Shown here: positions 1 through 64,000 of the stretch, one piece after another
Layout: each line of letters starts with the position of its first letter
Position numbering within the stretch: the first letter of the stretch is position 1
Source of the DNA: an uncultured Planctomycetota bacterium
GTDB lineage: Bacteria; Planctomycetota; Planctomycetia; Isosphaerales; Isosphaeraceae
Direction: 5' to 3'
DNA length: 64,000 nucleotides
Assembly (NCBI GenBank): GCA_963845755.1
Contig: CAWJTV010000009.1
Coordinates: 96,001 to 160,000, forward strand
Translations under genes and position numbers: made by a program
Notes under the pieces: generated by a model
The model's database searches: none
Told to the model about the DNA's origin: nothing
Seen by the model: the letters and a program-made list of their open reading frames with translations, nothing else

Positions 1-66
1 CCGCGGACGGTCCATCGCCGCCCTGTCCCCGACGTCCGACCCGTCCCCTTTCCGCAGCAAGGCCGA

Positions 67-519
67 TCAGGCCTGCGATTGGAGGTAGGTCTCGACCATC
101 ATCCTCAGTCCCCCATCGACCTCCAGCCCCATGGCCTTCCCCTTCGCGATCGTCTCCTCCGGGGTCCAGTGATTGGCGCGGGCCTGCTGGATCAGCAGCA
201 AAGCCACGGCGCGTCCCCCCCTGCGGCAATGGACGAGCACCTTCTGCGAACTCTGCGCATGCTGGTCGACGAAGTCACAGACCGCGGTGACGCCCGGATC
301 GGCCAGCGGCGCACCTCCCACGCCGTAGTGGAGGTAATCCATTCCCAGGGCGCGAACCTTCTCGCCCTCGACCTGCGGGCTCATCGGCTGCTCGGGCTCG
401 CCCGGATTGCGGAGGTTCACCACGCCCACATAGCCTTCGCGCTTCAGCTCTTCCAGGTCAGCCTCCGTCGGCTGGTCTCCGATCGTGATCGTGGGAGTCA
501 TCGGCTGCTTGACGTTCAT
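67..519 (-). CDS. DUF442/TIGR01244-like CX5R phosphatase/sulfurtransferase-fold protein
   Basis: GDQPT..L..L...G...VVNLR..GE and VLVHCRRGGR (CX5R) motifs; AGGAGG RBS before ATG 519. Confidence 0.8.
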   Translation of the reverse strand: MNVKQPMTPTITIGDQPTEADLEELKREGYVGVVNLRNPGEPEQPMSPQVEGEKVRALGMDYLHYGVGGAPLADPGVTAVCDFVDQHAQSSQKVLVHCRRGGRAVALLLIQQARANHWTPEETIAKGKAMGLEVDGGLRMMVETYLQSQA

Positions 520-630
520 CTTGACCTCCTCGGTGGCCTGGATCGATAACCTCGATCTTGAACTTAACCCGCCCATGGCGATCCGCCAAGCCTGCGCCTG
601 TCCTGGCACTCGTTATGCCGCGACTTGCTC

Positions 631-676
631 TTGACGAATTGACACTCGAAACTCACAATACCTACCGTTCGGTAGG
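631..676 (+). promoter_or_regulatory. Putative sigma70 promoter plus TetR operator palindrome
   Basis: TTGACG(631)-N17-CACAAT(654), then CCTACCGttCGGTAGG (661-676) directly upstream of the tetR-family gene. Confidence 0.6.
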
Positions 677-720
677 GTCGATGAGTCCAGGTCCTGGTTT
701 AGACGGAAATCCGAGATACC

Positions 721-1344
721 ATGACGGCGGGCACGACGATCAAGAGCGAGATGAGCCCGGTGGCGCGGCATATCGCACGCGTTGCCGCAAAATTTTTTGC
801 TGACCGGGGTTACGACGCGACATCGATCCGGGAGATCGTCGAGGCGGCGGGGGTGGCCAAGCCGACGCTCTACTACTATTTCGGGAGCAAGGAAGGGTTG
901 GCACAGGCGCTCCTGACGGTGCCGCTGAGCGGTCTGGCCGCGAGCCTGCGACAGCTCGTGACGACCGTGGAGGAGCCGATTCGCTGCCTGGAAGAGGTGA
1001 TGGAGGCGCAATACGCCTTCTGCCGGGAGGATCCGGATCGGGCTCGGTTCATTTACGCCCTGCTCTTCGGCCCGCTGGGCTCGGAGGTGGCCAGCGAGCT
1101 GGAGCCGTTCAAGGCCGACCTGTTCGAGTCGACCGCGGCGGCGGTGCGGCGGCTGGCGGATGCGGGCATCGTGTCGCGCGAACGGGTCGAAGCGTGCTCT
1201 TCGGCCTGCCGGGGGCTGATCGTCATCTCGACGCTGGATTACCTGTACGGCGAGAAGGCTTTGGGGCAAGAACTGGCACATCGCCAGGTGAAGGACTTGT
1301 TGTGTGGTTTGGCGAGTCATTCGATCTCTGACGACATGGGATGA
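721..1344 (+). CDS. TetR/AcrR family transcriptional regulator
   Basis: N-terminal HTH AAKFFADRGYDATSIREIVEAAGVAKPTLYYYFGSKEGL. Confidence 0.95.
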   Translation: MTAGTTIKSEMSPVARHIARVAAKFFADRGYDATSIREIVEAAGVAKPTLYYYFGSKEGLAQALLTVPLSGLAASLRQLVTTVEEPIRCLEEVMEAQYAFCREDPDRARFIYALLFGPLGSEVASELEPFKADLFESTAAAVRRLADAGIVSRERVEACSSACRGLIVISTLDYLYGEKALGQELAHRQVKDLLCGLASHSISDDMG

Positions 1345-1347
1345 TCA

Positions 1348-2670
1348 ATGATCACTTTGAGAAAATCCACGCTCTGGCAAGGATTGCTGGGCGCGGTCCT
1401 TGCGCCGTCGGTCGCGGGGTGCGGTTCGATGGGGGCGGAGCCGGCGGCTCGGGCCTCGACCGCCGCGAAGGATGTGCCAGTCACCGTCGCGGCACTTGAG
1501 CGCCGGCCGATCGAGCGGACTGTAGACGTCATCGGCACGCTCCGCGGATGGGAGCAGGTGACCGTTGGTACCAAGCGATCTGGGCGGGTCGTCAAGGTCT
1601 ATCACGACATGGGCGACCGGGTCGAGCCCGGCGCGCCGCTGGTCGAGCTGGAAGCCATCGACGCCAAGCTGGCCGTCGAGGAAGCCGAATCCAAGTACCT
1701 CGGCGCTCTGGTCAAACTCGGCATCACCAAGCGTCAGGCCGCCGAGTTCGTCAAGACCTACGGCATCAGCGAAGAACTGCTCTATAACCGCGTGACCGCC
1801 GAGGCCATCACCAAAATCCCGTCGGTCATTGAGAAGCAGGTGGCCCGGGACAAGGCCCACCAGAACCTGTTGCGCCAGCGCACCCTCACCCAACGCGGCG
1901 CGGGTACGACGCAAGAGCTCAATGACACCGAGAACGAATCGCGCACCGCGGTCGCCGCGTACGAGAACGCGCTCGGCGCGGCTCGAATCGTGATCGCCGA
2001 CGCCATCTCGGCCAAGGTGGAGCTGAGCAAGGCGGAGCAGGCGTTCAAGGACATGACGATCCGAGCCCCGCAGCCGAGGCTGTTGCCGCCGTCGTTGACC
2101 CGGACCAGCCGGATCACCTATGGCATCACCCGGCGACAGGTCTCCGAGGGGCAGATCCTCAAGGAGGGGGAGGCCGTCGCCGAGATGGTCATCGAGGACC
2201 CCCTGCGCCTCCGGACCCAGGTCCCCGAACAGTATGCCGACGAGGTTCGCACCGGACAGCTCGTCCGGCTCTCCGCGCGGTCGCATCGCGGGATGACTTT
2301 CGAGGGGCGGGTCTCCCGCATCAGCCCGTCGGTCGACCCGTCCAACCGCACGTTCCAGGTAGAAACCCTGGTCCCGAACGAGCGCGGGCTGCTCCGGCCC
2401 GGCGGATTGGCCAGCGCCTCGATCGTCACCGACGCGCAGGCCAAGGCCGCCGTCGTCCCGTTCGAATCGATCGTCCACTTCGCCGGGGTCACCAAGCTCT
2501 TCCTGGTCGAGGACGGCAAGGCACGAGCGATCAACGATATCAAGACCGGCAAGGAAGGACGCGGCTGGGTCGAGATCGTCAGCCCTCAGCTCCCGGCGAC
2601 CGCCGCCGTCATCACCACCGGCCAATCCCAGCTCGCCGACGGCACCCCGGTCGCGGTCCGCATGCCGTAG
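1348..2670 (+). CDS. RND efflux periplasmic adaptor (MFP), lipoprotein
   Basis: Lipobox VAGC; GRVVKVYHDMGDRVEPGAPL lipoyl half-motif; GRVSRISPSVDPSNRTF. Confidence 0.92.
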   Translation: MITLRKSTLWQGLLGAVLAPSVAGCGSMGAEPAARASTAAKDVPVTVAALERRPIERTVDVIGTLRGWEQVTVGTKRSGRVVKVYHDMGDRVEPGAPLVELEAIDAKLAVEEAESKYLGALVKLGITKRQAAEFVKTYGISEELLYNRVTAEAITKIPSVIEKQVARDKAHQNLLRQRTLTQRGAGTTQELNDTENESRTAVAAYENALGAARIVIADAISAKVELSKAEQAFKDMTIRAPQPRLLPPSLTRTSRITYGITRRQVSEGQILKEGEAVAEMVIEDPLRLRTQVPEQYADEVRTGQLVRLSARSHRGMTFEGRVSRISPSVDPSNRTFQVETLVPNERGLLRPGGLASASIVTDAQAKAAVVPFESIVHFAGVTKLFLVEDGKARAINDIKTGKEGRGWVEIVSPQLPATAAVITTGQSQLADGTPVAVRMP

Positions 2671-2920
2671 GGTGCTCGGTGAACACCAATCCTCATTGGG
2701 TGCTCTGTACTACGAACTTCGAGAATCTTGTTCCCCGTGCACGATTTCATAACGTCTCGAGGTACAAGAGGTTGGGTCGGCAGAAGGCATCGAAAAATTC
2801 TTCTCTGAGCCCTCTGTGACTCTGTGGGGAGTCTCTTTTGATTGGTTGGTTGCGGCTCGGCCGCACTGTGAGCACCAAGTCGGCCCGGCCACGAAGAACG
2901 GTGCTCACAGAGCACCCTAC
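2667..2920. repeat. GTAG-type REP cluster interrupted by a 157-bp hairpin-ended insert
   Basis: GTAGGGTGCTC..GCACC at 2667 and inverted GGTGCTCACAGAGCACCCTAC ending 2920; insert 2709-2865 flanked by CTGT direct repeats. Confidence 0.7.
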
Positions 2921-2932
2921 TGGACCATTCCT

Positions 2933-5900
2933 ATGACCATATCCGACATCTGTATCAAACGCCCGGTCTTCACCTGGGTCCTGGTCGCGATCCCGGTGGT
3001 ACTGGGCCTGGTCTCGTACGGCGAGCTGGGTGTCAACCTCTTCCCGGACGTCGACTTCCCGGTCTGTACCGTGACCACGGTGCTGCCGGGGGCCAGCGTC
3101 GAGGAGATGGAGACCACCGTCACCAAGCCGATCGAGGACATCATCAACACGGTCTCGGGCATCGACGAGCTGCGCTCGATCACGACGGAGGGCGTCTCGA
3201 TCGTGACGGTGCAGTTCCTGCTGTCGAAGGACGGGGACGTGGGGACGCAGGAGGTCCGGGACAAGGTCAACACGATCCTCGCGGACCTGCCGGACGGGAC
3301 CGATCCCCCCATCGTCGACAAGTTCGACACCGGCACGATGCCGGTGATGACGATCGCGGTGTCGGGGCGCCGCGACTTCCGGGAGGTGACCGAGCTGGCT
3401 CGCCGGCAGATCAAGGAACGGCTCGAGACGGTCAACGGCGTCGGGGCCATCAGCCTGGTCGGCGGCCGGGTGCGCGCGATGAACATCGTCCTCGAGACCG
3501 AGAGCCTGGCGGGATACGACCTCTCGGTCGAGGAGGTCCGACAGGCGTTGTTGCGCCAGAACCTCGAAGTCCCCGGCGGCCGCGTCGATCAGGGCTCGCG
3601 CGAACTGGTGCTCCGCACCCTGGGACGGCTCAAGACCGAGCGCGAGTTCAACGACCTGATCATCGCGAATCGCGACGGCTATCCGATTCGCATCCGCGAC
3701 GTCGGCCGCGCCGAGGATTCGTTCGAAGAGCCGCGGTCCGCGGCGCGGCTCGACGGCGTCAATGCTGTCAGCCTCGTCGTCCAGAAACAATCGGGGGTCA
3801 ACACGGTCCGGGTCGTCGAGGACGTGAAGGCCAAGTTGGGCCACCTCCGTGCCGCGCTGCCGCCCGACATCCACACCGAGGTCATTCGCGACCAGTCGCG
3901 GTTCATCAAGAAATCGATCGAGGAGGTGAAATTTCATCTCCTGCTCGCCGCCCTGCTGGTGTCGGCCACCATCCTGCTGTTCATCCGCGACTGGCGGACG
4001 ACCTTGATCGCCACGATGGCCATCCCCACGTCGATCATCCCGACCTTCGTGTTCATGAAATACATGGGCTTCACGCTCAACAACATCACGATGCTCGGGC
4101 TGATCCTGGCCATCGGCATCGTGATCGACGACGCGGTCGTCGTCCACGAGAACATCTTCCGGCACATGGAAGAGGACGGGATGGACGGGATGTCGGCGTC
4201 TCGGAAGGGGACGCGCGAGATCGCCCTGGCCGTGCTGGCAACCAGCCTCTCACTGGTGGTCATCTTCCTGCCGATCGCGTTCATGGGCGGGATCGTCGGG
4301 CGATTCTTCTCCAGCTTCGGGCTGACCGTCGCCTTCGCCGTGATGATGAGCCTGTTCGTCTCGTTCACGCTGACCCCGATGCTCTGCAGCCGGTTCCTCA
4401 AGCTCGAGCCGGTGGAGCCCGGACACGGGACTCATCGGCCCAGGTCGAAATCCGGCTTCGTATACCGGTTCATCGACGGCGCCTATGGCCTGGTGCTCCG
4501 GTCGGCGTTGCGTCACAAGTTCCTCGTCGTACTCCTGACCTTCGTGGTCATCGCCGGCACGGTCCCGATCGGCCGGATCATGGGCGTCTCGTTGATCCCT
4601 CGCGACGACCAGAGCGAGTACGAGATCACCGTGACGACCCCCGAAGGCTACAGCCTGGAGCGGAGCGGTAAGCTCCTGGCCGAGCTCGAGGCGCGGATCT
4701 GGCGGCTCTCGGGGACCCAGCACGTCTTCACGACCGTCGGCCAGACCGAAGGCGGTCGCGTGGTCAAGGGCGAGGGCGACGTCACCCGCGCGACGATCTA
4801 TGTCCGGATCACGGACCTCGAGGAGCGCGAGTCCGCGACCAAGGTTCGCGGCTGGTGGGACCTGCCGGGCCAGGTGCGCCGATTCTGGAACGGTCCCCGG
4901 ATCAACCAGTTCGCCGTCCAGAATGAGGCGCGTCAGTTCCTCGAGGACTATCCCGACCTGCGCGTGAGCGTCAACGACGTCTCGCCGTTCCAGGGCGGTC
5001 GACGGGCCCAGACCTTCCAGGTCAACCTCGCAGGTCCCGACTTGAACACCTTGTCGGAATACGCCGCACCAGCTCATCGTCAAGCTGAAACAGGAAGGCG
5101 GACTGGTCGACCTGGACACGACCCTGTCGCTCCGCAAGCCCGAAGTGCAGGTGATCGTCGACCGCGAGGCGGCCAGCGACCTCGGCGTGCCGGTCGGGAC
5201 CATCGCCGACTCGCTCCGGGTCCTGGTCGGCGGCTTGCCCGTCTCCAAGTTCCGCGACGGGGACCAGCAGTATGACGTCTGGCTCCGGGCCGAGTCCGGC
5301 GACCGAGGGACCCACCAGGATCTCTACCAGATCACCTTTCCTTCGCCGACCGTGGGGCTGGTCAAGCTGGCCAGCCTGGCCAAGCTCGTCGAGGACCGCG
5401 GGCCGACGGAGATCGAACGACTCGGCCGCGAGCGGATCGTCACGGTCCTCGGCAACCCCGAGGGCATCGCGCTGGGCGATGCGGTCGATCGCGCCGAGCG
5501 AATCTTGAAATCGATGAACCTGCCGCCCCAGTATTCCTATGTCTTCACCGGGCAGGCCAAGACCCTGGGTGAGACGGGCTATTACTTCCTGATCGCGTTC
5601 ACCCTGTCGATCGTCTTCATGTACCTGATCCTGGCCGCCCAGTTCGAGAGCTGGATGCAGCCGATCGCCATCCTGATGGCCTTGCCCGTGACCATCCCCT
5701 TCGGCATGCTCTCGCTGGTCTTGTTCCGGACGCCGATGGACCTCTACGCGATGTTCGGCCTGTTCATGCTGGTCGGCATCGTCAAGAAGAACGGCATCCT
5801 CCAGGTCGACGCCACCAACCAGCTCCGGGCCAAGGGTTATCCGCGTCGGGACGCGATCCTCGAGGCCAATCACACCCGGCTGCGGCCGATCCTGATGACG

Positions 5901-6205
5901 ACGGTGATGCTGGTCGCGGCCATGGTCCCCATCGCGCTGGGACAGGGCCCGGCGCCGGTGCGCGGGCCAGCATGGCCAAGGTGATCATCGGCGGCCAGAT
6001 GCTCTCCCTGGTCCTGGCGCTGCTGGTGACTCCCGTGTTCTACTCGCTCCTCGACACGATGACCAACCTGGCGCGACGGCTGGGCATTCGATTCTCGGTC
6101 GAGCCGGCCCCGAGGGTCGCGACCCATCCCCATCTCGTGCCCACGAGGAACGGCGAACACAACGGGAGCGATGTGGAAACCGAGACCGCCGGGCATTACT
6201 CTTGA
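2933..6205 (+). CDS. RND efflux permease (AcrB/HAE1-like); two apparent frameshifts (~5065, ~5955)
   Basis: ISDICIKRPVF, LFPDVDFP, GIVIDDAVVVHEN, VKKNGIL, RLRPILMTT; joins ORFs 2816..5275, 5145..5984, 5972..6205. Confidence 0.92.
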
Positions 6206-6250
6206 GTCGTCCCGGAGGGCATCGGATTCATCCGATCCCGTCGCATCGCC

Positions 6251-7060
6251 TCAACGGCGTCGGCTCTGCGCCGCTTGCGCGCGATCTCGCGCAACGACCG
6301 GACGGCCCGATGATGCCTGGGGGCTTCGCGTCTGGGCGACCACCTGAGAGAACCGCTGCTTGGTCTGGGTATCGATCGCCGCGTGATTGTTCACGACCTG
6401 GCTGGCCCAGTTCGGGTAGGTGGTGACGAGCCGGCTCATCAGCGAGACGAAATAGCCGGCCTCCTTGACCTGTTCTTCCAGGATCCGCTCGACCACCGGC
6501 CGCAAGGGCCGGGCGACGGTCTTCCATCCCTTCGAGTCGACCTTCACGAACGCGTCGATGTTGTGCTGGACCCACGGCGCGTGGTTGCTGTCCTGGTAAT
6601 ACGAGGTGTTCACGACCAGGATGATCCGGGCCTCGACCCGGGCATTGCCGTGGGGGCTGACATAATTCAAGTGTCCCAGCAGGACATGCATGCGGGGCGA
6701 GCGGAGCACGAACTCCCAGGCGGCCGTCGCGCCCGACCCATCCGTGCCCTCATATCGGTTCGGCGCCACCTTCTGGAGCTGGACCGGCGCGTCGCTCAGG
6801 TCTTTCCAGAGGGCCAGGGTCACCGCCGGCTCGTTGACGAGGCTCAGGTACAGGCTCGACGGGCAAGAAAACGAGTCCGGCTCGCCCTGGCGATGGAAGG
6901 TGTGGTCGCGGATGACCTCCGAAACCGTCTCGCGATGCTCTTGCCCGATCTGATCGAGGGGTACGATCTGGGCCGGATCGATGCGACGAGTGCCGAGACC
7001 GGCCCGGACCGGGCACGTCGTCAGCCCCAGCGCGACCATCATGGCCATCGCAACCGGCAT
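6251..7060 (-). CDS. Exported hypothetical protein
   Basis: Globular-looking ORF with signal-like MPVAMAMMVALGLTTCPVRA; start uncertain. Confidence 0.65.
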   Translation of the reverse strand: MPVAMAMMVALGLTTCPVRAGLGTRRIDPAQIVPLDQIGQEHRETVSEVIRDHTFHRQGEPDSFSCPSSLYLSLVNEPAVTLALWKDLSDAPVQLQKVAPNRYEGTDGSGATAAWEFVLRSPRMHVLLGHLNYVSPHGNARVEARIILVVNTSYYQDSNHAPWVQHNIDAFVKVDSKGWKTVARPLRPVVERILEEQVKEAGYFVSLMSRLVTTYPNWASQVVNNHAAIDTQTKQRFSQVVAQTRSPQASSGRPVVARDRAQAAQSRRR

Positions 7061-7600
7061 ATTCTTCCCAGCAGTCGGAAATCGGCGGACTACCATCCCG
7101 ATCATGGACGACTCCGTCGTAGTGAGGACGCGTTCCTCCGCGCGGCGGCGGTAGGAACTCCGCTCCCGCCCCACGCGCCCGCCATTTTCGTTACCATTCT
7201 CTGATCGGATTCTCGGACTCGTTTCCTGACATCCCGCGCGACCCGATCGATTTCGATTTCCGAGCCCGCTATTCCTCAAGATCCACGCGATCGTCCAACC
7301 GTCGGAATGCGGACGCGGTTCCCGCCTCGGCCGTCGGCCGGTTCCCTGCCGGCCCAGCCGTTGAGGAATTCCCGGCTCCGCCGCAGTCGCTCGAACGTCG
7401 TGCGCACGAATCGCGTCCGAAATTGCTGTCGAAGCCTGTGTTAAGGCGATCAGACACTTCAACGGAACGCGACGCGTTTTCCCGTATCTCGAAGGAATTC
7501 CCCCGAATCGGGACCGGGTCCAGGATCCCCCCGTTTACGCGATCCGCCGACGCGGATAGGCTGGATCATGGAGTCCCCGCGGCGATCCCATCGATCTCGA

Positions 7601-8776
7601 ATGAACAGCCAGAGGACCGTGTCCTTGAAGACGACCACGACGCGGCTTTGGCCGGTATGTGGCATCACGGCGGGTGCCGCCGCGATGGCCGTCATGCTGG
7701 CCGTATCGTTGATCTCGGCGGGTTGCGATTCCAACTCGTTCGCCCCACCGCCGCCCCCGGAATTGAAAGTGCCGGCCAGGCCGGGTTTCGCGGCCACCTA
7801 CGAGGGTGCAGGCAGCGCGGCGTCATCCTCCGTCCCGTCCGTGGGAAAGCCTGCGAGTCGGAGTGTGCGGATCGTGGAATTGATCCTGGCCCGGCCGGCA
7901 AATGACGACCGCGTTTACTTGGACCATCTCCTCCGCCAGGACCTCGCAACGTTCCGGATTCCCGTTCGGCTCACCCAGCCCGATCCACAGAAGCGGTCGT
8001 CGCCCGAAGACCTGGCCGGCGCGATCCGTGCCGCCGTCAGCCGGGGCGTCGCGGGCTTGGTGGTTGAGCCCACCGAGGATGAGGTGGTGGTCAACGCCCT
8101 CTACGAGGCCGTCGGCCGGGGCGTCGCGGTCCTCCTGCTCGATCGGCCCGTCCCCGCTCGCGGCGGCAAGTCGATCCCCTTGATCGAGTACACCGCATTC
8201 GACGACGTGGGGCGGCAGCTCGTAACGGCCGCCCTGGAGGCGGGCCCGAGCTTCAAGCCAGCCAGGCCCGGGCGGATCATCATCCTCCACCACCGCTCAG
8301 ACGACCCGTATCTCGAACGCGGCTTCCAGTCGCTGGTCGGACCCTGTCGGACGGCCGGCAAGCCGATGGAGATCCTCGAATTCGACGGGAACGCCGAGCA
8401 AGGGATGGCGGTGATGAAGAAGTCGCTGGAGGCCGATCCCGGTCTGGAAATCCTCCTGGTCGACGATGCAGTCGGCGTCTCCGTCGGTTTCCGTATCCAC
8501 TTTGATCGGATCAAATCCAACGGCGCTGGATTCGTGCTCGCGGGCTACCTCTCCAACGATTACCGGAGCAGCACGTTCCTCGATCTCATGTACGCCATGG
8601 GCGATCGCTCGGTCCAATCCTATGCGTCGAAGACGTCCCTGGCGATCCGGAGTCTGATGGAGTCCAGGGCGGTGGGAGATGTGGTCGAAGTCCCCATCAC
8701 ATTCCGCCAAAGGTCAACGAACCCTAACCCTACCTCCAAGGCGATAGAAGCTCCCCCTACGGCACGGAAGCCGTAA
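7601..8776 (+). CDS. Lipoprotein with LacI/sugar-type periplasmic substrate-binding fold
   Basis: Lipobox ISAGC; AIRAAVSRGVAGLVVEP and GRGVAVLLLDR resemble type I periplasmic binding proteins. Confidence 0.7.
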   Translation: MNSQRTVSLKTTTTRLWPVCGITAGAAAMAVMLAVSLISAGCDSNSFAPPPPPELKVPARPGFAATYEGAGSAASSSVPSVGKPASRSVRIVELILARPANDDRVYLDHLLRQDLATFRIPVRLTQPDPQKRSSPEDLAGAIRAAVSRGVAGLVVEPTEDEVVVNALYEAVGRGVAVLLLDRPVPARGGKSIPLIEYTAFDDVGRQLVTAALEAGPSFKPARPGRIIILHHRSDDPYLERGFQSLVGPCRTAGKPMEILEFDGNAEQGMAVMKKSLEADPGLEILLVDDAVGVSVGFRIHFDRIKSNGAGFVLAGYLSNDYRSSTFLDLMYAMGDRSVQSYASKTSLAIRSLMESRAVGDVVEVPITFRQRSTNPNPTSKAIEAPPTARKP

Positions 8777-9150
8777 TGGCTGACCGCTGGGCGACGTCCG
8801 GACGCCCGCCGGCGGGCGTCCCGGAGAGTGTCTTGCTCATCTACCCACCAGGGTCTGACCTATCGTATTGCTTCCCACGTGATGGAACGCGTAGGATTCT
8901 TTGGTTGGATGCACGTTGGTCCGGATCGCAAATCCCTGGCTGAGGTTGGTCGTCCGCGGGTGATCGGACAGAATGATGTCGATTTGCGTGGTTTTCTGAT
9001 CAGCCGAATCCGAGCCGATCACCGATGGCGGCTCCAACGGAGTCTTGCCCTACCGGTCAAGTTTCCACAATCCTTCGAATCATGCGAGGTCACATCCCGT
9101 CTCCGCGATCAGCGATTTCGCCCACTATTACGGGGAGGACGGCCTTGACG

Positions 9151-11070
9151 ATGGTGACTCCGCGCAAGCTCGGCCCGCTCGACGTGCTCGTCCTCTCGGT
9201 TTGGTGTGGCCTCGCTGGCGGGTTGCTCGAAGTGGGGACGGTCGTCTTCTGCAAGCTCCTGCCAGGCCACCGAATGTATGGGATGAGCCGGCATTTCCTT
9301 TGGATGGCACCGCTATCTAATCTGGTGCTCTTTGCCGGAATTGGCTTGCTCCTGGCGGTGTCGACAAGATTCTGGCCTCGTCACGGAGGATGGTTTTCCT
9401 CCCGGCTGATCGGTTTCTTGGTGGTCTTGCCCCTGCTCGTCGTGATGAGCACCAGGATCTATTCGTGGGCCTGGGCGATCCTGGCATTCGGCATCGCGTC
9501 GCGTCTGATGCCGATCGTCGAACAACGTCCGACCGAGGCCCGGCGCTGGCAGATACGGAGTCTCCCGGCCCTCCTCGGTATCGTCGTGGTTCTTTGGGGT
9601 GGCGTGTCGGGAAGAGACTGGCTCAAGCAGCGGCACGAGGTGAGCCGTCCTTTACCTTCCGGCGATCCCCCGAACGTGCTCCTGATCGTACTGGACACGG
9701 TTCGCGCCGACCGTCTGAGTCTCTACGGTTACCAGCGTCCGACCAGCCCGACACTCGAACGGCTGGCCAAGCGGGGTATCCGCTTTGAGAAGGCGCGCGC
9801 GACCGCCCCGTGGACCCTCCCCTCCCACGCAAGCATGTTTACCGGCCGCTGGCCCCATGAACTCGATGTGAACTGGAACACGCGGCTGGGGACGAAGTAC
9901 CCCACCTTGGCGGAGTATCTGGGTTCCCGCGGTTATGCGACCGCGGGATTCGCCGCCAATGTCCAATACTGCTCGTATGAATTCGGCCTGGACCGGGGCT
10001 TCACTCATTACGAGGACTATGTCCTCGAATCCATGACTCCTTTGCGGATGTGTTCTCTGGGTGACCTCGTTCTGAAAACAGCCTCTCGCTTGGGTTGGAC
10101 ACTGAGCGCGAGCCTGGGCCCACTCCCTTTTCTTCCCCATCAAGACTCCCCAATCTGGCGGATCCTGGCCAGCGATCCCAAGATCGATGCGGGCTCAATC
10201 AATCGCGAGTTCTTGGATTGGTTGTCGCAACGGCGCGAGCCGGGACGTCCGTTCTTCGCCTTCCTCAACTACCTTGACGCCCATTCCACGTACCTGCTTC
10301 CTCGGGGCACGCCATACCGCTTTGGACGGCCACCCAAGACCGAAGCCGAGGTCCAGGTCCTCGTCAACTGGATCACCCTCGACAAGGTCATGCTGCCCCC
10401 CGATTACCTGAACATGGTTCGAGATTGCTACGATAGTTGTCTGGGTTACCTGGACGAGCAGTTGGATAAGCTGTTCAGCGAGCTGAAGCGTCGTGGCGTC
10501 CTCGGCCGCACACTTGTGATCGTCACCGCCGATCACGGCGAAGGACTCGGAGAGCATGGCCTGTTTTTCCACGGCGAGACGCTTTACCGCACGGAGACGC
10601 GCGTACCGCTCTTGGTTGTTCCGCCTGCGTACAACCAGTCCGTCGTCGTCAGCAATACCATTAGCCTTCGTGACCTTCCGGCGACCATCGCGGACTTGAC
10701 TGGCCAGGGAACCGGGGCGCCGTTTCCAGGCCGGTCGCTGGTCAGACTTTGGCAGGATTCGCGCACAGGCGATCCGGCTCTCGACGGGGAAGGAGCGATC
10801 TCGGAACTGGCGAGCCCCAATCCGTATGATCCGAATCAAGGTCGGTCGCCCGTACATCGGGGTGCGTTGGTGTCAATCGCTGAAGGCGATTACGTTTACA
10901 TTCGCAACGAAGGTGACAACGGCGAGGAACTCTTCAATGAGCACGACGATCCGAATGAGTTCGACAATCGTGCTCAGTTTGACACCACGCATGATGTCAA
11001 GGAACGGCTTCGGACGCATCTCGACCGGATAAGAACTGGTCTCGGCGTGTCGCCGAATCGTCGCCCGTGA
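9151..11070 (+). CDS. Membrane-anchored sulfatase-like alkaline-phosphatase-superfamily enzyme (Thr-type), paralog 1
   Basis: About 5 N-terminal TM helices; PNVLLIVLDTVRAD, WTLPSHASMFTG, DAH, TADHGE. Confidence 0.9.
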   Translation: MVTPRKLGPLDVLVLSVWCGLAGGLLEVGTVVFCKLLPGHRMYGMSRHFLWMAPLSNLVLFAGIGLLLAVSTRFWPRHGGWFSSRLIGFLVVLPLLVVMSTRIYSWAWAILAFGIASRLMPIVEQRPTEARRWQIRSLPALLGIVVVLWGGVSGRDWLKQRHEVSRPLPSGDPPNVLLIVLDTVRADRLSLYGYQRPTSPTLERLAKRGIRFEKARATAPWTLPSHASMFTGRWPHELDVNWNTRLGTKYPTLAEYLGSRGYATAGFAANVQYCSYEFGLDRGFTHYEDYVLESMTPLRMCSLGDLVLKTASRLGWTLSASLGPLPFLPHQDSPIWRILASDPKIDAGSINREFLDWLSQRREPGRPFFAFLNYLDAHSTYLLPRGTPYRFGRPPKTEAEVQVLVNWITLDKVMLPPDYLNMVRDCYDSCLGYLDEQLDKLFSELKRRGVLGRTLVIVTADHGEGLGEHGLFFHGETLYRTETRVPLLVVPPAYNQSVVVSNTISLRDLPATIADLTGQGTGAPFPGRSLVRLWQDSRTGDPALDGEGAISELASPNPYDPNQGRSPVHRGALVSIAEGDYVYIRNEGDNGEELFNEHDDPNEFDNRAQFDTTHDVKERLRTHLDRIRTGLGVSPNRRP

Positions 11071-11503
11071 TGATTATCGCCCGCTCCCATTCCCTGAGAA
11101 CATCATGTGATGTGATCGACTCAGTCCGAGCAGACTCCTGATTCATCCGCTGATGGAACCGTGCTGGGGTCCGCGCCCGGCGGAGTGACTGGCTGTTCCA
11201 GAATGCTGAAAGCCTGTCCCCCTCGATGAATCGATCGGTCGGATGCCCCGCATCAACGCCGGACGAGCCTTTGTCCGTCTCGATTGCCTCCTCGTGCATC
11301 GATTCTGCGTTTGATGCTGGTCGGCGAGATCGCATCAGCGCTCGCACAATATCTTGCGACGAATGAATCGCCCTTCACGCCATCCGCATGTTCGTGATTA
11401 CGGGTCTGACGGAGAATGCTCTCGACTTCAGGAGCGATGCAGAAGGACCTTGATCTCTGAAATCCTTGGTCGCTGTGGATGACGAATGCGATCGCCCAGA
11501 TTC

Positions 11504-11788
11504 TTAGAGTCTTCCTCCGTAGGCTCCCTGCGCCGTCCGCGCCTCTGGGGATTCCGAATTCCGGATTCGCGATTCCGGATTCCCGGATCCTTCCCCTTCG
11601 GGAATCCGGAATCGCGAATCGGGAATCCCGATTGGGTTGCGGCCGAAGGCCGCGTTAGCGTCGTCCTCCGTAGGATCCCTGAGCCGTGCGCATCTGGAAT
11701 TCCGAATTCCGGATTCGAGATTCCGGATTTCCGCGGAATCCATCTCGAATCGGAATCCCGATTGGGTTGCGGCCGCAGGCCGCGTTAG
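11504..11788. mobile_element. Head-to-tail dimer of a ~130-150 bp TIR-less repeat element with heptamer core and terminal hairpin
   Basis: TTAG-[unit]-TTAG-[unit]-TTAG; units end GGGTTGCGGCCGnAGGCCGCG; homologous dimer in reverse orientation at 31943-32890. Confidence 0.7.
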
Positions 11789-11884
11789 GGATCTTGATGC
11801 AGAACCTCGATGAACCGTTTCACTGCGAGTTCGAGATTTGCTCAACTCCGAAGAGCCATTGTTAAATTTTTTTACGGAAGCTTC

Positions 11885-11913
11885 TTGACTTAGACCGGTC
11901 GCCCTTGTATACC
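11885..11913 (+). promoter_or_regulatory. Possible sigma70 promoter of the DUF1559 operon
   Basis: TTGACT-N17-TATACC in an AT-rich intergenic region. Confidence 0.35.
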
Positions 11914-12269
11914 CTTACTTTCAGGCTGTCACAAAGTGGCTGCACATTCGTGCTACCCCCTTCTCTCCATGGCAGACCATTACACGAGCTATTCTCATTT
12001 GCATTAACACGACAGTGTTGTCGATCGATCGCGTTTCATTTGCTTCCAAGAGAATTCAGCGACACGCTGATTCCTGAATCTCGTCTGGCTTCTGATTGTC
12101 TTGCGCCAACGATTGTCAATAGGACCGCTTTCATCCTAGAGCGTGGCCTGTCCATCGCCGTTCGCAATGTGACGCAACCCATTGACAATTGTCAGATGGT
12201 CCTGGATTTTGCGCAGGTTTGTCGAGGATCCGGGAATTCGTTCGTTCTCATTTCCTGAGGAGTCGCTTC

Positions 12270-13420
12270 ATGTTGGTAATCCATCGGAAAAGGTCTCATT
12301 TCGGTTTTACGCTGATCGAATTGTTGGTGGTGATCGCCATCATCGCGGTTTTGATCGCACTCCTTTTGCCTGCCGTTCAGGCAGCTCGCGAGGCAGCCAG
12401 GCGTGCCCAGTGCACGAACAACCTGAAGCAAGTCGGGTTGGCGACAGCCAACTACCATGACCAGATGGGATCGTACCCACCGGGTTGCATCTCAATGATC
12501 ACCGCAACGGCTCCGGCCAGCACTCCTTGGGCCAACGGGGCGACCGAGTTGTCTTGCGCATGATGATTCTCCCGCAGATGGAGAGCAACACGGTCTACAA
12601 TGCAATCAACCTGATGATCAATCCGACCTCCATCAACAATGGCGCGCAGTTCACGGCCTGGAACACGGTCTACACGAGTTGGCTCTGTCCGTCGGACGGA
12701 AACAACGGGGGGGGCAGGGTTTCCAATGGGTATTCGAGCGGCGACCAGCAACACGCCAATTGGGGCCCATCCCCGATTAACCCGGCCACGGGTGCGGTCG
12801 CCCCGACGATCCCGGTCTCCAATTACGCTGGCAGCTTCGGTGACAATTACTGCGGCGGCGTGCTAGCGTCGCCGGGCCTGCCCTGGGAAACCCCATACTC
12901 AGGATCCCCTCCGATTGGCCGAAACCGGATTGGCTGGAACGGCTATTGGGGAACGTCGTTCGGCTTGCCGGGTGGATTCACCGTGGGCAGCGGTACGATG
13001 CGCGGCTATTTCGATTACCGGAACACCTCGAAACCTCCCAACGTTGCTTCCATCACGGATGGAACCAGCAATACGATCATGGCCGGAGAGGTGTTGCCCA
13101 GTAACGCCGCCGATAGCAACTTCTGGGGGTTCAACGGTGCCTACGCGGGCACGACCGTTCCGCTCGGGTTTAACTCCAACACCGTTGTGGCTGGAGTGGC
13201 GGCGGGCTGTGGTAGTGGCACTTGGCAGTCTCCGTCAGCCCCCGTCGGCTGCCGGTTCGGGTCGTCGGCCAAGGGATTCATCAGCATGCACCCCGGCGGT
13301 TCGAACTTCCTGTTCGGCGACGGATCGGTGCGCTTCTTGAAAAACAGCATCAATATGTTCACCTACTGTTCGCTGGGCAGCCGATCCGGGGGTGAAGTCG
13401 TAAGTTCCGACTCCTACTGA
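12270..13420 (+). CDS. DUF1559 prepilin-type protein; apparent frameshift ~12555
   Basis: [78 protein letters not shown]. Confidence 0.93.
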
Positions 13421-13602
13421 GCGGAGTGACTGAACGAACAGATGTCGACCGAACTTGAGGAATGGGGGGCCGGAGAAACCCGGCTCCCCGTCTCTAATTT
13501 GATCTCTCCGTCGCCGCGACGGTCGCGGTGCAGTGCATCTCGTTTCTTGGAATCCGAATCGTGGGATGCCGGGATTCCTTTTCGCAATTGGATTTGCAAC
13601 GA

Positions 13603-14112
13603 ATGAATCGATTCAACAGGGTTTTTTCGAAAATAGGGCGATCGGTCGCGGTCGCCTTGAGTGTCTCAGTTGCGGTGGTCGTCCTGGGATGCGGCGGTGA
13701 CGATTCCGGTCTGGCCCGCCGATACAAGGTCACGGGCAAGGTCACCTACAAAGGTGACTCCCTTGCGCGCGGAACGGTGAATTTCATACCCACTAAACCA
13801 CCGGCCCCCGAAGGCCGGGCGGCTTCGGGCGAGATCAAGGATGGTTATTACTCGCTGACAACGACGGGGGACAATGATGGCGCATTGCCTGGTGATTACA
13901 ACATCACTGTTGTCTCCGTCGACCTCGATTTGAAGTCGGCTTCTGACGCGAATCCCGAAGGAATCATCCACCAGGGAGACCCCGCTCACCAGAAGGCCAT
14001 CAAGGGTGGCAAGAGTCTCATCCCGACCAAGTACAACATGGCTGAGACCTCGGGATTGAAAGCCACCGTCAAAGCCGAGTCGAACCAGATCGACCTTCCC
14101 TTGACGGACTAA
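13603..14112 (+). CDS. DUF1559-associated lipoprotein (carboxypeptidase-regulatory-like beta sandwich)
   Basis: Lipobox VLGC; VTGKVTYKG, DGALPGDY, IPTKY..TSGL motifs. Confidence 0.85.
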   Translation: MNRFNRVFSKIGRSVAVALSVSVAVVVLGCGGDDSGLARRYKVTGKVTYKGDSLARGTVNFIPTKPPAPEGRAASGEIKDGYYSLTTTGDNDGALPGDYNITVVSVDLDLKSASDANPEGIIHQGDPAHQKAIKGGKSLIPTKYNMAETSGLKATVKAESNQIDLPLTD

Positions 14113-14363
14113 CAGGAGATCGCCACGATCGAGCTGGAGGCCGTTGGGGCGATTCCGTGTGGATAGAGATCGGTCGTGTTCGTTGATTCCGACTTGGCGG
14201 GAACCGGGACGGCACGATGATTTGTGCCGTCCCGGTTCTGCCGTTTTATTCCGAAACACTCATCAACTCGGAACGCTCATCAGCCCCGCGATTCTACCGT
14301 GGGCAGCCGACGCGGGAGGTCTCTCTCCGTGGCGTTTGAGAATCGCCGAGGAGCCTGGCGGAT

Positions 14364-15648
14364 ATGTCCGAGGATCGACTACCGAGATCGGATCGCGGGC
14401 ATCGGAAGGTGATGAGCATCCTGCTCCTGGCAATCATCGGCGTCAGCGTCATCCTGATCGCTGGAGTGTTCTGGCGATTCGGCGTGCCGGGTGTGGCACT
14501 CCTGACCAATGCGCCAGACGACAGGGCATCCTTGACGTTGGTTGCCGCGAAACGGATCACCAGTTACGTGGGGCCTGCGACTTGCCGCGAGTGCCACCCC
14601 GGCGAATCGGCCTTGTTTGCGCGGTCGGGTCATGGGCGCACCCTCTGGCCCGCCGCAGCCGACAACAACCCGGTCGTCGCCTGGCTCGATGGCAAGACAT
14701 GGAAGGATCCGGAAGTTCCGGAAGCCACGTGGTCCTATCAGGTGAAAGAGGGCCGGTTGGTCGCCGGGCGCGGCGTTGAACGGCCGGACTGAGAGCTTCC
14801 CGCTCGACTATGGTTTCGGCTCGGGTAGGCACGGCGTCACGTTCGTCGCGCTCCGGCCCGGTACCGTTCCCGGACTCGGTCCTTCGGGCGTCGAGCATCG
14901 CCTGTCGTACTTCACCGATGGCCCATCGGTCGCGATCACACCGGGCCAGGAAAAACTGAAGACGGACCGGCTCGATCCGCGTAACGTCCCCTTGGGAAAG
15001 CCGATGGGACCGGATACCGTCCAGCAATGCTTCCAATGCCACTCCACGCTGACCTCGACGTTGGAGGCGAATGTGCTCGAGACCTCAACCTTGATCCCCA
15101 GTATCTCCTGCGAGCGGTGCCACGGCCCGGCGCGAGCCCACACTGAGGCGGCGCGACGTGGCCAGGACGAATTGACCATGCGGATGGGGCACGATCGCGC
15201 GGGGCCTTGGGTGGAGGTCAATCTGTGTGGCGAATGCCATCGGCTGCCCAGATCCGTCTCCTCACAATCGATCCGGCCCGACAATCCCGGGATCGTCCGG
15301 TTCCAGGGGGTCGGGGTGTCGATGTCCGCCTGCTATGCCAAAGGCCTGGGCGGTTTGCGCTGTACGACCTGCCACGATCCCCACGACCGAGCCTCGAGCG
15401 ATCGCGCCCATTACGAGTCGGTGTGCGTCTCGTGCCATCGATCGGCCCCGGCCCAGAAGGCTTGCCCCATCTCGCCCGCCGCGAACTGTGTCGGTTGCCA
15501 CATGCCGCGGCGCGAGGTTCCTGGAAACGGCAGATTCACCGACCACTGGATTCGCAAACCCGCTCCCGCGAGCCCCGCCCCGCCGAAAAGCGAGGCGGTC
15601 ACGACGTCCTCGACCTTTCAGAGCCAAACCCATCGGATTTCGCGCTAA
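14364..15648 (+). CDS. Membrane-anchored multiheme c-type cytochrome (7 CxxCH); apparent frameshift ~14775
   Basis: N-terminal TM; YVGPATCRECH, CFQCH, ISCERCHGP, CGECH, CTTCHDPH, CVSCH, CVGCHMP, FTDHWI. Confidence 0.88.
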
Positions 15649-15657
15649 TCACATGTC

Positions 15658-18600
15658 ATGAAGTTGTTCTGTCATCGTAAGCTCCTGTTTTGGATCGGCC
15701 TGGCAATCGGCGTACTGGGGCTCGGATTGCTGGGGACCAGTGCGGCCAGCAAGATCCAGGCGCAGCGGCTCCAGGCCAGGCTCAAGAACGTCCAGCACAA
15801 GATGGACCAGGGTCGGTTGGCCGTTGCCTATAAGGAACTGGCGGACCTGGCCCAACACTGGCCGGGCGACGGCCAGATCCTCTATCTCCTGGGTCGCTGC
15901 GAGGAGCTGCTCGGACGACCGCACCGCGCCCTGGCCGCCTGGGGACAAATTCCGGTTTCGGATCCGGAATTCGTCCGCGCCGCGGAGTCACAGGGGGCCC
16001 TGCTGATCAATCAAGGTCGATTCGCTCCGGCCGAGACGTTGCTCCTCGATGCCGTTCGCAAGGTTCCGGAGATCAATCTGTATCCGCTACTCCGCGCACT
16101 GGCTCGACTATTCCGGCTGGAGGGTCGATCCGCTGACGTGCACGACATTCTCACCGCGACGTGGTTGCATGCGCCTGAGCCAAGCGAAGTGCTCAAGGAC
16201 CTCTGGCAGAACGATACCGAACCTGTGCCCGTCGACGGCTGGAAAGTTCTTCTCGACGAGGCCGATCAAAAAGACGATCGAGTCTGGTTGGGCAAGGCGC
16301 GGCACGCCATTCTCACCGGCCATTTCGACGAAGCCCGAGCCTGGCTCGACCGGTGTTTGGAGCGACGGCCTGACGACCCATCGGTCTGGCTGGCGTGTCT
16401 CGATCTGGCCGTTGCGACCGTGGACCTTGGCCGATTCTGGAAGGCCGCCGAGCGAATCTCGGCCGAGGCCGTCAGCCCCTTGGAGACTCAGTCCCTACGT
16501 TCGTGGTTGGTCTCGAACAGTGGCGACCGGCAGGCTGAACCGCGAGAGCTGGCCAGGTTGCTCGAACTTCAACCATCCAACTCGCCGGTGTTGGAGCGTC
16601 TGGCTGTCCTGGCGTTCGAGGCGGGCGACTCCGCGCAGGCCGAGCGCCTTCAAACCCGGAAGGCCGAGATCGACCGCGCCAGGAATTCTATTCGCAGGCT
16701 GGTCGTGACCCTGAGCGAGTTCCGGCCACATGCCCAGGAACTCGCTCGGCTCTCGGCAATCCAGGGAAGGCCATTCGATGAGCAGGCCTGGTCCTTGGTG
16801 GCTGCGACACTCTCCGGACGGACCCACGACAGGGGACCAGGCCTGCAGCCGTCCAGGGCCTTTTGTCGGGCCGTCTCTCGCACGGCACTCGCTCATCTGC
16901 TCGCGAGGACAGGATCACCCCCGTCTTCCCGATCCGGTGTGATTGCCGACCGGTTCTCGGACCTTCGCGGTGCCAACGTCCCAGGCCGGGAGTCCGGTGC
17001 GAAGGCGCCCGAGCTATCCCAAGCGACACGGTCACGGCTTCATTTCGTCGATGATGCCTCGGCTTGTGGCCTGCGCTTCGTCTTCGACAACGGCCGGACT
17101 CCCGCCTCCACCTGCTTCCTTCCCGAGAGCCTTTCGGGTGGCGTGGGCCTTGTTGACTTCGACGGCGACGGCTGGCTGGACGTCTATTGTGTGCAAGGTA
17201 GATCGCTCGGGGCGGCTCCCCATGCGGGCGCATCAGCAACCGCCGAGCCGGGCGACCGTCTCTTTCGCAACCAGGGGGATGGGTCGTTTCGCGACGTCAC
17301 GCGGCAGTCCGGCATCGAGCGCCTCACCCGGGGCCGGGGTTACGGCCAGGGGATCACGGTGGGTGACTACGACGATGACGGTCACCCCGACCTGTTCATC
17401 ACCCGTTTATTCCGCTACGACCTCCTTCGAAATCGAGGAGATGGCACGTTCGAAGATGTGACCGAGCGTCAGGGCCTGGCCGGTCCAAGGGAGAATCCCA
17501 CCTCGTCGGCGTTTGCCGACCTCGACAACGATGGCGACCTCGACCTTTACGTCTGTCATTATGTCCGATTGGACCCGGACCACCCCGTGATCTGCAAGCA
17601 CGAGAGCGGGGAATGTTTCTACTGCGATCCCGCCAAGTACGAGCGGGCCGTCGACCACGTCTTTCGAAACGACCGCGGGCGCTTCGTCGATGTGACCCAG
17701 GCCGCCGGCTTCACGGATCCGGACGGGCATGGTCTGGGTGTCGTGGCGGCAGACATCGACGACGACAATCGGATCGATCTCTTCGTTGCCAATGACGGGA
17801 CGGCGAACTTCTTGTTTCGGAACCGGGGCGGGTTTCACTTCGAGGACGAGGCATTGATGGCCGGCGTGGCCGGCGGTGCCCAGGGAGGATACCAGGCGGG
17901 CATGGGTGTCGCCGCGGCTGATCTCGACGGCGACGGCCGGCTCGATTTCCTGGTGACCAACCTCTACCTCGAGGGAACGACACTGTACCACAACCTGGGA
18001 GAGGGGATGTTCGCCGATCACAGTGCCCCATCGGGAATCTTCCAGGCTACCCGGTTCTTGCTGGGATTCGGCATCGGGGTCATCGACGCGACCAACGACG
18101 GCCGGCCGGACGTCGTGATCACCAACGGCAACATGAATGATTTTCGGCCGATGTATCCCTACGCCATGCCGACCCGCCTCTACGAGGGACGTTCCGCTGG
18201 TCGACTGGTCGATGTGTCGGACCAGGCGGGGCCACCGTGGGCCGTGCCACGCCTCGGCCGCGGCCTGGCAACCGGCGACCTGGATAACGACGGTCGCCTC
18301 GACCTTCTGGTCATGGGCCAAAACGAGCCCCTGGCCTATTTCCACAACCAGACCGATCGACCCGGCCATTTTGTGACGTTTCGACTCGAGGGAACGAGGT
18401 CGAACCGAGACGGCGTCGGCGCAAGGGTGGTGATCATCACCGGCCAGGGCCGCCAGGTCGCGCAACGCCTGGGAGGCGGGAGTTATCTCTCAGCCTGCGA
18501 CGGCCGACTGCACTTCGGTCTCGGAGCGGCCACGTCCATTCAGTCCGTCGAAGTCCGCTGGCCCTCCGGCCACCTCGACCGCTGGACCCATGTGATTGCG

Positions 18601-18726
18601 GACACCGGCTATCTCCTCCGCGAGGGTGATCCACTCCCGAAGCCCCTGGCTGGTTTCTCGCGACCATCCGCTACGGCGCGTAACGCCTCCCATGGTGCCA
18701 ATGTGTCGTCCACCCCCTCACCGTGA
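15658..18726 (+). CDS. TPR + FG-GAP/ASPIC-UnbV (CRTAC1-family) protein
   Basis: N-terminal TM and TPR helices; repeated DxDxDGxxDL motifs; SNRDGVGARV, GGGSYLS, LHFGLG, VRWPSG. Confidence 0.92.
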   Translation: MKLFCHRKLLFWIGLAIGVLGLGLLGTSAASKIQAQRLQARLKNVQHKMDQGRLAVAYKELADLAQHWPGDGQILYLLGRCEELLGRPHRALAAWGQIPVSDPEFVRAAESQGALLINQGRFAPAETLLLDAVRKVPEINLYPLLRALARLFRLEGRSADVHDILTATWLHAPEPSEVLKDLWQNDTEPVPVDGWKVLLDEADQKDDRVWLGKARHAILTGHFDEARAWLDRCLERRPDDPSVWLACLDLAVATVDLGRFWKAAERISAEAVSPLETQSLRSWLVSNSGDRQAEPRELARLLELQPSNSPVLERLAVLAFEAGDSAQAERLQTRKAEIDRARNSIRRLVVTLSEFRPHAQELARLSAIQGRPFDEQAWSLVAATLSGRTHDRGPGLQPSRAFCRAVSRTALAHLLARTGSPPSSRSGVIADRFSDLRGANVPGRESGAKAPELSQATRSRLHFVDDASACGLRFVFDNGRTPASTCFLPESLSGGVGLVDFDGDGWLDVYCVQGRSLGAAPHAGASATAEPGDRLFRNQGDGSFRDVTRQSGIERLTRGRGYGQGITVGDYDDDGHPDLFITRLFRYDLLRNRGDGTFEDVTERQGLAGPRENPTSSAFADLDNDGDLDLYVCHYVRLDPDHPVICKHESGECFYCDPAKYERAVDHVFRNDRGRFVDVTQAAGFTDPDGHGLGVVAADIDDDNRIDLFVANDGTANFLFRNRGGFHFEDEALMAGVAGGAQGGYQAGMGVAAADLDGDGRLDFLVTNLYLEGTTLYHNLGEGMFADHSAPSGIFQATRFLLGFGIGVIDATNDGRPDVVITNGNMNDFRPMYPYAMPTRLYEGRSAGRLVDVSDQAGPPWAVPRLGRGLATGDLDNDGRLDLLVMGQNEPLAYFHNQTDRPGHFVTFRLEGTRSNRDGVGARVVIITGQGRQVAQRLGGGSYLSACDGRLHFGLGAATSIQSVEVRWPSGHLDRWTHVIADTGYLLREGDPLPKPLAGFSRPSATARNASHGANVSSTPSP

Positions 18727-18758
18727 TAACCCAGGAGTACGAGGGCCGTGAGGTCGGA

Positions 18759-20114
18759 TTACAGCGGCGGGGTCACGGCTGTTGGGGTTGTCGTGGGGAC
18801 GACCGAGCCAGCCGCGACGGCATCCAGTTCGGTGGCGAGCAACTCCGCCAGCGTGCGACCGGGTTCAGCCTCAACGACATCCCGCCGATCGAGGCGGACC
18901 AGTTCTTTTCGGAGGTCGCCACGAGTGGGTTCCATCTCGGCTGCGAGGGTCAGGAAGACGCGGGCTTCGAACCAGTGGCCGAGCTGTTCGGCCAGGCGGG
19001 CCAGCTCCCCCGCGTCTCGCATCGGCTGATTGCGCTCAAGGCGTTTTTGGTATCGATCCCTGGCTTGTTCGAGCTCGGCTTTCTTCTGTCGGAACTCGGT
19101 GGCATCGGCCAACTGGCCGGCCTGGCGCGCGAGATCAGCCAGCCGGTCCCAGGCCGCGAGGTCAGCGGGCGCGTCGGCGACCAATCGTTGCAGCGCACGG
19201 CGTTCGGCCGCGGCATCACCGCGGTGTGCAGCCAACCAGGCCGCCAGCCGGTCGACCTGGGCCGGGGTCAACTCCGCGGCCGGGAGATGCTTGAGGGCCT
19301 TCGCCACCTCCACGATCTGATTCGTCGCCATGGCCCACCGCAGGTAGGCTTTCCAGGTGGGGACATCCTCGGGACGGCTTCGCAGGCAGGACTCGAGCCA
19401 CCGCGCCGCCTCGTCGAACGCACCACGGCTGATCGCCAGGCTGGCGCGCGCCAGCCAGATCCGATCGTCCTTCGGCGCCAACCGCCCGGCCTGCTCAACG
19501 ACCGACTGGCGGAATCCTGGCGACTCCTCCTCCTCGTGGTCCAGCCGCAGGTAGTCCTGGACCAGTTTCATGGTCTGGTCCAGATAGCTATCGACCTGTC
19601 GGTCCAGGTGGTCCCAGGCGGCCTCGAGCAGGCGCCGCGCCTCCTCATCGCGGCCTTCCTGCCAGTAGAGCGGGACCAGGAACCAGCGCAAGCTCGAGCC
19701 GTCGATGCCGGGTTCGGCCAGGGCTTGCAGGACGAACTGCTCGGCGTCGGCCTGACGACCGAGCTGGGCCAGCAGGTCGGCACGGCCCAGGACGGCCTGG
19801 GTGATGAACGCCGAACCGGGCCGGACCCGGGCCCAGGCCGCGGCCGCCTCATCGGGCCGTCCCCGCGTTTTCTCGCAGACCCCCAGGAGGTAAGCCGCCT
19901 CATCCCAATCGGGTCTTCGGGCCAGCATGTTGGCGAGTCGGTTCGCGGCGGCCTGATATCGACCGATTTGCATGTCGTTGACGACTTGCGCCAGCGACGA
20001 CCGAGCCCACTGCGCGTCCCACCATTTCCAGCCCCACCAGACCAGCCCCCCCACAGCGGCCAGAACCAGCAGTCGATTGAGAATCCACCGCCAATGCCGC
20101 GCCCTCCCGATCAT
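18759..20114 (-). CDS. Membrane-anchored TPR protein homologous to the N-terminal half of the CRTAC1 protein
   Basis: YLLGVCEKTRG, DDRIWLARASLAI, WLESCLRSRPEDVPTW, LAEQLGHWFEA; N-terminal TM. Confidence 0.85.
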   Translation of the reverse strand: MIGRARHWRWILNRLLVLAAVGGLVWWGWKWWDAQWARSSLAQVVNDMQIGRYQAAANRLANMLARRPDWDEAAYLLGVCEKTRGRPDEAAAAWARVRPGSAFITQAVLGRADLLAQLGRQADAEQFVLQALAEPGIDGSSLRWFLVPLYWQEGRDEEARRLLEAAWDHLDRQVDSYLDQTMKLVQDYLRLDHEEEESPGFRQSVVEQAGRLAPKDDRIWLARASLAISRGAFDEAARWLESCLRSRPEDVPTWKAYLRWAMATNQIVEVAKALKHLPAAELTPAQVDRLAAWLAAHRGDAAAERRALQRLVADAPADLAAWDRLADLARQAGQLADATEFRQKKAELEQARDRYQKRLERNQPMRDAGELARLAEQLGHWFEARVFLTLAAEMEPTRGDLRKELVRLDRRDVVEAEPGRTLAELLATELDAVAAGSVVPTTTPTAVTPPL

Positions 20115-20457
20115 TCCTCGTTCCCCACTCGATCTCGGCTCGGTCTCCGCCGGAACGCCCAGGCCGCCAGCCCGGAAGGAACGCGGGACGACGAAATACC
20201 CAGAGAACCCCACATGCCTGTCATGAAAGGGCCTTGGTATGGCGTTCCGGAGGCCCTGGTCTCGACGGGCATCCATTATGTCTCTTGGATCCGGCGGTCA
20301 GCAACCAGATTCGCCTCCGGTCTTCGTTCAGGCTTGGCGCGAACCGGCCGAGGGTACGCCTCGAGCCCCGTTCCCCCGTGTTGGCCGGCTTGACACCATT
20401 TGAGACCCCAGCTCATGATGAGACGAGATCTCGCACGCCTGCCAGTTTGATGGGAGT

Positions 20458-22473
20458 ATGCTTATGGTCGATCGCCCAGCCGTGCACGAGGAGAGCGGCA
20501 CCGCGGGCTCGTCGTCCGGCGATTTGGAGGCGAGTGCGCCGCGATTGGGGTTCGTCCACCTCCTCATCTTGTCGGCCTGGTGCGGACTCGCCTCGGGACT
20601 TCTCGAGGTCGGGGCTTTGGTGGTGCGCAAGGAGGCGTTCGATCCGAATCACCTGTACTGGATCAGCCGCCACTTCGTGTGGTTGATCCCGGTGACGAAT
20701 CTGTGCTTTTTCCTCGGGTTGGGCATCCTCCTGGGTTGCGTTGCCTTGGTCTGGCGTCGGCGGGGGAACTGGCTCGCCACGCGGCTCCTCTGCGCGTTGA
20801 CCTTGCTCCCGGCCGCGCTGGTGGGCTTCCCCGAAATCTACGACTGGGCCTGGTTCCTGGTCGCGCTGGGGATCGCGATCCGTCTGGTTGTCGTCCTGGA
20901 ACGGAGGGGGCCCAGTGTCAGGCGGTTGGTGCGGGTGAGTTTCCCGGTGCTCGCCGGCCTGGTGGGGATCCTGGCGTCATCGATCTTGGTCGGGGACCGG
21001 GTCAAGACCTGGCGCGAGGCGTCGCGGCCGATGCCAGCACCGGGTGCCCCCAACGTTGTCCTGATCGTCCTCGATACGGTCGTGGCCGACCACCTGAGCC
21101 TCTACGGCTACAACCGCCCGACCAGCCGATCGATCGACGAACTGGCCCGCCACGCGATTCGCTTCGATGCCGCGCAGGCGGCCGCCTCGTGGACGCTGCC
21201 ATCTCATGCAAGCATGTTCACTGGACGATGGCCACACGAGCTCTCTGCCGGCTGGTACACCCCGCTCGACACGCGCTATCCCACGCTGGCGGAATTCCTG
21301 GGGTCTCAGGGCTATGCCACGGCGGCCTTCGTGGCCAACCAATGGTATTGCGGGTGGGATTCCGGCCTGGGCCGCGGTTTCACGACCTATCGTGATTACG
21401 TCTTCCCGCACATGACCGCCTTCGGCATGTCCGCACTGGTCAAACGATCGCTCGATCACCTGGTCTCGCTGGTCGATTTCCTGAACGGGCCGGTCGGTAT
21501 CCCGGTCCCCGGGCACTCGGTGCACTACTTCGCGGGGCTGTTCAAGGCCAGTCGGATCGAAGCGTGGATGGTCGACGACCTGTTCCTGGACTGGTTGTCG
21601 TCTCGTCGGGGCGCGGGGCAGCCGGAACGGCCGTTCTTCGCCTTCCTGAATTATGCGGATGCCCACGCTCCCTACCAGATTTCCCGGAAGGGTCTCCATC
21701 GATTCGGAGCCAGACCCCGCAACGCGTTCGAGATGGACCTGATCAAGAACTGGCCGGCGATGAACAAGCAGCATCTCTCCGCACAGGAGCTGGCGATGGC
21801 TCGCGACGCCTACGACAGTTGCATCGCACACATCGATGAACAAGTGGGCCGGTTATTCGACAGGATGGCGGACCATGGCGTCCTCGATCAGACCTGGGTA
21901 ATTCTGGCATCGGACCACGGCGAGAGTTTCGGCGAGCATGCCGGCATCTTCTGCCATGGGACGAGCCTCTACCAGACGGAGCTCCATGTCCCCCTCCTGG
22001 TCATTCCGCCGGCGCAGGGACCATCGCCCCGGGTTGTCACTCAGAAAGTGAGTCTCCGGGACATCGCGACGACGATCGTCAACCTTGCGGGCTGTCCGGC
22101 GCCCTCTCCCTTCCCGGGTGAGTCGCTGAGGCGGTTCTGGCGGGATTCGGCGAGTTTGACACCGGCCAGCACTGCCGGGCTCGGTGCTTCCGAACGGGCG
22201 CTTGCTGAGGTGGTCCCCAACGATCTGACGGATCCGGATCCCGCGCGGGTGCTCAAGCCGCGCTGGCCGTTGGCCGCGCTGGCCGAGGGTGAGTGGAGCT
22301 ATATCCGCCGTGAAGGCGACGTCCGCGAAGAATTGTTCCACGTGCGAGAGGACGCCCAGGAGCAGCGCAATCGCGCCGATGACCCATCCGCGCAGCCTGT
22401 GCTTCAACGGATGCGAGACGCACTCCGTCAACTCACAGCCGGGCCCCTGACGCCGCAGCGGTTTAACCCCTGA
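20458..22473 (+). CDS. Membrane-anchored sulfatase-like enzyme (Thr-type), paralog 2
   Basis: PNVVLIVLDTVVAD, WTLPSHASMFTG, ASDHGE; N-terminal TMs. Confidence 0.9.
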   Translation: MLMVDRPAVHEESGTAGSSSGDLEASAPRLGFVHLLILSAWCGLASGLLEVGALVVRKEAFDPNHLYWISRHFVWLIPVTNLCFFLGLGILLGCVALVWRRRGNWLATRLLCALTLLPAALVGFPEIYDWAWFLVALGIAIRLVVVLERRGPSVRRLVRVSFPVLAGLVGILASSILVGDRVKTWREASRPMPAPGAPNVVLIVLDTVVADHLSLYGYNRPTSRSIDELARHAIRFDAAQAAASWTLPSHASMFTGRWPHELSAGWYTPLDTRYPTLAEFLGSQGYATAAFVANQWYCGWDSGLGRGFTTYRDYVFPHMTAFGMSALVKRSLDHLVSLVDFLNGPVGIPVPGHSVHYFAGLFKASRIEAWMVDDLFLDWLSSRRGAGQPERPFFAFLNYADAHAPYQISRKGLHRFGARPRNAFEMDLIKNWPAMNKQHLSAQELAMARDAYDSCIAHIDEQVGRLFDRMADHGVLDQTWVILASDHGESFGEHAGIFCHGTSLYQTELHVPLLVIPPAQGPSPRVVTQKVSLRDIATTIVNLAGCPAPSPFPGESLRRFWRDSASLTPASTAGLGASERALAEVVPNDLTDPDPARVLKPRWPLAALAEGEWSYIRREGDVREELFHVREDAQEQRNRADDPSAQPVLQRMRDALRQLTAGPLTPQRFNP

Positions 22474-22487
22474 ACCGCCGAGCCGTG

Positions 22488-23693
22488 CTACGACTTCGTA
22501 GCCATCGCGATGGTCCTGAAGACCTTCGCCTCGAACGACCGACTGAGCTGTTCCGCCAGGCTGGCCATCTCTTCGGCGTCGCGCATCGTCTGGTTGCGCT
22601 GATAGAGCTTCTCGTAACGCGCCTGGAGTTGGCCGATCGCGGTCTTCTTGCGCCGGTAATCACCGCGCGATCCGGTTGGCCTTCTCTGATCGCGATCGCC
22701 TCCAGACGATCGAGAGCGGCGAGATCGGCCGAATCGAGCTCAACCAGGCGTTCCAGGGCCCGCCGTTCCGCGTCGAGATCACCGTCAAACGCGGCGAGCG
22801 CGGCGGTCATCCGTTGGACCTGGGCCGGATTCGACTCGGCGGCCGGCAGATGCCCCATCGCCTGGCGCACGTCCGCAGACCGGTGGGTCGCCAGCGCCCA
22901 ATCCAGCCGGGCACGCCAGACCGGGACATCGTCGGGACGCTGTTGGGAACAGGCTTCGATCAATCGCGCAGGCCTCGTCGTACGCGCCGTCGCGGATCGC
23001 CAGTCTGGCCTTCCCCAACCAGACCCGGTCGTCCGCCGGGGCCGACCGTCCGGCTTGATCGAGGAACGCACGGATCTCCTCCGTCGTCGGGGTCTGGATG
23101 TGGAGGCGCACCAGGAGAATGGCCGACGCCGATGCCCCTTCGCCCGCCGCGTTCAAGCGATCCCAGCACTCCTCGATCACTCGCTCCCGGTCCTCGACGC
23201 GACCTTGCAGCGAATACACCAACCCGAGAAACAGGCCCAATTTCGATCCGTCGCCACGCGGATCGGACATCGCTCGGGTGATCAACGTCTCGGCATCGGC
23301 GAGCCGACCCCGCTCGATGAGCAATTGCATTCGTCCTTGAATCGCCTGTGCGCCGAACGGAGAACCCGGAGGGACCCGTTCCCAGGCCCCGAAGGCGGCC
23401 TGGGCCTGTCCCCTCGCCTTCTCGCACACGCCCAACAGGTAGGTCGCCTCATCCGAGTCGGGCTTCCACGCCAACAGCATCGCCGCCTTCCGCGCCGCGT
23501 GGCCATGTCGACCGGCGCGGATCTCCTGCTTGATGTCGAACATGGCCCGCCGATAGCGCCGGACCTCCCACAGTTTCCAGACACCGCCGATCAAGGCCGC
23601 GGCCGCGACCGTCAGGAGCACGACCCGTCGCGCCCGCGCCGGTCGGCCAGTCGCCTCCGCCCTGGTCTCGACTGCGATCTTTGCCATCCCCAT
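22488..23693 (-). CDS. Membrane-anchored TPR protein, paralog of 18759-20114; apparent frameshifts
   Basis: YLLGVCEKARG, DDRVWLGKARLAI, QQRPDDVPVW, LAEQLSRSFEAKVF..TKS*; joined across frames. Confidence 0.75.
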
Positions 23694-23901
23694 CCCCGAC
23701 GGTCCTCCTTCCAACGCGCCAGGCTGACGCCACTCGTCTGATTCTACTACCAGGTTGCGGCTCTCAGCACCTGGTCGCCGACCGATCCCGTCCATCCGAC
23801 CGCGGCTTGTCTGACAACCCGGACAGCGCTATCATGGAACTTGCGGATCGAGCACCGAACGAGTCGATTCCGCACCCGCGCGGCAGCACCTGGCCATTTC
23901 A

Positions 23902-23966
23902 GTAGGGTGCTCTGCGAGCACCGCGAAGGGCCGTCAACATGGATCGGTGCTCAGAGGGCACCCGAC
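23902..23966. repeat. GTAG-type REP doublet
   Basis: GTAGGGTGCTCTGCGAGCACC ... GGTGCTCAGAGGGCACCCGAC; same family as 2667 and 32229. Confidence 0.75.
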
Positions 23967-25878
23967 TGGGGGACGAGTGGGGCGATTTCCGGTGCTGATC
24001 GTGTCGGTCTGGTGCGGGCTCGTCTCGGGACTGCTCGAGGTCGGTACGATCGTCGTACGCAAGCGGACGTTCGATCCCAATCAGCTTTACGAGATGAGCC
24101 GCCATTTCGTGTGGCTGATCCCGCTGACCAACCTGTGCCTCTTCCTGGCACTGGGCGTCACGTTGAAACTCCTCGCTCGCGCCTGGCCTCGCCGGGTGGA
24201 CTGGCTGGCGCCTCGTTTGCTCGCCTCGTTGACATTGCTGCCGCCCCTCCTGGTCGGCCTGCCGCGGATCCACGGACTGGCCTGGTTCGCCGTGACCCTG
24301 GGGGTCGCGGCGCGGCTGGTCCCGGCCCTGGAGCGGCATGCCGCCGGATTCCGTCGCCTGTTGCGTCTCAGCTTTCCCATCGTCGCCGGCCTCGTTCTGG
24401 TCCTGGCGGCGACGTCCTGGGGCGGAGATCGGATCAGAGAGTGGCGCCAGGGCAGGAGGCCGCTGCCGGCACCCGGCTCCCCCAATGTTCTCCTGGTCGT
24501 GCTGGACACCGTCGCGGCCGAACACCTGAGCCTCTACGGCTACGGACGACCCACCAGCCCGGCCCTGGTCGAGCTGGCCGGGCGGGGGATTCGCTTCGAT
24601 CGCGCGCAGGCGACCTCGTCATGGACGCTGCCATCTCACGCAAGTATGTTTACCGGCCGTTGGCCCCACGAGCTCTCGGCCGGCTGGCTCTCGCCGCTGG
24701 ATGGCACCTTCCCGACTCTGGCCGAGTTCCTGGGTTCGCGCGGCTACGCCACCGCCGGCTTTGTCGGCAATTGCTGGTATTGTGCGTCCGACTCCGGCCT
24801 CGGGCGAGGCTTCACCGCTTACGAGGACTACGTCTTTCCGAGGCTGACCGCCTGCAAGGCGGCGTCCCTGGTCGATCGGACCGTCAACGGGATCCGGGCG
24901 ATGGAACGGTTCCTCGAAGATCGGCTGGACATCGACGTCTTGCGAGTGCCCGTGGAACGCCTCTTCCAGCTAGTCAACGCCGATCGCAAGGAGGCGACGG
25001 GCGTCAATCGCGAATTCCTCGATTGGTTGGCCCGGCGCCGGCAGCCGGAGCGGCCATTCTTCGCCTTCCTGAACTACTACGATGCCCATTCGCCGTATGA
25101 TCTCCCGTCCACGAGGATTCACCGCTTCGGGAGCCAGTCCGTCGACCCGCGCGACGGCGACATGATCCAGGGATGGTGGTCGCTCGACAAGACGGCGATC
25201 TCCCCGCGAGATATCGCGCTGGCCCACGATGCCTACGATGACTGCATCGTGGACCTCGATGAACAACTGGGCCGCTTGTTCGACGAGCTCGGCCGTCGCG
25301 CGGTCCTCGACACGACCTGGGTGATCCTCGTGGCCGATCACGGCGAGAGCTTCGGCGAGCATGCCGGCGTCTTCTGCCATGGGACGAGCCTGTATCAGAC
25401 GGAGTTGCATGTCCCCCTGGTGATCATCCCTCCCGGCGGTCTCCCGTCGAAACGGGTCGTGACCGAGCCGGTGAGCCTTCGGGATCTGGCGGCCACGATC
25501 GTCGACGTGCTGGATTTCCAGGCCGGCTCCCCCTTCCCCGGCAAGTCGCTGGCGCGATTCTGGGACCGGTCATCTCTGTCCCCGTCGGCGCCCGCCGAGC
25601 GGGCACTCTCCGAGGTGGTCCCGATCGACCCGCTCAACCCGGACCCCCTGGAGATGGTCAAGCCGCACTGGCCGATCGCCGCCGTGATCGAGGGGGGCTG
25701 GGCCTACATCCGCCGCGAAGCCGACGGCCACGAGGAGCTCTTTCACCTGCGCGAAGATGCCAAGGAATCGCATAACCTCGCCGGTAGCCCGACGGCGCAC
25801 TCCGACCTCGAGCGGATGCGCGGGTCGTTGAGCGGGCTCACGGCCGGTCCGCTCACGCCGCAACGGTTCCGTCCATGA
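23947..25878 (+). CDS. Membrane-anchored sulfatase-like enzyme (Thr-type), paralog 3
   Basis: PNVLLVVLDTVAAE, WTLPSHASMFTG, VADHGE; C-terminus LTAGPLTPQRF shared with paralog 2; start lies inside a REP. Confidence 0.88.
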   Translation: MLRGHPTGGRVGRFPVLIVSVWCGLVSGLLEVGTIVVRKRTFDPNQLYEMSRHFVWLIPLTNLCLFLALGVTLKLLARAWPRRVDWLAPRLLASLTLLPPLLVGLPRIHGLAWFAVTLGVAARLVPALERHAAGFRRLLRLSFPIVAGLVLVLAATSWGGDRIREWRQGRRPLPAPGSPNVLLVVLDTVAAEHLSLYGYGRPTSPALVELAGRGIRFDRAQATSSWTLPSHASMFTGRWPHELSAGWLSPLDGTFPTLAEFLGSRGYATAGFVGNCWYCASDSGLGRGFTAYEDYVFPRLTACKAASLVDRTVNGIRAMERFLEDRLDIDVLRVPVERLFQLVNADRKEATGVNREFLDWLARRRQPERPFFAFLNYYDAHSPYDLPSTRIHRFGSQSVDPRDGDMIQGWWSLDKTAISPRDIALAHDAYDDCIVDLDEQLGRLFDELGRRAVLDTTWVILVADHGESFGEHAGVFCHGTSLYQTELHVPLVIIPPGGLPSKRVVTEPVSLRDLAATIVDVLDFQAGSPFPGKSLARFWDRSSLSPSAPAERALSEVVPIDPLNPDPLEMVKPHWPIAAVIEGGWAYIRREADGHEELFHLREDAKESHNLAGSPTAHSDLERMRGSLSGLTAGPLTPQRFRP

Positions 25879-25928
25879 GGCCGGATGACAATCGGCGCGC
25901 TCGAGACGTGCCCGCCCGTCCGAGACAC

Positions 25929-25961
25929 TTGACAATTGTAAGTTTATGTCGTACAAATGTC
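25929..25961 (+). promoter_or_regulatory. sigma70 promoter overlapped by two BlaI/MecI/CopY-like boxes
   Basis: TTGACA-N17-TACAAA; GACAATTGTA (25931) and TACAAATGTC (25952) each one mismatch from TACAnnTGTA. Confidence 0.55.
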
Positions 25962-26037
25962 GTCGGGCGCGAGAGCCCTGTCTCTCGAGGGTTCCAGGGT
26001 TTGAACGCGTCCCGCCGAGTTTCCCAGGAGTCATCCC

Positions 26038-27419
26038 GTGCCGCGAACTCTTCGCTGCCTCGCCGCGGTTTCGGTACTCGCACTTCCTTGCCTTGCCGAG
26101 CAGACGGGCTCGGCCTCGGAGATGCTGATCCGGTTAAACGTACAGCCGCGCCGGCCCCCAAACCGGCGTTGCGGTACCAGCTCTTGCCCGAGCTGAAGGA
26201 AATGCATCCCGGCAATCCGATCCAGCACTACATGAAGGCGATGATGGTGCAGAAGAAATTCTTCTTCGACGAAGAGGCGTTTCAGCACCGCGAGAAGCTG
26301 CTGGCGATGCCGCTCGAGGAGCTGCCCGCGCAGGAGCTGAAGGAATACGGCCGGTTCGCGCTGAGTCAGGTCGATTGGGCCGCCCGGCTCGACAATCCGG
26401 ATTGGCAGATCCTGCTGAAGCTGAGGGCCGACGGGATCGGCCTTCTGCTCCCGGAGGTACAGCAGCTCCGCTCCCTGGCCAGGGCACTCCAGGTGCGGTT
26501 CCGGGCCGAAATCGCCCAGGCACGCTTCGACGATGCGCTCCGAACCGCCAAGACCCTGTTCGCCATCTCGCGACACCTGGGCGTGCATCCGACGATCATT
26601 GGCGATCTGGTGGGTATGGCGATCGCCGCGGTGGCCACGAACCACCTGGAGGAGATGCTGGAGCAGCCCGGCTGCCCCAACCTTTACTGGGCGCTGACGA
26701 ACTTGCCGAGCCCCCTGATTCCTCTGAACCAGGGTATGGATGGCGAGCGGGTGATGCACCAGTGGATCTTCCGCGACCTGAACGACAGCGTCCCGATGAG
26801 TTCGGCCCAGCTCCATCGGTTTCTCGCGGACAAGGACGCCATCCTCGCGGATGAGAATTCCACCAAGCCCGGCGTGTGGGCGTGGCTGAACGCGCGGACC
26901 AAGGATAAGGAGGTCGTCAGCGCCGCCCGCCGCCGCCTCGTCGAGTATGGCTTCCCGGAGGAGCGTCTGACGCGCTTTCCGGCCGAGCAGGTGATCCTCC
27001 TGGATGAGAAGCGAGAGCTGGAAGTCCGCTTCGACGACGACAGGAAAACCGTAAACTTTCCCTACTGGCAGGTCGAAGCGCTGACGGTCCAGGGCACGTC
27101 GAAGAAGCCGCCGGCACTTTTCGCCGATGCCCTGGTGCCGGCCTTGCGCAACGTCCGCCAGTCGCAGGTACGACTGGACCAGCGGATCGCGCTGCTGCGA
27201 CACATCGAGGCCCTGCGCCTCCATGCCGCGGAACACGAGGGCGCACTCCCCGCGAAACTCTCCGACATCGCCGTGCCGCTGCCGGTTGACCCGGTCACCG
27301 GCAAGCCGTTCCGCTACGAAGCCACCGGCAACACGGCCCACCTCCGCGGCAGTCCGCCCACCGGCCTGGAGAATGTCCCCGTGTTCAATCCCCATTACGA
27401 GGTGACCTTGCAGAAGTAG
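26038..27419 (+). CDS. Secreted helical hypothetical protein, paralog A; apparent frameshift ~26148
   Basis: AGGAG RBS and GTG 26038 give MPRTLRCLAAVSVLALPCLA signal, joining APAPKPALRYQLLP; PNLYWALT, EALRLHAA, PVDPVTGKPFRY. Confidence 0.8.
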
Positions 27420-27477
27420 TGCAGGGGATGCGCCTGTCCCAGCTTCTCTCATCATTCGCCGCCGGGAGTCTTTCGCA

Positions 27478-28929
27478 ATGACTCGCGTTCTCGTGACCGC
27501 CTTGGCGCTGGCCGCGTTTCCGCTCGATTCCCACGGTGAGGATGCGCCCGTCCATCTCACGGTGCAGCCGATGCCGGCGCCGATGCCCGCGCTCAAGTAT
27601 CAGCTCCTGCCGGAATTGAGGGAGTTGAACCCCGGCAATGCCGCCCAGAATTACCTGAAGTGCTTCATGGAGCAGCGGCATTTCTTCTACAACACCGAGG
27701 CCGCGGCCGAACGTGCCCGCTACCAGACCATGCCGCTCGCCGAACTGCCGTTGGAGAAGCTGCGCAATTATGGCGGCGGTGCGCTCAAGCAGGCGGACTG
27801 GGCCGCCCGGCTGGATGCACTCGACTGGCAGACCCTCGAGCGAATTCAGAACGACGACGGGAAAACGCTGCCTGATGAACTGGGGCCATTCCAGGATCTG
27901 GCGGCGGCGCTCCAGGTCCGGTTCCGGGCCGAGGTGGCCGAGCGGCACTTCGACGACGCACTCCGCACCGCCAAGACGATGTTCGCGCTGGGCCGTCACC
28001 TGGGCGAGCACTCCACGGAGGTCGCGGACCTGGTCGGGCTCTGGGTCGCGCATCTCGGCCTCGGCACGCTCGAAGAAATGGTGCAACAGCCGGAATGCCC
28101 CAACCTCTACTGGGCGCTGACCGATCTGCCTTCCCCTCTGGTGGATCTGCGCAAGGGCGTACAGGGAAATCGCACGCTGGTGGCGGCCGACCTGCGGTCG
28201 CTGCACGACGACCTCTCCATGACCGAATCCGAGCTGGAACAGTTCGTGAGTCACCTGTCCGGCGTGCTGGGTTACGCGCGAGCCCAGTCGGGCCAATCGC
28301 CCCGAAATCTGCGCGCCCGACTGCAAGCGCGAGTCAAGGATGCGGAGCAGGTTCGTGCGGCCCGCCAACGCCTGGTCGAGGCATGTCATAAGCCGGATTT
28401 GAACTTCACCTCAACCCCCTTCTCGCTGAAGAACGTGCTCCAACGCCTGGTCGAGGCGGGTCCCGGGCCGGGTCTGGTCACGACCTTCCCACCCACGCAG
28501 GTCATCCTGCTGGACGAGAGGCGCGTCTACGAGATCCAGCGCGACGAACGCATGAAGCTCCTGGCCCTACCGCTCTGGCAGATCGACAGCCTGGCCGGCG
28601 GTAAGGCGGGGGCGGCCGAAGGAGAAGGAATCCTCGCCGATCTCCTGCCCCATGTCATCAAGCTCCGTCAGGCCCAGGGACATCTGGAGCAACAGATCGC
28701 CCTCCTGCGGCACGTCGAGGCCCTGCGTCTCTACGCTGCGGAGCACGACGGCAAGCTGCCTGCGAAGCTGTCCGACATCGCCGTGCCGCTGCCGGTCGAC
28801 CCGGTCACCGGCAAGTCGTTCGCTTATATGCTCGAGGGAGTGACCGCCCACATTCGCGGCAGTTCGCTCCCTGCCGAGTCGAGCGATCCCGGAGCCCACG
28901 TCCATTACGCTCTGACGATCCGGAAATGA
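27478..28929 (+). CDS. Secreted helical hypothetical protein, paralog B
   Basis: Signal peptide; PALKYQLLPEL, CPNLYWALT, LPVDPVTGK shared with paralog A. Confidence 0.82.
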   Translation: MTRVLVTALALAAFPLDSHGEDAPVHLTVQPMPAPMPALKYQLLPELRELNPGNAAQNYLKCFMEQRHFFYNTEAAAERARYQTMPLAELPLEKLRNYGGGALKQADWAARLDALDWQTLERIQNDDGKTLPDELGPFQDLAAALQVRFRAEVAERHFDDALRTAKTMFALGRHLGEHSTEVADLVGLWVAHLGLGTLEEMVQQPECPNLYWALTDLPSPLVDLRKGVQGNRTLVAADLRSLHDDLSMTESELEQFVSHLSGVLGYARAQSGQSPRNLRARLQARVKDAEQVRAARQRLVEACHKPDLNFTSTPFSLKNVLQRLVEAGPGPGLVTTFPPTQVILLDERRVYEIQRDERMKLLALPLWQIDSLAGGKAGAAEGEGILADLLPHVIKLRQAQGHLEQQIALLRHVEALRLYAAEHDGKLPAKLSDIAVPLPVDPVTGKSFAYMLEGVTAHIRGSSLPAESSDPGAHVHYALTIRK

Positions 28930-28986
28930 CAAATTCAAAATTGGAGATTTATAAAAACCACGGCAGTGCTGGACATTACATTCATT

Positions 28987-29035
28987 GAATCTGGAATCAT
29001 CGGAATCTGGAATCTGGAATCTGGAATCTGGAATC
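28987..29035. repeat. Heptamer tandem repeat (GGAATCT)n
   Basis: ggaatct repeated about 4-5 times; related heptamers at ~40015-40075 and ~52510-52560. Confidence 0.7.
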
Positions 29036-29100
29036 CTCTATCCGAGGCATTCCCATCCTCCCAGTCGGGGTGGGCCGCAACGCGGCAACCGAGGTGCTTC

Positions 29101-30639
29101 ATGAGACCGATGTTACCGACGCTGAACCAGATCGACCCCGCCGAGGCCTGGCAGCCCTGGCAGCCGACGGCGGCGGATCCCTGGGGACGGAAATGGGCGG
29201 CCCATCTTTACCGGCGCGCAGCCTTCGGGGCCAATCGCGAGGACCTTCGGGAGGCCGAGTGTCTCGGCATTCAAGGCACCCTCGACCTTCTGTTCCAGGG
29301 GAAGCCCTATGCGACCGAGATCCTGGAAACCTTGATCGACGTCGGCCGAATCGCTGCCGACGACGATGAGGAGGGCGACCAACTTCGCGGCTGGTGGCTC
29401 TACTGCATGCTCCAGGGCGGCCACCCGCTCCGCGAAAAGCTCACCCTCTTCTGGCACAACCACTTCGCCACCAGCCTCACCAAGGTGCAACAACCGACCC
29501 TGATGTTCGGCCAGAATTGCCTGCTGCGCACGCATGCTCTCGGTCGGTTCGGTCCCTTGCTCCAGGCGATCAGTCGGGACGGGGCCATGATGGTCTGGCT
29601 CGATTCCAACAGCAACGTCCAGGGGAAGCCGAACGAGAATTATGCGCGCGAGCTGATGGAGCTATTTAGCCTGGGCGTTGGCCACTACCAGGAGAAGGAC
29701 ATCCGCGAGGCCGCTCGCGCCTTCACCGGCTGGAGGACCGACGGAGCGGGCTTCCGGTTCGACGCCCGTCTGCACGATAGCGGCCCCAAGACCGTCCTGG
29801 GCCAGACGGGGGCCTGGGATGGCGGCGACGTGGTGCGCATCCTCCTGGAGCAGCCGGCGGCGGCCCGCTTCCTGGTTCGCAAGCTCTACCACTTCCTGGT
29901 GAGTGAGAAAGCCGCGCCGCCCGACGCCCTGCTCGAGCCGCTCTGCACGTCGTTTCGCAAGAGTAACTACGACATCGCCGGACTGGTCAGGACCATCCTG
30001 GCGTCGCGGCATTTCTACTCGGATCACGCCTTCCGGCGGCGGGTCAAGGGACCGGTGGAATTCGTACTGGGCGCGGTCCAGGCGGTGTATCGGCGCTATG
30101 GCGAGCTCGAGCCGGACTTCCGGTCGTTGCCGCAGCAGGTGCTGGTCGATCGGCTGAGTGCCATGGGTCAGATCCTGTTCGCGCCGCCCAACGTCAAGGG
30201 CTGGCCGGGAGGCCCGTCCTGGCTGAATACCTCCACGGTCCTCCAGCGCGATAACTTCGCCGGGGCCCTGGCGATGGGCACGCTCTGGTTCAACGCGTCT
30301 CCCGAGACGGCCGCCGCGACGGAGGGGGCACACGCCACTTCGGGCCAGTCGACGGGCAAACCCCATCCGTCGGCCGCGTCCGGGGACCTGCCCCAGGAGC
30401 CGGCGCCGCCCCTGGCCTTCGACCCGGCCCGGCTCCTGGCCGAGGAGGGCGTGAGTCGTCCCGAGGACGTCGTCCGCGCGCTCCTGGACCTCTATCTACC
30501 CGGCGGCGTCCGCACCGAGGCTCGCACGAAGCTCGTGAACTTCGTGGCCGCGGGGAATCCCTCCGGCCCGGCCCTGGACCGTCGCGTGCGCGAGGCCGTC
30601 CACGCCATCCTGGCCATGGCGGAATATCAGCTAGCGTAA
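29101..30639 (+). CDS. DUF1800 family protein
   Basis: AAHLYRRAAFG, REKLTLFWHNHFATS, PNENYARELMELFSLG, PPNVKGW. Confidence 0.93.
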   Translation: MRPMLPTLNQIDPAEAWQPWQPTAADPWGRKWAAHLYRRAAFGANREDLREAECLGIQGTLDLLFQGKPYATEILETLIDVGRIAADDDEEGDQLRGWWLYCMLQGGHPLREKLTLFWHNHFATSLTKVQQPTLMFGQNCLLRTHALGRFGPLLQAISRDGAMMVWLDSNSNVQGKPNENYARELMELFSLGVGHYQEKDIREAARAFTGWRTDGAGFRFDARLHDSGPKTVLGQTGAWDGGDVVRILLEQPAAARFLVRKLYHFLVSEKAAPPDALLEPLCTSFRKSNYDIAGLVRTILASRHFYSDHAFRRRVKGPVEFVLGAVQAVYRRYGELEPDFRSLPQQVLVDRLSAMGQILFAPPNVKGWPGGPSWLNTSTVLQRDNFAGALAMGTLWFNASPETAAATEGAHATSGQSTGKPHPSAASGDLPQEPAPPLAFDPARLLAEEGVSRPEDVVRALLDLYLPGGVRTEARTKLVNFVAAGNPSGPALDRRVREAVHAILAMAEYQLA

Positions 30640-30673
30640 GAGTTGCTCATTTTTCAATCGCGGAGGACTCGCC

Positions 30674-31913
30674 ATGTTCAGCCGTTCAACGGTTTCTGAC
30701 GCAGACTTTGAAAGGCTCGTCGTTGGTGGCCTTGAATGCGATGGTCCCGCAGTTCGTGTCGCGGACCGCTCAGGCGGCCGCGCCGGGCAAGGACACCATC
30801 CTCGTCGTCCTGGAGATGACCGGCGGCAACGACGGCCTCAACACCGTCATTCCCTACGCCGACGACCTGTACCACAAGGCTCGGCCCACTCTTCGCCAGA
30901 CGAAGGACGTGGTCGTCCGGCTGGACGACCACGTCGGCTTGAACTCCGGAATGCAGGGCTTCCGGCCGATGTGGGAACATGGGGAGCTGGCGGTCGTTCA
31001 GGGCGTCGGTTATCCCAATCCCGAGCGCTCGCACTTCGAAGCCATGGACATCTGGCAGTCGGCCGATCTCAAAGGGGCTCGTACCGGCTGGCTGGGCCGG
31101 GCCGCGGTAGAGACCGACAACCGCTCGGGCGGGGTGCCGATCCTGCACCTCGGCGCGAACCAGTTGCCGCTGGCCCTGGCCGGGGCGCCGGGCGGCGGGG
31201 CGATCACCGTCAGTGACCAGAACTCCTTCCGCCTCGAGCTGGGCGGCGGAACCGCCGTTCGGCAGAAGGCCCGCCGCAAGCTGCTGGAGGAACTGGCGGC
31301 GCCGGCGGGGACGACGCGCGAGGACGACCTGGCGTCGTTCGTGCAGCGGCGGCAGGTGCAGACCCTGACGGCGGTTGAGACCCTGCGCACGCTGCTGGAA
31401 GGGCCAAACGCCATACCGCGACAGGGCGGCGGCCTCTCGCAGAAGCTGCAACTCGTGGCGGGCCTGATCGCCAAGGGCTTCGGCACGCGCATCTTCTATG
31501 TCAGCCTCGAAGGCTTCGACACGCACGCCAGCCAGGGCCCCGCGCACAGCGGCCTGCTGGGCGATTTGGCCAACTCGGTCGCGGGTTTCTTCCAGACGCT
31601 CAAGACGACCGGCCACCACGGTCGGGTGCGGTTGATGACCTTCTCGGAGTTCGGCCGCCGCGTGAAGGAGAACGGCAGTCGGGGCACCGACCACGGTGCC
31701 GCCTCGTGCTTGTTCGTGGCCGGGCCATCGGTCAAGGGGGGCGTCGTCGGCAAGCATCCCAGCCTGGCGGACCTGGACGACGACGACCTGAAGTTCCACA
31801 CCGACTTCCGCCGGATCTATGCGACCCTGCTCGACGGATGGTTGGGCTGCGACAGCAAGGCCGTGCTGGGCGCGAAGTGGGACCCCGTGAAGGAGTTGGC
31901 CCCCAAGGCCTGA
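30674..31913 (+). CDS. DUF1501 family protein, probable Tat substrate; frameshift near start
   Basis: GGNDGLNTVIP, SHFEAMDIW, GFDTHA, FSEFGRR, GTDHG, DFRRIYATLL; GGAGG RBS before ATG 30674. Confidence 0.92.
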
Positions 31914-32106
31914 GGAACGTGCGGATTCGGAGCCCTATCCCCCTAACGCGGCCTTCGGCCGCAACCCCATCGGGATTCCCGATTCGCGATTCCCGATTCC
32001 CGAAGGGGAATGATCCGGGAATCCGGAATCGCGAATCCGGAATCCGGAATCCCCAGATGTGCGGAGGGCGCAGGGAGCCTACGGAGGACGACTCGAACGC
32101 GGCCTT

Positions 32107-32661
32107 GGAACGCTGACGAAACAACTTCCCGGAATCGGACCAGCCCTAACTCGTTCCCACGCTCGGAATGCCGACGAAATAACTTCCCGGATTCCGGAGG
32201 TACTTAGTGACTATCTCGGAAGGTCTTTGTAGGGTGCTCTGTGAGCACCGATCCGGTGTACTTTGCCGAATTCGGTGCTCACAGAGCACCCTACGAGACG
32301 GCCATTGAGGCTTCCAGGACAGACTCGTACTTACCAGCGGGTTTTCGGGAAGTTGTTTCGTCAGCGGTCTCTGCGTGGGAATGCCTTCTTCGACGCTCTG
32401 CGTCGCGGCCTTCGGCCCCGCCCGTGGGACGCGGAGCGTCCCGGACGGCATTCCCACGCGGAGAGGCTGTGATTTTTTTGTACGACGACTGTCAGATCGG
32501 ATCAACTGTACACGATTTCGGTGCCCCTAATGAGCCCCGAATCGATGCTCAGGACGATCAACGGCGATTCGGGGCTCAATAGACAGCGTCGCCGATCAAA
32601 AAATCACAGCCTCGGAGCGTGGGAACGAGGGGAAATCGGGAGGTTGTTTCGTCAGCGTTCC
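32107..32661. mobile_element. MITE (TIR GGAACGCTGACGAAACAAC) containing two further nested MITEs (32165-32370, 32463-32613)
   Basis: Removing both inserts plus their duplications leaves 194 bp, the length of the empty copy at 36430-36623. Confidence 0.8.
32229..32294. repeat. GTAG-type REP doublet, cargo of the inner MITE
   Basis: Perfect inverted pair GTAGGGTGCTCTGTGAGCACC / GGTGCTCACAGAGCACCCTAC. Confidence 0.85.
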
Positions 32662-32891
32662 TCGGCCGCAACCCAATCGAGATTCCGGATTCCCGAAGGG
32701 GAATCAATGGGATTCCCGATTCGCGATTCCCGATTCCCGAAGGGGAATCAATTGGGATTCCCGATTCGCGATTCCGGATTCCCGAAGGGGAATGATTCGG
32801 GAATCCGGAATCTCGAATCCGGAATCTCGAATCCGGAATCCGGAATCCCCAGATGCGCGCCCGGCGCAGGGAGCCTACGGAGGAAAACTTT

Positions 32892-33261
32892 GACACTCCT
32901 CGCTCATCACTACCTCGGTTCGAGACTGTTCCCTACGCCGAAGGCGTTAGACAGCACAGCCCAGGGTCGCCGCAAGGCGGCACCCTGGGAAGCGATCCGC
33001 TCAGAACACCCGTACCCCAACGGGGTTCCACAACCGAGTCCGCCCCATCGTCCCCCGCGGTACCCGGTGCGCCTGCGGCGACCCCGGGCTGTGTTGTGTA
33101 ACGCCTTCGGCGTAAGGACACGATGGTGGATAGTCTCCCCGCGGTACCCAGGTGCGCCTGCGGCGACCCTGGGCTGTGTTGTGTAACGCCTTCGGCGTAA
33201 GGATCGCAACCCAATCCCACGGGTGGCTCCAGGAACCCGGTGGCGTTCGGCGAGGAGTGTC
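32892..33261. mobile_element. MITE with 12-bp TIR GACACTCCTCGC and 9-bp target duplication, carrying three palindromic repeat arms
   Basis: GAAAACTTT at 32883-32891 and 33262-33270; internal TACGCCGAAGGCGTTA..CAGCCCAGGG arms. Confidence 0.75.
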
Positions 33262-33268
33262 GAAAACT

Positions 33269-34644
33269 TTACTTCAACGGGCGTTTCCAATGCCCGGCGC
33301 CGGCAGGATGGACGACACCGATCGCGACCTCCTGGACCATCGCGATGTCGGCCGCGGTGGCCTGGAGTGTCGGGATGGCCCTGGACGGGCTCAATGCCAA
33401 TGAGCTGACACTCACGGCCTTCCGGCGCGGCGTTCGGGGCTGTTCAGTGCGGACCGCGTGCTGGCTCAATGCCAATGAGCTGACACTCACGGCCTTCCGG
33501 CTGAGGACGAATACGGCGTTGGCTTCCGCCTGTCCATCGTGATTGCTGTCGATGAACCGGCCGAGGTTATCTTGCAGGCCGCTCGGGGGTACTCCGTTGA
33601 CCTGGAGCTGGACCGGCTTTGTGAGGGCGAAGGGCTTCTTTGGCGTCAACGTCACCTCGTTGAGCGTCGGGTTATACACCGCCGATTTCAAGGCGACGAC
33701 CTTGGCATTCCTGGCCGTGAACGACTCTTTCTTGCCCGGCGTCGCCAATCGATAGGTCCCCACGCGATTCGCCTCGGCGACATTCACTGCGCCGCTGAAG
33801 TCAACCGTGACCTGGGTGACCATGTGCGTCTTGTTCCGCACGAACTGGACGTTCGTCACAGAGACCAGAGGAGGTGTCGGGGTCGGCATGGGCATCGGCA
33901 TTGGCATCGGCATCGGCGTTGGCGTAGGCGTTGGCGTGGGTGCAGACGCCGATGTTGTCACGGTGAACGGAGTGGAATCGCTGAGACCGTCGAAAGAGGC
34001 GCTAATCGTGACACTGCCCGCGGCGACGCCGGTCACCAGTCCCTGCGATCCGGGGGCGTTGGAAACCGTAGCCACCGCCGGGTTGGAAGAGGTCCAGGTT
34101 GCTTCGGCGCTCACGTCCTCATCCGTCGTAATGTTGTCGGCGTACATGCTCATGGCCATGAATTGCTGGGTGGTGCCCGAGGGAATACGATAGTTGGCCG
34201 GCATCAGCATGATCATGGTGAGAGGCGATGGCGGAAGGACGATGATCGTCCCAAACATGCCGCTCGCCGTCCCGTTTCCGTTGTCGGTCCCGCCGACCGT
34301 GGAGTAATAGGCGAACGTCCCCACATGCGTGAAGGTGTGATCAAACGTGGCGCCGGCGTTGAGCAAGCCGGAATCCCACTGTTCCACGCTTCCCCTCACT
34401 GAGGTCGTGCTGAGATCGTTCGAATCCCACACCCATTCGACGGTGTCTCCCACGTGGACCGTCACGGGATTCGGGGCGAATGCCCCGGCGATGACGTCAA
34501 CCCCGGAACTGGCCAGGAGCGCGCGGTTCTCCAGCGATTCCAGGTCGGGCGCCGGGCCGATCGCGGCCTACGTGCGTCGGGCCGGCTCCCGGGCATCGAT
34601 GCGACGAAGAACCGACTCAACCGCTCGCCGAGAGATCGCGACAC
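33269..34644 (-). CDS. Exported LExRxLL protein: degenerate cupredoxin + Ig-like (Big-2) + Pro/Met linker + C-terminal domain; frameshift ~34550
   Basis: LESLENRALL; VTVHVGDTVEWVW; TWTSSNPAVATVS; collinear with 34785-36026. Confidence 0.8.
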
Positions 34645-34784
34645 CAGAGGATCCTCCCTGTATCAAGAAGTAATGTTTACGTTGTTATTTTGTATGATCA
34701 GAATGCAACGATCGAGCTGGCTCGCGTCGGAAACGGGCCGGCCGCCGTCGAGGCCGGCCCGTTTCCCGGTGTGGGACGCGGGAT

Positions 34785-36026
34785 TCAAGCCATCGGCCCC
34801 GACTTGTGCTTCGAACCCGCGGAGGCGGCCGACGAAGTCACATCACTCGTCACGGCCACGTCGGGCGTCAGGGCAGCGATCGCCTGGAAGGTCGGAGCTT
34901 CGCCGGCGGACGTCGCGACGACGGCACTCAGGGTTACCCCCTTGGAGCGGAGCACGGCGACGGCGTTGCCGCCCGCCACGCCGTCGTGGTTGCCGTCGAT
35001 CAGCCGGCCCTCGCCGTCTTGCAGGCCCGCCGGCGGCAACCCCTCGACCTGGACCTGGACCGGCTTCGTGAGGGCGAACGGCTTCTTCGGCGTCAGCACC
35101 ACGTCGTTGAGCGACGGGTTATACACCGCCGATTTCAGCTTGATGACCTTGGCATTCTTGGCGGTGAACGAATTCTTCTTGCCCGGCATCGCCAACCGGT
35201 AGGTCCCCACGCTATCCGCCTGGGCGGCGTTCACCGCACCGCTGAAGTCGACCGTGACCTGGGTGACCATGTGCTTCTTGTTCCGCACGAACTGGACGTT
35301 CGTCATCGAGATCAGGGGCGGGGGAGCCGGGGGCGGCACGATCACCGTGAGTTGCGTCGCGCCGTTGAGGCCGTTCAACGATGCGGTGATGGTGGAAGTG
35401 CCCTGCCCCACGCCGGTCGCCAGGCCCTGCGAACCCGACGCGTTGGAGACGGTGGCCACCGATGTGTTCGAGGAGCTCCACGTCACCTGGCTCGTCAGGT
35501 CCTCCGTCGTGTTATCGGAGAGTGTACCCATGGCCATAAACTGCTCGCTGGCATTCGGGGCGATGCTCGGGTTGGCCGGCATCACCATGAGCGAACTGAG
35601 GGTTGCCGGGGCGAGGACGTCGATCGTCCCGCTCATGCCCCCCGCCGTCCCGTTCCCATTGTCGAACCCGTGAATCTTGCAGTAATAATTGAACGTCCCG
35701 GTCTGGTTGAATGTCTGATCGAACACGAAACCCGTGTTCTTCACGCCGGAGTCCCAGGACACGGCGCTTCCCGCCACCGAAGTCGTGCTGTGATCGCTCG
35801 TCTGCCAGACCCACTCGACGGTGTCGCCCGTGTGGATCGTCACGGTGCTCGGGCTGAATGCGAAGTTGACGACGTCAACGGTGACCGTGGTCAAGAGCGC
35901 CCGGTCTTCCAGGAATTCCATCGTGGGGAGTCGGCCCACTCGAGGCCGACGCACCCGATGGCGGCCCTGGGATGTCAACACGCCGAGCACCCGATGCAAC
36001 TGCGGATTCAAGAGCGATCGCGACAT
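34785..36026 (-). CDS. Exported LExRxLL protein: plastocyanin-like cupredoxin + Ig-like (Big-2) + C-terminal domain
   Basis: MEFLEDRALL; type-1 Cu ligands DHSTTS and YYCKIHG..GM; TWSSSNTSVATVS. Confidence 0.88.
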   Translation of the reverse strand: MSRSLLNPQLHRVLGVLTSQGRHRVRRPRVGRLPTMEFLEDRALLTTVTVDVVNFAFSPSTVTIHTGDTVEWVWQTSDHSTTSVAGSAVSWDSGVKNTGFVFDQTFNQTGTFNYYCKIHGFDNGNGTAGGMSGTIDVLAPATLSSLMVMPANPSIAPNASEQFMAMGTLSDNTTEDLTSQVTWSSSNTSVATVSNASGSQGLATGVGQGTSTITASLNGLNGATQLTVIVPPPAPPPLISMTNVQFVRNKKHMVTQVTVDFSGAVNAAQADSVGTYRLAMPGKKNSFTAKNAKVIKLKSAVYNPSLNDVVLTPKKPFALTKPVQVQVEGLPPAGLQDGEGRLIDGNHDGVAGGNAVAVLRSKGVTLSAVVATSAGEAPTFQAIAALTPDVAVTSDVTSSAASAGSKHKSGPMA

Positions 36027-36429
36027 AGAATGATCCTCGGTTGTGGCTCAATCTCTCGAGCGATGGATGGAAGACTTTGTTCCCGTGCTTGTTCAGGCTC
36101 ATTGCGGTCGGGCGGACGAACGGCTCTGGAGGGGGACGGGAACGATGACCCCCGAGTGAACCCGGAGGCGCGCGCACCCGCCTCGTCAAGGACAGCGACC
36201 ACGAATCAAAAATGCCGATTCTCGGATTTAAGCGCTTCTCTGTCCGCAGATGAAACAACTGTCCCGAGAAACCGAGCTGATTCGGTTCGCCCAAGCTGAA
36301 ACCACCGAGTGGAAGTGATCCGCTACCCTCCTAAGTGGAGAGAACGAGGAGACGGGTTACATCTTTTTCTGAAAAGGGGCGCGCCGGACAGCCGTTATCC
36401 TGACATCATCGACGACGATGATGGCCCTT

Positions 36430-36623
36430 GGAACGCTGACGAAGCAACTTCCCGGAATCGGACCAGCCCTAACTCGTTCCCACGCTCTGCGTGGGAATGC
36501 CTTCTTCGACGCTCTGCGTCGCGGCCTTCGTCCCCGCCCGTGGGACGCGGAGCGTCCCGGACGGCATTCCCACGCGGAGCGTGGGAACGAGGGGAAATCG
36601 GGAGGTTGTTTCATCAGCGTTCC
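36430..36623. mobile_element. Empty 194-bp MITE with REP-like palindromic core
   Basis: TIRs GGAACGCTGACGAAGCAAC / GTTGTTTCATCAGCGTTCC; sits in a GGCCC-TT-GGGCC palindrome. Confidence 0.8.
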
Positions 36624-36982
36624 TTGGGCCGTGGGCTTGGCAACGCGATCGTCTTCCGTTCCGCTGATCCCCGAATTCTGTAACCAATCGTCGGGATTCC
36701 GCCTCTATATTGGGGGAGAGTAACGAGCCCTGGCGAGTCCCGATCTGCCGGCGCAAATCTTTCCTTCTAGGGCGTGAGGCGGTCGCGAGAAAGGCTCCGT
36801 GGGGGGAAGGTGATTGTCCGCGGTCGCTGTGCAGCCATCCCGACCGCGACCGATGACTGCCTGAGATCGTGTCAGGCCGAGAAAAAAGCTGAAATGGGAT
36901 TCAGGCGCCGATATCTAGGGAAGGTTGACCGGTCTCGATCCCGGAGTTCGGGCGTGAGGATGGATCGCAGGAGGTTTTCCCA

Positions 36983-37753
36983 GTGAGCTGGATTCCAGAT
37001 CGGTATGCAGGTCGGCGCCGACCAAATCGGGAACAGGCTCCAGCGATCGTCGAGATCCTGGAGAGGCGCTCTCTCCTGGCCACGGTCACCGTGGACGTCA
37101 TCAATTTCGCCTTCAACCCGGACCCGGTGACCATCCACGTGGGCGACACGGTCCATTGGGTCTGGGACGCGGACGATCACAGCACGACTTCCGTGGCGGG
37201 GAGCCTCGAGTCGTGGGATTCCGGCGTTCTCAATACCGGTGCCACATTCGATCACACGTTCGAGCAAGCGGGAACTTACGTCTACTACTGTAAGATTCAT
37301 GGCTTCGACAATGGGAATGGGACCGCGAGTGGGATGGCTGCCTCGATCGTCGTCCTCCCCTCACCCACACCGACACCGACGCCCACACCGACACCGACGC
37401 CCACACCGACACCGACACCGACGCCCACACCGACGCCGACGTTTCCATCCGCGATTGGACGCTTCCGAGTTACACCCTTGAAAGTCCAGGCGACCCAATT
37501 CAAGACATATCACGGTCTAATTGCCAACTTCACCGACCCTCAGGTCACCCAGGCCCAGGGTTTCCACGTCAAGATCAATTGGGGGGACGGGTCCAAGCCA
37601 ACGCCTGGGCATGTTGAGGCCCGGGGCAAAGGCCGGTATTCGATCATCAGCCAGCACCGGTATGTCAAACCTGGCAGGTTCCACATAACCGTCACCGTTG
37701 GCGCACTCGGGAAAAAAATCCAGACGGAGAGCCTCGTGCGCGTCATCAGATAG
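36983..37753 (+). CDS. Exported LExRxLL protein: cupredoxin + (PT)n linker + PKD/Ig-like domain
   Basis: VEILERRSLL; DHSTTS, YYCKIHG..GM; long PT linker; INWGDG and HRYVKPG..ITVTV. Confidence 0.85.
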   Translation: MSWIPDRYAGRRRPNREQAPAIVEILERRSLLATVTVDVINFAFNPDPVTIHVGDTVHWVWDADDHSTTSVAGSLESWDSGVLNTGATFDHTFEQAGTYVYYCKIHGFDNGNGTASGMAASIVVLPSPTPTPTPTPTPTPTPTPTPTPTPTPTFPSAIGRFRVTPLKVQATQFKTYHGLIANFTDPQVTQAQGFHVKINWGDGSKPTPGHVEARGKGRYSIISQHRYVKPGRFHITVTVGALGKKIQTESLVRVIR

Positions 37754-37891
37754 AGAATTGACACCAACCTACGCAAGCAAGACGACCTCCCCGTCACGAC
37801 ACCTCTGATTCGCGCGGGCTCGTCGGTCCTCTGAGCCGCGACGTACCCGAAACTGGATCCCATCCTTCAACGACGTTGGGATGAATCGATC

Positions 37892-38967
37892 ATGGACAAG
37901 GCACTTCCGAGCTGGCTCGTGGTTCCTGGGATCGCCCTATCTCTCCTCGCCGCCGAGATCCGATGGAGTGGAGCGGTCAGGGCCGCCGGATGGCCTGCGG
38001 AAAGGGATGACCAGGCCTCGAGCCCGGTCCGCTGGGCATTGCGGACCGAAGCCGCCGAAGTCGTGCAGGCCGCTTCGCCGCCCCAGTCCGCGACCAGCCG
38101 TCAGCCGAACTCGGAGCCGATGCCATCGGGAGCCGAGACGACCGAGCCACCGCGAGCGAGCACTTTCCCCGCAGCGGTCATCCAGGTTTACCGGGCGTCG
38201 TGTCTGCAATGTCACGACAACGATGGACGAGGCGAGGTTGGCCGCGCCGTGTCGTCGAAAATCCCGGATTTCACCCATCCGCAGTGGCAATCATCCCGGA
38301 CCGACCCTGAGTTGAGCCACTCGATCCTCGAAGGTAAGGGGAAATCGATGCCCCGGATGAAGGATAAGCTAGGATCCGTCGATGTGAAGCTGATGGTGGC
38401 TTTCGTGCGGGCGTTTCGCGGGGGAAACCAGGTCGTCGATGATGAGCCCGAGGAACCGCCGACAGCCGCGCAACCCTCCGAAACCCGGAGTCCCAACAGC
38501 GAGCGCCTACCCGTCCATGCGCCTTCGCCTCCCGGCCAGCAGGAGCCGAAGGTCCGGGAAGCCCAGCGACTCTTCCAGCGATCCTGCGTCGCCTGCCACG
38601 GTTCCGACGGCAAGGGGATGGGGATGAGAGACAACCTGCCGACCATCCCCGATTTTACCGTCCTCGACTGGCAACAGAAACGGAGTGACCCCCAGTTGGT
38701 CGTGAGCATTCTGGACGGCAAAGGGACCGGGATGCCGGCGTTCCGCGACAAGGTCGCCAGCGAGCGCGTCCGCGACCTGGTGGCGCTCATCCGCAGGTTC
38801 GCGCCGGGATGAGCCCATCGGCAGGATCCGCCCCGGACGATTTCGAGATCCGCTTCAATCAACTCTTCAAGGAGTTCGAGTCGCTCGATAAGCAGATCCG
38901 AGCACTCTCGCAGCCCGCATCGGGCAGCACCGCGGCACCCCCGGCGAAGGGAAGCCGCAACCGATGA
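37892..38967 (+). CDS. Exported diheme c-type cytochrome; probable frameshift ~38810 adding a coiled-coil tail
   Basis: CLQCH..IPDFT..W..GKG.SMP and CVACH..IPDFT..W..GKG.GMP; ORF stops at 38812 but DDFEIRFNQLFKEFESL continues in another frame to TGA 38967. Confidence 0.85.
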
Positions 38968-38998
38968 AACGCAGTCATGTGGTTACCCACAGAAAACG

Positions 38999-39339
38999 GG
39001 TTCATCCGGATTTCGCGCCCGACCGATCAGGAAGCCGTGAATTGGTGACCACGAAGCCGCCACGAATCGCCCCGAAGGGGCCCCGACAAACCAGCCCGGG
39101 GCAACGCCCCGGGGACGCGTCGCCCACCCCAATCCCTGCCCTGAAGGGGCCAGACAAACCGGGCCGGCGGCCTGCACCTGTGTCGCCCTTTCAGGGCATT
39201 TTCCCGTTGGGGGCTCCGTTCCCGGGGCGTTGCCCCGGGCTGTTATCTTGCGGCCCCTTCGGGGCAAGGATTCGCCGTGGGCGAGGCCAGATCACAACTC
39301 CACCGTTTTCAAGACCGGCGCGCCGGATCCGGATGAACC
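38999..39339. mobile_element. MITE with TIR GGTTCATCCGGAT and ~8-bp AT-rich duplication (ISL3-like ends) carrying a palindromic cassette
   Basis: Flanks AGAAAACG / AGAAAAACG; cargo GCCCCGAAGGGGCC..CCCGGGGCAACGCCCCGGG..GCCCTTTCAGGGC. Confidence 0.7.
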
Positions 39340-39520
39340 AGAAAAACGGTGGAGTCCCAAGAAACTAGTAACCGGGACCTGGGATCGGGGATCTGTTAAG
39401 GTGGGCCGCTCAAAGTTGGAGATGGCTTCGAGAGGTGCCGTGGTTGTTCTGGACCGAGATCAATGAGCCTCGACAAGAGTCATCGCTCGTCGAGAGCGAG
39501 ATTGGGAACAGGTCGGCCCT

Positions 39521-40000
39521 GTGGACTCTCAAACGCCCGACTCTCGCCTCCGAGTTCGCGTCCGCCAGCTCCTGGTGGCGATGATGTTCATCATGGCCGT
39601 TCCAGGCGTCTCGGCCGTCGAGGTCATGAGGCATCCGGCTCTCCTTGCCGATCGCCGGTCGTGTGAGTGTGCCTCGTGCTCTCGAGGTAAGCCCTGTTGT
39701 TGCCTCCCGGACAACCCGCCGACGCGATTTGAAGAGCAGCCCCCCGATCCGGCGACGCAGCCCTCCAGGCGAGGCGCCCGAGCCTGTGTGGGCGCCATCC
39801 CGTGCGGCGGGGATGAACCATCCGGAATCGTGAGTTCGCGCCTCCCCGTTCAGCAAGCCGACTTCCGGTTCCTGAGTCTCTCGACTCCGAGACCTCGCGG
39901 GTCGTACTGGACCATGCCCTCGTCGCTCCTCCGCTCATCCCTTCTTCGTGCCCGACTCGACGAACCCCCGGAACCGCGCGGCCACTCCGACGGCGTCTGA
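39521..40000 (+). CDS. Small Cys-rich protein with N-terminal hydrophobic segment (DUF2946-like architecture)
   Basis: QLLVAMMFIMAVPG; CECASCSRGKPCCC; ACVGAIPCGG; C-terminal RLDEPP. Confidence 0.55.
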   Translation: MDSQTPDSRLRVRVRQLLVAMMFIMAVPGVSAVEVMRHPALLADRRSCECASCSRGKPCCCLPDNPPTRFEEQPPDPATQPSRRGARACVGAIPCGGDEPSGIVSSRLPVQQADFRFLSLSTPRPRGSYWTMPSSLLRSSLLRARLDEPPEPRGHSDGV

Positions 40001-40353
40001 GCCGCGACCCGGGCCGAATCCCAGATTTCCGATTCGGGAATCATCCCCATCTGGAATCTGAAATTCGGAATCGCCAGTATGTAAACGCGTTATTGATATC
40101 CTTCGGAGGGCGACGCGAATTCGTTGACCCGTACGCGAAGCGATCGCATCTTCGCGCAGCCAAGGCGCCGAGGAGCCGCCATCCTGCCGGCCCGAACCAA
40201 TCCGCCGTCACTCGCCGTGACGATCGGTTCCGGGGTGCGTTCGCCCCTCCCCGGGCACCGAGTTCGCATCCGGCGCGGATCCTGACGGGGAACGGCCCGA
40301 TGTCCCTTCACTTCCCTGGAATCATCACCATTATGTCAATAAGGGGAAATGAC

Positions 40354-41325
40354 ATGAATCGCCCCCGTGGTTTCACACTGATCGAGCTCCTGGTCGTCAT
40401 CGCCATCATCTCGGTGTTGATCGCCCTGCTCCTGCCCGCGGTCCAATCGGCCCGCGAGGCGGCGAGACGTGTTCAGTGCACCAACAATCTCAAGCAACTG
40501 GGGATCGCACTGCATAACTATCACGACTCGATCGGCGCATTCCCGCCCGGGTATTTGTCCCTGAAAGACCCGGTCACGTTCGACAACGACGGTCCTGGGT
40601 GGGGCTGGGCGGCCCGCTCCCTGGGTCAGATGGAGCAGGCTTCCCTGTTCAACAGCATCAATTTCCCGCTCGGGATCGAGTTTCCGGCCAACCAGACGGC
40701 CCGGCAGACGCTCCTCGCCTCATTCCTCTGCCCGTCCGATGCCTGGAGATCGGACAGATTCACCGTCGTCAACTCGAGCACCAGCGGTACCACGCCCGGT
40801 GCTCCGATCTGCGTGGTCGCATCATCGAACTACGTCGGGTCGTTTGGCAAGGGGGATCCTTCGAGCCTCTACCCTTACATCATGGATGCCGACGATGGCC
40901 CGCCCGGGCGCGACAATGGCGACGGTCTCTTCTACCGGAATAACTCGGTGAACATCGCCCAAATCCTGGATGGAAGCAGTCAAACCTTCGCCGTCGGCGA
41001 GCGGAGCCAGAACCTCTCTCGCGCGTGCTGGAGCGGGGCCGTTACGAACGCAGCCGTCCCCCTGGTGGCGCTCCAGGCCGAAGCCGGGCTCGACCCCGAG
41101 GGCGGTGGGGCGATGGTCCTGTCCCATACCGGCGAGGGGCACGGTCCCAATTCCCCCTCGGGCCTGGCCCACGGCGACCAATACTGGTCGCTCCATCCCG
41201 GGGGGGCCAACTTCCTCTTCGCCGACGGGAGTGTCCGTTTCATCAAGGAACAGGTCGGCTTCCAGATATTCCAGGCCCTCGCCACGCGAGCCGGCGGCGA
41301 GGTCCTTTCGGCCGATTCCTTCTGA
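40354..41325 (+). CDS. DUF1559 prepilin-type protein
   Basis: [60 protein letters not shown]. Confidence 0.95.
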   Translation: MNRPRGFTLIELLVVIAIISVLIALLLPAVQSAREAARRVQCTNNLKQLGIALHNYHDSIGAFPPGYLSLKDPVTFDNDGPGWGWAARSLGQMEQASLFNSINFPLGIEFPANQTARQTLLASFLCPSDAWRSDRFTVVNSSTSGTTPGAPICVVASSNYVGSFGKGDPSSLYPYIMDADDGPPGRDNGDGLFYRNNSVNIAQILDGSSQTFAVGERSQNLSRACWSGAVTNAAVPLVALQAEAGLDPEGGGAMVLSHTGEGHGPNSPSGLAHGDQYWSLHPGGANFLFADGSVRFIKEQVGFQIFQALATRAGGEVLSADSF

Positions 41326-41385
41326 TCCGGACCAGGCGCCCACCGCGGTGACTCGTTCGCATTGCTGTAACGGACACTCGAGTTC

Positions 41386-41667
41386 GAGACTTCTCGCTCC
41401 ATACCACCGAACTGGGACCGTCCGTGGCTGATTCTTGCCCCGGAGGGGTTGCAACAAACCAGCCTGGGGCAACGCCCCAGGAAGAAGGCGCCGATCTCCT
41501 CCCCGCCGAGCCCTGTAAGGGCGGCACAAGCCGGAGCAATCGCGGCCGCTGTACCGCCCTTTCAGGGCTTGATCTCTGGGAGCGATTCGATTCCCGGGGC
41601 GTTGCCCCGGGCTGGTTTGTTGCGGCCCCTTCGGGGCGAATCGTGGCGGTGTTTAGCGAGGAGTCTC
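41386..41667. mobile_element. MITE with TIR GAGACT(T/C)CTCGCT carrying the same cassette family as 38999-39339
   Basis: TIR related to the 32892 element; flanks CGAGTTC / CGATTTC; cargo ~41437-41637. Confidence 0.6.
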
Positions 41668-41690
41668 CGATTTCTCGTATCACGCAGGGC

Positions 41691-42225
41691 CTAGGGGAGG
41701 GGTTGGGCAGCAGGTATCCCCGCGGCAGGCTGCTGTGGAGGCGCTCCCGCCTGGTCGCCGACCTGGAAGGGACCGGGCCCATTCGGCGGCGCCGCCGGCC
41801 TGGGCGTGGGGGCGTCTCCCCGTAGTTCGGCGATCGGCTGGGGGAAGACCGACCGCTTTGGCGAAGGCTCCACCGAGGGTGTCGGTGGGCCGACGTCGTC
41901 CCATCGCCGCAGAAAATACATGAGCTGACGGTATTCCTTGCCGGTGAGATAGGCCTGGTCGCGCATGTGCGTCATCGCCACGTGATAGTTGCTGAACGGG
42001 CGCTCGCCCAGCGGGCGCGCATTGTGGCATGAGCCGCAATACATCTTGAACAGTTGCCCCCCGGCCGCGGCGTCGTCGTACTCTCCCGTGAGTTCGCGAG
42101 GCGGGTTGAACGGGCATGCCCTCCTTCGTGCTGTAGTTTCGGCTGATCGTATGCGGTGAAGGGGTCTCGCAGCCCGCCACGAGGACGACAAGCACAACCA
42201 GCCCAGGCCGACAGAGACGATTCAT
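41691..42225 (-). CDS. Monoheme cytochrome c lipoprotein; apparent frameshift ~42120
   Basis: MNRLCRPGLVVLVVLVAGC lipobox; GGQLFKMYCGSCHNAR..MTHM; AAGGAGG RBS. Confidence 0.82.
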
Positions 42226-42246
42226 CGTGCCCACCTCCTTCGTCGT

Positions 42247-43859
42247 TCAGAATCCCCAGACAATCTGGCCGATGAAACCGTTGTCCCTCAATGACGGGAC
42301 GCCCAGCTCGTCATAATTCTCGATCGCGAGCTTGAGGGCCAGCGACGGATAGAACCAATAATTCACGCCGATGGTATACCGGTTCCGGTCGAGGGGCATG
42401 CGCGCATACGGGAGGCCGAATGCCGCCGAAGTTGATCCCGGTCTGTGCGATGTTGATCCCATCGAACTGGACATGATCGAAACGGAAGACCCACTCCAGT
42501 TTCTGCAAGATCGGATTGGAGTTGTCGTATTGTCGATAGGCGACCTGGGCATAGAGTCCCTGCCGGTGGATGGGCCTGGACGGCGTCGACTGGTCCATGT
42601 GGGCCATCTCGAACCGCGCATCCCAATTGCCTTTGTGGTAGTTCGCGTCGATATCCCAGAGATTCAAGTTGTTATTAGCTGCGTCGTAGGCCTGGTTCGC
42701 CAGGCCGGAGATTCCCGCGATGAAGCCGACTTTCGGGATCGACAGGCCGAGTCGACCGCCCCAGGCCTTGGCACCATTCACGTCGACGGTCGAGTCCGTG
42801 AAATTGCTGAGGTCGGAGTAGACCTTCGGCGATAGGTTGCTGCCGGCAACCGACAGCCCGTTCGCCACGAACCCGACATATTCCAGCTTCACGGGCGAGT
42901 CAAAGAGATACTTCGCCCCGCGCAATTGCAAGCCGTCGAAATACAGTTGGTTCGGATACACCTGGTTGAACATAAGCGGATTGTCTGGAGTCTTGAGTAC
43001 CCATCCCAGCCGAAGGCGCTCGGTATAGAAACCAATCGGTGAGTAGAACCGGCCTGCGACGAAGGTCAAGCTGTCGTTGATGAACCACTCGGCTTGCATC
43101 CGACAGATCTGCAGCGAGCTGCCCAGGAGGATGATGTTCGCACTCATCATCCATCGCTCATTCAAGAGTATGTAGGGGTGGAGCTGGAGGGTCGGTGGGA
43201 TGAAGGTGGAGTTTTGCTTGCTGAAGGCGGTAAACTGCTGATCCAACATACCGTAGATGGCCAGGGGTGATTCGTTGTTGCGAGTCGGCAGGAAGAGCTC
43301 CCGGAGGGTTGACGGCAGGACCGGATCGGTGCGAGTCAAGGCGTCGACCTGCTCGAACAGATCGTCGCGCAACTTCGCCAGCGCCTGATCGCGCTGGGCA
43401 CCTTGCAGGATGCGGGCCTCCTGGGTCGCGACCTGTTCCTGGAGCTTCTCGACCGCCGCGCCCGTGGCAGGCTGCTTCTTGGCCTGGTCGGCGAGCAGTT
43501 GGGTCATCCTGAGCAGGACGTTGATCTGCTTCTGTTGCAGGTCGACCTGCCGCCTTGAGACGATCGATCTCCGGCCCGGACGCGGCCTTCGCCTGGGCCT
43601 GCGCCTGGCCGAGGTCCTGGAGCTCCTGACCGATCCGAGCCAATTCCGGCGGCCGGTTCGGCTCGGCAACCTCGGTCTTGCCCGGATCGGGTTCGGCTGG
43701 CCGGGAGGCATCGGGCGGCACGCCCTGTCCTCGCACTTCTTCGGCCCACGACCACCATCCAATCACGAGGACGATGGGTATGATGGCTCTTGGAATTGGC
43801 AAAGCATGGACTCCGTCCGTAACGTGCCCAGAAGAACGGGGGATGATATGACCCCGCAT
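42247..43859 (-). CDS. Outer-membrane beta-barrel (porin-like) with N-terminal coiled coil; apparent frameshifts ~43555, ~42420
   Basis: Coiled-coil QVDLQQKQINVL; amphipathic strands (AGRFYSPIG, WGGRLG, GLYAQVAYR, YTIGVNYW); terminal GQIVWGF. Confidence 0.8.
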
Positions 43860-44107
43860 GAGTCAGTCGGCGACCGGTGTCGCCGGAGATACCTCGTGCA
43901 CCGACGACGACTGGTCATCCCGCCCACTCGTGGGACCGGATTCGGTGCATGAGCGACCTGAGATCAGCCGGAGAGCGGCCGAGACGTGAAGTGGTCCATC
44001 CGTTCAACGATCGGCAAACACGGACAGAGAACTATTGGAAAATCCGACAAACCTCGCCAGGGCAACGGGGAAGTGGAGATCGAGGCGTCTTCTCCTGCCG
44101 GCGGCCG

Positions 44108-44746
44108 TCATCGCGGAGTCGTAGCTGGCGGGACTGCGGCGGGGAGCGGTGGCACGCCCGAGATCGATCCGGCGGCCGGTGATGACGCCGGTCTCGCCGA
44201 TCCCGAGGTGCCGGAGGCGCTCGGAGCGGCGGCACGGCCGACGTCCGGACGCGAGACCTCGGTCCCGGGGACGAAGCTGCGGAGATAATGGGACATCGCC
44301 CACATCTCGTCGAGGGCGAGCGTCCCTCGGAAGGTCGGCATGACGGCGCCTCGGCCTTCCGACAGGATATTGACGATCTGCGCGTCTGAACGCGACGACT
44401 GCCAGCGAGGGTCGGTGAAGTCGGGCACGTCGGGGATGTCCCAGACGCCCCGGCCGTCGACGCCATGGCAACGGATGCAGTATCGATTGTAGAGCGACAT
44501 GACGACGCGCTGTTCCTGGTCCGGACTCCGCATCCAGTACCATTGGCCCGCCCAGCCGGCGGGTGCGAGACAACGATCGGCCGGGCAGCCGTGGTGTCCG
44601 CAGGCGGGGTGGTGTTTCTTTTTCCAGAGCCAGCCGGCCTGCGCCACCGGTGGCGAGGCGAATTCCGCCGACAAGACCGCGAGAAGGACCAGGCCGAGTC
44701 CTCCGACCGCGGCAGTCCGCCGTCCTGGTCGCCAGAATGCCTCCAT
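44108..44746 (-). CDS. Exported monoheme cytochrome c, paralogous to the diheme domains
   Basis: Signal peptide; YCIRCHGVDGRG..VPDFTDPRWQSSRSD..GRGAVMP; GGGGAGG RBS. Confidence 0.88.
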   Translation of the reverse strand: MEAFWRPGRRTAAVGGLGLVLLAVLSAEFASPPVAQAGWLWKKKHHPACGHHGCPADRCLAPAGWAGQWYWMRSPDQEQRVVMSLYNRYCIRCHGVDGRGVWDIPDVPDFTDPRWQSSRSDAQIVNILSEGRGAVMPTFRGTLALDEMWAMSHYLRSFVPGTEVSRPDVGRAAAPSASGTSGSARPASSPAAGSISGVPPLPAAVPPATTPR

Positions 44747-44888
44747 GACACCTCCCCTTGAGCCTCGTGCTGATTCCCGGCCAGACGACCGATCCTTCGG
44801 GCTGGTTATGCCGAATTTTCATGTTTATCGGCTCCTGCTTCGCGCCATCGCGAGCCGAAAGTTTGAGAGCTCCGCGACCCGGCGCTGA

Positions 44889-45008
44889 GAGTCCGTCCCA
44901 GAAGGGGCCGGTCTGGGCGAGCGGGGGGCGTCAGCCCCCTGTCTTGGAGGTCCGTCGCTCACCGGACATGGGGCTGACGCCCCCCGCTCGCCCTTCTGTG
45001 ACAGACTC
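44889..45008. mobile_element. 120-bp MITE (GAG-start TIR, 3-bp TGA duplication; IS5/IS1031-like ends) with long internal hairpin
   Basis: GAGTCCGTCCCAGAA / TTCTGTGACAGACTC; TGA both sides; cargo GGGCGAGCGGGGGGCGTCAGCCCC inverted. Confidence 0.7.
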
Positions 45009-46242
45009 TGAGCCGAGAACGCGACCTCCCGGATTGTGGGTTGCCGGGCGCGGATGGGATTGAGACCATCCAGACCCGAAGCCAGCGAGATGGGATCTGG
45101 CTACACGCCCTATAAGTGCATCCGACAGGAGTTCTGGTTACAGGTTTTTTTGTCGGAAGTCGGAACCTCGGTCGCTGTCGCCATTTCGATCGCACCTGTC
45201 TTCGTCGCAAGCCCTGGACCGTGCCCGACGCCGAGGAGGTCGAGCCGTGGGTCCCGACCATCATTCGGCCCGGCCGCGTGCACTTCACCAGGACCAGAGC
45301 CGCGCGGCCCGTCAGGCCGCGCAGATTCTTTCCGAGAGTTCTCGCCGGAGACCACCGGTGGCCGTGCCCGTCACACCGGCCGTTTTCGGCGCAGACCTCG
45401 AGGGCCCCCTCGGGGCCGATCACCGCGCCGTCTGCCCCGTTCCCGCCCGACGCCCCGGCGCAATCCCCGGCCCTCTTTTTTTGAAAAAAATCTGGATCTC
45501 CCACTCCTGTTGAGAGTTCGGGCGCGAAAAATCGTCACGTCGGGCATAGGTGCATTAACGAAATTCCAAAGTTGTGGCATCCTGATAGTAGAGGGCTCAT
45601 CAGGGGGCTCGCACAACCCGTTCCCCGCCGCGTTCGAGGCGTCTCACAACCCATGTCAGGTGATCCCGGAACTCGTCGCCTTCGGCCGTCAACCGGTCGC
45701 CGGAGCCGACCGGACCGACCCGGCAAGCGCTGGTCCCGAACTCATTTCAGGCCAACGAGATCGGGGATGGGGACCTTCCCCATTTGTAACGTAGTGTGCC
45801 ACATTGTGCCACGATCGGCGCCGCCCGGCGGCGGTCCCACCATCCCCCTGACGCCGTGGGGATCGCCGCGGATTCTCGGGATTCTGGGAGCCAACCCGGA
45901 GCCGCCTGGGCTGGTGCCCGCGGGACGGATGAGGGGCCGAACCAGGGATGCCGCGAATCACTCCGGATCGATACGGTGGTCTTGAGCGAGCAGTGTCGAA
46001 AGTATCGATTGTAAAGGCTGTCCGGGCTTCGGCACCGAGACGGAGCGAACCGAGACATTTTGGGGAACCTGGGAGTCGCGTGGACGGGAATGCGCATCCA
46101 TTCGATCCGACCGAATCGCTCACCCGAATCGCAGGGAAACCATTCCGGCCGCTTTGAACGCGTGAGCCGGTGATGTAAAATTCTTTTTCCCGGTATTCCG
46201 CGGCAAGTCGTCCCCACAACGAAATCTTGTTTGCACTCAATC

Positions 46243-48754
46243 ATGGCATCTAAACTTTCTCAACGCCCCGCTGCCAGGTCACCCGAAGTCGGGACGACTT
46301 CCGCCCTGAGAACCGAGGCGGAGCGTCTGATCGAGAAAGAGCGCTACAAGGATGCGGTCAAGCAGGCAAAGTTGTGTTACAAGGAGGCGGGCACGCCGGA
46401 GAACCATGGCCTTCTCGAGCGCGCGTATTTCCTTCGTGCGCGGCAGCTCCTCCAGCAAGGGATGCGATCGTCGGCCGCGGAGGTCGCCCAGCACTTGCTC
46501 GATTTCGGCGTGACGGGCTCCGACTTGCTGGAGGAGCTGGTCCGGCTGCTGATCACACTCGGGTTCGAGAAGGCGGCGATGCAGATCCAGGAACGGCTGG
46601 GCTCGCCGGCACAGAAGGGGCGGATCACGGAGCTGGCGGCCGACCAGCTCGTGCTTCATCCCGAGCGCACGGGGTGGCCGCGCCGGAGCTGGTGCGAGAC
46701 GCCGGCCTCATTCGCCAGGCACTGGAGAAGCTCCAGGTCAAAGATGAGGCCGGTGCCATGGAGACGCTCCGCGATCTGGCGCGGAGCTCGCCGCTGAGCG
46801 AGTGGAAGTTCTTCGTCCGGGGATTGGCCGCGTTCTATCGGCAGGACGATGCGGAGAGCCGGGCCAACTGGGACCGCCTCGCCCCCCAGCGGATGGCCTT
46901 CCTGATCGTCGAGAAGCTGCGCCGACTCATGGCGGAGGCGGCCGGTTCGAACCCGACGACCCTGGAAACGATGGAGAAGCTCGTCTTCGGCGAGCCGATC
47001 CTCAGCCGACTCCGGCAGGTGCGCGACCTGGCGGCCAGCCAGGAGTGGGACAAGGTTTTCCGCTTGCTCGGTCCGCTCCGTCATGGCTTGCAGCAGATCG
47101 ATCCCAAATTGGCCGAACGACTCACCGGCGTCCTGATCGGCTCGCTGATCAAGGCCGCGCAAGACCTGGACTGGCCCGAGGCGAAACACCTCATTACCCA
47201 ATTTACCCGGGTCGCGCAGCCGATGGCGATCGACCCGCGATGGAACCGACTGTGGGCGATCATCTGGGACGGGCCGCATGCCGATTTCGGGGGAGCGGTC
47301 GCCCGCTGGGTTGAGTACATCGCGGACCTCGAGACCCTGGAGTCGCTCTCGTCCTCAGAACGGGCACTGGCGCAGGCGATCGTCTGGGACCACGTGGCCC
47401 AGATCCATGGCGAGGAAGTCGAATACCTGTTGGACGACCTCGGCGAGTCACCTTTTCTGCCGTTCGCTCGACCGAGTCGGGACTCCAGGAAGAAGCGGGC
47501 TAAGGATCCGGCGGTCGTCGCCGTCAAGAAGCAGGTCGTCGATTCCCTGGGCGCAGCCTCAACCTTGCGCCCGAGTATCTCCCTACCTATCGGCTGCTGG
47601 TCAAGTTCCACCAGGAGTGGGAGGATTCCAAAGGGCTGGAGGCGGCCGCGAAACGGCTCCTCTCGGCCTTTCCCGACGACTTCGCGACCCATCAATTGCT
47701 GGGCCGTCACTACTTCCAAGGGAGCGACCTGACCGCGGCGCTGGTGCACCTCGAAAAAGCGCGCGCTCTCAAGCCGCTGGACCAGTCGCTGCGCGAGCTG
47801 GAGTGGATGATTCGGGTCGGGCAGGCGCGCAACTATGCCCTGGTCGGGCGCTGGGACGAAGGTCGCGCCGAGTTCGATGCCGCCGATAAGTTACTGCCCG
47901 AGTCCCGGCGGATGTACAGCTACCTGGCCCGCAAGGCGATTTTCGAGTACAAGGCTGGCCAGGGAGAGCGGAGCGACGAATACGTGCGCGAGGCCCAGGC
48001 CCTGCTGGCCGAGCCGGGCCCGCTCTGGCTGTCGCTGGCGATCGAGTCGAGCCGCTACCACATGCCCAAGAGCACGGTCAACGGATACGCCAAGAACTGG
48101 GAGACCGAGCAGAAGAAGAAGTGTCGGAGCGAGACGGCCGGAGCACTCGCGGAGCTGTTGGGGGGGTTCGTCGCCGCTGGTGTCGATTATCCCGGCCGCG
48201 CCAAGCACATGACGCAGGTCGTCGCCTACCTCCGGCGCACCCTCCGTCTGAAATACCGCCGGGAAGACATCGAGAACGTCCTCGCGTTCCTCAAGTACGT
48301 TCCCGACGAATTTACGTTATTCGAAAAACTCATCAGGGCCGGGTTGAAGCAGCACCCCGACTCGGTCCTGCTGAACCTCGACGCGGGCGAGGTCGAGCTG
48401 ACCAAGGGAAAGCATCTCGTCGGGGGCGCTCGGACGGCCCAGCATTATCTGGAAACCGCGCTCAAGCTCGCCGAGGCGTCGACGGATCCGAAGGTGACCG
48501 CCCTGCTGCCGGTGATCCGCAGCCAGCTCGGCGTGCTGGGCGAGATCACCGAGCGATTCGGACGATTCGGGTTCCCCTTCGGCGGCGACCCCTTCGGGAC
48601 GTCGTTCATCGATACTTCCGATTTTGAGGACGATTTCGACGACGAGGACGACGAGTTGGATGATTTCGACGATGAGGATCGGGTCCCCGTGCCGGCTCCC
48701 CCACGCCGCGCGCCGAAGAAACGCGGCTCCCGCAAGCGCAAGAAGAAGCGATAA
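46243..48754 (+). CDS. Large TPR-like helical protein, first gene of Hsp70 operon; apparent frameshifts ~46675, ~47555
   Basis: Joins ORFs 46231..46797, 46374..47732, 47696..48754; TPR-like helices; acidic then basic tail. Confidence 0.75.
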
Positions 48755-48760
48755 CGAACC

Positions 48761-49059
48761 ATGACCGACCCCTATGAGACCTTGAGCCTTCCCCCGGATG
48801 CCGGCGAAGCGGAGATCCGGCGGCGATACCTGGAACTGGTCCGGGAGTTCCCGCCGGACCGGGCCGCCGGAGCGATTCGCGATGATCCACGCCGCATACG
48901 AGGAGCTGCGCGACCCGGCGCACCGGTTGCAGTCGCAGATCTTCCAGTGCGAGACCACGGTCGAACTCGCTCGAGACGCTGGCGGCCGACTTGAGACGCC
49001 GGCTGCGGACCGCCCGGCTCCCGGTCGCCAGCCTGTTGAACCTTGTGGACTCGCCATGA
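48761..49059 (+). CDS. Small J-domain (DnaJ-like) protein with FPPD in place of HPD; apparent frameshifts
   Basis: MTDPYETLSL..EIRRRYLELVREFPPDRA / PERFAMIHAAYEELRDP; ATGA overlap with grpE. Confidence 0.8.
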
Positions 49060-50045
49060 ACGACACCCATTCAGACGATGTCAACGGCCTCCTCGAACGC
49101 TTTCGAGAATGGCTCGACGCCACCCAGATCGAGGCCGGCAACCTCCAAGGCTCCGGCAATGGTACCGGCCCGGAATCGGGCGATCCCCGGGACGCGGAGC
49201 ACCTGCGCCCGGAGCTCGGCCTGATCCAGTTGACCGAGGAGTTCACGGCGCTGCGTCACGAGCTGAAGCTCCAGACCAAGAGCGGCCGGGGGCTCCTCGA
49301 GCAGGCGGAGGCCATGATCGCCGCCATGCGCCAGGCCATCGAGCAGTTCCGCTCGGTCGAGTCCAAGGAGTCTCAGGCCGCCTGGGCCTCCGGCAAGGTC
49401 CTGGCCGAGGCCCTGGGCGACCTGGATGAGGCCCTCGACCGCGGCCGGCGTGAGATCGAGAAGGCCAGGCGGCGCATCGCCGAGGAGTCGATCCAGGTGC
49501 TGGTCAACGCGCTCGATGAACGGTTCCGCCGGCAATCGTGGATTCGCCGCCGGATGACGGGCGGATACCACGGACAGGTCCTCGACGTGGTGCGGGAAGT
49601 CGGCCGGACTCGCCGCGCCCTGTTCGACTCGCTCCTCGAAGGCTACGGCCTGATCCAGAACCGGCTCGCCCGCGCGATGAAGTCCGAGCGAATCGAGCGC
49701 ATCCCTTGCGAGGGGAACCCGGTGGATCCGGAACGGATGATGGTCATCGAGGTCGTCGAGGACTCGGGCCACCCGCCAGGGACGGTGGCCAAGGAGCTTC
49801 GGCGCGGATATACCTGGAAGGGCCGGCTGCTCCGTTACGCGGAGGTCCAGGCCGTCAGCACCGCGCATGGCCCGGATCCGGAGACCGACTCCGACGGCCC
49901 GGATCCCGGCGGCGGCGAATCGGGGCTCGCAGGCGGCGGCGAGTTCGACGACATCGACAACGGCCGCAACGGCGACGACGAGAACGACACCGGCATCGAC
50001 CTGGCGATCGCGACCGACCGGAACGCACCGGCCGGCTCGGATTGA
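49056..50045 (+). CDS. grpE: GrpE-family nucleotide exchange factor
   Basis: Long coiled coil, then IPCEGNPVDPERM..V....HPPGTVAKELRRGYTWKGRLLRYAEV. Confidence 0.85.
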   Translation: MNDTHSDDVNGLLERFREWLDATQIEAGNLQGSGNGTGPESGDPRDAEHLRPELGLIQLTEEFTALRHELKLQTKSGRGLLEQAEAMIAAMRQAIEQFRSVESKESQAAWASGKVLAEALGDLDEALDRGRREIEKARRRIAEESIQVLVNALDERFRRQSWIRRRMTGGYHGQVLDVVREVGRTRRALFDSLLEGYGLIQNRLARAMKSERIERIPCEGNPVDPERMMVIEVVEDSGHPPGTVAKELRRGYTWKGRLLRYAEVQAVSTAHGPDPETDSDGPDPGGGESGLAGGGEFDDIDNGRNGDDENDTGIDLAIATDRNAPAGSD

Positions 50046-50091
50046 TCCCATCCCGCCAAGAATCACCGCTCGAGTCAAGGAAATCGCAGCT

Positions 50092-51903
50092 ATGGATCAA
50101 GAGACGATCATCGGTATCGACCTGGGGACGACCAACAGCGAGGTCGCCGTCATCCGCGACGGCGAGCCGGTCGTCCTCGACGACGGCGACGGCGAACCGA
50201 TCTTACCTTCGGTTGTCGGCCTGGATCCTCAGGGCCATCTGCTCGTCGGCAAGGCCGCGCGCAATCAGTACGTCCTGGCGCCCGAGCGGACGATCCGTTC
50301 AATCAAGCGGAAGATGGGCCAGGAAACGACGGTCGCGCTCGGCGACAAGAAGTACACACCGCAGGAGATCTCGGCCATCATCCTGCGGACGCTCAAGTCC
50401 CGGGCGGAGAAGGCGCTAGGCCGCCCCGTCTCGAAGGCGGTGATCACGGTCCCGGCGTTCTTCAACGATGGGCAGCGGCAGGCCACGCGCGAGGCCGGCG
50501 AGCTGGCCGGGCTGGAGGTCGTCCGGATCATCAACGAGCCGACCGCCGCGGTGCTCACCTACGATCCTCACCCCACCGATATGGAACGGCTGCTGGTCTA
50601 CGACCTGGGCGGAGGCACCTTCGACGTCTCGCTGGCCCAGGTCGAGAACGGCGTCGTCGAGATCCAGGCCAGTCACGGCGATACCCAGCTCGGCGGCGAT
50701 GACTTCGACCAGTTGCTCCTCGACGATATCTGCGACGAGTTCGCCGAACAGCACGGCGTTGACCTCCGGGCTTCGCTGGGGGCCAAGGCCCGGGTCCTCC
50801 GCGCCGCGGAGGATGCCAAGAAGCGCCTCTCCTCCGAGGCGGTGACCACCGTGGAAGAGGAGTTCATCGCCGAGAAGGACGGGCGGCCGTTGAACCTGAA
50901 ACTGGAGATCTCGCGCTATGACTACGAGGAGCTGATCCGCCCGTTGCTGATGAAGACGCTCACCTGCCTCGACCAGGCGCTTTCCGATGGGAAGGTGCAG
51001 GCCAACCAGATTGACAAGGTGATCCTGGTGGGCGGTGCAACCCGCACGCCCCTGGTCCACGAACTGCTGGAAGAGCGACTGGGACGGCCGGTCCACAGCG
51101 AGATCGAGCCCGACCTGGCCGTGGCGCTGGGGGCGGCCGTCCAGGGGGGCCTGATCTCCGGGATCGACGTCGGCCCGATCCTGGTCAACATCACTCCGCA
51201 TACCCTCGGCATCGAGGCGCTGGGCGAGCTATACGGGTTCATGTCAACCTACCATTTTTCGCCGATCATCGAGCGCAACAGCCCGTTGCCGATCAGCCGG
51301 ACCGAGATTTACTCGACGGTCGTCGATAACCAGCCGGGGGCCGACATCCGGATCTTCCAGGGAGAGAACCCCGACACGCGCTACAACACACTGGTTGGCC
51401 AGTTCAAGGTGGAAGGGCTGGCCAAGGTCCCGGCCGGCAATCAGATCCTGGTCCGGCTGGACCTCGACCTCAGCGGGATCCTCAAGGTGACGGCGACCGA
51501 GCGTGCCACGGGCCTGGCCAAGCACGTCGTGATCGACAACGCGATGGAGCGATTCCGCACGCGCCAGCGCAGCGACGCGGTCGACCGCCTCGAGGCGGTC
51601 ATGGGTACGGTCGAGGGAGCCCAGGGCCTCGCCTTGCCCGGCCCGGCCGGAGCGGGCGAGTCCGCCGAGCCGGCCGCCGCCGCCGGCGAGATGGAACCGT
51701 CGCTCCGCCAGGCCATCGATGCAGCGTCGGCCGCCATCGCCAAGGCCGAAGGAGTCCTCCCCTCGGCGAACGCCGAGGACGCCCGCGAGCTGGACTCCAT
51801 GCTGATCGACCTCCGCGGTGCAATCCAGAACCGGTCCGAGGAGCAGATCCGTACCGCCACCCGCGAGATCGAGGACCTGATCTTCTACCTCGAGGACGCC
51901 TGA
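50092..51903 (+). CDS. Hsp70-family chaperone (non-canonical DnaK paralog)
   Basis: GIDLGTTNS, VITVPAFF, IINEPTAA, YDLGGGTFDVS, LGGDDFD, LVGGATRTP; divergent linker PILVNITPHTLG. Confidence 0.95.
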   Translation: MDQETIIGIDLGTTNSEVAVIRDGEPVVLDDGDGEPILPSVVGLDPQGHLLVGKAARNQYVLAPERTIRSIKRKMGQETTVALGDKKYTPQEISAIILRTLKSRAEKALGRPVSKAVITVPAFFNDGQRQATREAGELAGLEVVRIINEPTAAVLTYDPHPTDMERLLVYDLGGGTFDVSLAQVENGVVEIQASHGDTQLGGDDFDQLLLDDICDEFAEQHGVDLRASLGAKARVLRAAEDAKKRLSSEAVTTVEEEFIAEKDGRPLNLKLEISRYDYEELIRPLLMKTLTCLDQALSDGKVQANQIDKVILVGGATRTPLVHELLEERLGRPVHSEIEPDLAVALGAAVQGGLISGIDVGPILVNITPHTLGIEALGELYGFMSTYHFSPIIERNSPLPISRTEIYSTVVDNQPGADIRIFQGENPDTRYNTLVGQFKVEGLAKVPAGNQILVRLDLDLSGILKVTATERATGLAKHVVIDNAMERFRTRQRSDAVDRLEAVMGTVEGAQGLALPGPAGAGESAEPAAAAGEMEPSLRQAIDAASAAIAKAEGVLPSANAEDARELDSMLIDLRGAIQNRSEEQIRTATREIEDLIFYLEDA

Positions 51904-51916
51904 CGTATATCCATCC

Positions 51917-52267
51917 ATGACCCGACGTGACTCTGAGGAACCGATCCGTCCGCCCGATGTCCTGCGGTGCCCGACCTGCGGCGCCCGGCAGGGCATGACG
52001 GATGCGTGTCGAAGGTGTAAGAGCGACTTGCGGTTGCTCCGCTCCGCGCTCGAAGCGTACGAGCGGCACCGCCGGTCCAGCCTGCTCGACCTCGGCGCCG
52101 GGCGGCTCGAGACCGCCTTGCGGCACGCCCGCAGGTGCCACGAACTCTCGCCCGGCCCCGAGTCGCACCGCCTGTTGGCCGTATGCCAACTCCTCCGCGG
52201 TGATTGGTTCGAAGCCCTCGATTTCGCCCGATCCGTCGAGGAAGACGTCGCCGGATCGGACCATTGA
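51917..52267 (+). CDS. Zinc-ribbon + TPR small protein
   Basis: CPTCGA..ACRRCKSDL followed by a TPR-like helix pair. Confidence 0.75.
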   Translation: MTRRDSEEPIRPPDVLRCPTCGARQGMTDACRRCKSDLRLLRSALEAYERHRRSSLLDLGAGRLETALRHARRCHELSPGPESHRLLAVCQLLRGDWFEALDFARSVEEDVAGSDH

Positions 52268-52638
52268 GGCGGCCGCGGTCCGCTCGACTCTCCTCTGCTC
52301 CCAGGCCCCATCAGGCGACGGCGGAGGTCGCCTCCGGCACCCCATCGATCTCGTCCGTAGTAGCGCGATCAAGTGATGATGAGAGCTTCCGCAAGGGGAT
52401 CCGTCACGCCGCCCTCTGGGCGGTACATGAAGCGATGCAAATGGAATGCCTCCGCACATGCCAGCATTCGGAAAGGCGGTTTCTCGAGCCGGTTCCGGGA
52501 TCCTGTCGATCAGGAATAGGGGAATCGCGAATCGCGGATCGGGAATGCGGATTCCCAAAGATGCGCGGCGACGGGGCACGGCGATCTTCTGGAGCGAGCC
52601 GCCAGCCGCCCATGACCGAGGAACCCTCCACGCGGAGA

Positions 52639-53880
52639 TCAGGTTTCCTCGGGAAGCGCCGCGAGCAGTTGTTTCAACACGCCGATTTCCAGCGGCTTGA
52701 CTATGTGATAGTCAAAGCCGGCTTCCCGGGAGCGACGGCGGTCTTCCTCCTGCCCCCAACCGGTCTGAGCGACCAACACGACGCGCCGGAGTTCCGGTTG
52801 CTCGCGGATTCGTCGGGCCACGTCATATCCGTTGATCCCCGGCAAACCGATGTCCAACAGCGCGAGATCCGGGACGAAGGCCGCCGCGGCATCCACCGCG
52901 CTGGGACCGTCGTAGGCGACGTAAACCTCGTGTCCGAGCATCTCCAGCAGTCGCGCCAGGCTCTGAACGAGATCCGTATTGTCGTCAACAACCAGGACAC
53001 GCCGCCGCTGGGCGGGGACCGACTGGACGGCGTCTTTGAGAGTGCGAGGCGCGGAAGGCGGGTCGGGGCGAGCGAGCGGCAGTCAACCGATGAATTCGCC
53101 GCCTTGACCGGGACCGGCGCTGCGTGCTTCGACAGTGCCCTCATGCAGGTCAACCAGATTCCGAACCAGCGTCAGGCCCACCCCGAGTGCGGCACGACAA
53201 CGTTCGAGGGAACGATCTCCCTGGGTGTACATGGTGAAGATCCGCGGCAGCAGGTCCTCGGGAACACCAACACCGTTATCGCGCACTGAGATCACGATCT
53301 GCTGTCGCGCCATGTCGGGTTCCACAGGCAGGTCGATCTGACCGCCTGCTTCCGTAAACTCTGCGACATTGTTCAGGAGGTTCACCAGCGCCTGGCCCAT
53401 CCAGGCTGGGTCAGCGTACAGATAGAGCGTTTCAGGAGGCAGGATGACCGTCAGCCGGTGCCGCCGTGCCTCGATCAACGACCGGCTCGACCCGACCGCC
53501 GTGGTCACGACCGTGGCGAGGGCAACACGCTGCTTGCGCAGGCCGACCTTCCCCTGGACGGAGTGGGAGACGTGCAGCAGGTCATCCACGATTGGTGCCA
53601 GTTGTTGGGTCTGCCGGTCCAGAATCTCCCTGGCCTCCGCGATGCTGGCGAGTTCTCCGTCGGCCAGCTTGATGATCTTTACGGCGTTACGAATCGGTGC
53701 CAGAGGATCACGCAACTCCTGCGCCGATCTCGCGCGGAATTCGTTCTTGCGCCGGTCTGCCTCCGTGCACCAGCGCGCCCGAGGAACCGCCCGCCCGTCG
53801 GGCGTAGACGTCGAGCATGTGCAACTCGCGTTGCGACGGCCGGTGGGCTCGCCGAAAATACGTGGAGAGCACAGCTAGCA
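52639..53880 (-). pseudogene. Decayed hybrid histidine kinase-receiver (GAF remnant, HisKA, HATPase, REC)
   Basis: H-box reads SAQELRDPLAPI (His lost); N-box NNVAEFT; in-frame TGA at 53083-53085; REC motifs VVDD, LLDIGLP, VKP intact; 5' truncated. Confidence 0.8.
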
Positions 53881-53907
53881 CATGGTCCGACTGGTTTCTC
53901 CGCCGGT

Positions 53908-54063
53908 TAGAGCGTCTATCACTGGGGTTGCGCATTCACCCTACAAACCCGAAGCGCCAGCGAGTGAGTTCCCGCTGGAAACCCGCAATCCACTCGCTGG
54001 CGCTTCGGGCTTATAAAGGACCCATGCGGTCGTCGTGTGGTCCATCCGTCTGAAAGCGATCTA
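53908..54063. mobile_element. Possible TA-flanked MITE with REP-like hairpin
   Basis: Hairpin CCCGAAGCGCCAGCGAGTG / CACTCGCTGGCGCTTCGGG; loose ends TAGAGCGTCTATCA / TGAAAGCGATCTA. Confidence 0.5.
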
Positions 54064-55578
54064 GGATTCCTTCTTCGCCGCCCGGATGGTATCGAGGACG
54101 GTCAGGGTCACTGTGATCGCCTTCTGGATCCGCGCCAGCCTCCCGCCGTCGTCGCAGCGGACTTCCAGGCCGGCAAGGTCCTGGAGTAAAGCGACCAGCC
54201 GGTTCTTGTACTCCCGGCGCCCGTCGGCGTTCAGGAAGGGCTCCATGAGATACAATGCCGGCCCCGGAGCGGTGCCGAACAGGTCGGTCAGATGCAACTC
54301 GCCCGGCATGGCTCGGCCCGCCGCGGCGAATTGCGCGGATCCCAACGGCCGAAGTACGCGTCCTCGGCGCGGAGGAACACCTCTACCAGCCGCTTCTGTG
54401 TGGCGAGGTCCCGGGGCCGGTAGTCGAGCGCGATGACTTCGGACAGGGCATCCTCCACGGACCGGCGAGTGTCGGCCAGGATCCTGCCGCCGACGGCGAT
54501 GTTCGCTTCCACGCCAGGGTTGATCACCGGCCCCTGGTAGAACATGCAGCCCCGCGCCCCGTCGTCGTAATGTCGCCGGATCGCGGCGGAGGCCCGTTGC
54601 AGGTAGGGGAGGAAATAGGACAGGCGGTCCCAACGGCCGCAGTGGTAGACCCAGAGTCCGCCCGAGGTCCCGTAATCACAATGCAGTTTCCGGATGAAGG
54701 CCTTCCGCTGGTCCTCGGCGATGAAGGTACCGGTCCAGCCCTGGTCCATGAAGCAGTCAACGTGCCGGCTCAGCTCGATGATCTGGTCCTGCTCGGCCTG
54801 GTCGAAATGGGATCGACCCGAGCCGCCGAGCCAGTTGATAGGAATGCAGGTGACGATCTTACCCGGCCACTTGCGCTTGATGTAATCCGCAGCTCGTATG
54901 TTCAGACGAACATTATAGCCGACCGTGCCGTACTTCGCGCCGCAGTTCGGGCAATGGCACCAGCCGAGATCGGCCGACTCGAGATGCACGCCGCCGAAAT
55001 CGAAGCGGGACAAGGCGGTGTCGAGGATCTTCTCGACATAGCTCCAGGCTTTCTCCGTGGCACCGCACATCACGTGATCCAGCGGTTGGCCGGCCGGATT
55101 CCGGCCGCGCACCGCGGGGTCGGCGCGGATGATCTGGTCATACCCCCAACTGAATAACCCCATCCCGAACAGGAGCTTGATGCCACGCCGACCCGCCTCC
55201 TGGATCAGCCGTTTCACCCGGGCGTTGCGGTCCTTGTCGGCGAACGCGCCGACGATATCCGGCGGATAGCCGTAAGTGGCGAAGAGACCCCAGACATCCA
55301 GGAAATTGAAGCCGGCCCGGCTCTGGACATCCATCGCCGCGAGGACGCTGGACATGGTGACGTCATCGAGATGCGGCGCCGGCCATTGCTGGAGCGGCAG
55401 GGCGTCTCTCCGCATGTCGTTGATCCAGCAACCGAAGGCGATGCGGTACTTGTAGCCGTGGTCCGAAGGCGTATCCGCCCCGCAGACTTCGGAAGTCTGA
55501 CCGTGGTCCGGCGGCCAGCGCGGACCCGGCCAGCGAAGCCGTCCTCAAGAAACGCGCGACGATGCGACGCGAAGACAT
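54061..55578 (-). CDS. Exported hypothetical protein, possible glycoside-hydrolase-like TIM barrel; apparent frameshifts
   Basis: Tat-like RRAFL / RTASLAGSALAA; YKYRIAFGCWINDM; GIKLLFGMGLFSWG; GVHLESADLGWCHCPNC. Confidence 0.6.
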
Positions 55579-55748
55579 CTGACACGGACTTTGCCGCCTT
55601 CCCGAAAAGGAACGCCACGATTCCTCAGAACTGCTGGGGCTGCACCCCGGCGATCCGTCTCCATCGGTCCTCGATTCTACGCGGACGAGGTTGCTGATCC
55701 CAGGAGGTTGGAGACCTTCGGGCGCGGGGGGATTGTCGACGCCGGCGC

Positions 55749-58700
55749 TCAATCCGGATCGCCGGCCAGCACGAAGGCGGCCCAGTAGTACGGCGCGGCG
55801 TAGGGGCGGTCATCGTCATCGCCGGGGGGAACCGCGTCGGCGAGCTTGACCGGCTGACGGGCCTTGGTCCCCTTGCCGCGCTCGACGCCTCCCGAGAGTG
55901 CGGCGGCCACCGCCAGCACTTCTGACCGGCGCAGCCCGCGCAACCATACCTTGGCCTCGCGGAGTGCCTCGGCCTTGGACAGCGGGCCGGTGAGTCCGGG
56001 GCGGCGACCCAGCAGGTTGGCGTAGAACCGTTGCATCAAGAGCGCCGTCGCCGTGTCGTCCACCTTCCAGAGCGACAGGCAGACGCTCCGGGTTCCAGAC
56101 ATCAACAACGCCTGGGTGAACCCCACGAACCCCTCGCCGCCCTGATTGCGCCCAGGGCGGTCTCGCAGGCCGAGAGCGTGACCAGCTCGGCCTTCAGCTC
56201 CCAATCGTGCTGGATTTCGCGGACCAGGAGCCGGCCGTCGAAGACCGGCTTGTGACTGAGGGCTTGGTCGAGCGGGTCGGGCAGGCCGGTCTGGGTCAGG
56301 ATCACCGCCGAGTTGGTGGGGATGCCTTCGTCGATCACGCCGTGCGTCGCCAGGTGGATGAAGCCATATCGGCCCAGTTCACCCGATGTAGCCAGGCGGT
56401 TGAGCTCGGGCTCGCTCACGTCGCTTCCCAGCAGGATGTGGGTGGGCCGGTCGTCCGATTTGAAGAGTTGATCTAGCGCGGCGACCTCGTAGCGCGTGCC
56501 CGGCAACGGGGGGAAGTCCTCACCGCCGGATCGGGCCGCCACCAGCACCTGATGCAGCTTGCGCTGCTCGGCGATGGCCGCGGGTGCCGGCCGGGGGTCG
56601 ATCACCACGCCGAGCTTGCCGGCTGCCAACTCGCGCCGATCGATTCGGCCCTCACGCCAGACCTCGACCGGGACGGGCTGACCCGGCTCGGAAGCCGCCT
56701 TCAAGTCTTCAGGCTTATTCAAGGCCGTCCCATTGTAGCTCAGGAGCACATCGCCGGGATTGAGGCCGTGTGCGGCGGCGTTGGAGCCGGGCACGATGAC
56801 CTTGACCAGCAGGCCGTGGTCGGGCAGCGGCTGAGGCTGGTTCGATTGGGCGGGCGGCTCGAAGACCGGGTCGCCCACGGCCAGCAAACCCGCATGGCGG
56901 TCCGGACGGGGCTGTTCGCGCAGGTACTTGAAGACGGTGGCTGAGGGGGCGTAGCTGACGGTCCGGTTGTCGTCGTCGGCCAGGAGTGCCTCGATGGGAA
57001 TGCCCACCAGGTCGCGTGAGGGGAGGACGATCAGCCGCCGGGCTGGCGGCAGGCCCTCGGCCGAGGCACCAAGGGCCTTGGCCAATCGCTCAATGCGTTG
57101 GGTGCGCAATCGCTCGAGGAGTCGCTGGATGTCAGCCGAGCCGGCGCCGGGTCGGCGCCGCAGTTCCGAGCGGATCTGGCCTGCGAGCCCGGTGTCCTCG
57201 TTGGTCCACAGCCCATTCGCACCGGTCCCGGCGATCGGCACCCAGGATGGGATACCCCGCGAGCGGACCACCACGCCCCAGTGTTCGCCGTCGGGGTCGG
57301 CCGCGCTCGGGCCACTCGATGGGATATCAACCCAGGCGACCAACGCGGCATCGGCGGGCAGAGCGGCCTGGATTTCCGGGAGCGTGGCGATCCGGCCCGC
57401 CAGGGCGCCGTATTCCTGGTCGAGCTTGCTCTGAAACTCGCCCAGGGCGATGCTGGCCAGCTCGCGCTGACGCTTCAACTCCTCGAATCGCTTGGCCCGC
57501 TCGGCCTGGTCGAGATTCTTGGGTGTGGATTCCACCAGCTTGTCGAGCCGTTCCAGCTCAATCGTCAATTCGCGGAGTCGGGTGCGCTCACCGGGTGCCA
57601 GCCGCCGGTCGTGGCGTGCGTAAAGCTCGTCGAGCAGGCCGCGGCCCAGGTCCTCTTCCAGGTATTGCCACGCCTCGGCGGGCTGACCGAGCCGGGCCAG
57701 CACGGCGGCCAGGCCAGGGCGCGGTCCCCCCTCTCTCAGGCCTATGCGTTCCAGGCCGGTGAAGGCAACTGGGAGCCTGGCCGTGTCCAGACTTTTCACC
57801 GCACTCAGTAATCGGTCGCGCGCCTCGAGGTACTTCCCCTGGGCGTTGAGATTGAACGCCAGGCTGTGGTAGCTTCGTGAGGTATCGGGGTGATCGTCCG
57901 TGAGGAAGTGGCGACGGATCTCCAGCGCCTTCTCGTAGAGGGGCTGGGCCGCCGCGTATTTCCCCTGGGCCTGGAGATTGGCCGCCACGTTGTTGTAGCT
58001 TGAGGCGGTGTCGGGGTGGCCGTCGGTGAGGAGACGGCGGCGGATCTCCAGCGCCTTCTCGTAGAGCGGCTGGGCCGCCGCGTATTTCCCCTGGGCGTTG
58101 AGGTTGAACGCCACGTTGTTGTAGCTCGTGGCGGTTAGGGGTGGTCGTCGGTGAGAAGGTGGCGGCGGATCTTCAGTGCCTTCTCAGGAGCGGCTGGGCT
58201 GCCGCGATAGTTCCCCTGCGCGTTGAGATTGCCCGCCAGGTTGTTGTAGCTTTCGGCGGTGTCGGGATGGTCGTCGGTGAGGAGGCGGTGGCGGATCTCC
58301 AACGCCTTCTCGTAGAGGGGCTGGGCCGCCGCGTATTCCCCTGCGCGTTGAGATTGTACGCCACATTGTTGTAGCTGAGTGGCGGTGTTGGGATGGTCGT
58401 CGGTCAGCAGTCGGCGGCGGATCTCCAACGCCTTCTCGTAGAGGGGCTGGGCCGCCGCATATTTTCCCTGCGCGTTGAGGATGACCGCCAGGTTGTTGTA
58501 GCTCGTGGCGGTGTCAGGGTGGTCGTCGGTGAGAAGGTGGCGTAGGATCTCCAGCGCCTTCTCCAGGAGCGGCTGGGCTGCCGGATAGTTCCCCTGCGCG
58601 TTGAGATTGCCCGCCAGGTTGTTGTAGCTTTCGGCGGTGTCGGGATGGTCGTCGGTGAGGAGGCGGTGGCGGATCTCCAACGCCTTCTCGTAGAGGGGCT

Positions 58701-59373
58701 GGGCCGCCGCGTACTTCCCCTGCGCGTTGAGATTGTACGCCACATTGTTGTAGCTGAGGGCGGTGTCGGGATGGTCGTCGGTCAGCAGTCGGCGGCGGAT
58801 CTCCAACGCCTTCTCGTAGAGGGGCTGGGCCGCCGCGTATTTCCCCTGCGCGTTGAGGATGACCGCCACGTCGTTGTAGCTCGTGGCGGTGTAAGGGTGG
58901 TCGTCGGTGAGGAGGCGGCGTAGGATCTCGAGCGCCATCTCGAGGAGCGGCTGGGCCTGTGCGTACTTGCCTTGGGCATAGAGGCTTCGTCGCTTGCTCA
59001 TTCAAGGTTTCGGCTGATTGGTAAGCGACTCGATCCTCCTTCGACATCGGGGCAACCCGGCGTAAACCCTTGAGGAGCCACTCCGCACTCACCGTCTCGA
59101 AGTGTTTCGGCCCTTGGAGTCGTCGCCGCAAGGCAAGCAGTTCCTCGGCTCTGGTTATCGCGTCGTCCCAGCGGTCGGCCTGGATGCCACCTCGATGGCC
59201 TTGTCCAGCTCCTCCGCCTTCTTGGCGTCATCGCCGGTCAGCTTCCGCAACGCCGGCGCTGCGGCCTGGGTTTCTTTCGGTGACGTCGTCTGGGCGGTCG
59301 CGGGCCAGGCTGGGAATTCGACCGCGAGTCCGATCAGCAGACCCAAGTGGAACAGGGTGCGAAGCGATTTCAT
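55749..59373 (-). CDS. Secreted TPR-array + CHAT (caspase-like) protease with inserted PDZ domain; several apparent frameshifts
   Basis: Signal [28 protein letters not shown]; ~9 42-aa TPRs; IHLATHG and LVTLSACET dyad; [18 protein letters not shown]. Confidence 0.9.
57830..58980 (-). repeat. Intragenic 126-bp tandem repeat array (TPR units) with a 378-bp higher-order duplication
   Basis: Matching variant words 378 bp apart (58471/58849, 58231/58609). Confidence 0.9.
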
Positions 59374-59493
59374 GATGGGCCTCAATCGAAGTCGGACGGG
59401 CTCTCCAGCCGGACGCGGCAGAAGAGTCGTGCTCGAAAACTTGACAGATTGGAGGACGTCGGCTGGAAAGCCTGATCTACATGTGGGACCGAT

Positions 59494-61437
59494 TCACGGG
59501 CCAGCCGCCGGCTCGACCGGGAACGCTTCGAGGGTCACGGCATCGATGCCTGGCAAGCCGCGGAGCCAGATCGCCAGCTTCGCGGCCGGCTCCCCTGAGC
59601 CACGCGTCTTGGAGCCCTTGGCTCGCGTGCCGGCGGGGGCGTTGGCGAGCAGCGGCTGAGGGCCCAGGTCGTCGTTGTGCCACACGACTCCCGGCTCGCA
59701 CGCCAACCCTGCCGCCCACGGCATCGGACCGTGCATCCGCTTCCACTCGCGATACGACGGCAACGGCTTGTGCGACACGACCAGCGCGAAGGCGTACAGG
59801 CCGGCCCCCTCGCTCAGGCGGTACCTCTCGTCGCTCTTCTCGGGGGGCGGATACAGCGGCTGTTGTTTGCGGGGCGGTCGGCGTGTCCTCGTCGTCGGGG
59901 TCGCAGAGCTCGTCGGTGCCGTCGGGGCGGAAGGCGATCAGGAAGGCATAGGCGGGTTCGGAGAGCTCCGCACGCACGGTCACATCGTCGTCCTCGTGGG
60001 CCGCGAACGATTTCGGCCCAGGATCCCGACTCGTGTCCGGTCAAAGTGATTCGCGTCAAGCTTGGGGAAATGGGGGATCTCGAAGCGGGTCACCCGCAGA
60101 TCGGCCTGAGGGTCGGACCTCGGCCTGGACGCTGGTTCCATGACCGCTTGCCGTGCGATCGCACCCGGTCCTGTGAGGTTTTCTCCGATCGTGGCCAGAA
60201 CATCCAGGCCGACAGGAGCAGGATCAGGGATGGCGGTGGTCCCGAGCATCACCTCGGCTGCGGGATCAGCGGGGAACGCTGCAAGGGCGCGGCGCATCGC
60301 GTCGGCCGATGCGAACCGCGATCGCGGGTCGGCCTCCAGGGCCTTCAGACAGATCGCCTTCAGACTCGGGGGACGTCGGCGTTCTCCAGGACCGAGCGGT
60401 CGAGGTCGCAGCGGCGGGCCCGGTCCCACGACTCCTGATACGACTCGGCCTCGAACGGGCCCTTGCCGGTCAGGAGGAAATACAGCAAGCCTCCCAGGGC
60501 GAAGACGTCGGACAATGACCGGATCCGGTCGAGATCGACCCGCGCCTGCTCGGGGGCCATGTACGCGAAAGTACCACCTTCGGATCGCGTGGTGGCATCG
60601 GACCAGGCGTCCTGCTGCCAGGCCAGGCCGAAGTCGATCAGGCGCGGCCGGCCGGTCTCGTCGATCAGGACATTCGCCGGCTTGATGTCCTGGTGGACGA
60701 TCCCGCGTCCGTGGGCGAAGGCGACCGCGCCGGCGACTTCGGCGACCAGGGCCGCGGCCTGTCGTGGCGTGACCGACTGCTCGCGAGCGAACTGGGCCAG
60801 GGTCCGGCCCCGGACGTACTCCATCACCAGGTAGGGGCGGCCCTCGTGGAAATCGAGGTCGTGGATCCGGACGATGTTCGGATGCTCCAGCTCGGCGAGG
60901 CGCTGGCCTTCGGCCACGAGCTCGGAGCGGCCGTTCGCGTCGATCGGTTGGTTGGCCAGCTTCAAGACCAGGTCCCGGCGCAGCTCGGGATGCACGACAC
61001 GAAAGACCTGGGCCTGGCCTGATCGGGGAAATCCCCCGACGACCAGGTACTTGCCGATTGCCGCCGGTATGGGTGTTTCATCGGCGGTGCTCGGTCGGTT
61101 CGGCTCGAGGTCGGCGGGTCGCGGTTCCCCATCCGGCCAGGGCTCGGTCGCGGACGGCAGTGTCTGCGTCGGAGCCGAGCGGGGACTGGCCTTCGGTGGA
61201 GGGAGGCGAGCCGTCGCACGGAGCCGAGCTCGGCTCACGGTCGATCGTCACCGGACCCGACGAAGCTGGGCCCGGATCGATCGCGCGAATGGCCGACAGC
61301 TCGGACCGCAACTGGTCGAGCCGTCCTCGGCAATCGGGACAGTCGTGCAGGTGCGCCCGCCGTTGTTCGGAAACCGGCTCGCCGGAGAGGACCTCCAGCA
61401 GCTCATGTTCCACGGGGCAGCGAATCGATGGGCTCAT
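59494..61437 (-). CDS. Ser/Thr kinase with N-terminal anti-sigma zinc finger and C-terminal DUF4384-like domain; several apparent frameshifts
   Basis: AHLHDCPDC; VLK, HQDIKPANV, DFG, YMAPE, SDVFALG; VTVRAELSEPAYAFLIAFRPDG. Confidence 0.85.
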
Positions 61438-62062
61438 CCCCCAGCTCCTCGGCGAGTGCGGCACACTCCGTTCGGACGGCTTTCAGGACACGCGAGGCGT
61501 AGACGAAAACGACCTGGGTGGAGATCCCCAACTCGGCGGCGATGGCCGAGCCGGGCCGATTGCGGAGCAGACGCTGCTCGAAGCAGGCCCAGGCGGTCGA
61601 TGACGTGACCGACCGGACCCGCGGCAAGGCTCGTTCCAGGATTTGCCAACGATTGATCTCGTTCAATTCCCGCTCGACCTTGCAGCTCTCCGTCTCGCTG
61701 GCACGGTGGAACCGATTTACCCACTCCTCCTCGACCCGCCGGCGCGCCTTGACCCGCCGGGCCTCGTCGAGCAGGGCGGAATAGGTCAACGTCCAGAGAA
61801 AAGAGCGGAATCGGCCGCGTTTGAGGCCAAGCTCCAACGTCGGCAGCGACCGCAAGAGCCGGATGAACACCTCCTGGATCACGTCATTCGCGTTGTGCTC
61901 CTTGAGGCCCTGATTGCGGAGGTAACGCGCGAGCAAGGGCTGGTAGAAGTGGTAGAACTGGCTCCAGCACGCCTCATCCGTGCGATCGCGGACGCGCGCG
62001 ATCAGTGACGGATTGGTGTGGAATTCCGACTGGTCTGTGTCGGTTTTCTCGGTTTCCGACAT
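61403..62062 (-). CDS. ECF RNA polymerase sigma factor (planctomycete kinase-associated type)
   Basis: TNPSLIARV..WSQFYHFYQPLL; DVIQEVF; GRFRSFL; IAAELGIS..VFVYASRV; overlaps kinase start. Confidence 0.92.
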   Translation of the reverse strand: MSETEKTDTDQSEFHTNPSLIARVRDRTDEACWSQFYHFYQPLLARYLRNQGLKEHNANDVIQEVFIRLLRSLPTLELGLKRGRFRSFLWTLTYSALLDEARRVKARRRVEEEWVNRFHRASETESCKVERELNEINRWQILERALPRVRSVTSSTAWACFEQRLLRNRPGSAIAAELGISTQVVFVYASRVLKAVRTECAALAEELGDEPIDSLPRGT

Positions 62063-62453
62063 GTGAGGATGGACTCCAAACCGTCCAACCTGGGATTCGC
62101 GGCCTCCTACAACCGGATCGTTATCTTACCTCAGTTCACCGAAGAAAGCGTTCGAAAAACGGCGGATTCCAGGAATCCCACGACGATTCAGATCCGACGT
62201 TCAAGCTCATCCCATGCATTCATACGCTTCATGAGTGACCTTTGGCCTTTCCCCTCCTGATACGCAGGCAACCTGAGAACCTAACGTCGCATCTCGAGCC
62301 CGGAGGCTGGTGCCGTTCTGAGCCGGTCAACGGCCGTAGAAGGCCCCGGTCCACGTTGGCCCGCTCACATCAACTTCATCATCACGAAGATCCAAGAAAG
62401 ACGCTCGCAAGAGGGATCAGCGACCCAGGCGGCTGTTCAAGTGCAGGTCCCCA

Positions 62454-63524
62454 CTACCTCGGCTCCGTCCGATCGCTGGCAAAGAGGACGTACCGGCCAT
62501 CCGGCGAATAAGCGAGCGCCGTGATCTTGTGGTCGAACCCCTCGGGCTCCAGCCGTCTCGGCGGATCGGGGCGACCGCGCAGGACCGAGTAAAGCGCCAT
62601 GCCCCGGGATTCCTCCAGGCCGAAGACGCAACGGCGCGTGCTCGGCGAGTAGACCGGATAATGCAGTTTCACGTCTCGTCCATTTTCCTTCTTCCAGAGG
62701 ACTTCCTTGATCTTGCCGTGTGCCGGGTCGCCCACGTCGATCAGGGCGAGGGTGTCGCCCGCGCCGACGTCCTCCGAGCCGATGGCTGCGACGATGGTCT
62801 CGTCGCCGGCCCAGTTCGGTACTGTGTAAATCTGATGACCGGGGATCCGGAGGACGCGGCTCTTCTCCGGCCTGGCGTCCATGATCGTCACCTCGCGAAC
62901 CGCGGTAAAACTAATGATCATCAATTGGCGACCAAAGGGTGACCATTTGGGAAACCCGTATGACCCCAGCAGGCGACGTTCCAAACCGTCGGCCCGCATC
63001 ATCCACACACCCGATTCGGCGTTTGGCACGGCGCCGTCGTTGAGGAGGAACGAGATGCGATCATTCGTCGGAGAGAAGGTCGGGCAGTTGCCGGGTCCGA
63101 GGTCAGTCAGCACCAGGCGACCTTCGATCAACTCGAGCGCCTTGAGATGCGTCAGGTTGTAGTTGCTCCCCGGCGAGGCGTCGTAGAGGATCTTGCGGCC
63201 GTCGTGCGACCAGGCGGGCGAGCTGCATTGGGTGAATCCGGGATCCGGCTGATCGGCGATCAGAGTCACCTCGCCGTTCGTGACGTCAATCATGTACAGT
63301 CCGAACCGGTCGGCCGCGACCGTCGGCTTCGCGGGGTGTCGCCGGAGCTGCTCGACCAGGAGGCTGACGGCCTTCTCGGGAGTCGGCTCGCCAGCCTTGA
63401 GTTGTCGCCGTTCTGCCGCCTTGGGAGCTTGAGCCGAGTTCGGCTCCTGGGCCTGCATCGGTCTCGAGGCGGCCAGTACGATCGAGAGCCCCAGCAGGGC
63501 CTGGATTCTCGCATTCGTCTCCAT
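62454..63524 (-). CDS. Exported TolB-like beta-propeller (PD40 repeats)
   Basis: Signal peptide; PAWSHDG, PTFSPTND, PKWSPFG, AYSPDGRY; AAGGAGG RBS. Confidence 0.85.
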   Translation of the reverse strand: METNARIQALLGLSIVLAASRPMQAQEPNSAQAPKAAERRQLKAGEPTPEKAVSLLVEQLRRHPAKPTVAADRFGLYMIDVTNGEVTLIADQPDPGFTQCSSPAWSHDGRKILYDASPGSNYNLTHLKALELIEGRLVLTDLGPGNCPTFSPTNDRISFLLNDGAVPNAESGVWMMRADGLERRLLGSYGFPKWSPFGRQLMIISFTAVREVTIMDARPEKSRVLRIPGHQIYTVPNWAGDETIVAAIGSEDVGAGDTLALIDVGDPAHGKIKEVLWKKENGRDVKLHYPVYSPSTRRCVFGLEESRGMALYSVLRGRPDPPRRLEPEGFDHKITALAYSPDGRYVLFASDRTEPR

Positions 63525-63577
63525 GGTCAACCTCCTTCTTCGAGCTACCGGGCTCTTGCATTTCTTGCGACCCGATC

Positions 63578-64000
63578 CTACAAATCCCAGACCCGCCGTC
63601 CCTTGAGGAACATGGTGAGATAGCCGTCCTCGCTGACCTTGAGGACCGGCCCGTGTAGCGAGGCGGCCAGCGCGGCGAGGGTGCGGGCGCCCTGGACGGC
63701 GCGGCCTAATTCGAGGGTCTCCGGCGCGATGCGGAGGATCGCGCCGAAGCTGAGCAATCGCCCGTCCAGGTCGGTGACGACGGCTCCGTCCAGGCTGGCC
63801 ATCGCCTCCAGGATCGACGGTTCGATGTCGGCCAGAGTCAGGCCCCGCACCACATGATGGAGCGATCGCTTGGCGTGCTTGGGCGAGAGGTTGTCCGGGT
63901 CCTCGGGGTCGTCGGTCAGGACCTCCGCGTGGATCTGGTCGGGCGGGGACAAGAGTTGCGGCACCGATTGCTCGGGATCGCGCAGCACCACGAACAGGGC
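63578..64000 (-). CDS. DisA_N/diadenylate-cyclase-like domain protein (C-terminal part; runs off the window)
   Basis: ASLDGAVV..GRLLSFGAIL, QGARTLAA, VLKVSEDG. Confidence 0.75.
   Translation of the reverse strand, partial: ALFVVLRDPEQSVPQLLSPPDQIHAEVLTDDPEDPDNLSPKHAKRSLHHVVRGLTLADIEPSILEAMASLDGAVVTDLDGRLLSFGAILRIAPETLELGRAVQGARTLAALAASLHGPVLKVSEDGYLTMFLKGRRVWDL

Follow-up and report, generated by a model that had tools for sequence, protein, structure and literature searches.

A widespread porin-cytochrome cassette in an uncultured planctomycete and its probable tie to respiration

Introduction

To our knowledge, the known outer-membrane electron routes form a short list (Cyc2, MtrAB-type, Pcc, PCC3/4 and Uet), and metal-cycling surveys count those markers only. 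The canonical ACIII cluster runs ActABCDEF-SCO-Cox and comes with a caa3 oxidase. Cyc2 and Cyt572 are fused cytochrome-porins that occur with Cyc1, rusticyanin and ACIII (Keffer et al., 10.1101/228056; He et al., PMC5566968). MtrAB, MtoAB, PioAB, Geobacter Pcc, PCC3 and PCC4 are porin-multiheme complexes, and PCC3 and PCC4 are described as combining multiheme cytochromes, of at least four hemes each, with a five-helix inner-membrane protein that is conserved (PMC5566968, PMC10734462). Geobacter ExtI is encoded with the extHIJKLMNOPQS cluster and is reported to be a porin in a cytochrome cluster that is required for selenite and tellurite reduction (PMC5877670).

Here we examine an island of nine genes in the genome of an uncultured planctomycete. 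It lies in the window, by which we mean the whole 64,000-nucleotide stretch of DNA that was analysed. We find the island to be one instance of a widespread porin-cytochrome cassette without prior description, whose conserved core takes up only part of it: a class I monoheme cytochrome, an OprP-like 16-stranded porin, a small cytochrome that we call HMR, and a di- or triheme cytochrome. A literature search of main texts found the cassette undescribed, and a supplement table of PMC10732223 (whose MAG OFTM8 is the source of locus L066) may list such a porin.

Results

Comparison with described systems

Like Cyc2, the cassette has a 16-stranded OprO/OprP-like barrel whose bore leaves no room for a heme wire, a single small heme protein linked to it, and a class I diheme cytochrome, a blue-copper protein and ACIII as partners. 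It departs from Cyc2 in that a gene of its own, downstream of the porin, encodes the heme protein, whose type weakly resembles the TorC C-terminus; the porin carries a long helical stalk; and in relatives the ACIII is a dedicated second copy fused to a cytochrome block, in a cluster without an oxidase. Membership in Cyc2 was rejected: the heme domain is not fused to the barrel (CxxCH in 0/53 planctomycete-type porins), and the motif AXPXFAR[Q/K][T/Y] before CxxCH is missing from all 196 sequences searched.

The MtrAB-type, Pcc, PCC3 and PCC4 systems likewise cluster an outer-membrane barrel gene, c-type cytochrome genes and a quinol-active partner in the inner membrane. Their barrels are larger (26 strands in MtrB) and their cytochromes hold 4 to >20 hemes, whereas the cassette has 16 strands and one or two hemes per cytochrome, or four in fusions with ActE, and long-range transfer to minerals is therefore unlikely. 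The island does not belong with MtrAB, MtoAB or PioAB, since its barrel is not 26-stranded and the decaheme cytochrome is missing, with at most two CxxCH per island protein; the window porin scores 11.7 bits against Pfam MtrB_PioB (cut-off 23). PCC3 and PCC4 were set aside as well, neither defining component being among the island genes. The ExtI cluster resembles the cassette in placing a porin gene in a conserved cytochrome cluster, and ExtI is needed to reduce small soluble species. The conserved partners of the cassette are of another kind as far as tested, and the ACIII link and the HMR cytochrome are features of the cassette alone. The ExtI model NF040900 gave no match at E 0.01 to the intact porin ortholog L002, and distant relatives reached 15.6 and 17.5 bits (E 0.0014-0.0055) against a cut-off of 150, so that membership was rejected. 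In relatives, the canonical ACIII order is kept (ActA pentaheme, ActB, NrfD-type ActC, ActD, ActE, ActF), but the di/triheme, monoheme, porin and HMR genes replace the oxidase genes.

Genes of the island

All nine genes listed in the first-pass annotation are present at the positions it gave, among them its three cupredoxins, two with complete sites. Cupredoxin A (33269..34596, minus strand) is degenerate and lacks the type-1 Cu ligand set (His to Leu, Cys to Ser and His to Val); it has a Big_2 Ig domain (Pfam 1.6e-11; Copper-bind 0.003), a PT/PM stalk and a C-terminal extracellular domain, and its leader is in another frame, with a break near 34544. Cupredoxin B (34785..36026, minus strand) has the full His-Cys-His-Met site, a Copper-bind match of 3.5e-5 (above cut-off), a Big_2 domain (1.2e-11) and an export leader, which we take to be of the planctomycete type. 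Cupredoxin C (36983..37753, plus strand) also has the full His-Cys-His-Met site, with a PT stalk, a PKD domain (4.6e-5) and a Copper-bind match of 1.8e-5, again above cut-off. Genome G008 holds a paralog of cupredoxin A that is likewise degenerate.

The exported diheme class I cytochrome c (37892..38812, plus strand) has CxxCH at 38201 and 38585 and matches Pfam CBB3 at 2.1e-20. On the minus strand lie the small lipoprotein monoheme HMR cytochrome (41691..42225; CxxCH 42024-42038, HMR 41961-41969, lipobox 42169-42180 in another frame), the 16-stranded OprO/OprP-like porin (42247..43802, start approximate), with a long N-terminal helical, coiled-coil-like stalk, and the exported class I monoheme cytochrome c (44108..44746; CxxCH 44465-44479), with a His/Cys-rich N-terminus. 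The porin reading frame has two breaks (near 43552 and 42421), and the HMR frame has one near 42110, which parts the lipobox from the heme domain. The motif CxxCH..DGxG..PDFT..WQ..RxD..GxG..MP reported to be shared by three heme domains was seen; these class I domains match one another at E 2.7e-14 and 3.8e-12 and have no other match in the 14.3-Mb genome at E<=1e-4. The CxxCH...HMR type of the lipoprotein cytochrome differs from all three. Within the window there are no ActABCDEF genes, nor any other ACIII or bc genes.

Between the two arms are a small Cys-rich protein (39521..40000, plus strand) without a Pfam match and a DUF1559 prepilin-like protein (40354..41325, plus strand; Pfam DUF1559 4e-52). 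They are flanked by copies of a dispersed, REP-like intergenic repeat (39070..39260, no strand assigned; related copy at 41440-41640); genome-wide, near-full-length copies number 34 and 31. The Cys-rich protein has no homolog in the 43 genome loci at E<0.4 and falls in unnamed Atlas clusters at 0.96; a candidate likeness to the metal-responsive DUF2946 leader peptides finds no match in Pfam. On contig C43 a similar Cys-rich ORF precedes a DUF1559 paralog 81.5% identical to that of the island, DUF1559 has 185 tblastn matches genome-wide, and the L028 island does contain a close DUF1559 homolog. The pair is probably a passenger.

The porin

The intact ortholog L002 (genome G015; 537 aa) is 70% identical to the window porin. 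Its structure model has 16 strands, and a Foldseek search with that model placed OprO/OprP at ranks 2-4; a distant family member aligned to OprP with Z 27.7 and rmsd 2.9 over 300 residues. Profile A4 matches OprP at E 2e-4, and 7 of 53 members match PF07396 (phosphate-selective porin O/P) at E<=0.01 (best 5.8e-6). Several invariant arginines face inward, and the distant porins have a conserved run of five inward-facing glutamates that is not kept in planctomycete porins. With regard to the arginine ladder that makes phosphate-selective porins anion-selective, a crude alternation count from sequence gives the planctomycete porins a pore lining of mixed charge (~10 K/R vs 12 D/E), a pattern from which no metal substrate is identified. 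Thirteen proteins join a class I cytochrome and a porin of this family in one chain; all belong to distant relatives, and their cytochrome is of another type. An AF2 model of a natural fusion, read for the fold alone, is good, and the cytochrome of these fusions is similar to cytochrome 579 (E 4.9e-12, far short of the cut-off).

The HMR cytochrome and its coupling to the porin

Among 43 genome loci, 42 have the HMR gene directly downstream of the porin, as do all 56 metagenome loci with room downstream. Conversely, a search of 401 evenly sampled Planctomycetota genomes found an HMR gene in 18, and 21 of the 23 HMR genes sit behind such a porin. The porin-HMR pair occurs across several phyla, and HMR-type proteins number at least 5300 at 90% clustering. 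This near-constant order, together with the 13 fusions, suggests physical coupling, and we predict that the two proteins dock. A structure search found no solved relative of the HMR cytochrome beyond the CxxCH heme motif. An HMR-like relative fused to an S/N-oxide reductase weakly matches TorC 325-382 (E 3.7e-4), and JGI names several homologs nitrate/TMAO reductase-like. The C-terminal heme domain of TorC gives electrons to the terminal reductase. Some carriers have porin and HMR alone (L025 and several other loci) and some HMR cytochromes lack the lipobox, so that location and wiring vary.

Class I cytochromes and the link to complex III

The monoheme cytochrome is present in 31 of 43 loci, its core has a median pairwise identity of 71% (27 sequences), and its nearest solved relatives are CcoP and anammox c-552. 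When the 401 Planctomycetota genomes were searched with the monoheme alignment (seven candidates scored per genome), this genome alone was found; the four-cytochrome planctomycete form thus has no further case in that sample. Of the 43 loci, 34 have a di/triheme homolog. Fusions join the triheme block to ActE (8 loci) or to cytochrome b subunit IV (L057), and the window diheme is the free-standing form of this block. In a quick tree with SH-aLRT support only, the L057 porin is sister to the ACIII-linked porin of L060.

ACIII, scored by ActC, adjoins the cassette in 19 of 43 genome loci, in the usual position of the oxidase genes, although these 19 represent about three clades of kin that are not independent, and a single lineage supplies most metagenome loci. 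A search for SCO/Cox genes was negative in all 43 genome loci. All five genomes tested also have a separate canonical ACIII beside oxidase genes, and the cassette therefore replaces the oxidase behind a second, dedicated ACIII. The window's own clade has cupredoxins and no adjacent ACIII, and the only ACIII found in this genome is canonical, on contig C15.

Cupredoxins and metal-related neighbours

Cupredoxins accompany the cassette in 2 of 43 genome loci, in 12 of 16 metagenome loci with room, and in L178-L180; cupredoxin C is 53% identical over 76 aa to one upstream of the cassette in L094. All three members of this cupredoxin subfamily in the genome are inside the island. The cupredoxins are an accessory partner, recurring in other lineages, and B and C are putative Cu binders. 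Metal-handling neighbours in distant lineages include FTR1 (directly upstream in L186), CbiM/ZnuA, a CDF/P-type ATPase/RND pump, CopAB, FtrD-like, HMA and CopCD; the distant locus L179 has an oxidase subunit II. No catalytic enzyme gene conserved beside the cassette was found among the examined loci.

Discussion

Gene linkage, fusions, the barrel fold, the heme and Cu ligands and the second dedicated ACIII of relatives are observed, and together they make it likely that the cassette is a porin-coupled redox module wired to respiration. We infer the docking, carrier order, direction and substrate as follows. The cassette would be an outer-membrane redox station, built as an unfused Cyc2, in which a narrow OprP-like pore lets in small dissolved species and the HMR cytochrome, at the periplasmic mouth of the pore, exchanges an electron with them. 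The monoheme and di/triheme class I cytochromes would connect the HMR heme with complex III on its cytochrome c side. Because a second dedicated ACIII is attached in many relatives, the cassette probably moves electrons between respiration and dissolved extracellular metals. Our best reading, which we hold tentatively and at slightly less than even probability, is that quinol electrons reduce soluble metal species. Electrons in planctomycetes would run outward from quinol through ACIII (or a bc complex), the di/triheme and monoheme cytochromes and the HMR heme to the metal, the final acceptor being soluble and oxidised, for example complexed Fe(III), Mn(III) or Cu(II). The faint TorC likeness of an HMR-like domain and the recurrence of metal-handling neighbours in distant lineages count in favour. 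The window copy, which has no ACIII of its own, would draw on the housekeeping ACIII of contig C15, and the exported cupredoxins would be accessory carriers or metal binders. Since the window has no ACIII or bc genes, the argument on direction comes from the sister clade.

The main rival, which we consider unlikely though it deserves to be kept, is inward flow: Fe(II), Mn(II) or Cu(I) would enter the pore and be oxidised at the HMR heme, and electrons would pass through class I cytochromes and cupredoxins to a caa3 oxidase, or uphill via the second ACIII, for energy, FTR1 iron uptake or copper detoxification. This is close to the Fe/Mn oxidation or Cu handling that the first-pass annotation had raised. 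The barrel fold is that reported for Cyc2, a Cyc2-Cyc1-ACIII model has been proposed for Mariprofundus, and the resemblance of the fused cytochrome to cytochrome 579, the glutamate run of the distant porins and the cupredoxins adjoining the cassette in several lineages point the same way. The window cupredoxins, the oxidase subunit II of L179 and the FTR1 of L186 fit oxidation at least as well as reduction. Against inward flow, oxidase genes occur in 0/43 genome loci, the Cyc2 motif is absent, the glutamate run is absent from planctomycete porins, and, from what we understand of their physiology, a second ACIII for reverse electron flow would be hard to justify in heterotrophic planctomycetes. 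Because a dedicated ACIII without an oxidase is the commonest partner, outward flow is favoured over the inward, iron-oxidising direction. It is improbable that the porin is an ExtI-like selective channel, admitting an oxyanion or small solute that is handled in the periplasm, with the cytochromes as nearby, undocked carriers. The anion-selective OprO/OprP are its nearest folds, the invariant arginines face inward, distant relatives weakly match the ExtI model, and ExtI itself serves selenite and tellurite reduction; yet those matches are far under cut-off, a conserved enzyme gene is not found, and the porin-HMR order and fusions suggest physical coupling.

Very improbable is that the cassette is a decaying remnant here, with its ACIII lost, and that the cupredoxins, Cys-rich and DUF1559 genes are unrelated surface-protein genes gathered at a repeat-rich site. 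Three of the four island frameshifts do fall inside ~1.5 kb, dispersed repeats lie between the genes, PKD-only proteins take the cupredoxin slot in L026 and L027, G001 (same genus, 87% complete) has no match to the cassette, and an Alteromonas plasmid carries a decayed copy. The frameshifts are probably assembly errors, however: the extra base at 43550 is missing from near-identical contigs of runs X1 and X4, which come from two studies, an X2 contig spanning the lipoprotein gene shows one gap, and frameshifts also affect 4 of 25 other tested genes of the genome. Because the four DNA runs contain just 5-8% of the words, no habitat was drawn from them, and they served only where the pieces showed few differences. 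Intact orthologs without ACIII occur in the same clade (L025-L027), and among 61 genomes the cupredoxin subfamily is limited to the cassette-bearing G000 and G008, with 5 of 6 copies in the island. Taken by themselves, the four frameshifts leave decay a possibility for this copy.

What had been proposed from the island alone thus needs adjustment. The expectation that its genes co-occur elsewhere was borne out for the cassette genes, linked far beyond chance, and less so for the cupredoxins (few genome loci) and the Cys-rich/DUF1559 pair, the probable passengers. The proposed trans-envelope redox conduit stood as to the Cyc2-like barrel fold and the tie to complex III by adjacency or fusion; a wire-type conduit was rejected because of the low heme count and the 16-strand barrel. 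Fe/Mn oxidation or Cu handling gave way as the first choice, ACIII without an oxidase pointing more outward.

The cassette is a further, minimal outer-membrane design that fails the tested Cyc2 and MtrB marker features, and it is carried by planctomycetes of soil, by lineages abundant in soil metagenomes and by cultured members of the Acidobacteria and Gammaproteobacteria. As a more speculative extension, which we would sooner doubt than assert, porin and HMR could be the core of an unrecognised, cross-phylum class of minimal outer-membrane metal oxidoreductases, missed by Cyc2/Mtr marker searches, that docks interchangeably on ACIII, bc complexes, oxidases or metal permeases and serves, in soil and peat planctomycetes with a second ACIII, soluble metal or humic respiration. 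If true, a second ACIII ending in a porin, not an oxidase, would be a new ACIII output, and metal-linked respiration would occur in supposedly plain aerobic heterotrophs. The cultured carriers Granulicella tundricola and Alteromonas macleodii KD01 open the cassette to direct experiment.

In L067, a long-branch outlier that has no HMR gene and was left out of the inference of function, the porin lies beside FMN-binding and ApbE genes. We give little weight to the TIGR03118 genes found close to the cassette in L026, L055 and L116, because this genome has four such matches elsewhere.

A conserved cassette within the island

All nine genes that the first-pass annotation had listed at 33269..44746 are present, and the heme motif it described is indeed common to both diheme hemes and the monoheme heme, which match only each other within the 14.3-Mb genome. 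The lipoprotein cytochrome has a different heme type (CxxCH...HMR, hereafter HMR). As proposed, two cupredoxins have full Cu-ligand sites: His-Cys-His-Met is kept in B (34785..36026, minus strand) and C (36983..37753, plus strand), while three ligands are lost in A (33269..34596, minus strand).

The porin occurs in 10 of 61 relatives, every one within the window's family. The GTDB collection yielded 43 porin loci, of which 41 come from MAGs labelled Planctomycetota. Directly after the porin stands the HMR cytochrome in 42 of the 43; the monoheme was found in 31, a di- or triheme cytochrome in 34, ActC of alternative complex III (ACIII) in 19, and a cupredoxin in two, with many loci ending at contig boundaries. 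A porin profile search returned 1569 representatives at E<=0.001, cytochrome-porin fusions included (13 were collected). With one such fusion as the query, 80 of 424 metagenome loci were kept, and the HMR gene is present in all 56 that have the porin end and downstream room, the majority of these from a single lineage. The reverse search, which started from HMR and is independent of the porin, gave 23 matches, spread over 18 of the 401 Planctomycetota genomes searched, and the porin lies immediately upstream of 21 of these matches. The order also occurs on plasmids of Alteromonas, Glaciecola, Legionella anisa, and Granulicella. Exceptions to the pairing are two porin-less loci (L155, L158), a decayed copy in Alteromonas, and, in Photobacterium sp. 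DA100 (L153:6554-9204), an apparently frameshifted Mo S/N-oxide reductase gene with a C-terminal HMR/TorC-like heme domain. Co-occurrence elsewhere is thus borne out for the core, and the cassette is real, conserved, and reaches beyond planctomycetes, but it is smaller than the island: the proposed island-wide unit holds for porin, HMR, monoheme, and di/triheme cytochromes and not for the cupredoxins or the Cys-rich gene (39521..40000, plus strand), for which the 43 loci contain no homolog.

Several copies vary in layout. On the Legionella anisa plasmid (NZ_CP082853.1, L068:8062-12248), the cassette as a whole is packed in three genes: a triheme cytochrome fused to the porin (758 aa), next an HMR-plus-class-I diheme, and last another triheme cytochrome. 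On the Alteromonas and Glaciecola plasmids (L069:8492-19101, L070), the pair lies between CopCD genes and a [NiFe]-hydrogenase cluster, preceded by a small His/Cys-rich ORF with a terminal Pro-rich motif; most of the porin is deleted from other A. macleodii plasmids (L154). A very distant porin without an HMR gene (L067:10001-11955) has FMN-binding and ApbE genes downstream of it and Sox genes nearby. A small conserved exported, heme-free protein (~97 aa; L019:11418-11711) sits between HMR cytochrome and diheme in one ACIII-linked clade, with matches in 10 loci.

Accessory genes and metal-gene neighbours

The island's cupredoxin subfamily was found only in the window's genome and one relative (G008) among 61 genomes, five of six copies lying within the island, and is absent from eight other porin carriers; in L026 and L027 PKD-only proteins occupy its slot. 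Even so, among 16 metagenome loci with enough sequence upstream, 12 have ahead of the cassette a cupredoxin of 53% identity that has both the complete ligand set and a PT stalk; in L178, L179, and L180 the cassette is flanked by other cupredoxins. Because they are rare in carriers yet recurrent in these loci, cupredoxins are a recurring accessory outside the core. The Cys-rich gene and its DUF1559 neighbour (40354..41325, plus strand) have a paralogous pair on another contig (C43), are flanked by dispersed repeats, and are probably passengers. Dense short palindromic and tandem intergenic repeats fill 32000-33260 and 36440-36620; genome-wide, these repeats reach as many as 89 near-full-length copies.

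Metal genes are often near distant cassette copies (FTR1, CbiM/ZnuA, CDF, P-type ATPase, RND pump, CopAB, FtrD-like, HMA, CopCD), and some copies are without them. A soil lineage of ~54% GC (L094:1828-10894; also L102, L112, L116, L118) keeps a fixed order of carboxypeptidase-regulatory-domain protein, histidine kinase, 405-aa unknown protein, response regulator, cupredoxin-FG-GAP, cytochrome, porin, and HMR cytochrome, followed in L116 by an HMM-confirmed TIGR03118 protein.

A porin with an OprP-like fold

An intact ortholog (537 aa, from the related genome G015) was modelled (pLDDT 78.7) as a ~110-residue N-terminal helix and a 16-strand barrel, with OprO/OprP among the top fold matches; a distant member matched OprP at Z 27.7. 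According to Keffer et al. (10.1101/228056), Cyc2 has the same OprO/OprP-type fold, and a pore of this size cannot house a heme wire, so that the ion must enter it. The fold is thus common to both, whereas the fused heme and Cyc2 motif are missing here: because 53 planctomycete-type porins have no heme motif and none of 196 sequences checked has the Cyc2 motif, the porin is not Cyc2. MtrB is likewise ruled out, the barrel being 16-stranded.

A description of the cassette was not found in the literature searched, which excludes most subscription papers. As described in the accessible parts of papers on Cyc2, MtoAB, PCC3/4, Uet, ExtI, and ACIII-like clusters, the last in Planctomycetota MAGs, none has its composition (PMC5566968, 10.1101/228056, PMC5615132, PMC10732223, PMC10654088, PMC6295460, PMC13741234, PMC10734462, PMC13322032, PMC5877670). 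The cassette is apparently undescribed so far, a further form of porin-cytochrome system whose putative function comes from its gene context.

Link to complex III and proposed direction of electron flow

In 19 ACIII loci the cassette adjoins act genes, mostly straight behind actE/actF, and on the same strand in L037, L051, L060, and L063. In eight of the 43 loci a three-heme block forms one protein with ActE. In L057, whose porin is sister to that of ACIII-linked L060 (quick tree), the block is joined to cytochrome b subunit IV, with a cytochrome b gene upstream. SCO/Cox genes occur in none of the 43. All five genomes tested encode a pair of ACIIIs: the canonical complex lies ~6 kb from coxI, and the one at the cassette is divergent (ActC 53-55% identical where full-length). 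The window's porin falls in a six-member clade without adjacent ACIII (quick tree), and the only ACIII found in its genome, on contig C15, is of the canonical form and accompanied by caa3 genes. Two MAGs (L026+L049, L027+L038) each have both ACIII-less and ACIII-linked cassettes. In the porin tree, a Pirellulales copy is the neighbour of an ACIII-linked one from a MAG labelled Deltaproteobacteria (L039), reflecting transfer or mis-binning.

Gene linkage, fusions, fold, ligands, and the dedicated ACIII of relatives are the observed basis for a mechanism in which the HMR cytochrome would dock at the periplasmic mouth of the pore, and class I cytochromes would pass electrons between its heme and complex III. 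We tentatively favour outward flow, at somewhat under even chances, with electrons going to soluble oxidised metal species, because the second ACIII is followed by the cassette instead of an oxidase and because reverse electron flow is of little use to heterotrophs. Inward flow, in which Fe(II), Mn(II), or Cu(I) would be oxidised, is less likely, although it agrees with the neighbouring cupredoxin, FTR1, and oxidase genes and with the glutamate run in distant porins, and it may be right for the window's ACIII-less copy. A plain oxyanion channel, ExtI-like, is more doubtful still.

Frameshifts

Four frameshifts, two in the porin and one each in the lipoprotein cytochrome and the cupredoxin A leader, are probably assembly errors. 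The extra base at 43550 is missing from contigs of two sequencing runs from two studies (X1, X4), the X1 piece having 4 further differences across 275 bases; a contig of a third run (X2) spanning the lipoprotein cytochrome gene differs in 7 places and shows a single gap somewhere along it. Five of 26 genes tested are frameshifted, the window's porin among them. That the copy is a decaying remnant seems improbable. By eye, 46231-51903 holds a frameshift-broken TPR-rich gene with small ORFs and a gene for a DnaK-like Hsp70 after it, probably a chaperone-like cluster.

What the first reader, a model, noticed from the sequence alone, without database searches (positions are those of the whole stretch)
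55749..62062. ECF sigma / zinc-finger kinase-DUF4384 / secreted TPR-CHAT protease: candidate proteolytic trans-membrane signalling system
Seen: sigma overlaps a kinase that starts with an HxxxCxxC anti-sigma finger and ends in DUF4384. A TM helix (VMLGTTAI-LILLLSAWMFWPR, ~60190-60250) appears if two compensating indels are repaired. Next comes a signal-peptide-bearing TPR-CHAT with intact His/Cys. Established: in type III-E CRISPR, TPR-CHAT Csx29 cleaves Csx30 to free an ECF sigma. Inference: a CRISPR-independent extracytoplasmic analogue in which ligand-activated CHAT acts on DUF4384 and the kinase/anti-sigma relays to sigma. The kinase is non-RD (HQD) with an atypical Gly loop.
Basis: partly seen in the sequence, partly recalled or inferred. 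Interest (0 to 1): 0.82.

Follow-up and report, generated by a model that had tools for sequence, protein, structure and literature searches.

The report
Sigma, anti-sigma kinase, secreted CHAT protease
A planctomycete gene trio links a sigma factor, a membrane kinase that carries its own zinc-finger anti-sigma domain, and a secreted caspase-like protease; it looks like a split version of a recently described protease-driven way of passing signals across the membrane, but the copy in this window is broken by many frame errors.

Summary
They are an intact ECF sigma gene, a zinc-finger/Hanks-kinase/one-TM/DUF4384-type gene, and a signal-peptide TPR-PDZ-CHAT gene with the His/Cys dyad. The last two genes hold about 12 frame breaks, not two. 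Essential genes of the same assembly are also broken, so assembly error is likely but decay is not excluded. Linkage is conserved. All 13 sigma-linked kinases found carry the C..HxxxCxxC finger. Of the 8 with the DUF4384-type ectodomain, 7 are followed by TPR(-CHAT) and 1 by a trypsin-like protease. The genome holds six such cassettes. In two other families the kinase-DUF4384/TPR-CHAT pair occurs without sigma or finger, so that pair is the core and sigma is an added output. A CHAT/ectodomain fold gave only weak support (0.42 against control 0.00). The closest precedent is Myxococcus DdvS-DdvA, where a zinc anti-sigma domain is fused to a periplasmic TPR-CHAT proposed to act as a site-1 protease. 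In some type III-E systems the Csx30 C-terminal domain is DUF4384. Verdict: a new split variant of a known kind. Cleavage is inferred, not shown.

The parts
62259..62286 (-). ECF-type promoter-like motif CGTTAGGTTC-N11-GCGTATC, about 195 nt upstream of the sigma ATG
   Evidence: Similar motifs lie upstream of related sigma genes in L026, L027, L032, L037, L033 and L041 and of the own-genome paralogs at C13:16902 and C29:9665. The genome-wide count of 8 equals chance (6-17 in controls), so only its position speaks for it.
61403..62062 (-). ECF sigma factor gene, intact, 219 aa; region 2.2 reads NAND
61258..61437 (-). CHCC-type zinc-finger (ZAS-like) anti-sigma segment, the N-terminus of the kinase gene; overlaps the sigma gene by 35 nt
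60363..61247 (-). S/T/P-rich linker and Hanks kinase domain in a second frame; K in VLKLA, HQD at 60695-60687, DFG at 60635-60627, APE at 60557-60549
60250..60380 (-). End of the kinase domain and cytoplasmic juxtamembrane part, in a third reading; the frame break sits at a C5 run at 60372-60368
60190..60250 (-). Single transmembrane helix (…LILLLSAWMFWPR), readable only in another frame between two breaks
   Evidence: the TM helix is modelled at residues 352-388 of the relative.
59497..60189 (-). Periplasmic linker and DUF4384-type ectodomain, spread over three frames; the first conserved Cys is kept and the second is Trp
59290..59373 (-). Signal peptide of the TPR-CHAT protein (ATG 59373; an in-frame TTG lies at 59385)
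   Evidence: 44 of 58 family N-termini look like signal peptides by a crude hydropathy rule.
57830..58957 (-). TPR array encoded by 9 tandem 126-bp units (378-bp higher order)
56645..56845 (-). PDZ domain inserted in the CHAT region
   Evidence: PDZ_6 scores 27.0 bits (cut-off 27) at residues 437-487 of the 670-aa piece; the family profile matches RseP-homolog and DegP-like PDZ chains.
55749..57094 (-). CHAT caspase-like protease domain in two frames; His 56344-56342, Cys 56167-56165; the frame break lies just after the Cys

Best explanation
This is one copy of a planctomycete transmembrane signalling cassette.

Shown: the sigma gene is followed, with overlap, by a single-pass membrane protein. 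That protein has a cytoplasmic CHCC zinc-finger three-helix domain, a disordered S/T/P-rich linker and a catalytically complete non-RD Hanks kinase. Outside the membrane it has an Ig-like DUF4384-type ectodomain. The third gene encodes an exported TPR-PDZ-CHAT cysteine protease.

Inferred: the finger holds the sigma factor inactive. The exported protease and the DUF4384 ectodomain are direct partners. On a periplasmic cue, read by the TPR and/or PDZ parts, the CHAT domain cuts the ectodomain or the disordered juxtamembrane linker, acting as a site-1 protease. A site-2 protease then clips the membrane stub. The finger is degraded and sigma is released, switching on its own operon from the upstream promoter-like motif. 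The kinase gives a second, phosphorylation-based output; in sigma-less relatives it is the only output.

My odds: finger is the anti-sigma domain, about 0.8. Direct functional partnership of the ectodomain and CHAT, about 0.6. That partnership is proteolytic cleavage leading to intramembrane proteolysis, about 0.4.
For: Anatomy. The family HMM covers positions 4-591 of 597 in the window pieces, and the CHAT family HMM covers 16-1193 of 1193. An AF2 model of the intact relative L031 has mean pLDDT 84.7. It shows helices 9-16, 23-31 and 33-55, disorder at 57-92, the kinase, a TM helix at 352-388, disorder at 392-417 and a beta domain at 424-601. The kinase residues K134, D224, N229 and D242 are kept in 63 of 63 relatives.

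Finger as anti-sigma. C7, H29, C33 and C36 are invariant in 11 of 11 aligned fingers. The finger is present in all 13 sigma-linked kinases of the sigma-anchored set and in L022 and L023. It is absent from both sigma-less kinases, L047 and L048. The best PDB profile hits are the anti-sigma factors RslA (3hug_B, E 0.021), RsiW (5wuq_C, E 0.025) and DdvA (8rlz_A, E 0.19).

Partnership. Of 8 sigma-linked kinases with the DUF4384-type C-terminus, 7 are followed on the same strand by TPR(-CHAT) and 1 by a trypsin-like peptidase. The own genome holds six cassettes. Both strong ectodomain matches in other families (G026, G126) are followed by an exported TPR-CHAT. The periplasmic Cys pair is conserved, 62 of 63 and 59 of 63.

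Complex fold of the CHAT-PDZ piece with the ectodomain: weak support, ipSAE 0.42 (runs 0.42, 0.45, 0.40) against a best control of 0.00. The mark was reached by 116 of 157 solved complexes and 2 of 215 mismatched pairs. At 0.60 or under it was reached by only 18 of those 157 and by both mismatches that passed. Runs agree in at least 80% of contacts, and the partner's pLDDT is at least 78.

Print. [quoted passage not shown] For DdvA, a periplasmic CHAT is proposed to cut its own juxtamembrane linker, and RseP degrades DdvA once the TPR-CHAT part is removed. M50 site-2 proteases are encoded in this genome.
Against: No cleavage, binding or expression data exist. The complex score is weak, and no interface was reported. 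The juxtamembrane linker shows no conserved motif in the family consensus. Pfam zf-HC2 is not reached by the window's finger; the best relative scores 15.1 bits against a cut-off of 22.2.

The kinase-DUF4384/TPR-CHAT pair occurs without sigma or finger in 2 of 2 strong matches outside the family, so sigma release cannot be its general purpose. Of the 5 sigma-linked kinases without the DUF4384-type end, only 2 (L028, L044) are clean negatives. L030 and L043 end about 1.4 kb after the kinase, and L034 has a convergent TPR-CHAT. The loci are relatives, so the counts are not independent.

This copy has about 12 frame breaks in about 5.7 kb. Essential genes show 5 in about 12.8 kb. It also has Trp at the second conserved periplasmic Cys. 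The promoter motif's genome-wide count equals chance.
Confidence: 0.45

Rival explanations
1. Non-proteolytic relay. The exported TPR-CHAT protein, or a ligand it presents, binds the DUF4384 ectodomain and switches the kinase on or off. The kinase then phosphorylates its own S/T/P-rich linker, the finger or the sigma factor, and this frees or activates sigma. This would resemble PknB acting on the zinc anti-sigma factors RshA and RseA in mycobacteria. CHAT catalysis would serve another substrate.
For: All catalytic kinase residues are invariant in 63 of 63 relatives. A disordered S/T/P-rich linker lies between finger and kinase. Sigma-less pairs must signal through the kinase. PknB control of the zinc anti-sigma factors is described in PMC8999054 (passage read).
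Against: Sigma region 2.2 has no Ser or Thr at the DAED position (NAND here, D-A-x-D/E in relatives), unlike the ECF43 sigmas that need phosphorylation. The CHAT His/Cys dyad is invariant in 65 of 65 aligned relatives, which argues that proteolysis matters. 45 of 63 relatives are non-RD (HQD).
Confidence: 0.25
2. The protease is an output, not an input. The sigma/anti-sigma-kinase pair senses an envelope cue by itself, and the co-transcribed TPR-PDZ-CHAT is an effector, such as a quality-control or remodelling protease, in the way sigma-E drives degP. It would have no direct contact with DUF4384.
For: No separate promoter motif lies in the 110-nt gap before the CHAT gene, so it is probably co-transcribed. 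The same promoter-like motif sits 37 nt before an HtrA-like protease gene at C26:227140, and a related sigma gene is followed by an HtrA-like gene in L033.
Against: The protease gene follows the type of ectodomain rather than the sigma gene. It is present after 8 of 8 DUF4384-type kinases and after 2 of 2 sigma-less DUF4384-type kinases. It is absent on the same strand after the sigma-linked kinases without that domain (0 of 5, of which 2 are cut short by contig ends). The complex fold gave weak support.
Confidence: 0.12
3. About this copy only: the frame breaks are real, and the window holds a decaying paralog of an expanded family, not a working system.
For: Break density is about five times that of essential genes in the same assembly (about 12 in 5.7 kb against 5 in 12.8 kb). 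A nearly invariant Cys is replaced by Trp. Remnant loci exist elsewhere: L026 has a truncated kinase and L041 a degenerate finger. The relative G015 also has one break in its TPR-CHAT gene.
Against: rpoB, rpoC and gyrA of the same assembly are broken too, so indel errors are certain. One break maps to a C5 run. The TPR array is a 126-bp tandem repeat and the cassette has six paralogs, which makes polishing hard. No in-frame stop or large deletion was seen, and both family HMMs are covered end to end.
Confidence: 0.3

Closest known systems
DdvS-DdvA of Myxococcus xanthus (Sci Adv 2024, PMC11506125; abstract and passages read)
   Same: Both have an ECF sigma held by a cytoplasmic CHCC zinc three-helix anti-sigma domain, one TM helix, a disordered juxtamembrane linker, and a periplasmic TPR-CHAT with a His-Cys dyad proposed to act as site-1 protease ahead of RseP.
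   Different: In DdvA the TPR-CHAT is fused to the anti-sigma in one polypeptide. Here it is a separate exported protein with a PDZ insert. Here the anti-sigma also carries a Hanks kinase and a DUF4384 ectodomain. The authors found DdvA-like fusions only in Myxococcota and one Comamonas. Here there is no CBASS or CRISPR regulon in view.
Type III-E Craspase: Csx29 (TPR-CHAT), Csx30, Csx31 and RpoE (bioRxiv 10.1101/2022.08.17.504292; one passage read)
   Same: A TPR-CHAT protease is linked to an ECF sigma through a partner protein cut in a flexible linker. One group of Csx30 C-terminal domains is DUF4384.
   Different: Craspase is cytoplasmic, is activated by RNA through Cas7-11, and has no kinase. 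Here the protease has a signal peptide, no CRISPR-like array lies in the window, and PADLOC gives no hit for the CHAT pieces.
Canonical regulated intramembrane proteolysis, sigma-E/RseA/DegS/RseP (recalled; outlined in passages of PMC11506125)
   Same: A PDZ-bearing periplasmic protease cuts a single-pass anti-sigma and a site-2 protease follows. M50 proteases are present in this genome.
   Different: The protease class is caspase-like rather than trypsin-like, the anti-sigma is fused to a kinase, and the cleavage is hypothetical.
Ser/Thr-kinase-linked ECF groups (ECF43 EcfP-PknT and EcfK-PknS; planctomycetal ECF59, 61, 62 and 217; PMC7826278 and PMC8999054, passages read)
   Same: An ECF sigma gene lies next to a membrane Hanks kinase gene, a pattern common in Planctomycetes.
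   Different: Those groups are described as typically lacking a co-encoded anti-sigma, and ECF43 lacks the DAED motif. Here the kinase itself starts with an anti-sigma-like finger, and sigma keeps acidic residues with no Ser or Thr there. The group assignment of this sigma was not made, because the supplement of PMC7826278 could not be read.
ECF54 genomic context with CHAT, subtilase and carboxypeptidase genes (PMC8999054, passage read)
   Same: A CHAT protease gene is conserved beside an ECF sigma gene, and proteolytic control is proposed.
   Different: ECF54 is actinobacterial, has no anti-sigma and no kinase, and the protease is proposed to degrade the sigma itself.

Membership tests
ECF (group 4) sigma factor | [quoted passage not shown] | tested here: met
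   Pfam Sigma70_r2 E 3.6e-10. NCBIfam TIGR02937 sigma70-ECF scores 46.5 bits against a cut-off of 42.9 over residues 33-197. Pfam gave no separate region-4 hit.
ECF43-type phosphorylation-dependent sigma | DAED motif of region 2.2 replaced by uncharged Ser/Thr residues | tested here: not met
   The window reads NAND and relatives read D-A-x-D/E; no Ser or Thr is present. The feature is as stated in PMC8999054.
Zinc-binding class I anti-sigma domain (ZAS, Pfam zf-HC2 PF13490) | HxxxCxxC motif plus an upstream Cys/His ligand | tested here: met
   C7, H29, C33 and C36 are invariant in 11 of 11 aligned fingers and are present in 15 of 15 sigma-linked kinases.
Zinc-binding class I anti-sigma domain (ZAS, Pfam zf-HC2 PF13490) | Score above the Pfam gathering cut-off | tested here: not met
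   No zf-HC2 hit for the window, L031 or L040. L036 scores 15.1 bits against 22.2. The PDB profile search puts RslA and RsiW first, but at E 0.02.
Zinc-binding class I anti-sigma domain (ZAS, Pfam zf-HC2 PF13490) | Binds zinc and the cognate sigma factor | not testable with these tools
A three-helix fold is predicted for the relative.
Hanks-type Ser/Thr kinase | Pkinase domain with catalytic Lys, HxD Asp, Asn and DFG | tested here: met
   Pkinase E 5.1e-39. VLKLA, HQDIKPAN, DFG and APE are present. The residues are invariant in 63 of 63 relatives. The kinase is non-RD (HQD), as are 45 of 63 relatives.
DUF4384 (PF14326) | Match to the Pfam model above its cut-off | tested here: inconclusive
   No window piece scores, and the domain is split by a frame break. 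Relatives L027 (31.2 bits), L040 (31.1) and L042 (33.6) pass the cut-off of 27. The window-type ectodomain of L031 has no Pfam hit, but the Atlas puts DUF4384 clusters first at 0.92, with 24 of 30 hits in that set. The fold is a generic Ig-like sandwich: best VIA Z 7.2, rmsd 3.7, 128 aligned, and no Foldseek hit at E <= 0.001.
CHAT caspase-like protease (PF12770) | CHAT domain with a His-Cys catalytic dyad | tested here: met
   95.5 and 88.6 bits in two frame pieces. HLATHG and LSACET are present. H277 and C337 are invariant in 65 of 65 aligned relatives.
DdvA-like anti-sigma | Zinc anti-sigma domain, TM helix and periplasmic TPR-CHAT in one polypeptide | tested here: not met
   Finger and TPR-CHAT are in separate genes, 110 nt apart, and the CHAT gene has its own start and signal peptide. 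The same is true in the relatives.
Type III-E Craspase (Csx29) | Cytoplasmic TPR-CHAT encoded with Cas7-11 and a CRISPR array | tested here: not met
   A signal peptide is present. No CRISPR-like array is among the 7 tandem-repeat rows of the window. PADLOC gives no hit for the CHAT pieces. The whole genome was not searched for Cas7-11.

The most novel reading that the evidence does not exclude
DUF4384 would be a dedicated recognition or substrate module for caspase-like CHAT proteases. The cassette would work by ectodomain shedding: an exported, PDZ-gated caspase-like protease clips the ectodomain of a receptor kinase that is at the same time an anti-sigma factor. One cut would then launch both a kinase output and a sigma output. 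On this reading the fused DdvA and the cytoplasmic Craspase-Csx30-RpoE module are derived versions of a widespread envelope pairing of CHAT with DUF4384. The Ser/Thr-kinase-linked ECF groups of Planctomycetes, described as lacking anti-sigma factors, would in fact hide the anti-sigma domain in the kinase N-terminus.
Probability: 0.22. Interest if true: 0.8.

Novelty: new variant of a known kind. Interest (0 to 1): 0.6.

Why it matters
If the model holds, it gives a naturally split, trans-acting version of the CHAT-as-site-1-protease idea. For DdvA that idea could not be tested because the signal is unknown. With two separate proteins, the protease and its proposed substrate can be mixed in a tube. 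The model would also assign a role to DUF4384, a domain of unknown function that recurs beside caspase-like proteases and in Csx30. It would show that planctomycete kinase-linked ECF sigma factors can have a built-in anti-sigma domain. Finally, it would tie protein phosphorylation, regulated proteolysis and sigma switching into one receptor.

Tried and rejected
Sequencing runs: none was listed for 59400-62100, so the frame breaks could not be checked against reads, and no RNA holder was listed.

Orthologs: no close ortholog of the window's kinase or CHAT was found. The best is about 47% identity. The same-genus genome G001 has only 54%-identical sigma genes, so shared breaks could not be looked for.

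Pfam on the window's C-terminal pieces and on the finger found nothing above the cut-offs.

Fold searches of the ectodomain model (mean pLDDT 69.7) gave only generic Ig/FnIII-like sandwiches and no functional lead. No Csx30 chain appeared in the listed rows.

The PDB profile search with the TPR-CHAT family is dominated by kinesin-light-chain TPRs and PDZ chains. No CHAT structure is among the 60 rows shown.

The PADLOC hits of the kinase (PD-T4-6, mad6, PglW) are generic kinase-domain matches and were not taken as evidence of a defence role.

Promoter motif as a regulon finder: the genome-wide count of 8 equals the controls (6, 7, 11, 17), so it was rejected as a statistical signal and kept only as a positional lead.

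Protease-class swapping (trypsin-PDZ in L033, S41-PDZ in L041) as support for a site-1 role: L033 has no finger and L041 only a degenerate one, so the weight was lowered. Only L036 is a clean case.

The search for related loci with nine sigma sequences failed for lack of a conserved stretch. It worked with five.

Literature: Jogler 2012 (PMC3497475) and Wiegand 2020 (PMC7286433) are not held, and the supplement of PMC7826278 gave no text. Whether the finger-kinase fusion or the CHAT neighbour is noted there is therefore unknown. Searches for the combination found no description.

Earlier scan notes: nothing for this genome or for this sequence.

Full report
What is there. The region 55749-62062 holds three co-directional genes on the minus strand. 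The first, 62062..61403, is an intact 219-aa ECF sigma factor (Pfam Sigma70_r2 E 3.6e-10; NCBIfam sigma70-ECF 46.5 bits against a cut-off of 42.9 over residues 33-197). The second starts at ATG 61437, 35 nt before the sigma stop codon. Read through its frame pieces, it encodes five parts. These are a 55-residue segment with C7...H29xxxC33xxC36, a Ser/Thr/Pro-rich linker, a Hanks kinase (Pkinase E 5.1e-39), one hydrophobic helix, and a C-terminal domain of about 200 residues. The third gene, after a 110-nt gap, encodes a signal peptide, a helical region, nine 42-residue TPR units (126-bp tandem repeat at 57830-58957), a PDZ insert and a CHAT domain with both catalytic residues. No Rfam family matches in 54-64 kb.

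State of the genes. A profile of 63 relatives of the kinase covers positions 4-591 of 597 in the window. It does so in five significant pieces in different frames, plus the TM piece, which gives at least six frame breaks. A profile of 65 TPR-CHAT relatives covers 16-1193 of 1193 in five pieces. One compensated pair lies inside the TPR array, giving about six breaks.

The assembly (14.27 Mb, 49 contigs, 87.9% complete) has breaks in essential genes too. rpoB has one, rpoC two and gyrA two, while ileS has none. That is 5 breaks in about 12.8 kb, so indel errors are certain. The density here, about 12 in 5.7 kb, is roughly five times higher. One break maps cleanly to a C5 run; the others cannot be placed to the base. 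The TPR repeats and six paralogous cassettes would hamper polishing. However, the window copy also has Trp where 59 of 63 relatives have a conserved periplasmic Cys. No sequencing run was listed. I put the chance that this copy is really decayed at about 0.3.

The kinase protein. An AF2 model of the intact relative L031 (614 aa, 63-row alignment, mean pLDDT 84.7) shows a three-helix N-terminal domain (9-16, 23-31, 33-55), disorder at 57-92, and then the kinase. A long TM helix follows (352-388), then disorder at 392-417 and a confident beta-rich domain (424-601). Catalytic Lys, Asp, Asn and DFG-Asp are invariant in 63 of 63 relatives.

The ectodomain has a conserved Cys pair (62 of 63 and 59 of 63), as expected outside the cytoplasm. 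Pfam calls DUF4384 above its cut-off in L027, L040 and L042 and below it in L032, L035, L036 and L039. The window/L031 subtype gets no Pfam call, but the ESM Atlas puts DUF4384 clusters first (0.92, 24 of 30 hits). Its fold is an unremarkable Ig-like sandwich.

The finger as anti-sigma. The finger does not reach Pfam zf-HC2. Three lines nevertheless point to a zinc anti-sigma domain. First, the four ligands are invariant in 11 of 11 aligned fingers. Second, the top PDB profile hits are the anti-sigma factors RslA and RsiW, with DdvA seventh, all weak (E 0.021, 0.025, 0.19). Third, the finger is found in every kinase that follows a sigma gene of this family. That is 13 of 13 in the sigma-anchored set, plus L022 and L023, and in neither of the two sigma-less kinases. 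Sigma region 2.2 reads NAND here and D-A-x-D/E in relatives, without Ser or Thr. This is therefore not the ECF43 type that needs phosphorylation to bind core polymerase.

Linkage. A pattern scan with five related sigma proteins found 22 loci in planctomycete assemblies. Thirteen have a kinase right after sigma. Eight of those have the DUF4384-type end (L027, L031, L032, L035, L036, L039, L040, L042). Seven of the eight are followed on the same strand by TPR(-CHAT); in L027 the contig ends within the TPRs. L036 is followed by a secreted trypsin-like peptidase.

Of the five kinases without that end, none has a same-strand CHAT. However, L030 and L043 end about 1.4 kb after the kinase, and L034 has a convergent TPR-CHAT. 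The remaining loci are remnants or other arrangements: finger only in L026 and L037, an HtrA-like gene in L033, a degenerate finger plus S41-PDZ in L041, and nothing in L025, L029 and L038. L045 ends at sigma and L046 is a 31-residue match.

The own genome holds six cassettes: the window, two on C11, two in tandem on C13, and one on C29. In metagenome protein sets, 92 kinases share the ectodomain and 1214 long proteins match the CHAT-PDZ part at E <= 1e-20. Eight contig lengths occur in both listings, which hints at shared contigs but could not be checked.

The pair without sigma. A profile of the ectodomain found matches in 6 of 301 sampled planctomycete genomes, including the own genome, at E <= 1e-8. 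All six places outside the own genome were fetched. The two strong ones (E about 1e-22; G026 and G126, from other families) are kinases with this ectodomain. Each is followed directly by an exported TPR-CHAT, one with a lipoprotein-type signal. Neither has a sigma gene of this family or a finger. The four weak ones have no CHAT nearby; one of them is a 3.6-kb contig. The conserved core is thus kinase-DUF4384 plus exported TPR-CHAT, and sigma with the finger is an output module added in one lineage.

Direct test of the pairing. The one complex job folded the 473-residue CHAT-PDZ part of L031 with residues 392-614 of its kinase. It gave weak support: 0.42 (runs 0.42, 0.45, 0.40) against a best control of 0.00. 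The mark was reached by 116 of 157 solved complexes and 2 of 215 mismatches. At 0.60 or under it was reached by only 18 of the 157 and by both passing mismatches. Runs agree in at least 80% of contacts, and the partner's pLDDT is at least 78. No interface was reported.

Promoter. A motif CGTTAGGTTC-N11-GCGTATC lies at 62286-62259. Similar motifs precede related sigma genes in other assemblies and two own-genome paralogs. One lies 37 nt before an HtrA-like protease gene on C26. The genome-wide count (8) equals the shuffled and reversed controls (6-17), so only the positions are suggestive.

How it most likely works. Shown: the anatomy, the topology by prediction, the conserved linkage, the intact catalytic residues across the family, and the presence of M50 site-2 proteases in the genome. 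Inferred: the finger sequesters sigma, and the exported protease and the DUF4384 ectodomain are partners. On a cue read by the TPR or PDZ parts, CHAT cuts the ectodomain or the disordered juxtamembrane linker. A site-2 protease then follows, and sigma is released and drives its own operon. The kinase adds or, in sigma-less relatives, is the output.

The rivals are three. One is a non-proteolytic relay through the kinase. Another is that the protease is a mere output. The third, for this copy only, is a pseudogene.

Comparison with what is known. The closest system is DdvS-DdvA (PMC11506125). It has a CHCC zinc three-helix anti-sigma, one TM helix, a flexible linker and a periplasmic TPR-CHAT whose dyad faces the partner's linker. 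RseP degrades DdvA once the TPR-CHAT is removed. Its authors call CHAT-based site-1 cleavage a hypothesis and found such fusions only in Myxococcota and one Comamonas. The present cassette is the split form, with a kinase and DUF4384 added.

[quoted passage not shown] Kinase-linked ECF groups of Planctomycetes are known but are described as typically lacking anti-sigma factors. CHAT genes beside ECF54 sigmas are known in Actinobacteria (an earlier scan note, e1-1112870, pointed to the same context). I found no description of the finger-kinase-DUF4384 protein or of its pairing with an exported TPR-CHAT in seven library searches. Two key papers and one supplement could not be read.

Verdict. This is a new, split variant of a known kind of system. 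Its comparative support is good, its biochemistry is untested, and the copy in this window is of doubtful integrity.

Noticed in passing
own genome: C34:79366-83015, C34:567489-571586, C11:955025-957483: rpoB (1 break), rpoC (2 compensating breaks) and gyrA (2 breaks) are split between reading frames, so the assembly carries frequent indel errors. ileS at C28 is intact.
   Followed up: yes
window 48786-51900 (+): In the GrpE and Hsp70 (DnaK) genes, the Hsp70 frame matches the profile only from position 101 and overlaps the GrpE frame by about 300 nt. This looks like another frame break in an essential gene.
   Followed up: no
own genome C26:227140 (-): The sigma-type promoter-like motif CGTAAGGTTTC..GCGTATCAC lies 37 nt before a 552-aa frame. 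That frame encodes an HtrA-like protease of the same kind that follows a related sigma gene in L033.
   Followed up: partly
own genome C13:5244-5859 (-); L035:19842-20213 (+): Stand-alone DUF4384-type reading frames without a kinase lie inside or just after cassettes. On C13 one sits between the kinase and the TPR-CHAT gene; in L035 one follows the second TPR-CHAT gene. They could be decoys, adaptors or extra substrates.
   Followed up: no
L023 (G029:C1:6708700-6720000) 2485-8795 (+): A related sigma is followed by a finger-kinase whose ectodomain is DJ-1/PfpI, and the next gene encodes a 1353-aa protein with five DJ-1/PfpI domains. The ectodomain again matches its neighbour, but with a different domain family.
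   Followed up: partly
L031 13700-13850 (G015:C145): In this relative, from a many-contig assembly rated 99% complete, the TPR-CHAT gene also changes frame once, between the TPR and CHAT parts. The family consensus runs straight through that point.
   Followed up: partly
window 59560-59590 (-): The window's ectodomain has Trp (AIWLRGL) where 59 of 63 relatives have the second Cys of a conserved periplasmic pair.
   Followed up: partly
L035 and L039 (two each); L032: Several cassettes carry two TPR-CHAT genes in tandem after one kinase gene.
   Followed up: no
window 62454-63530 (-): A secreted PD40/TolB-like beta-propeller gene lies directly upstream of the sigma promoter region, on the same strand.
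   Followed up: no
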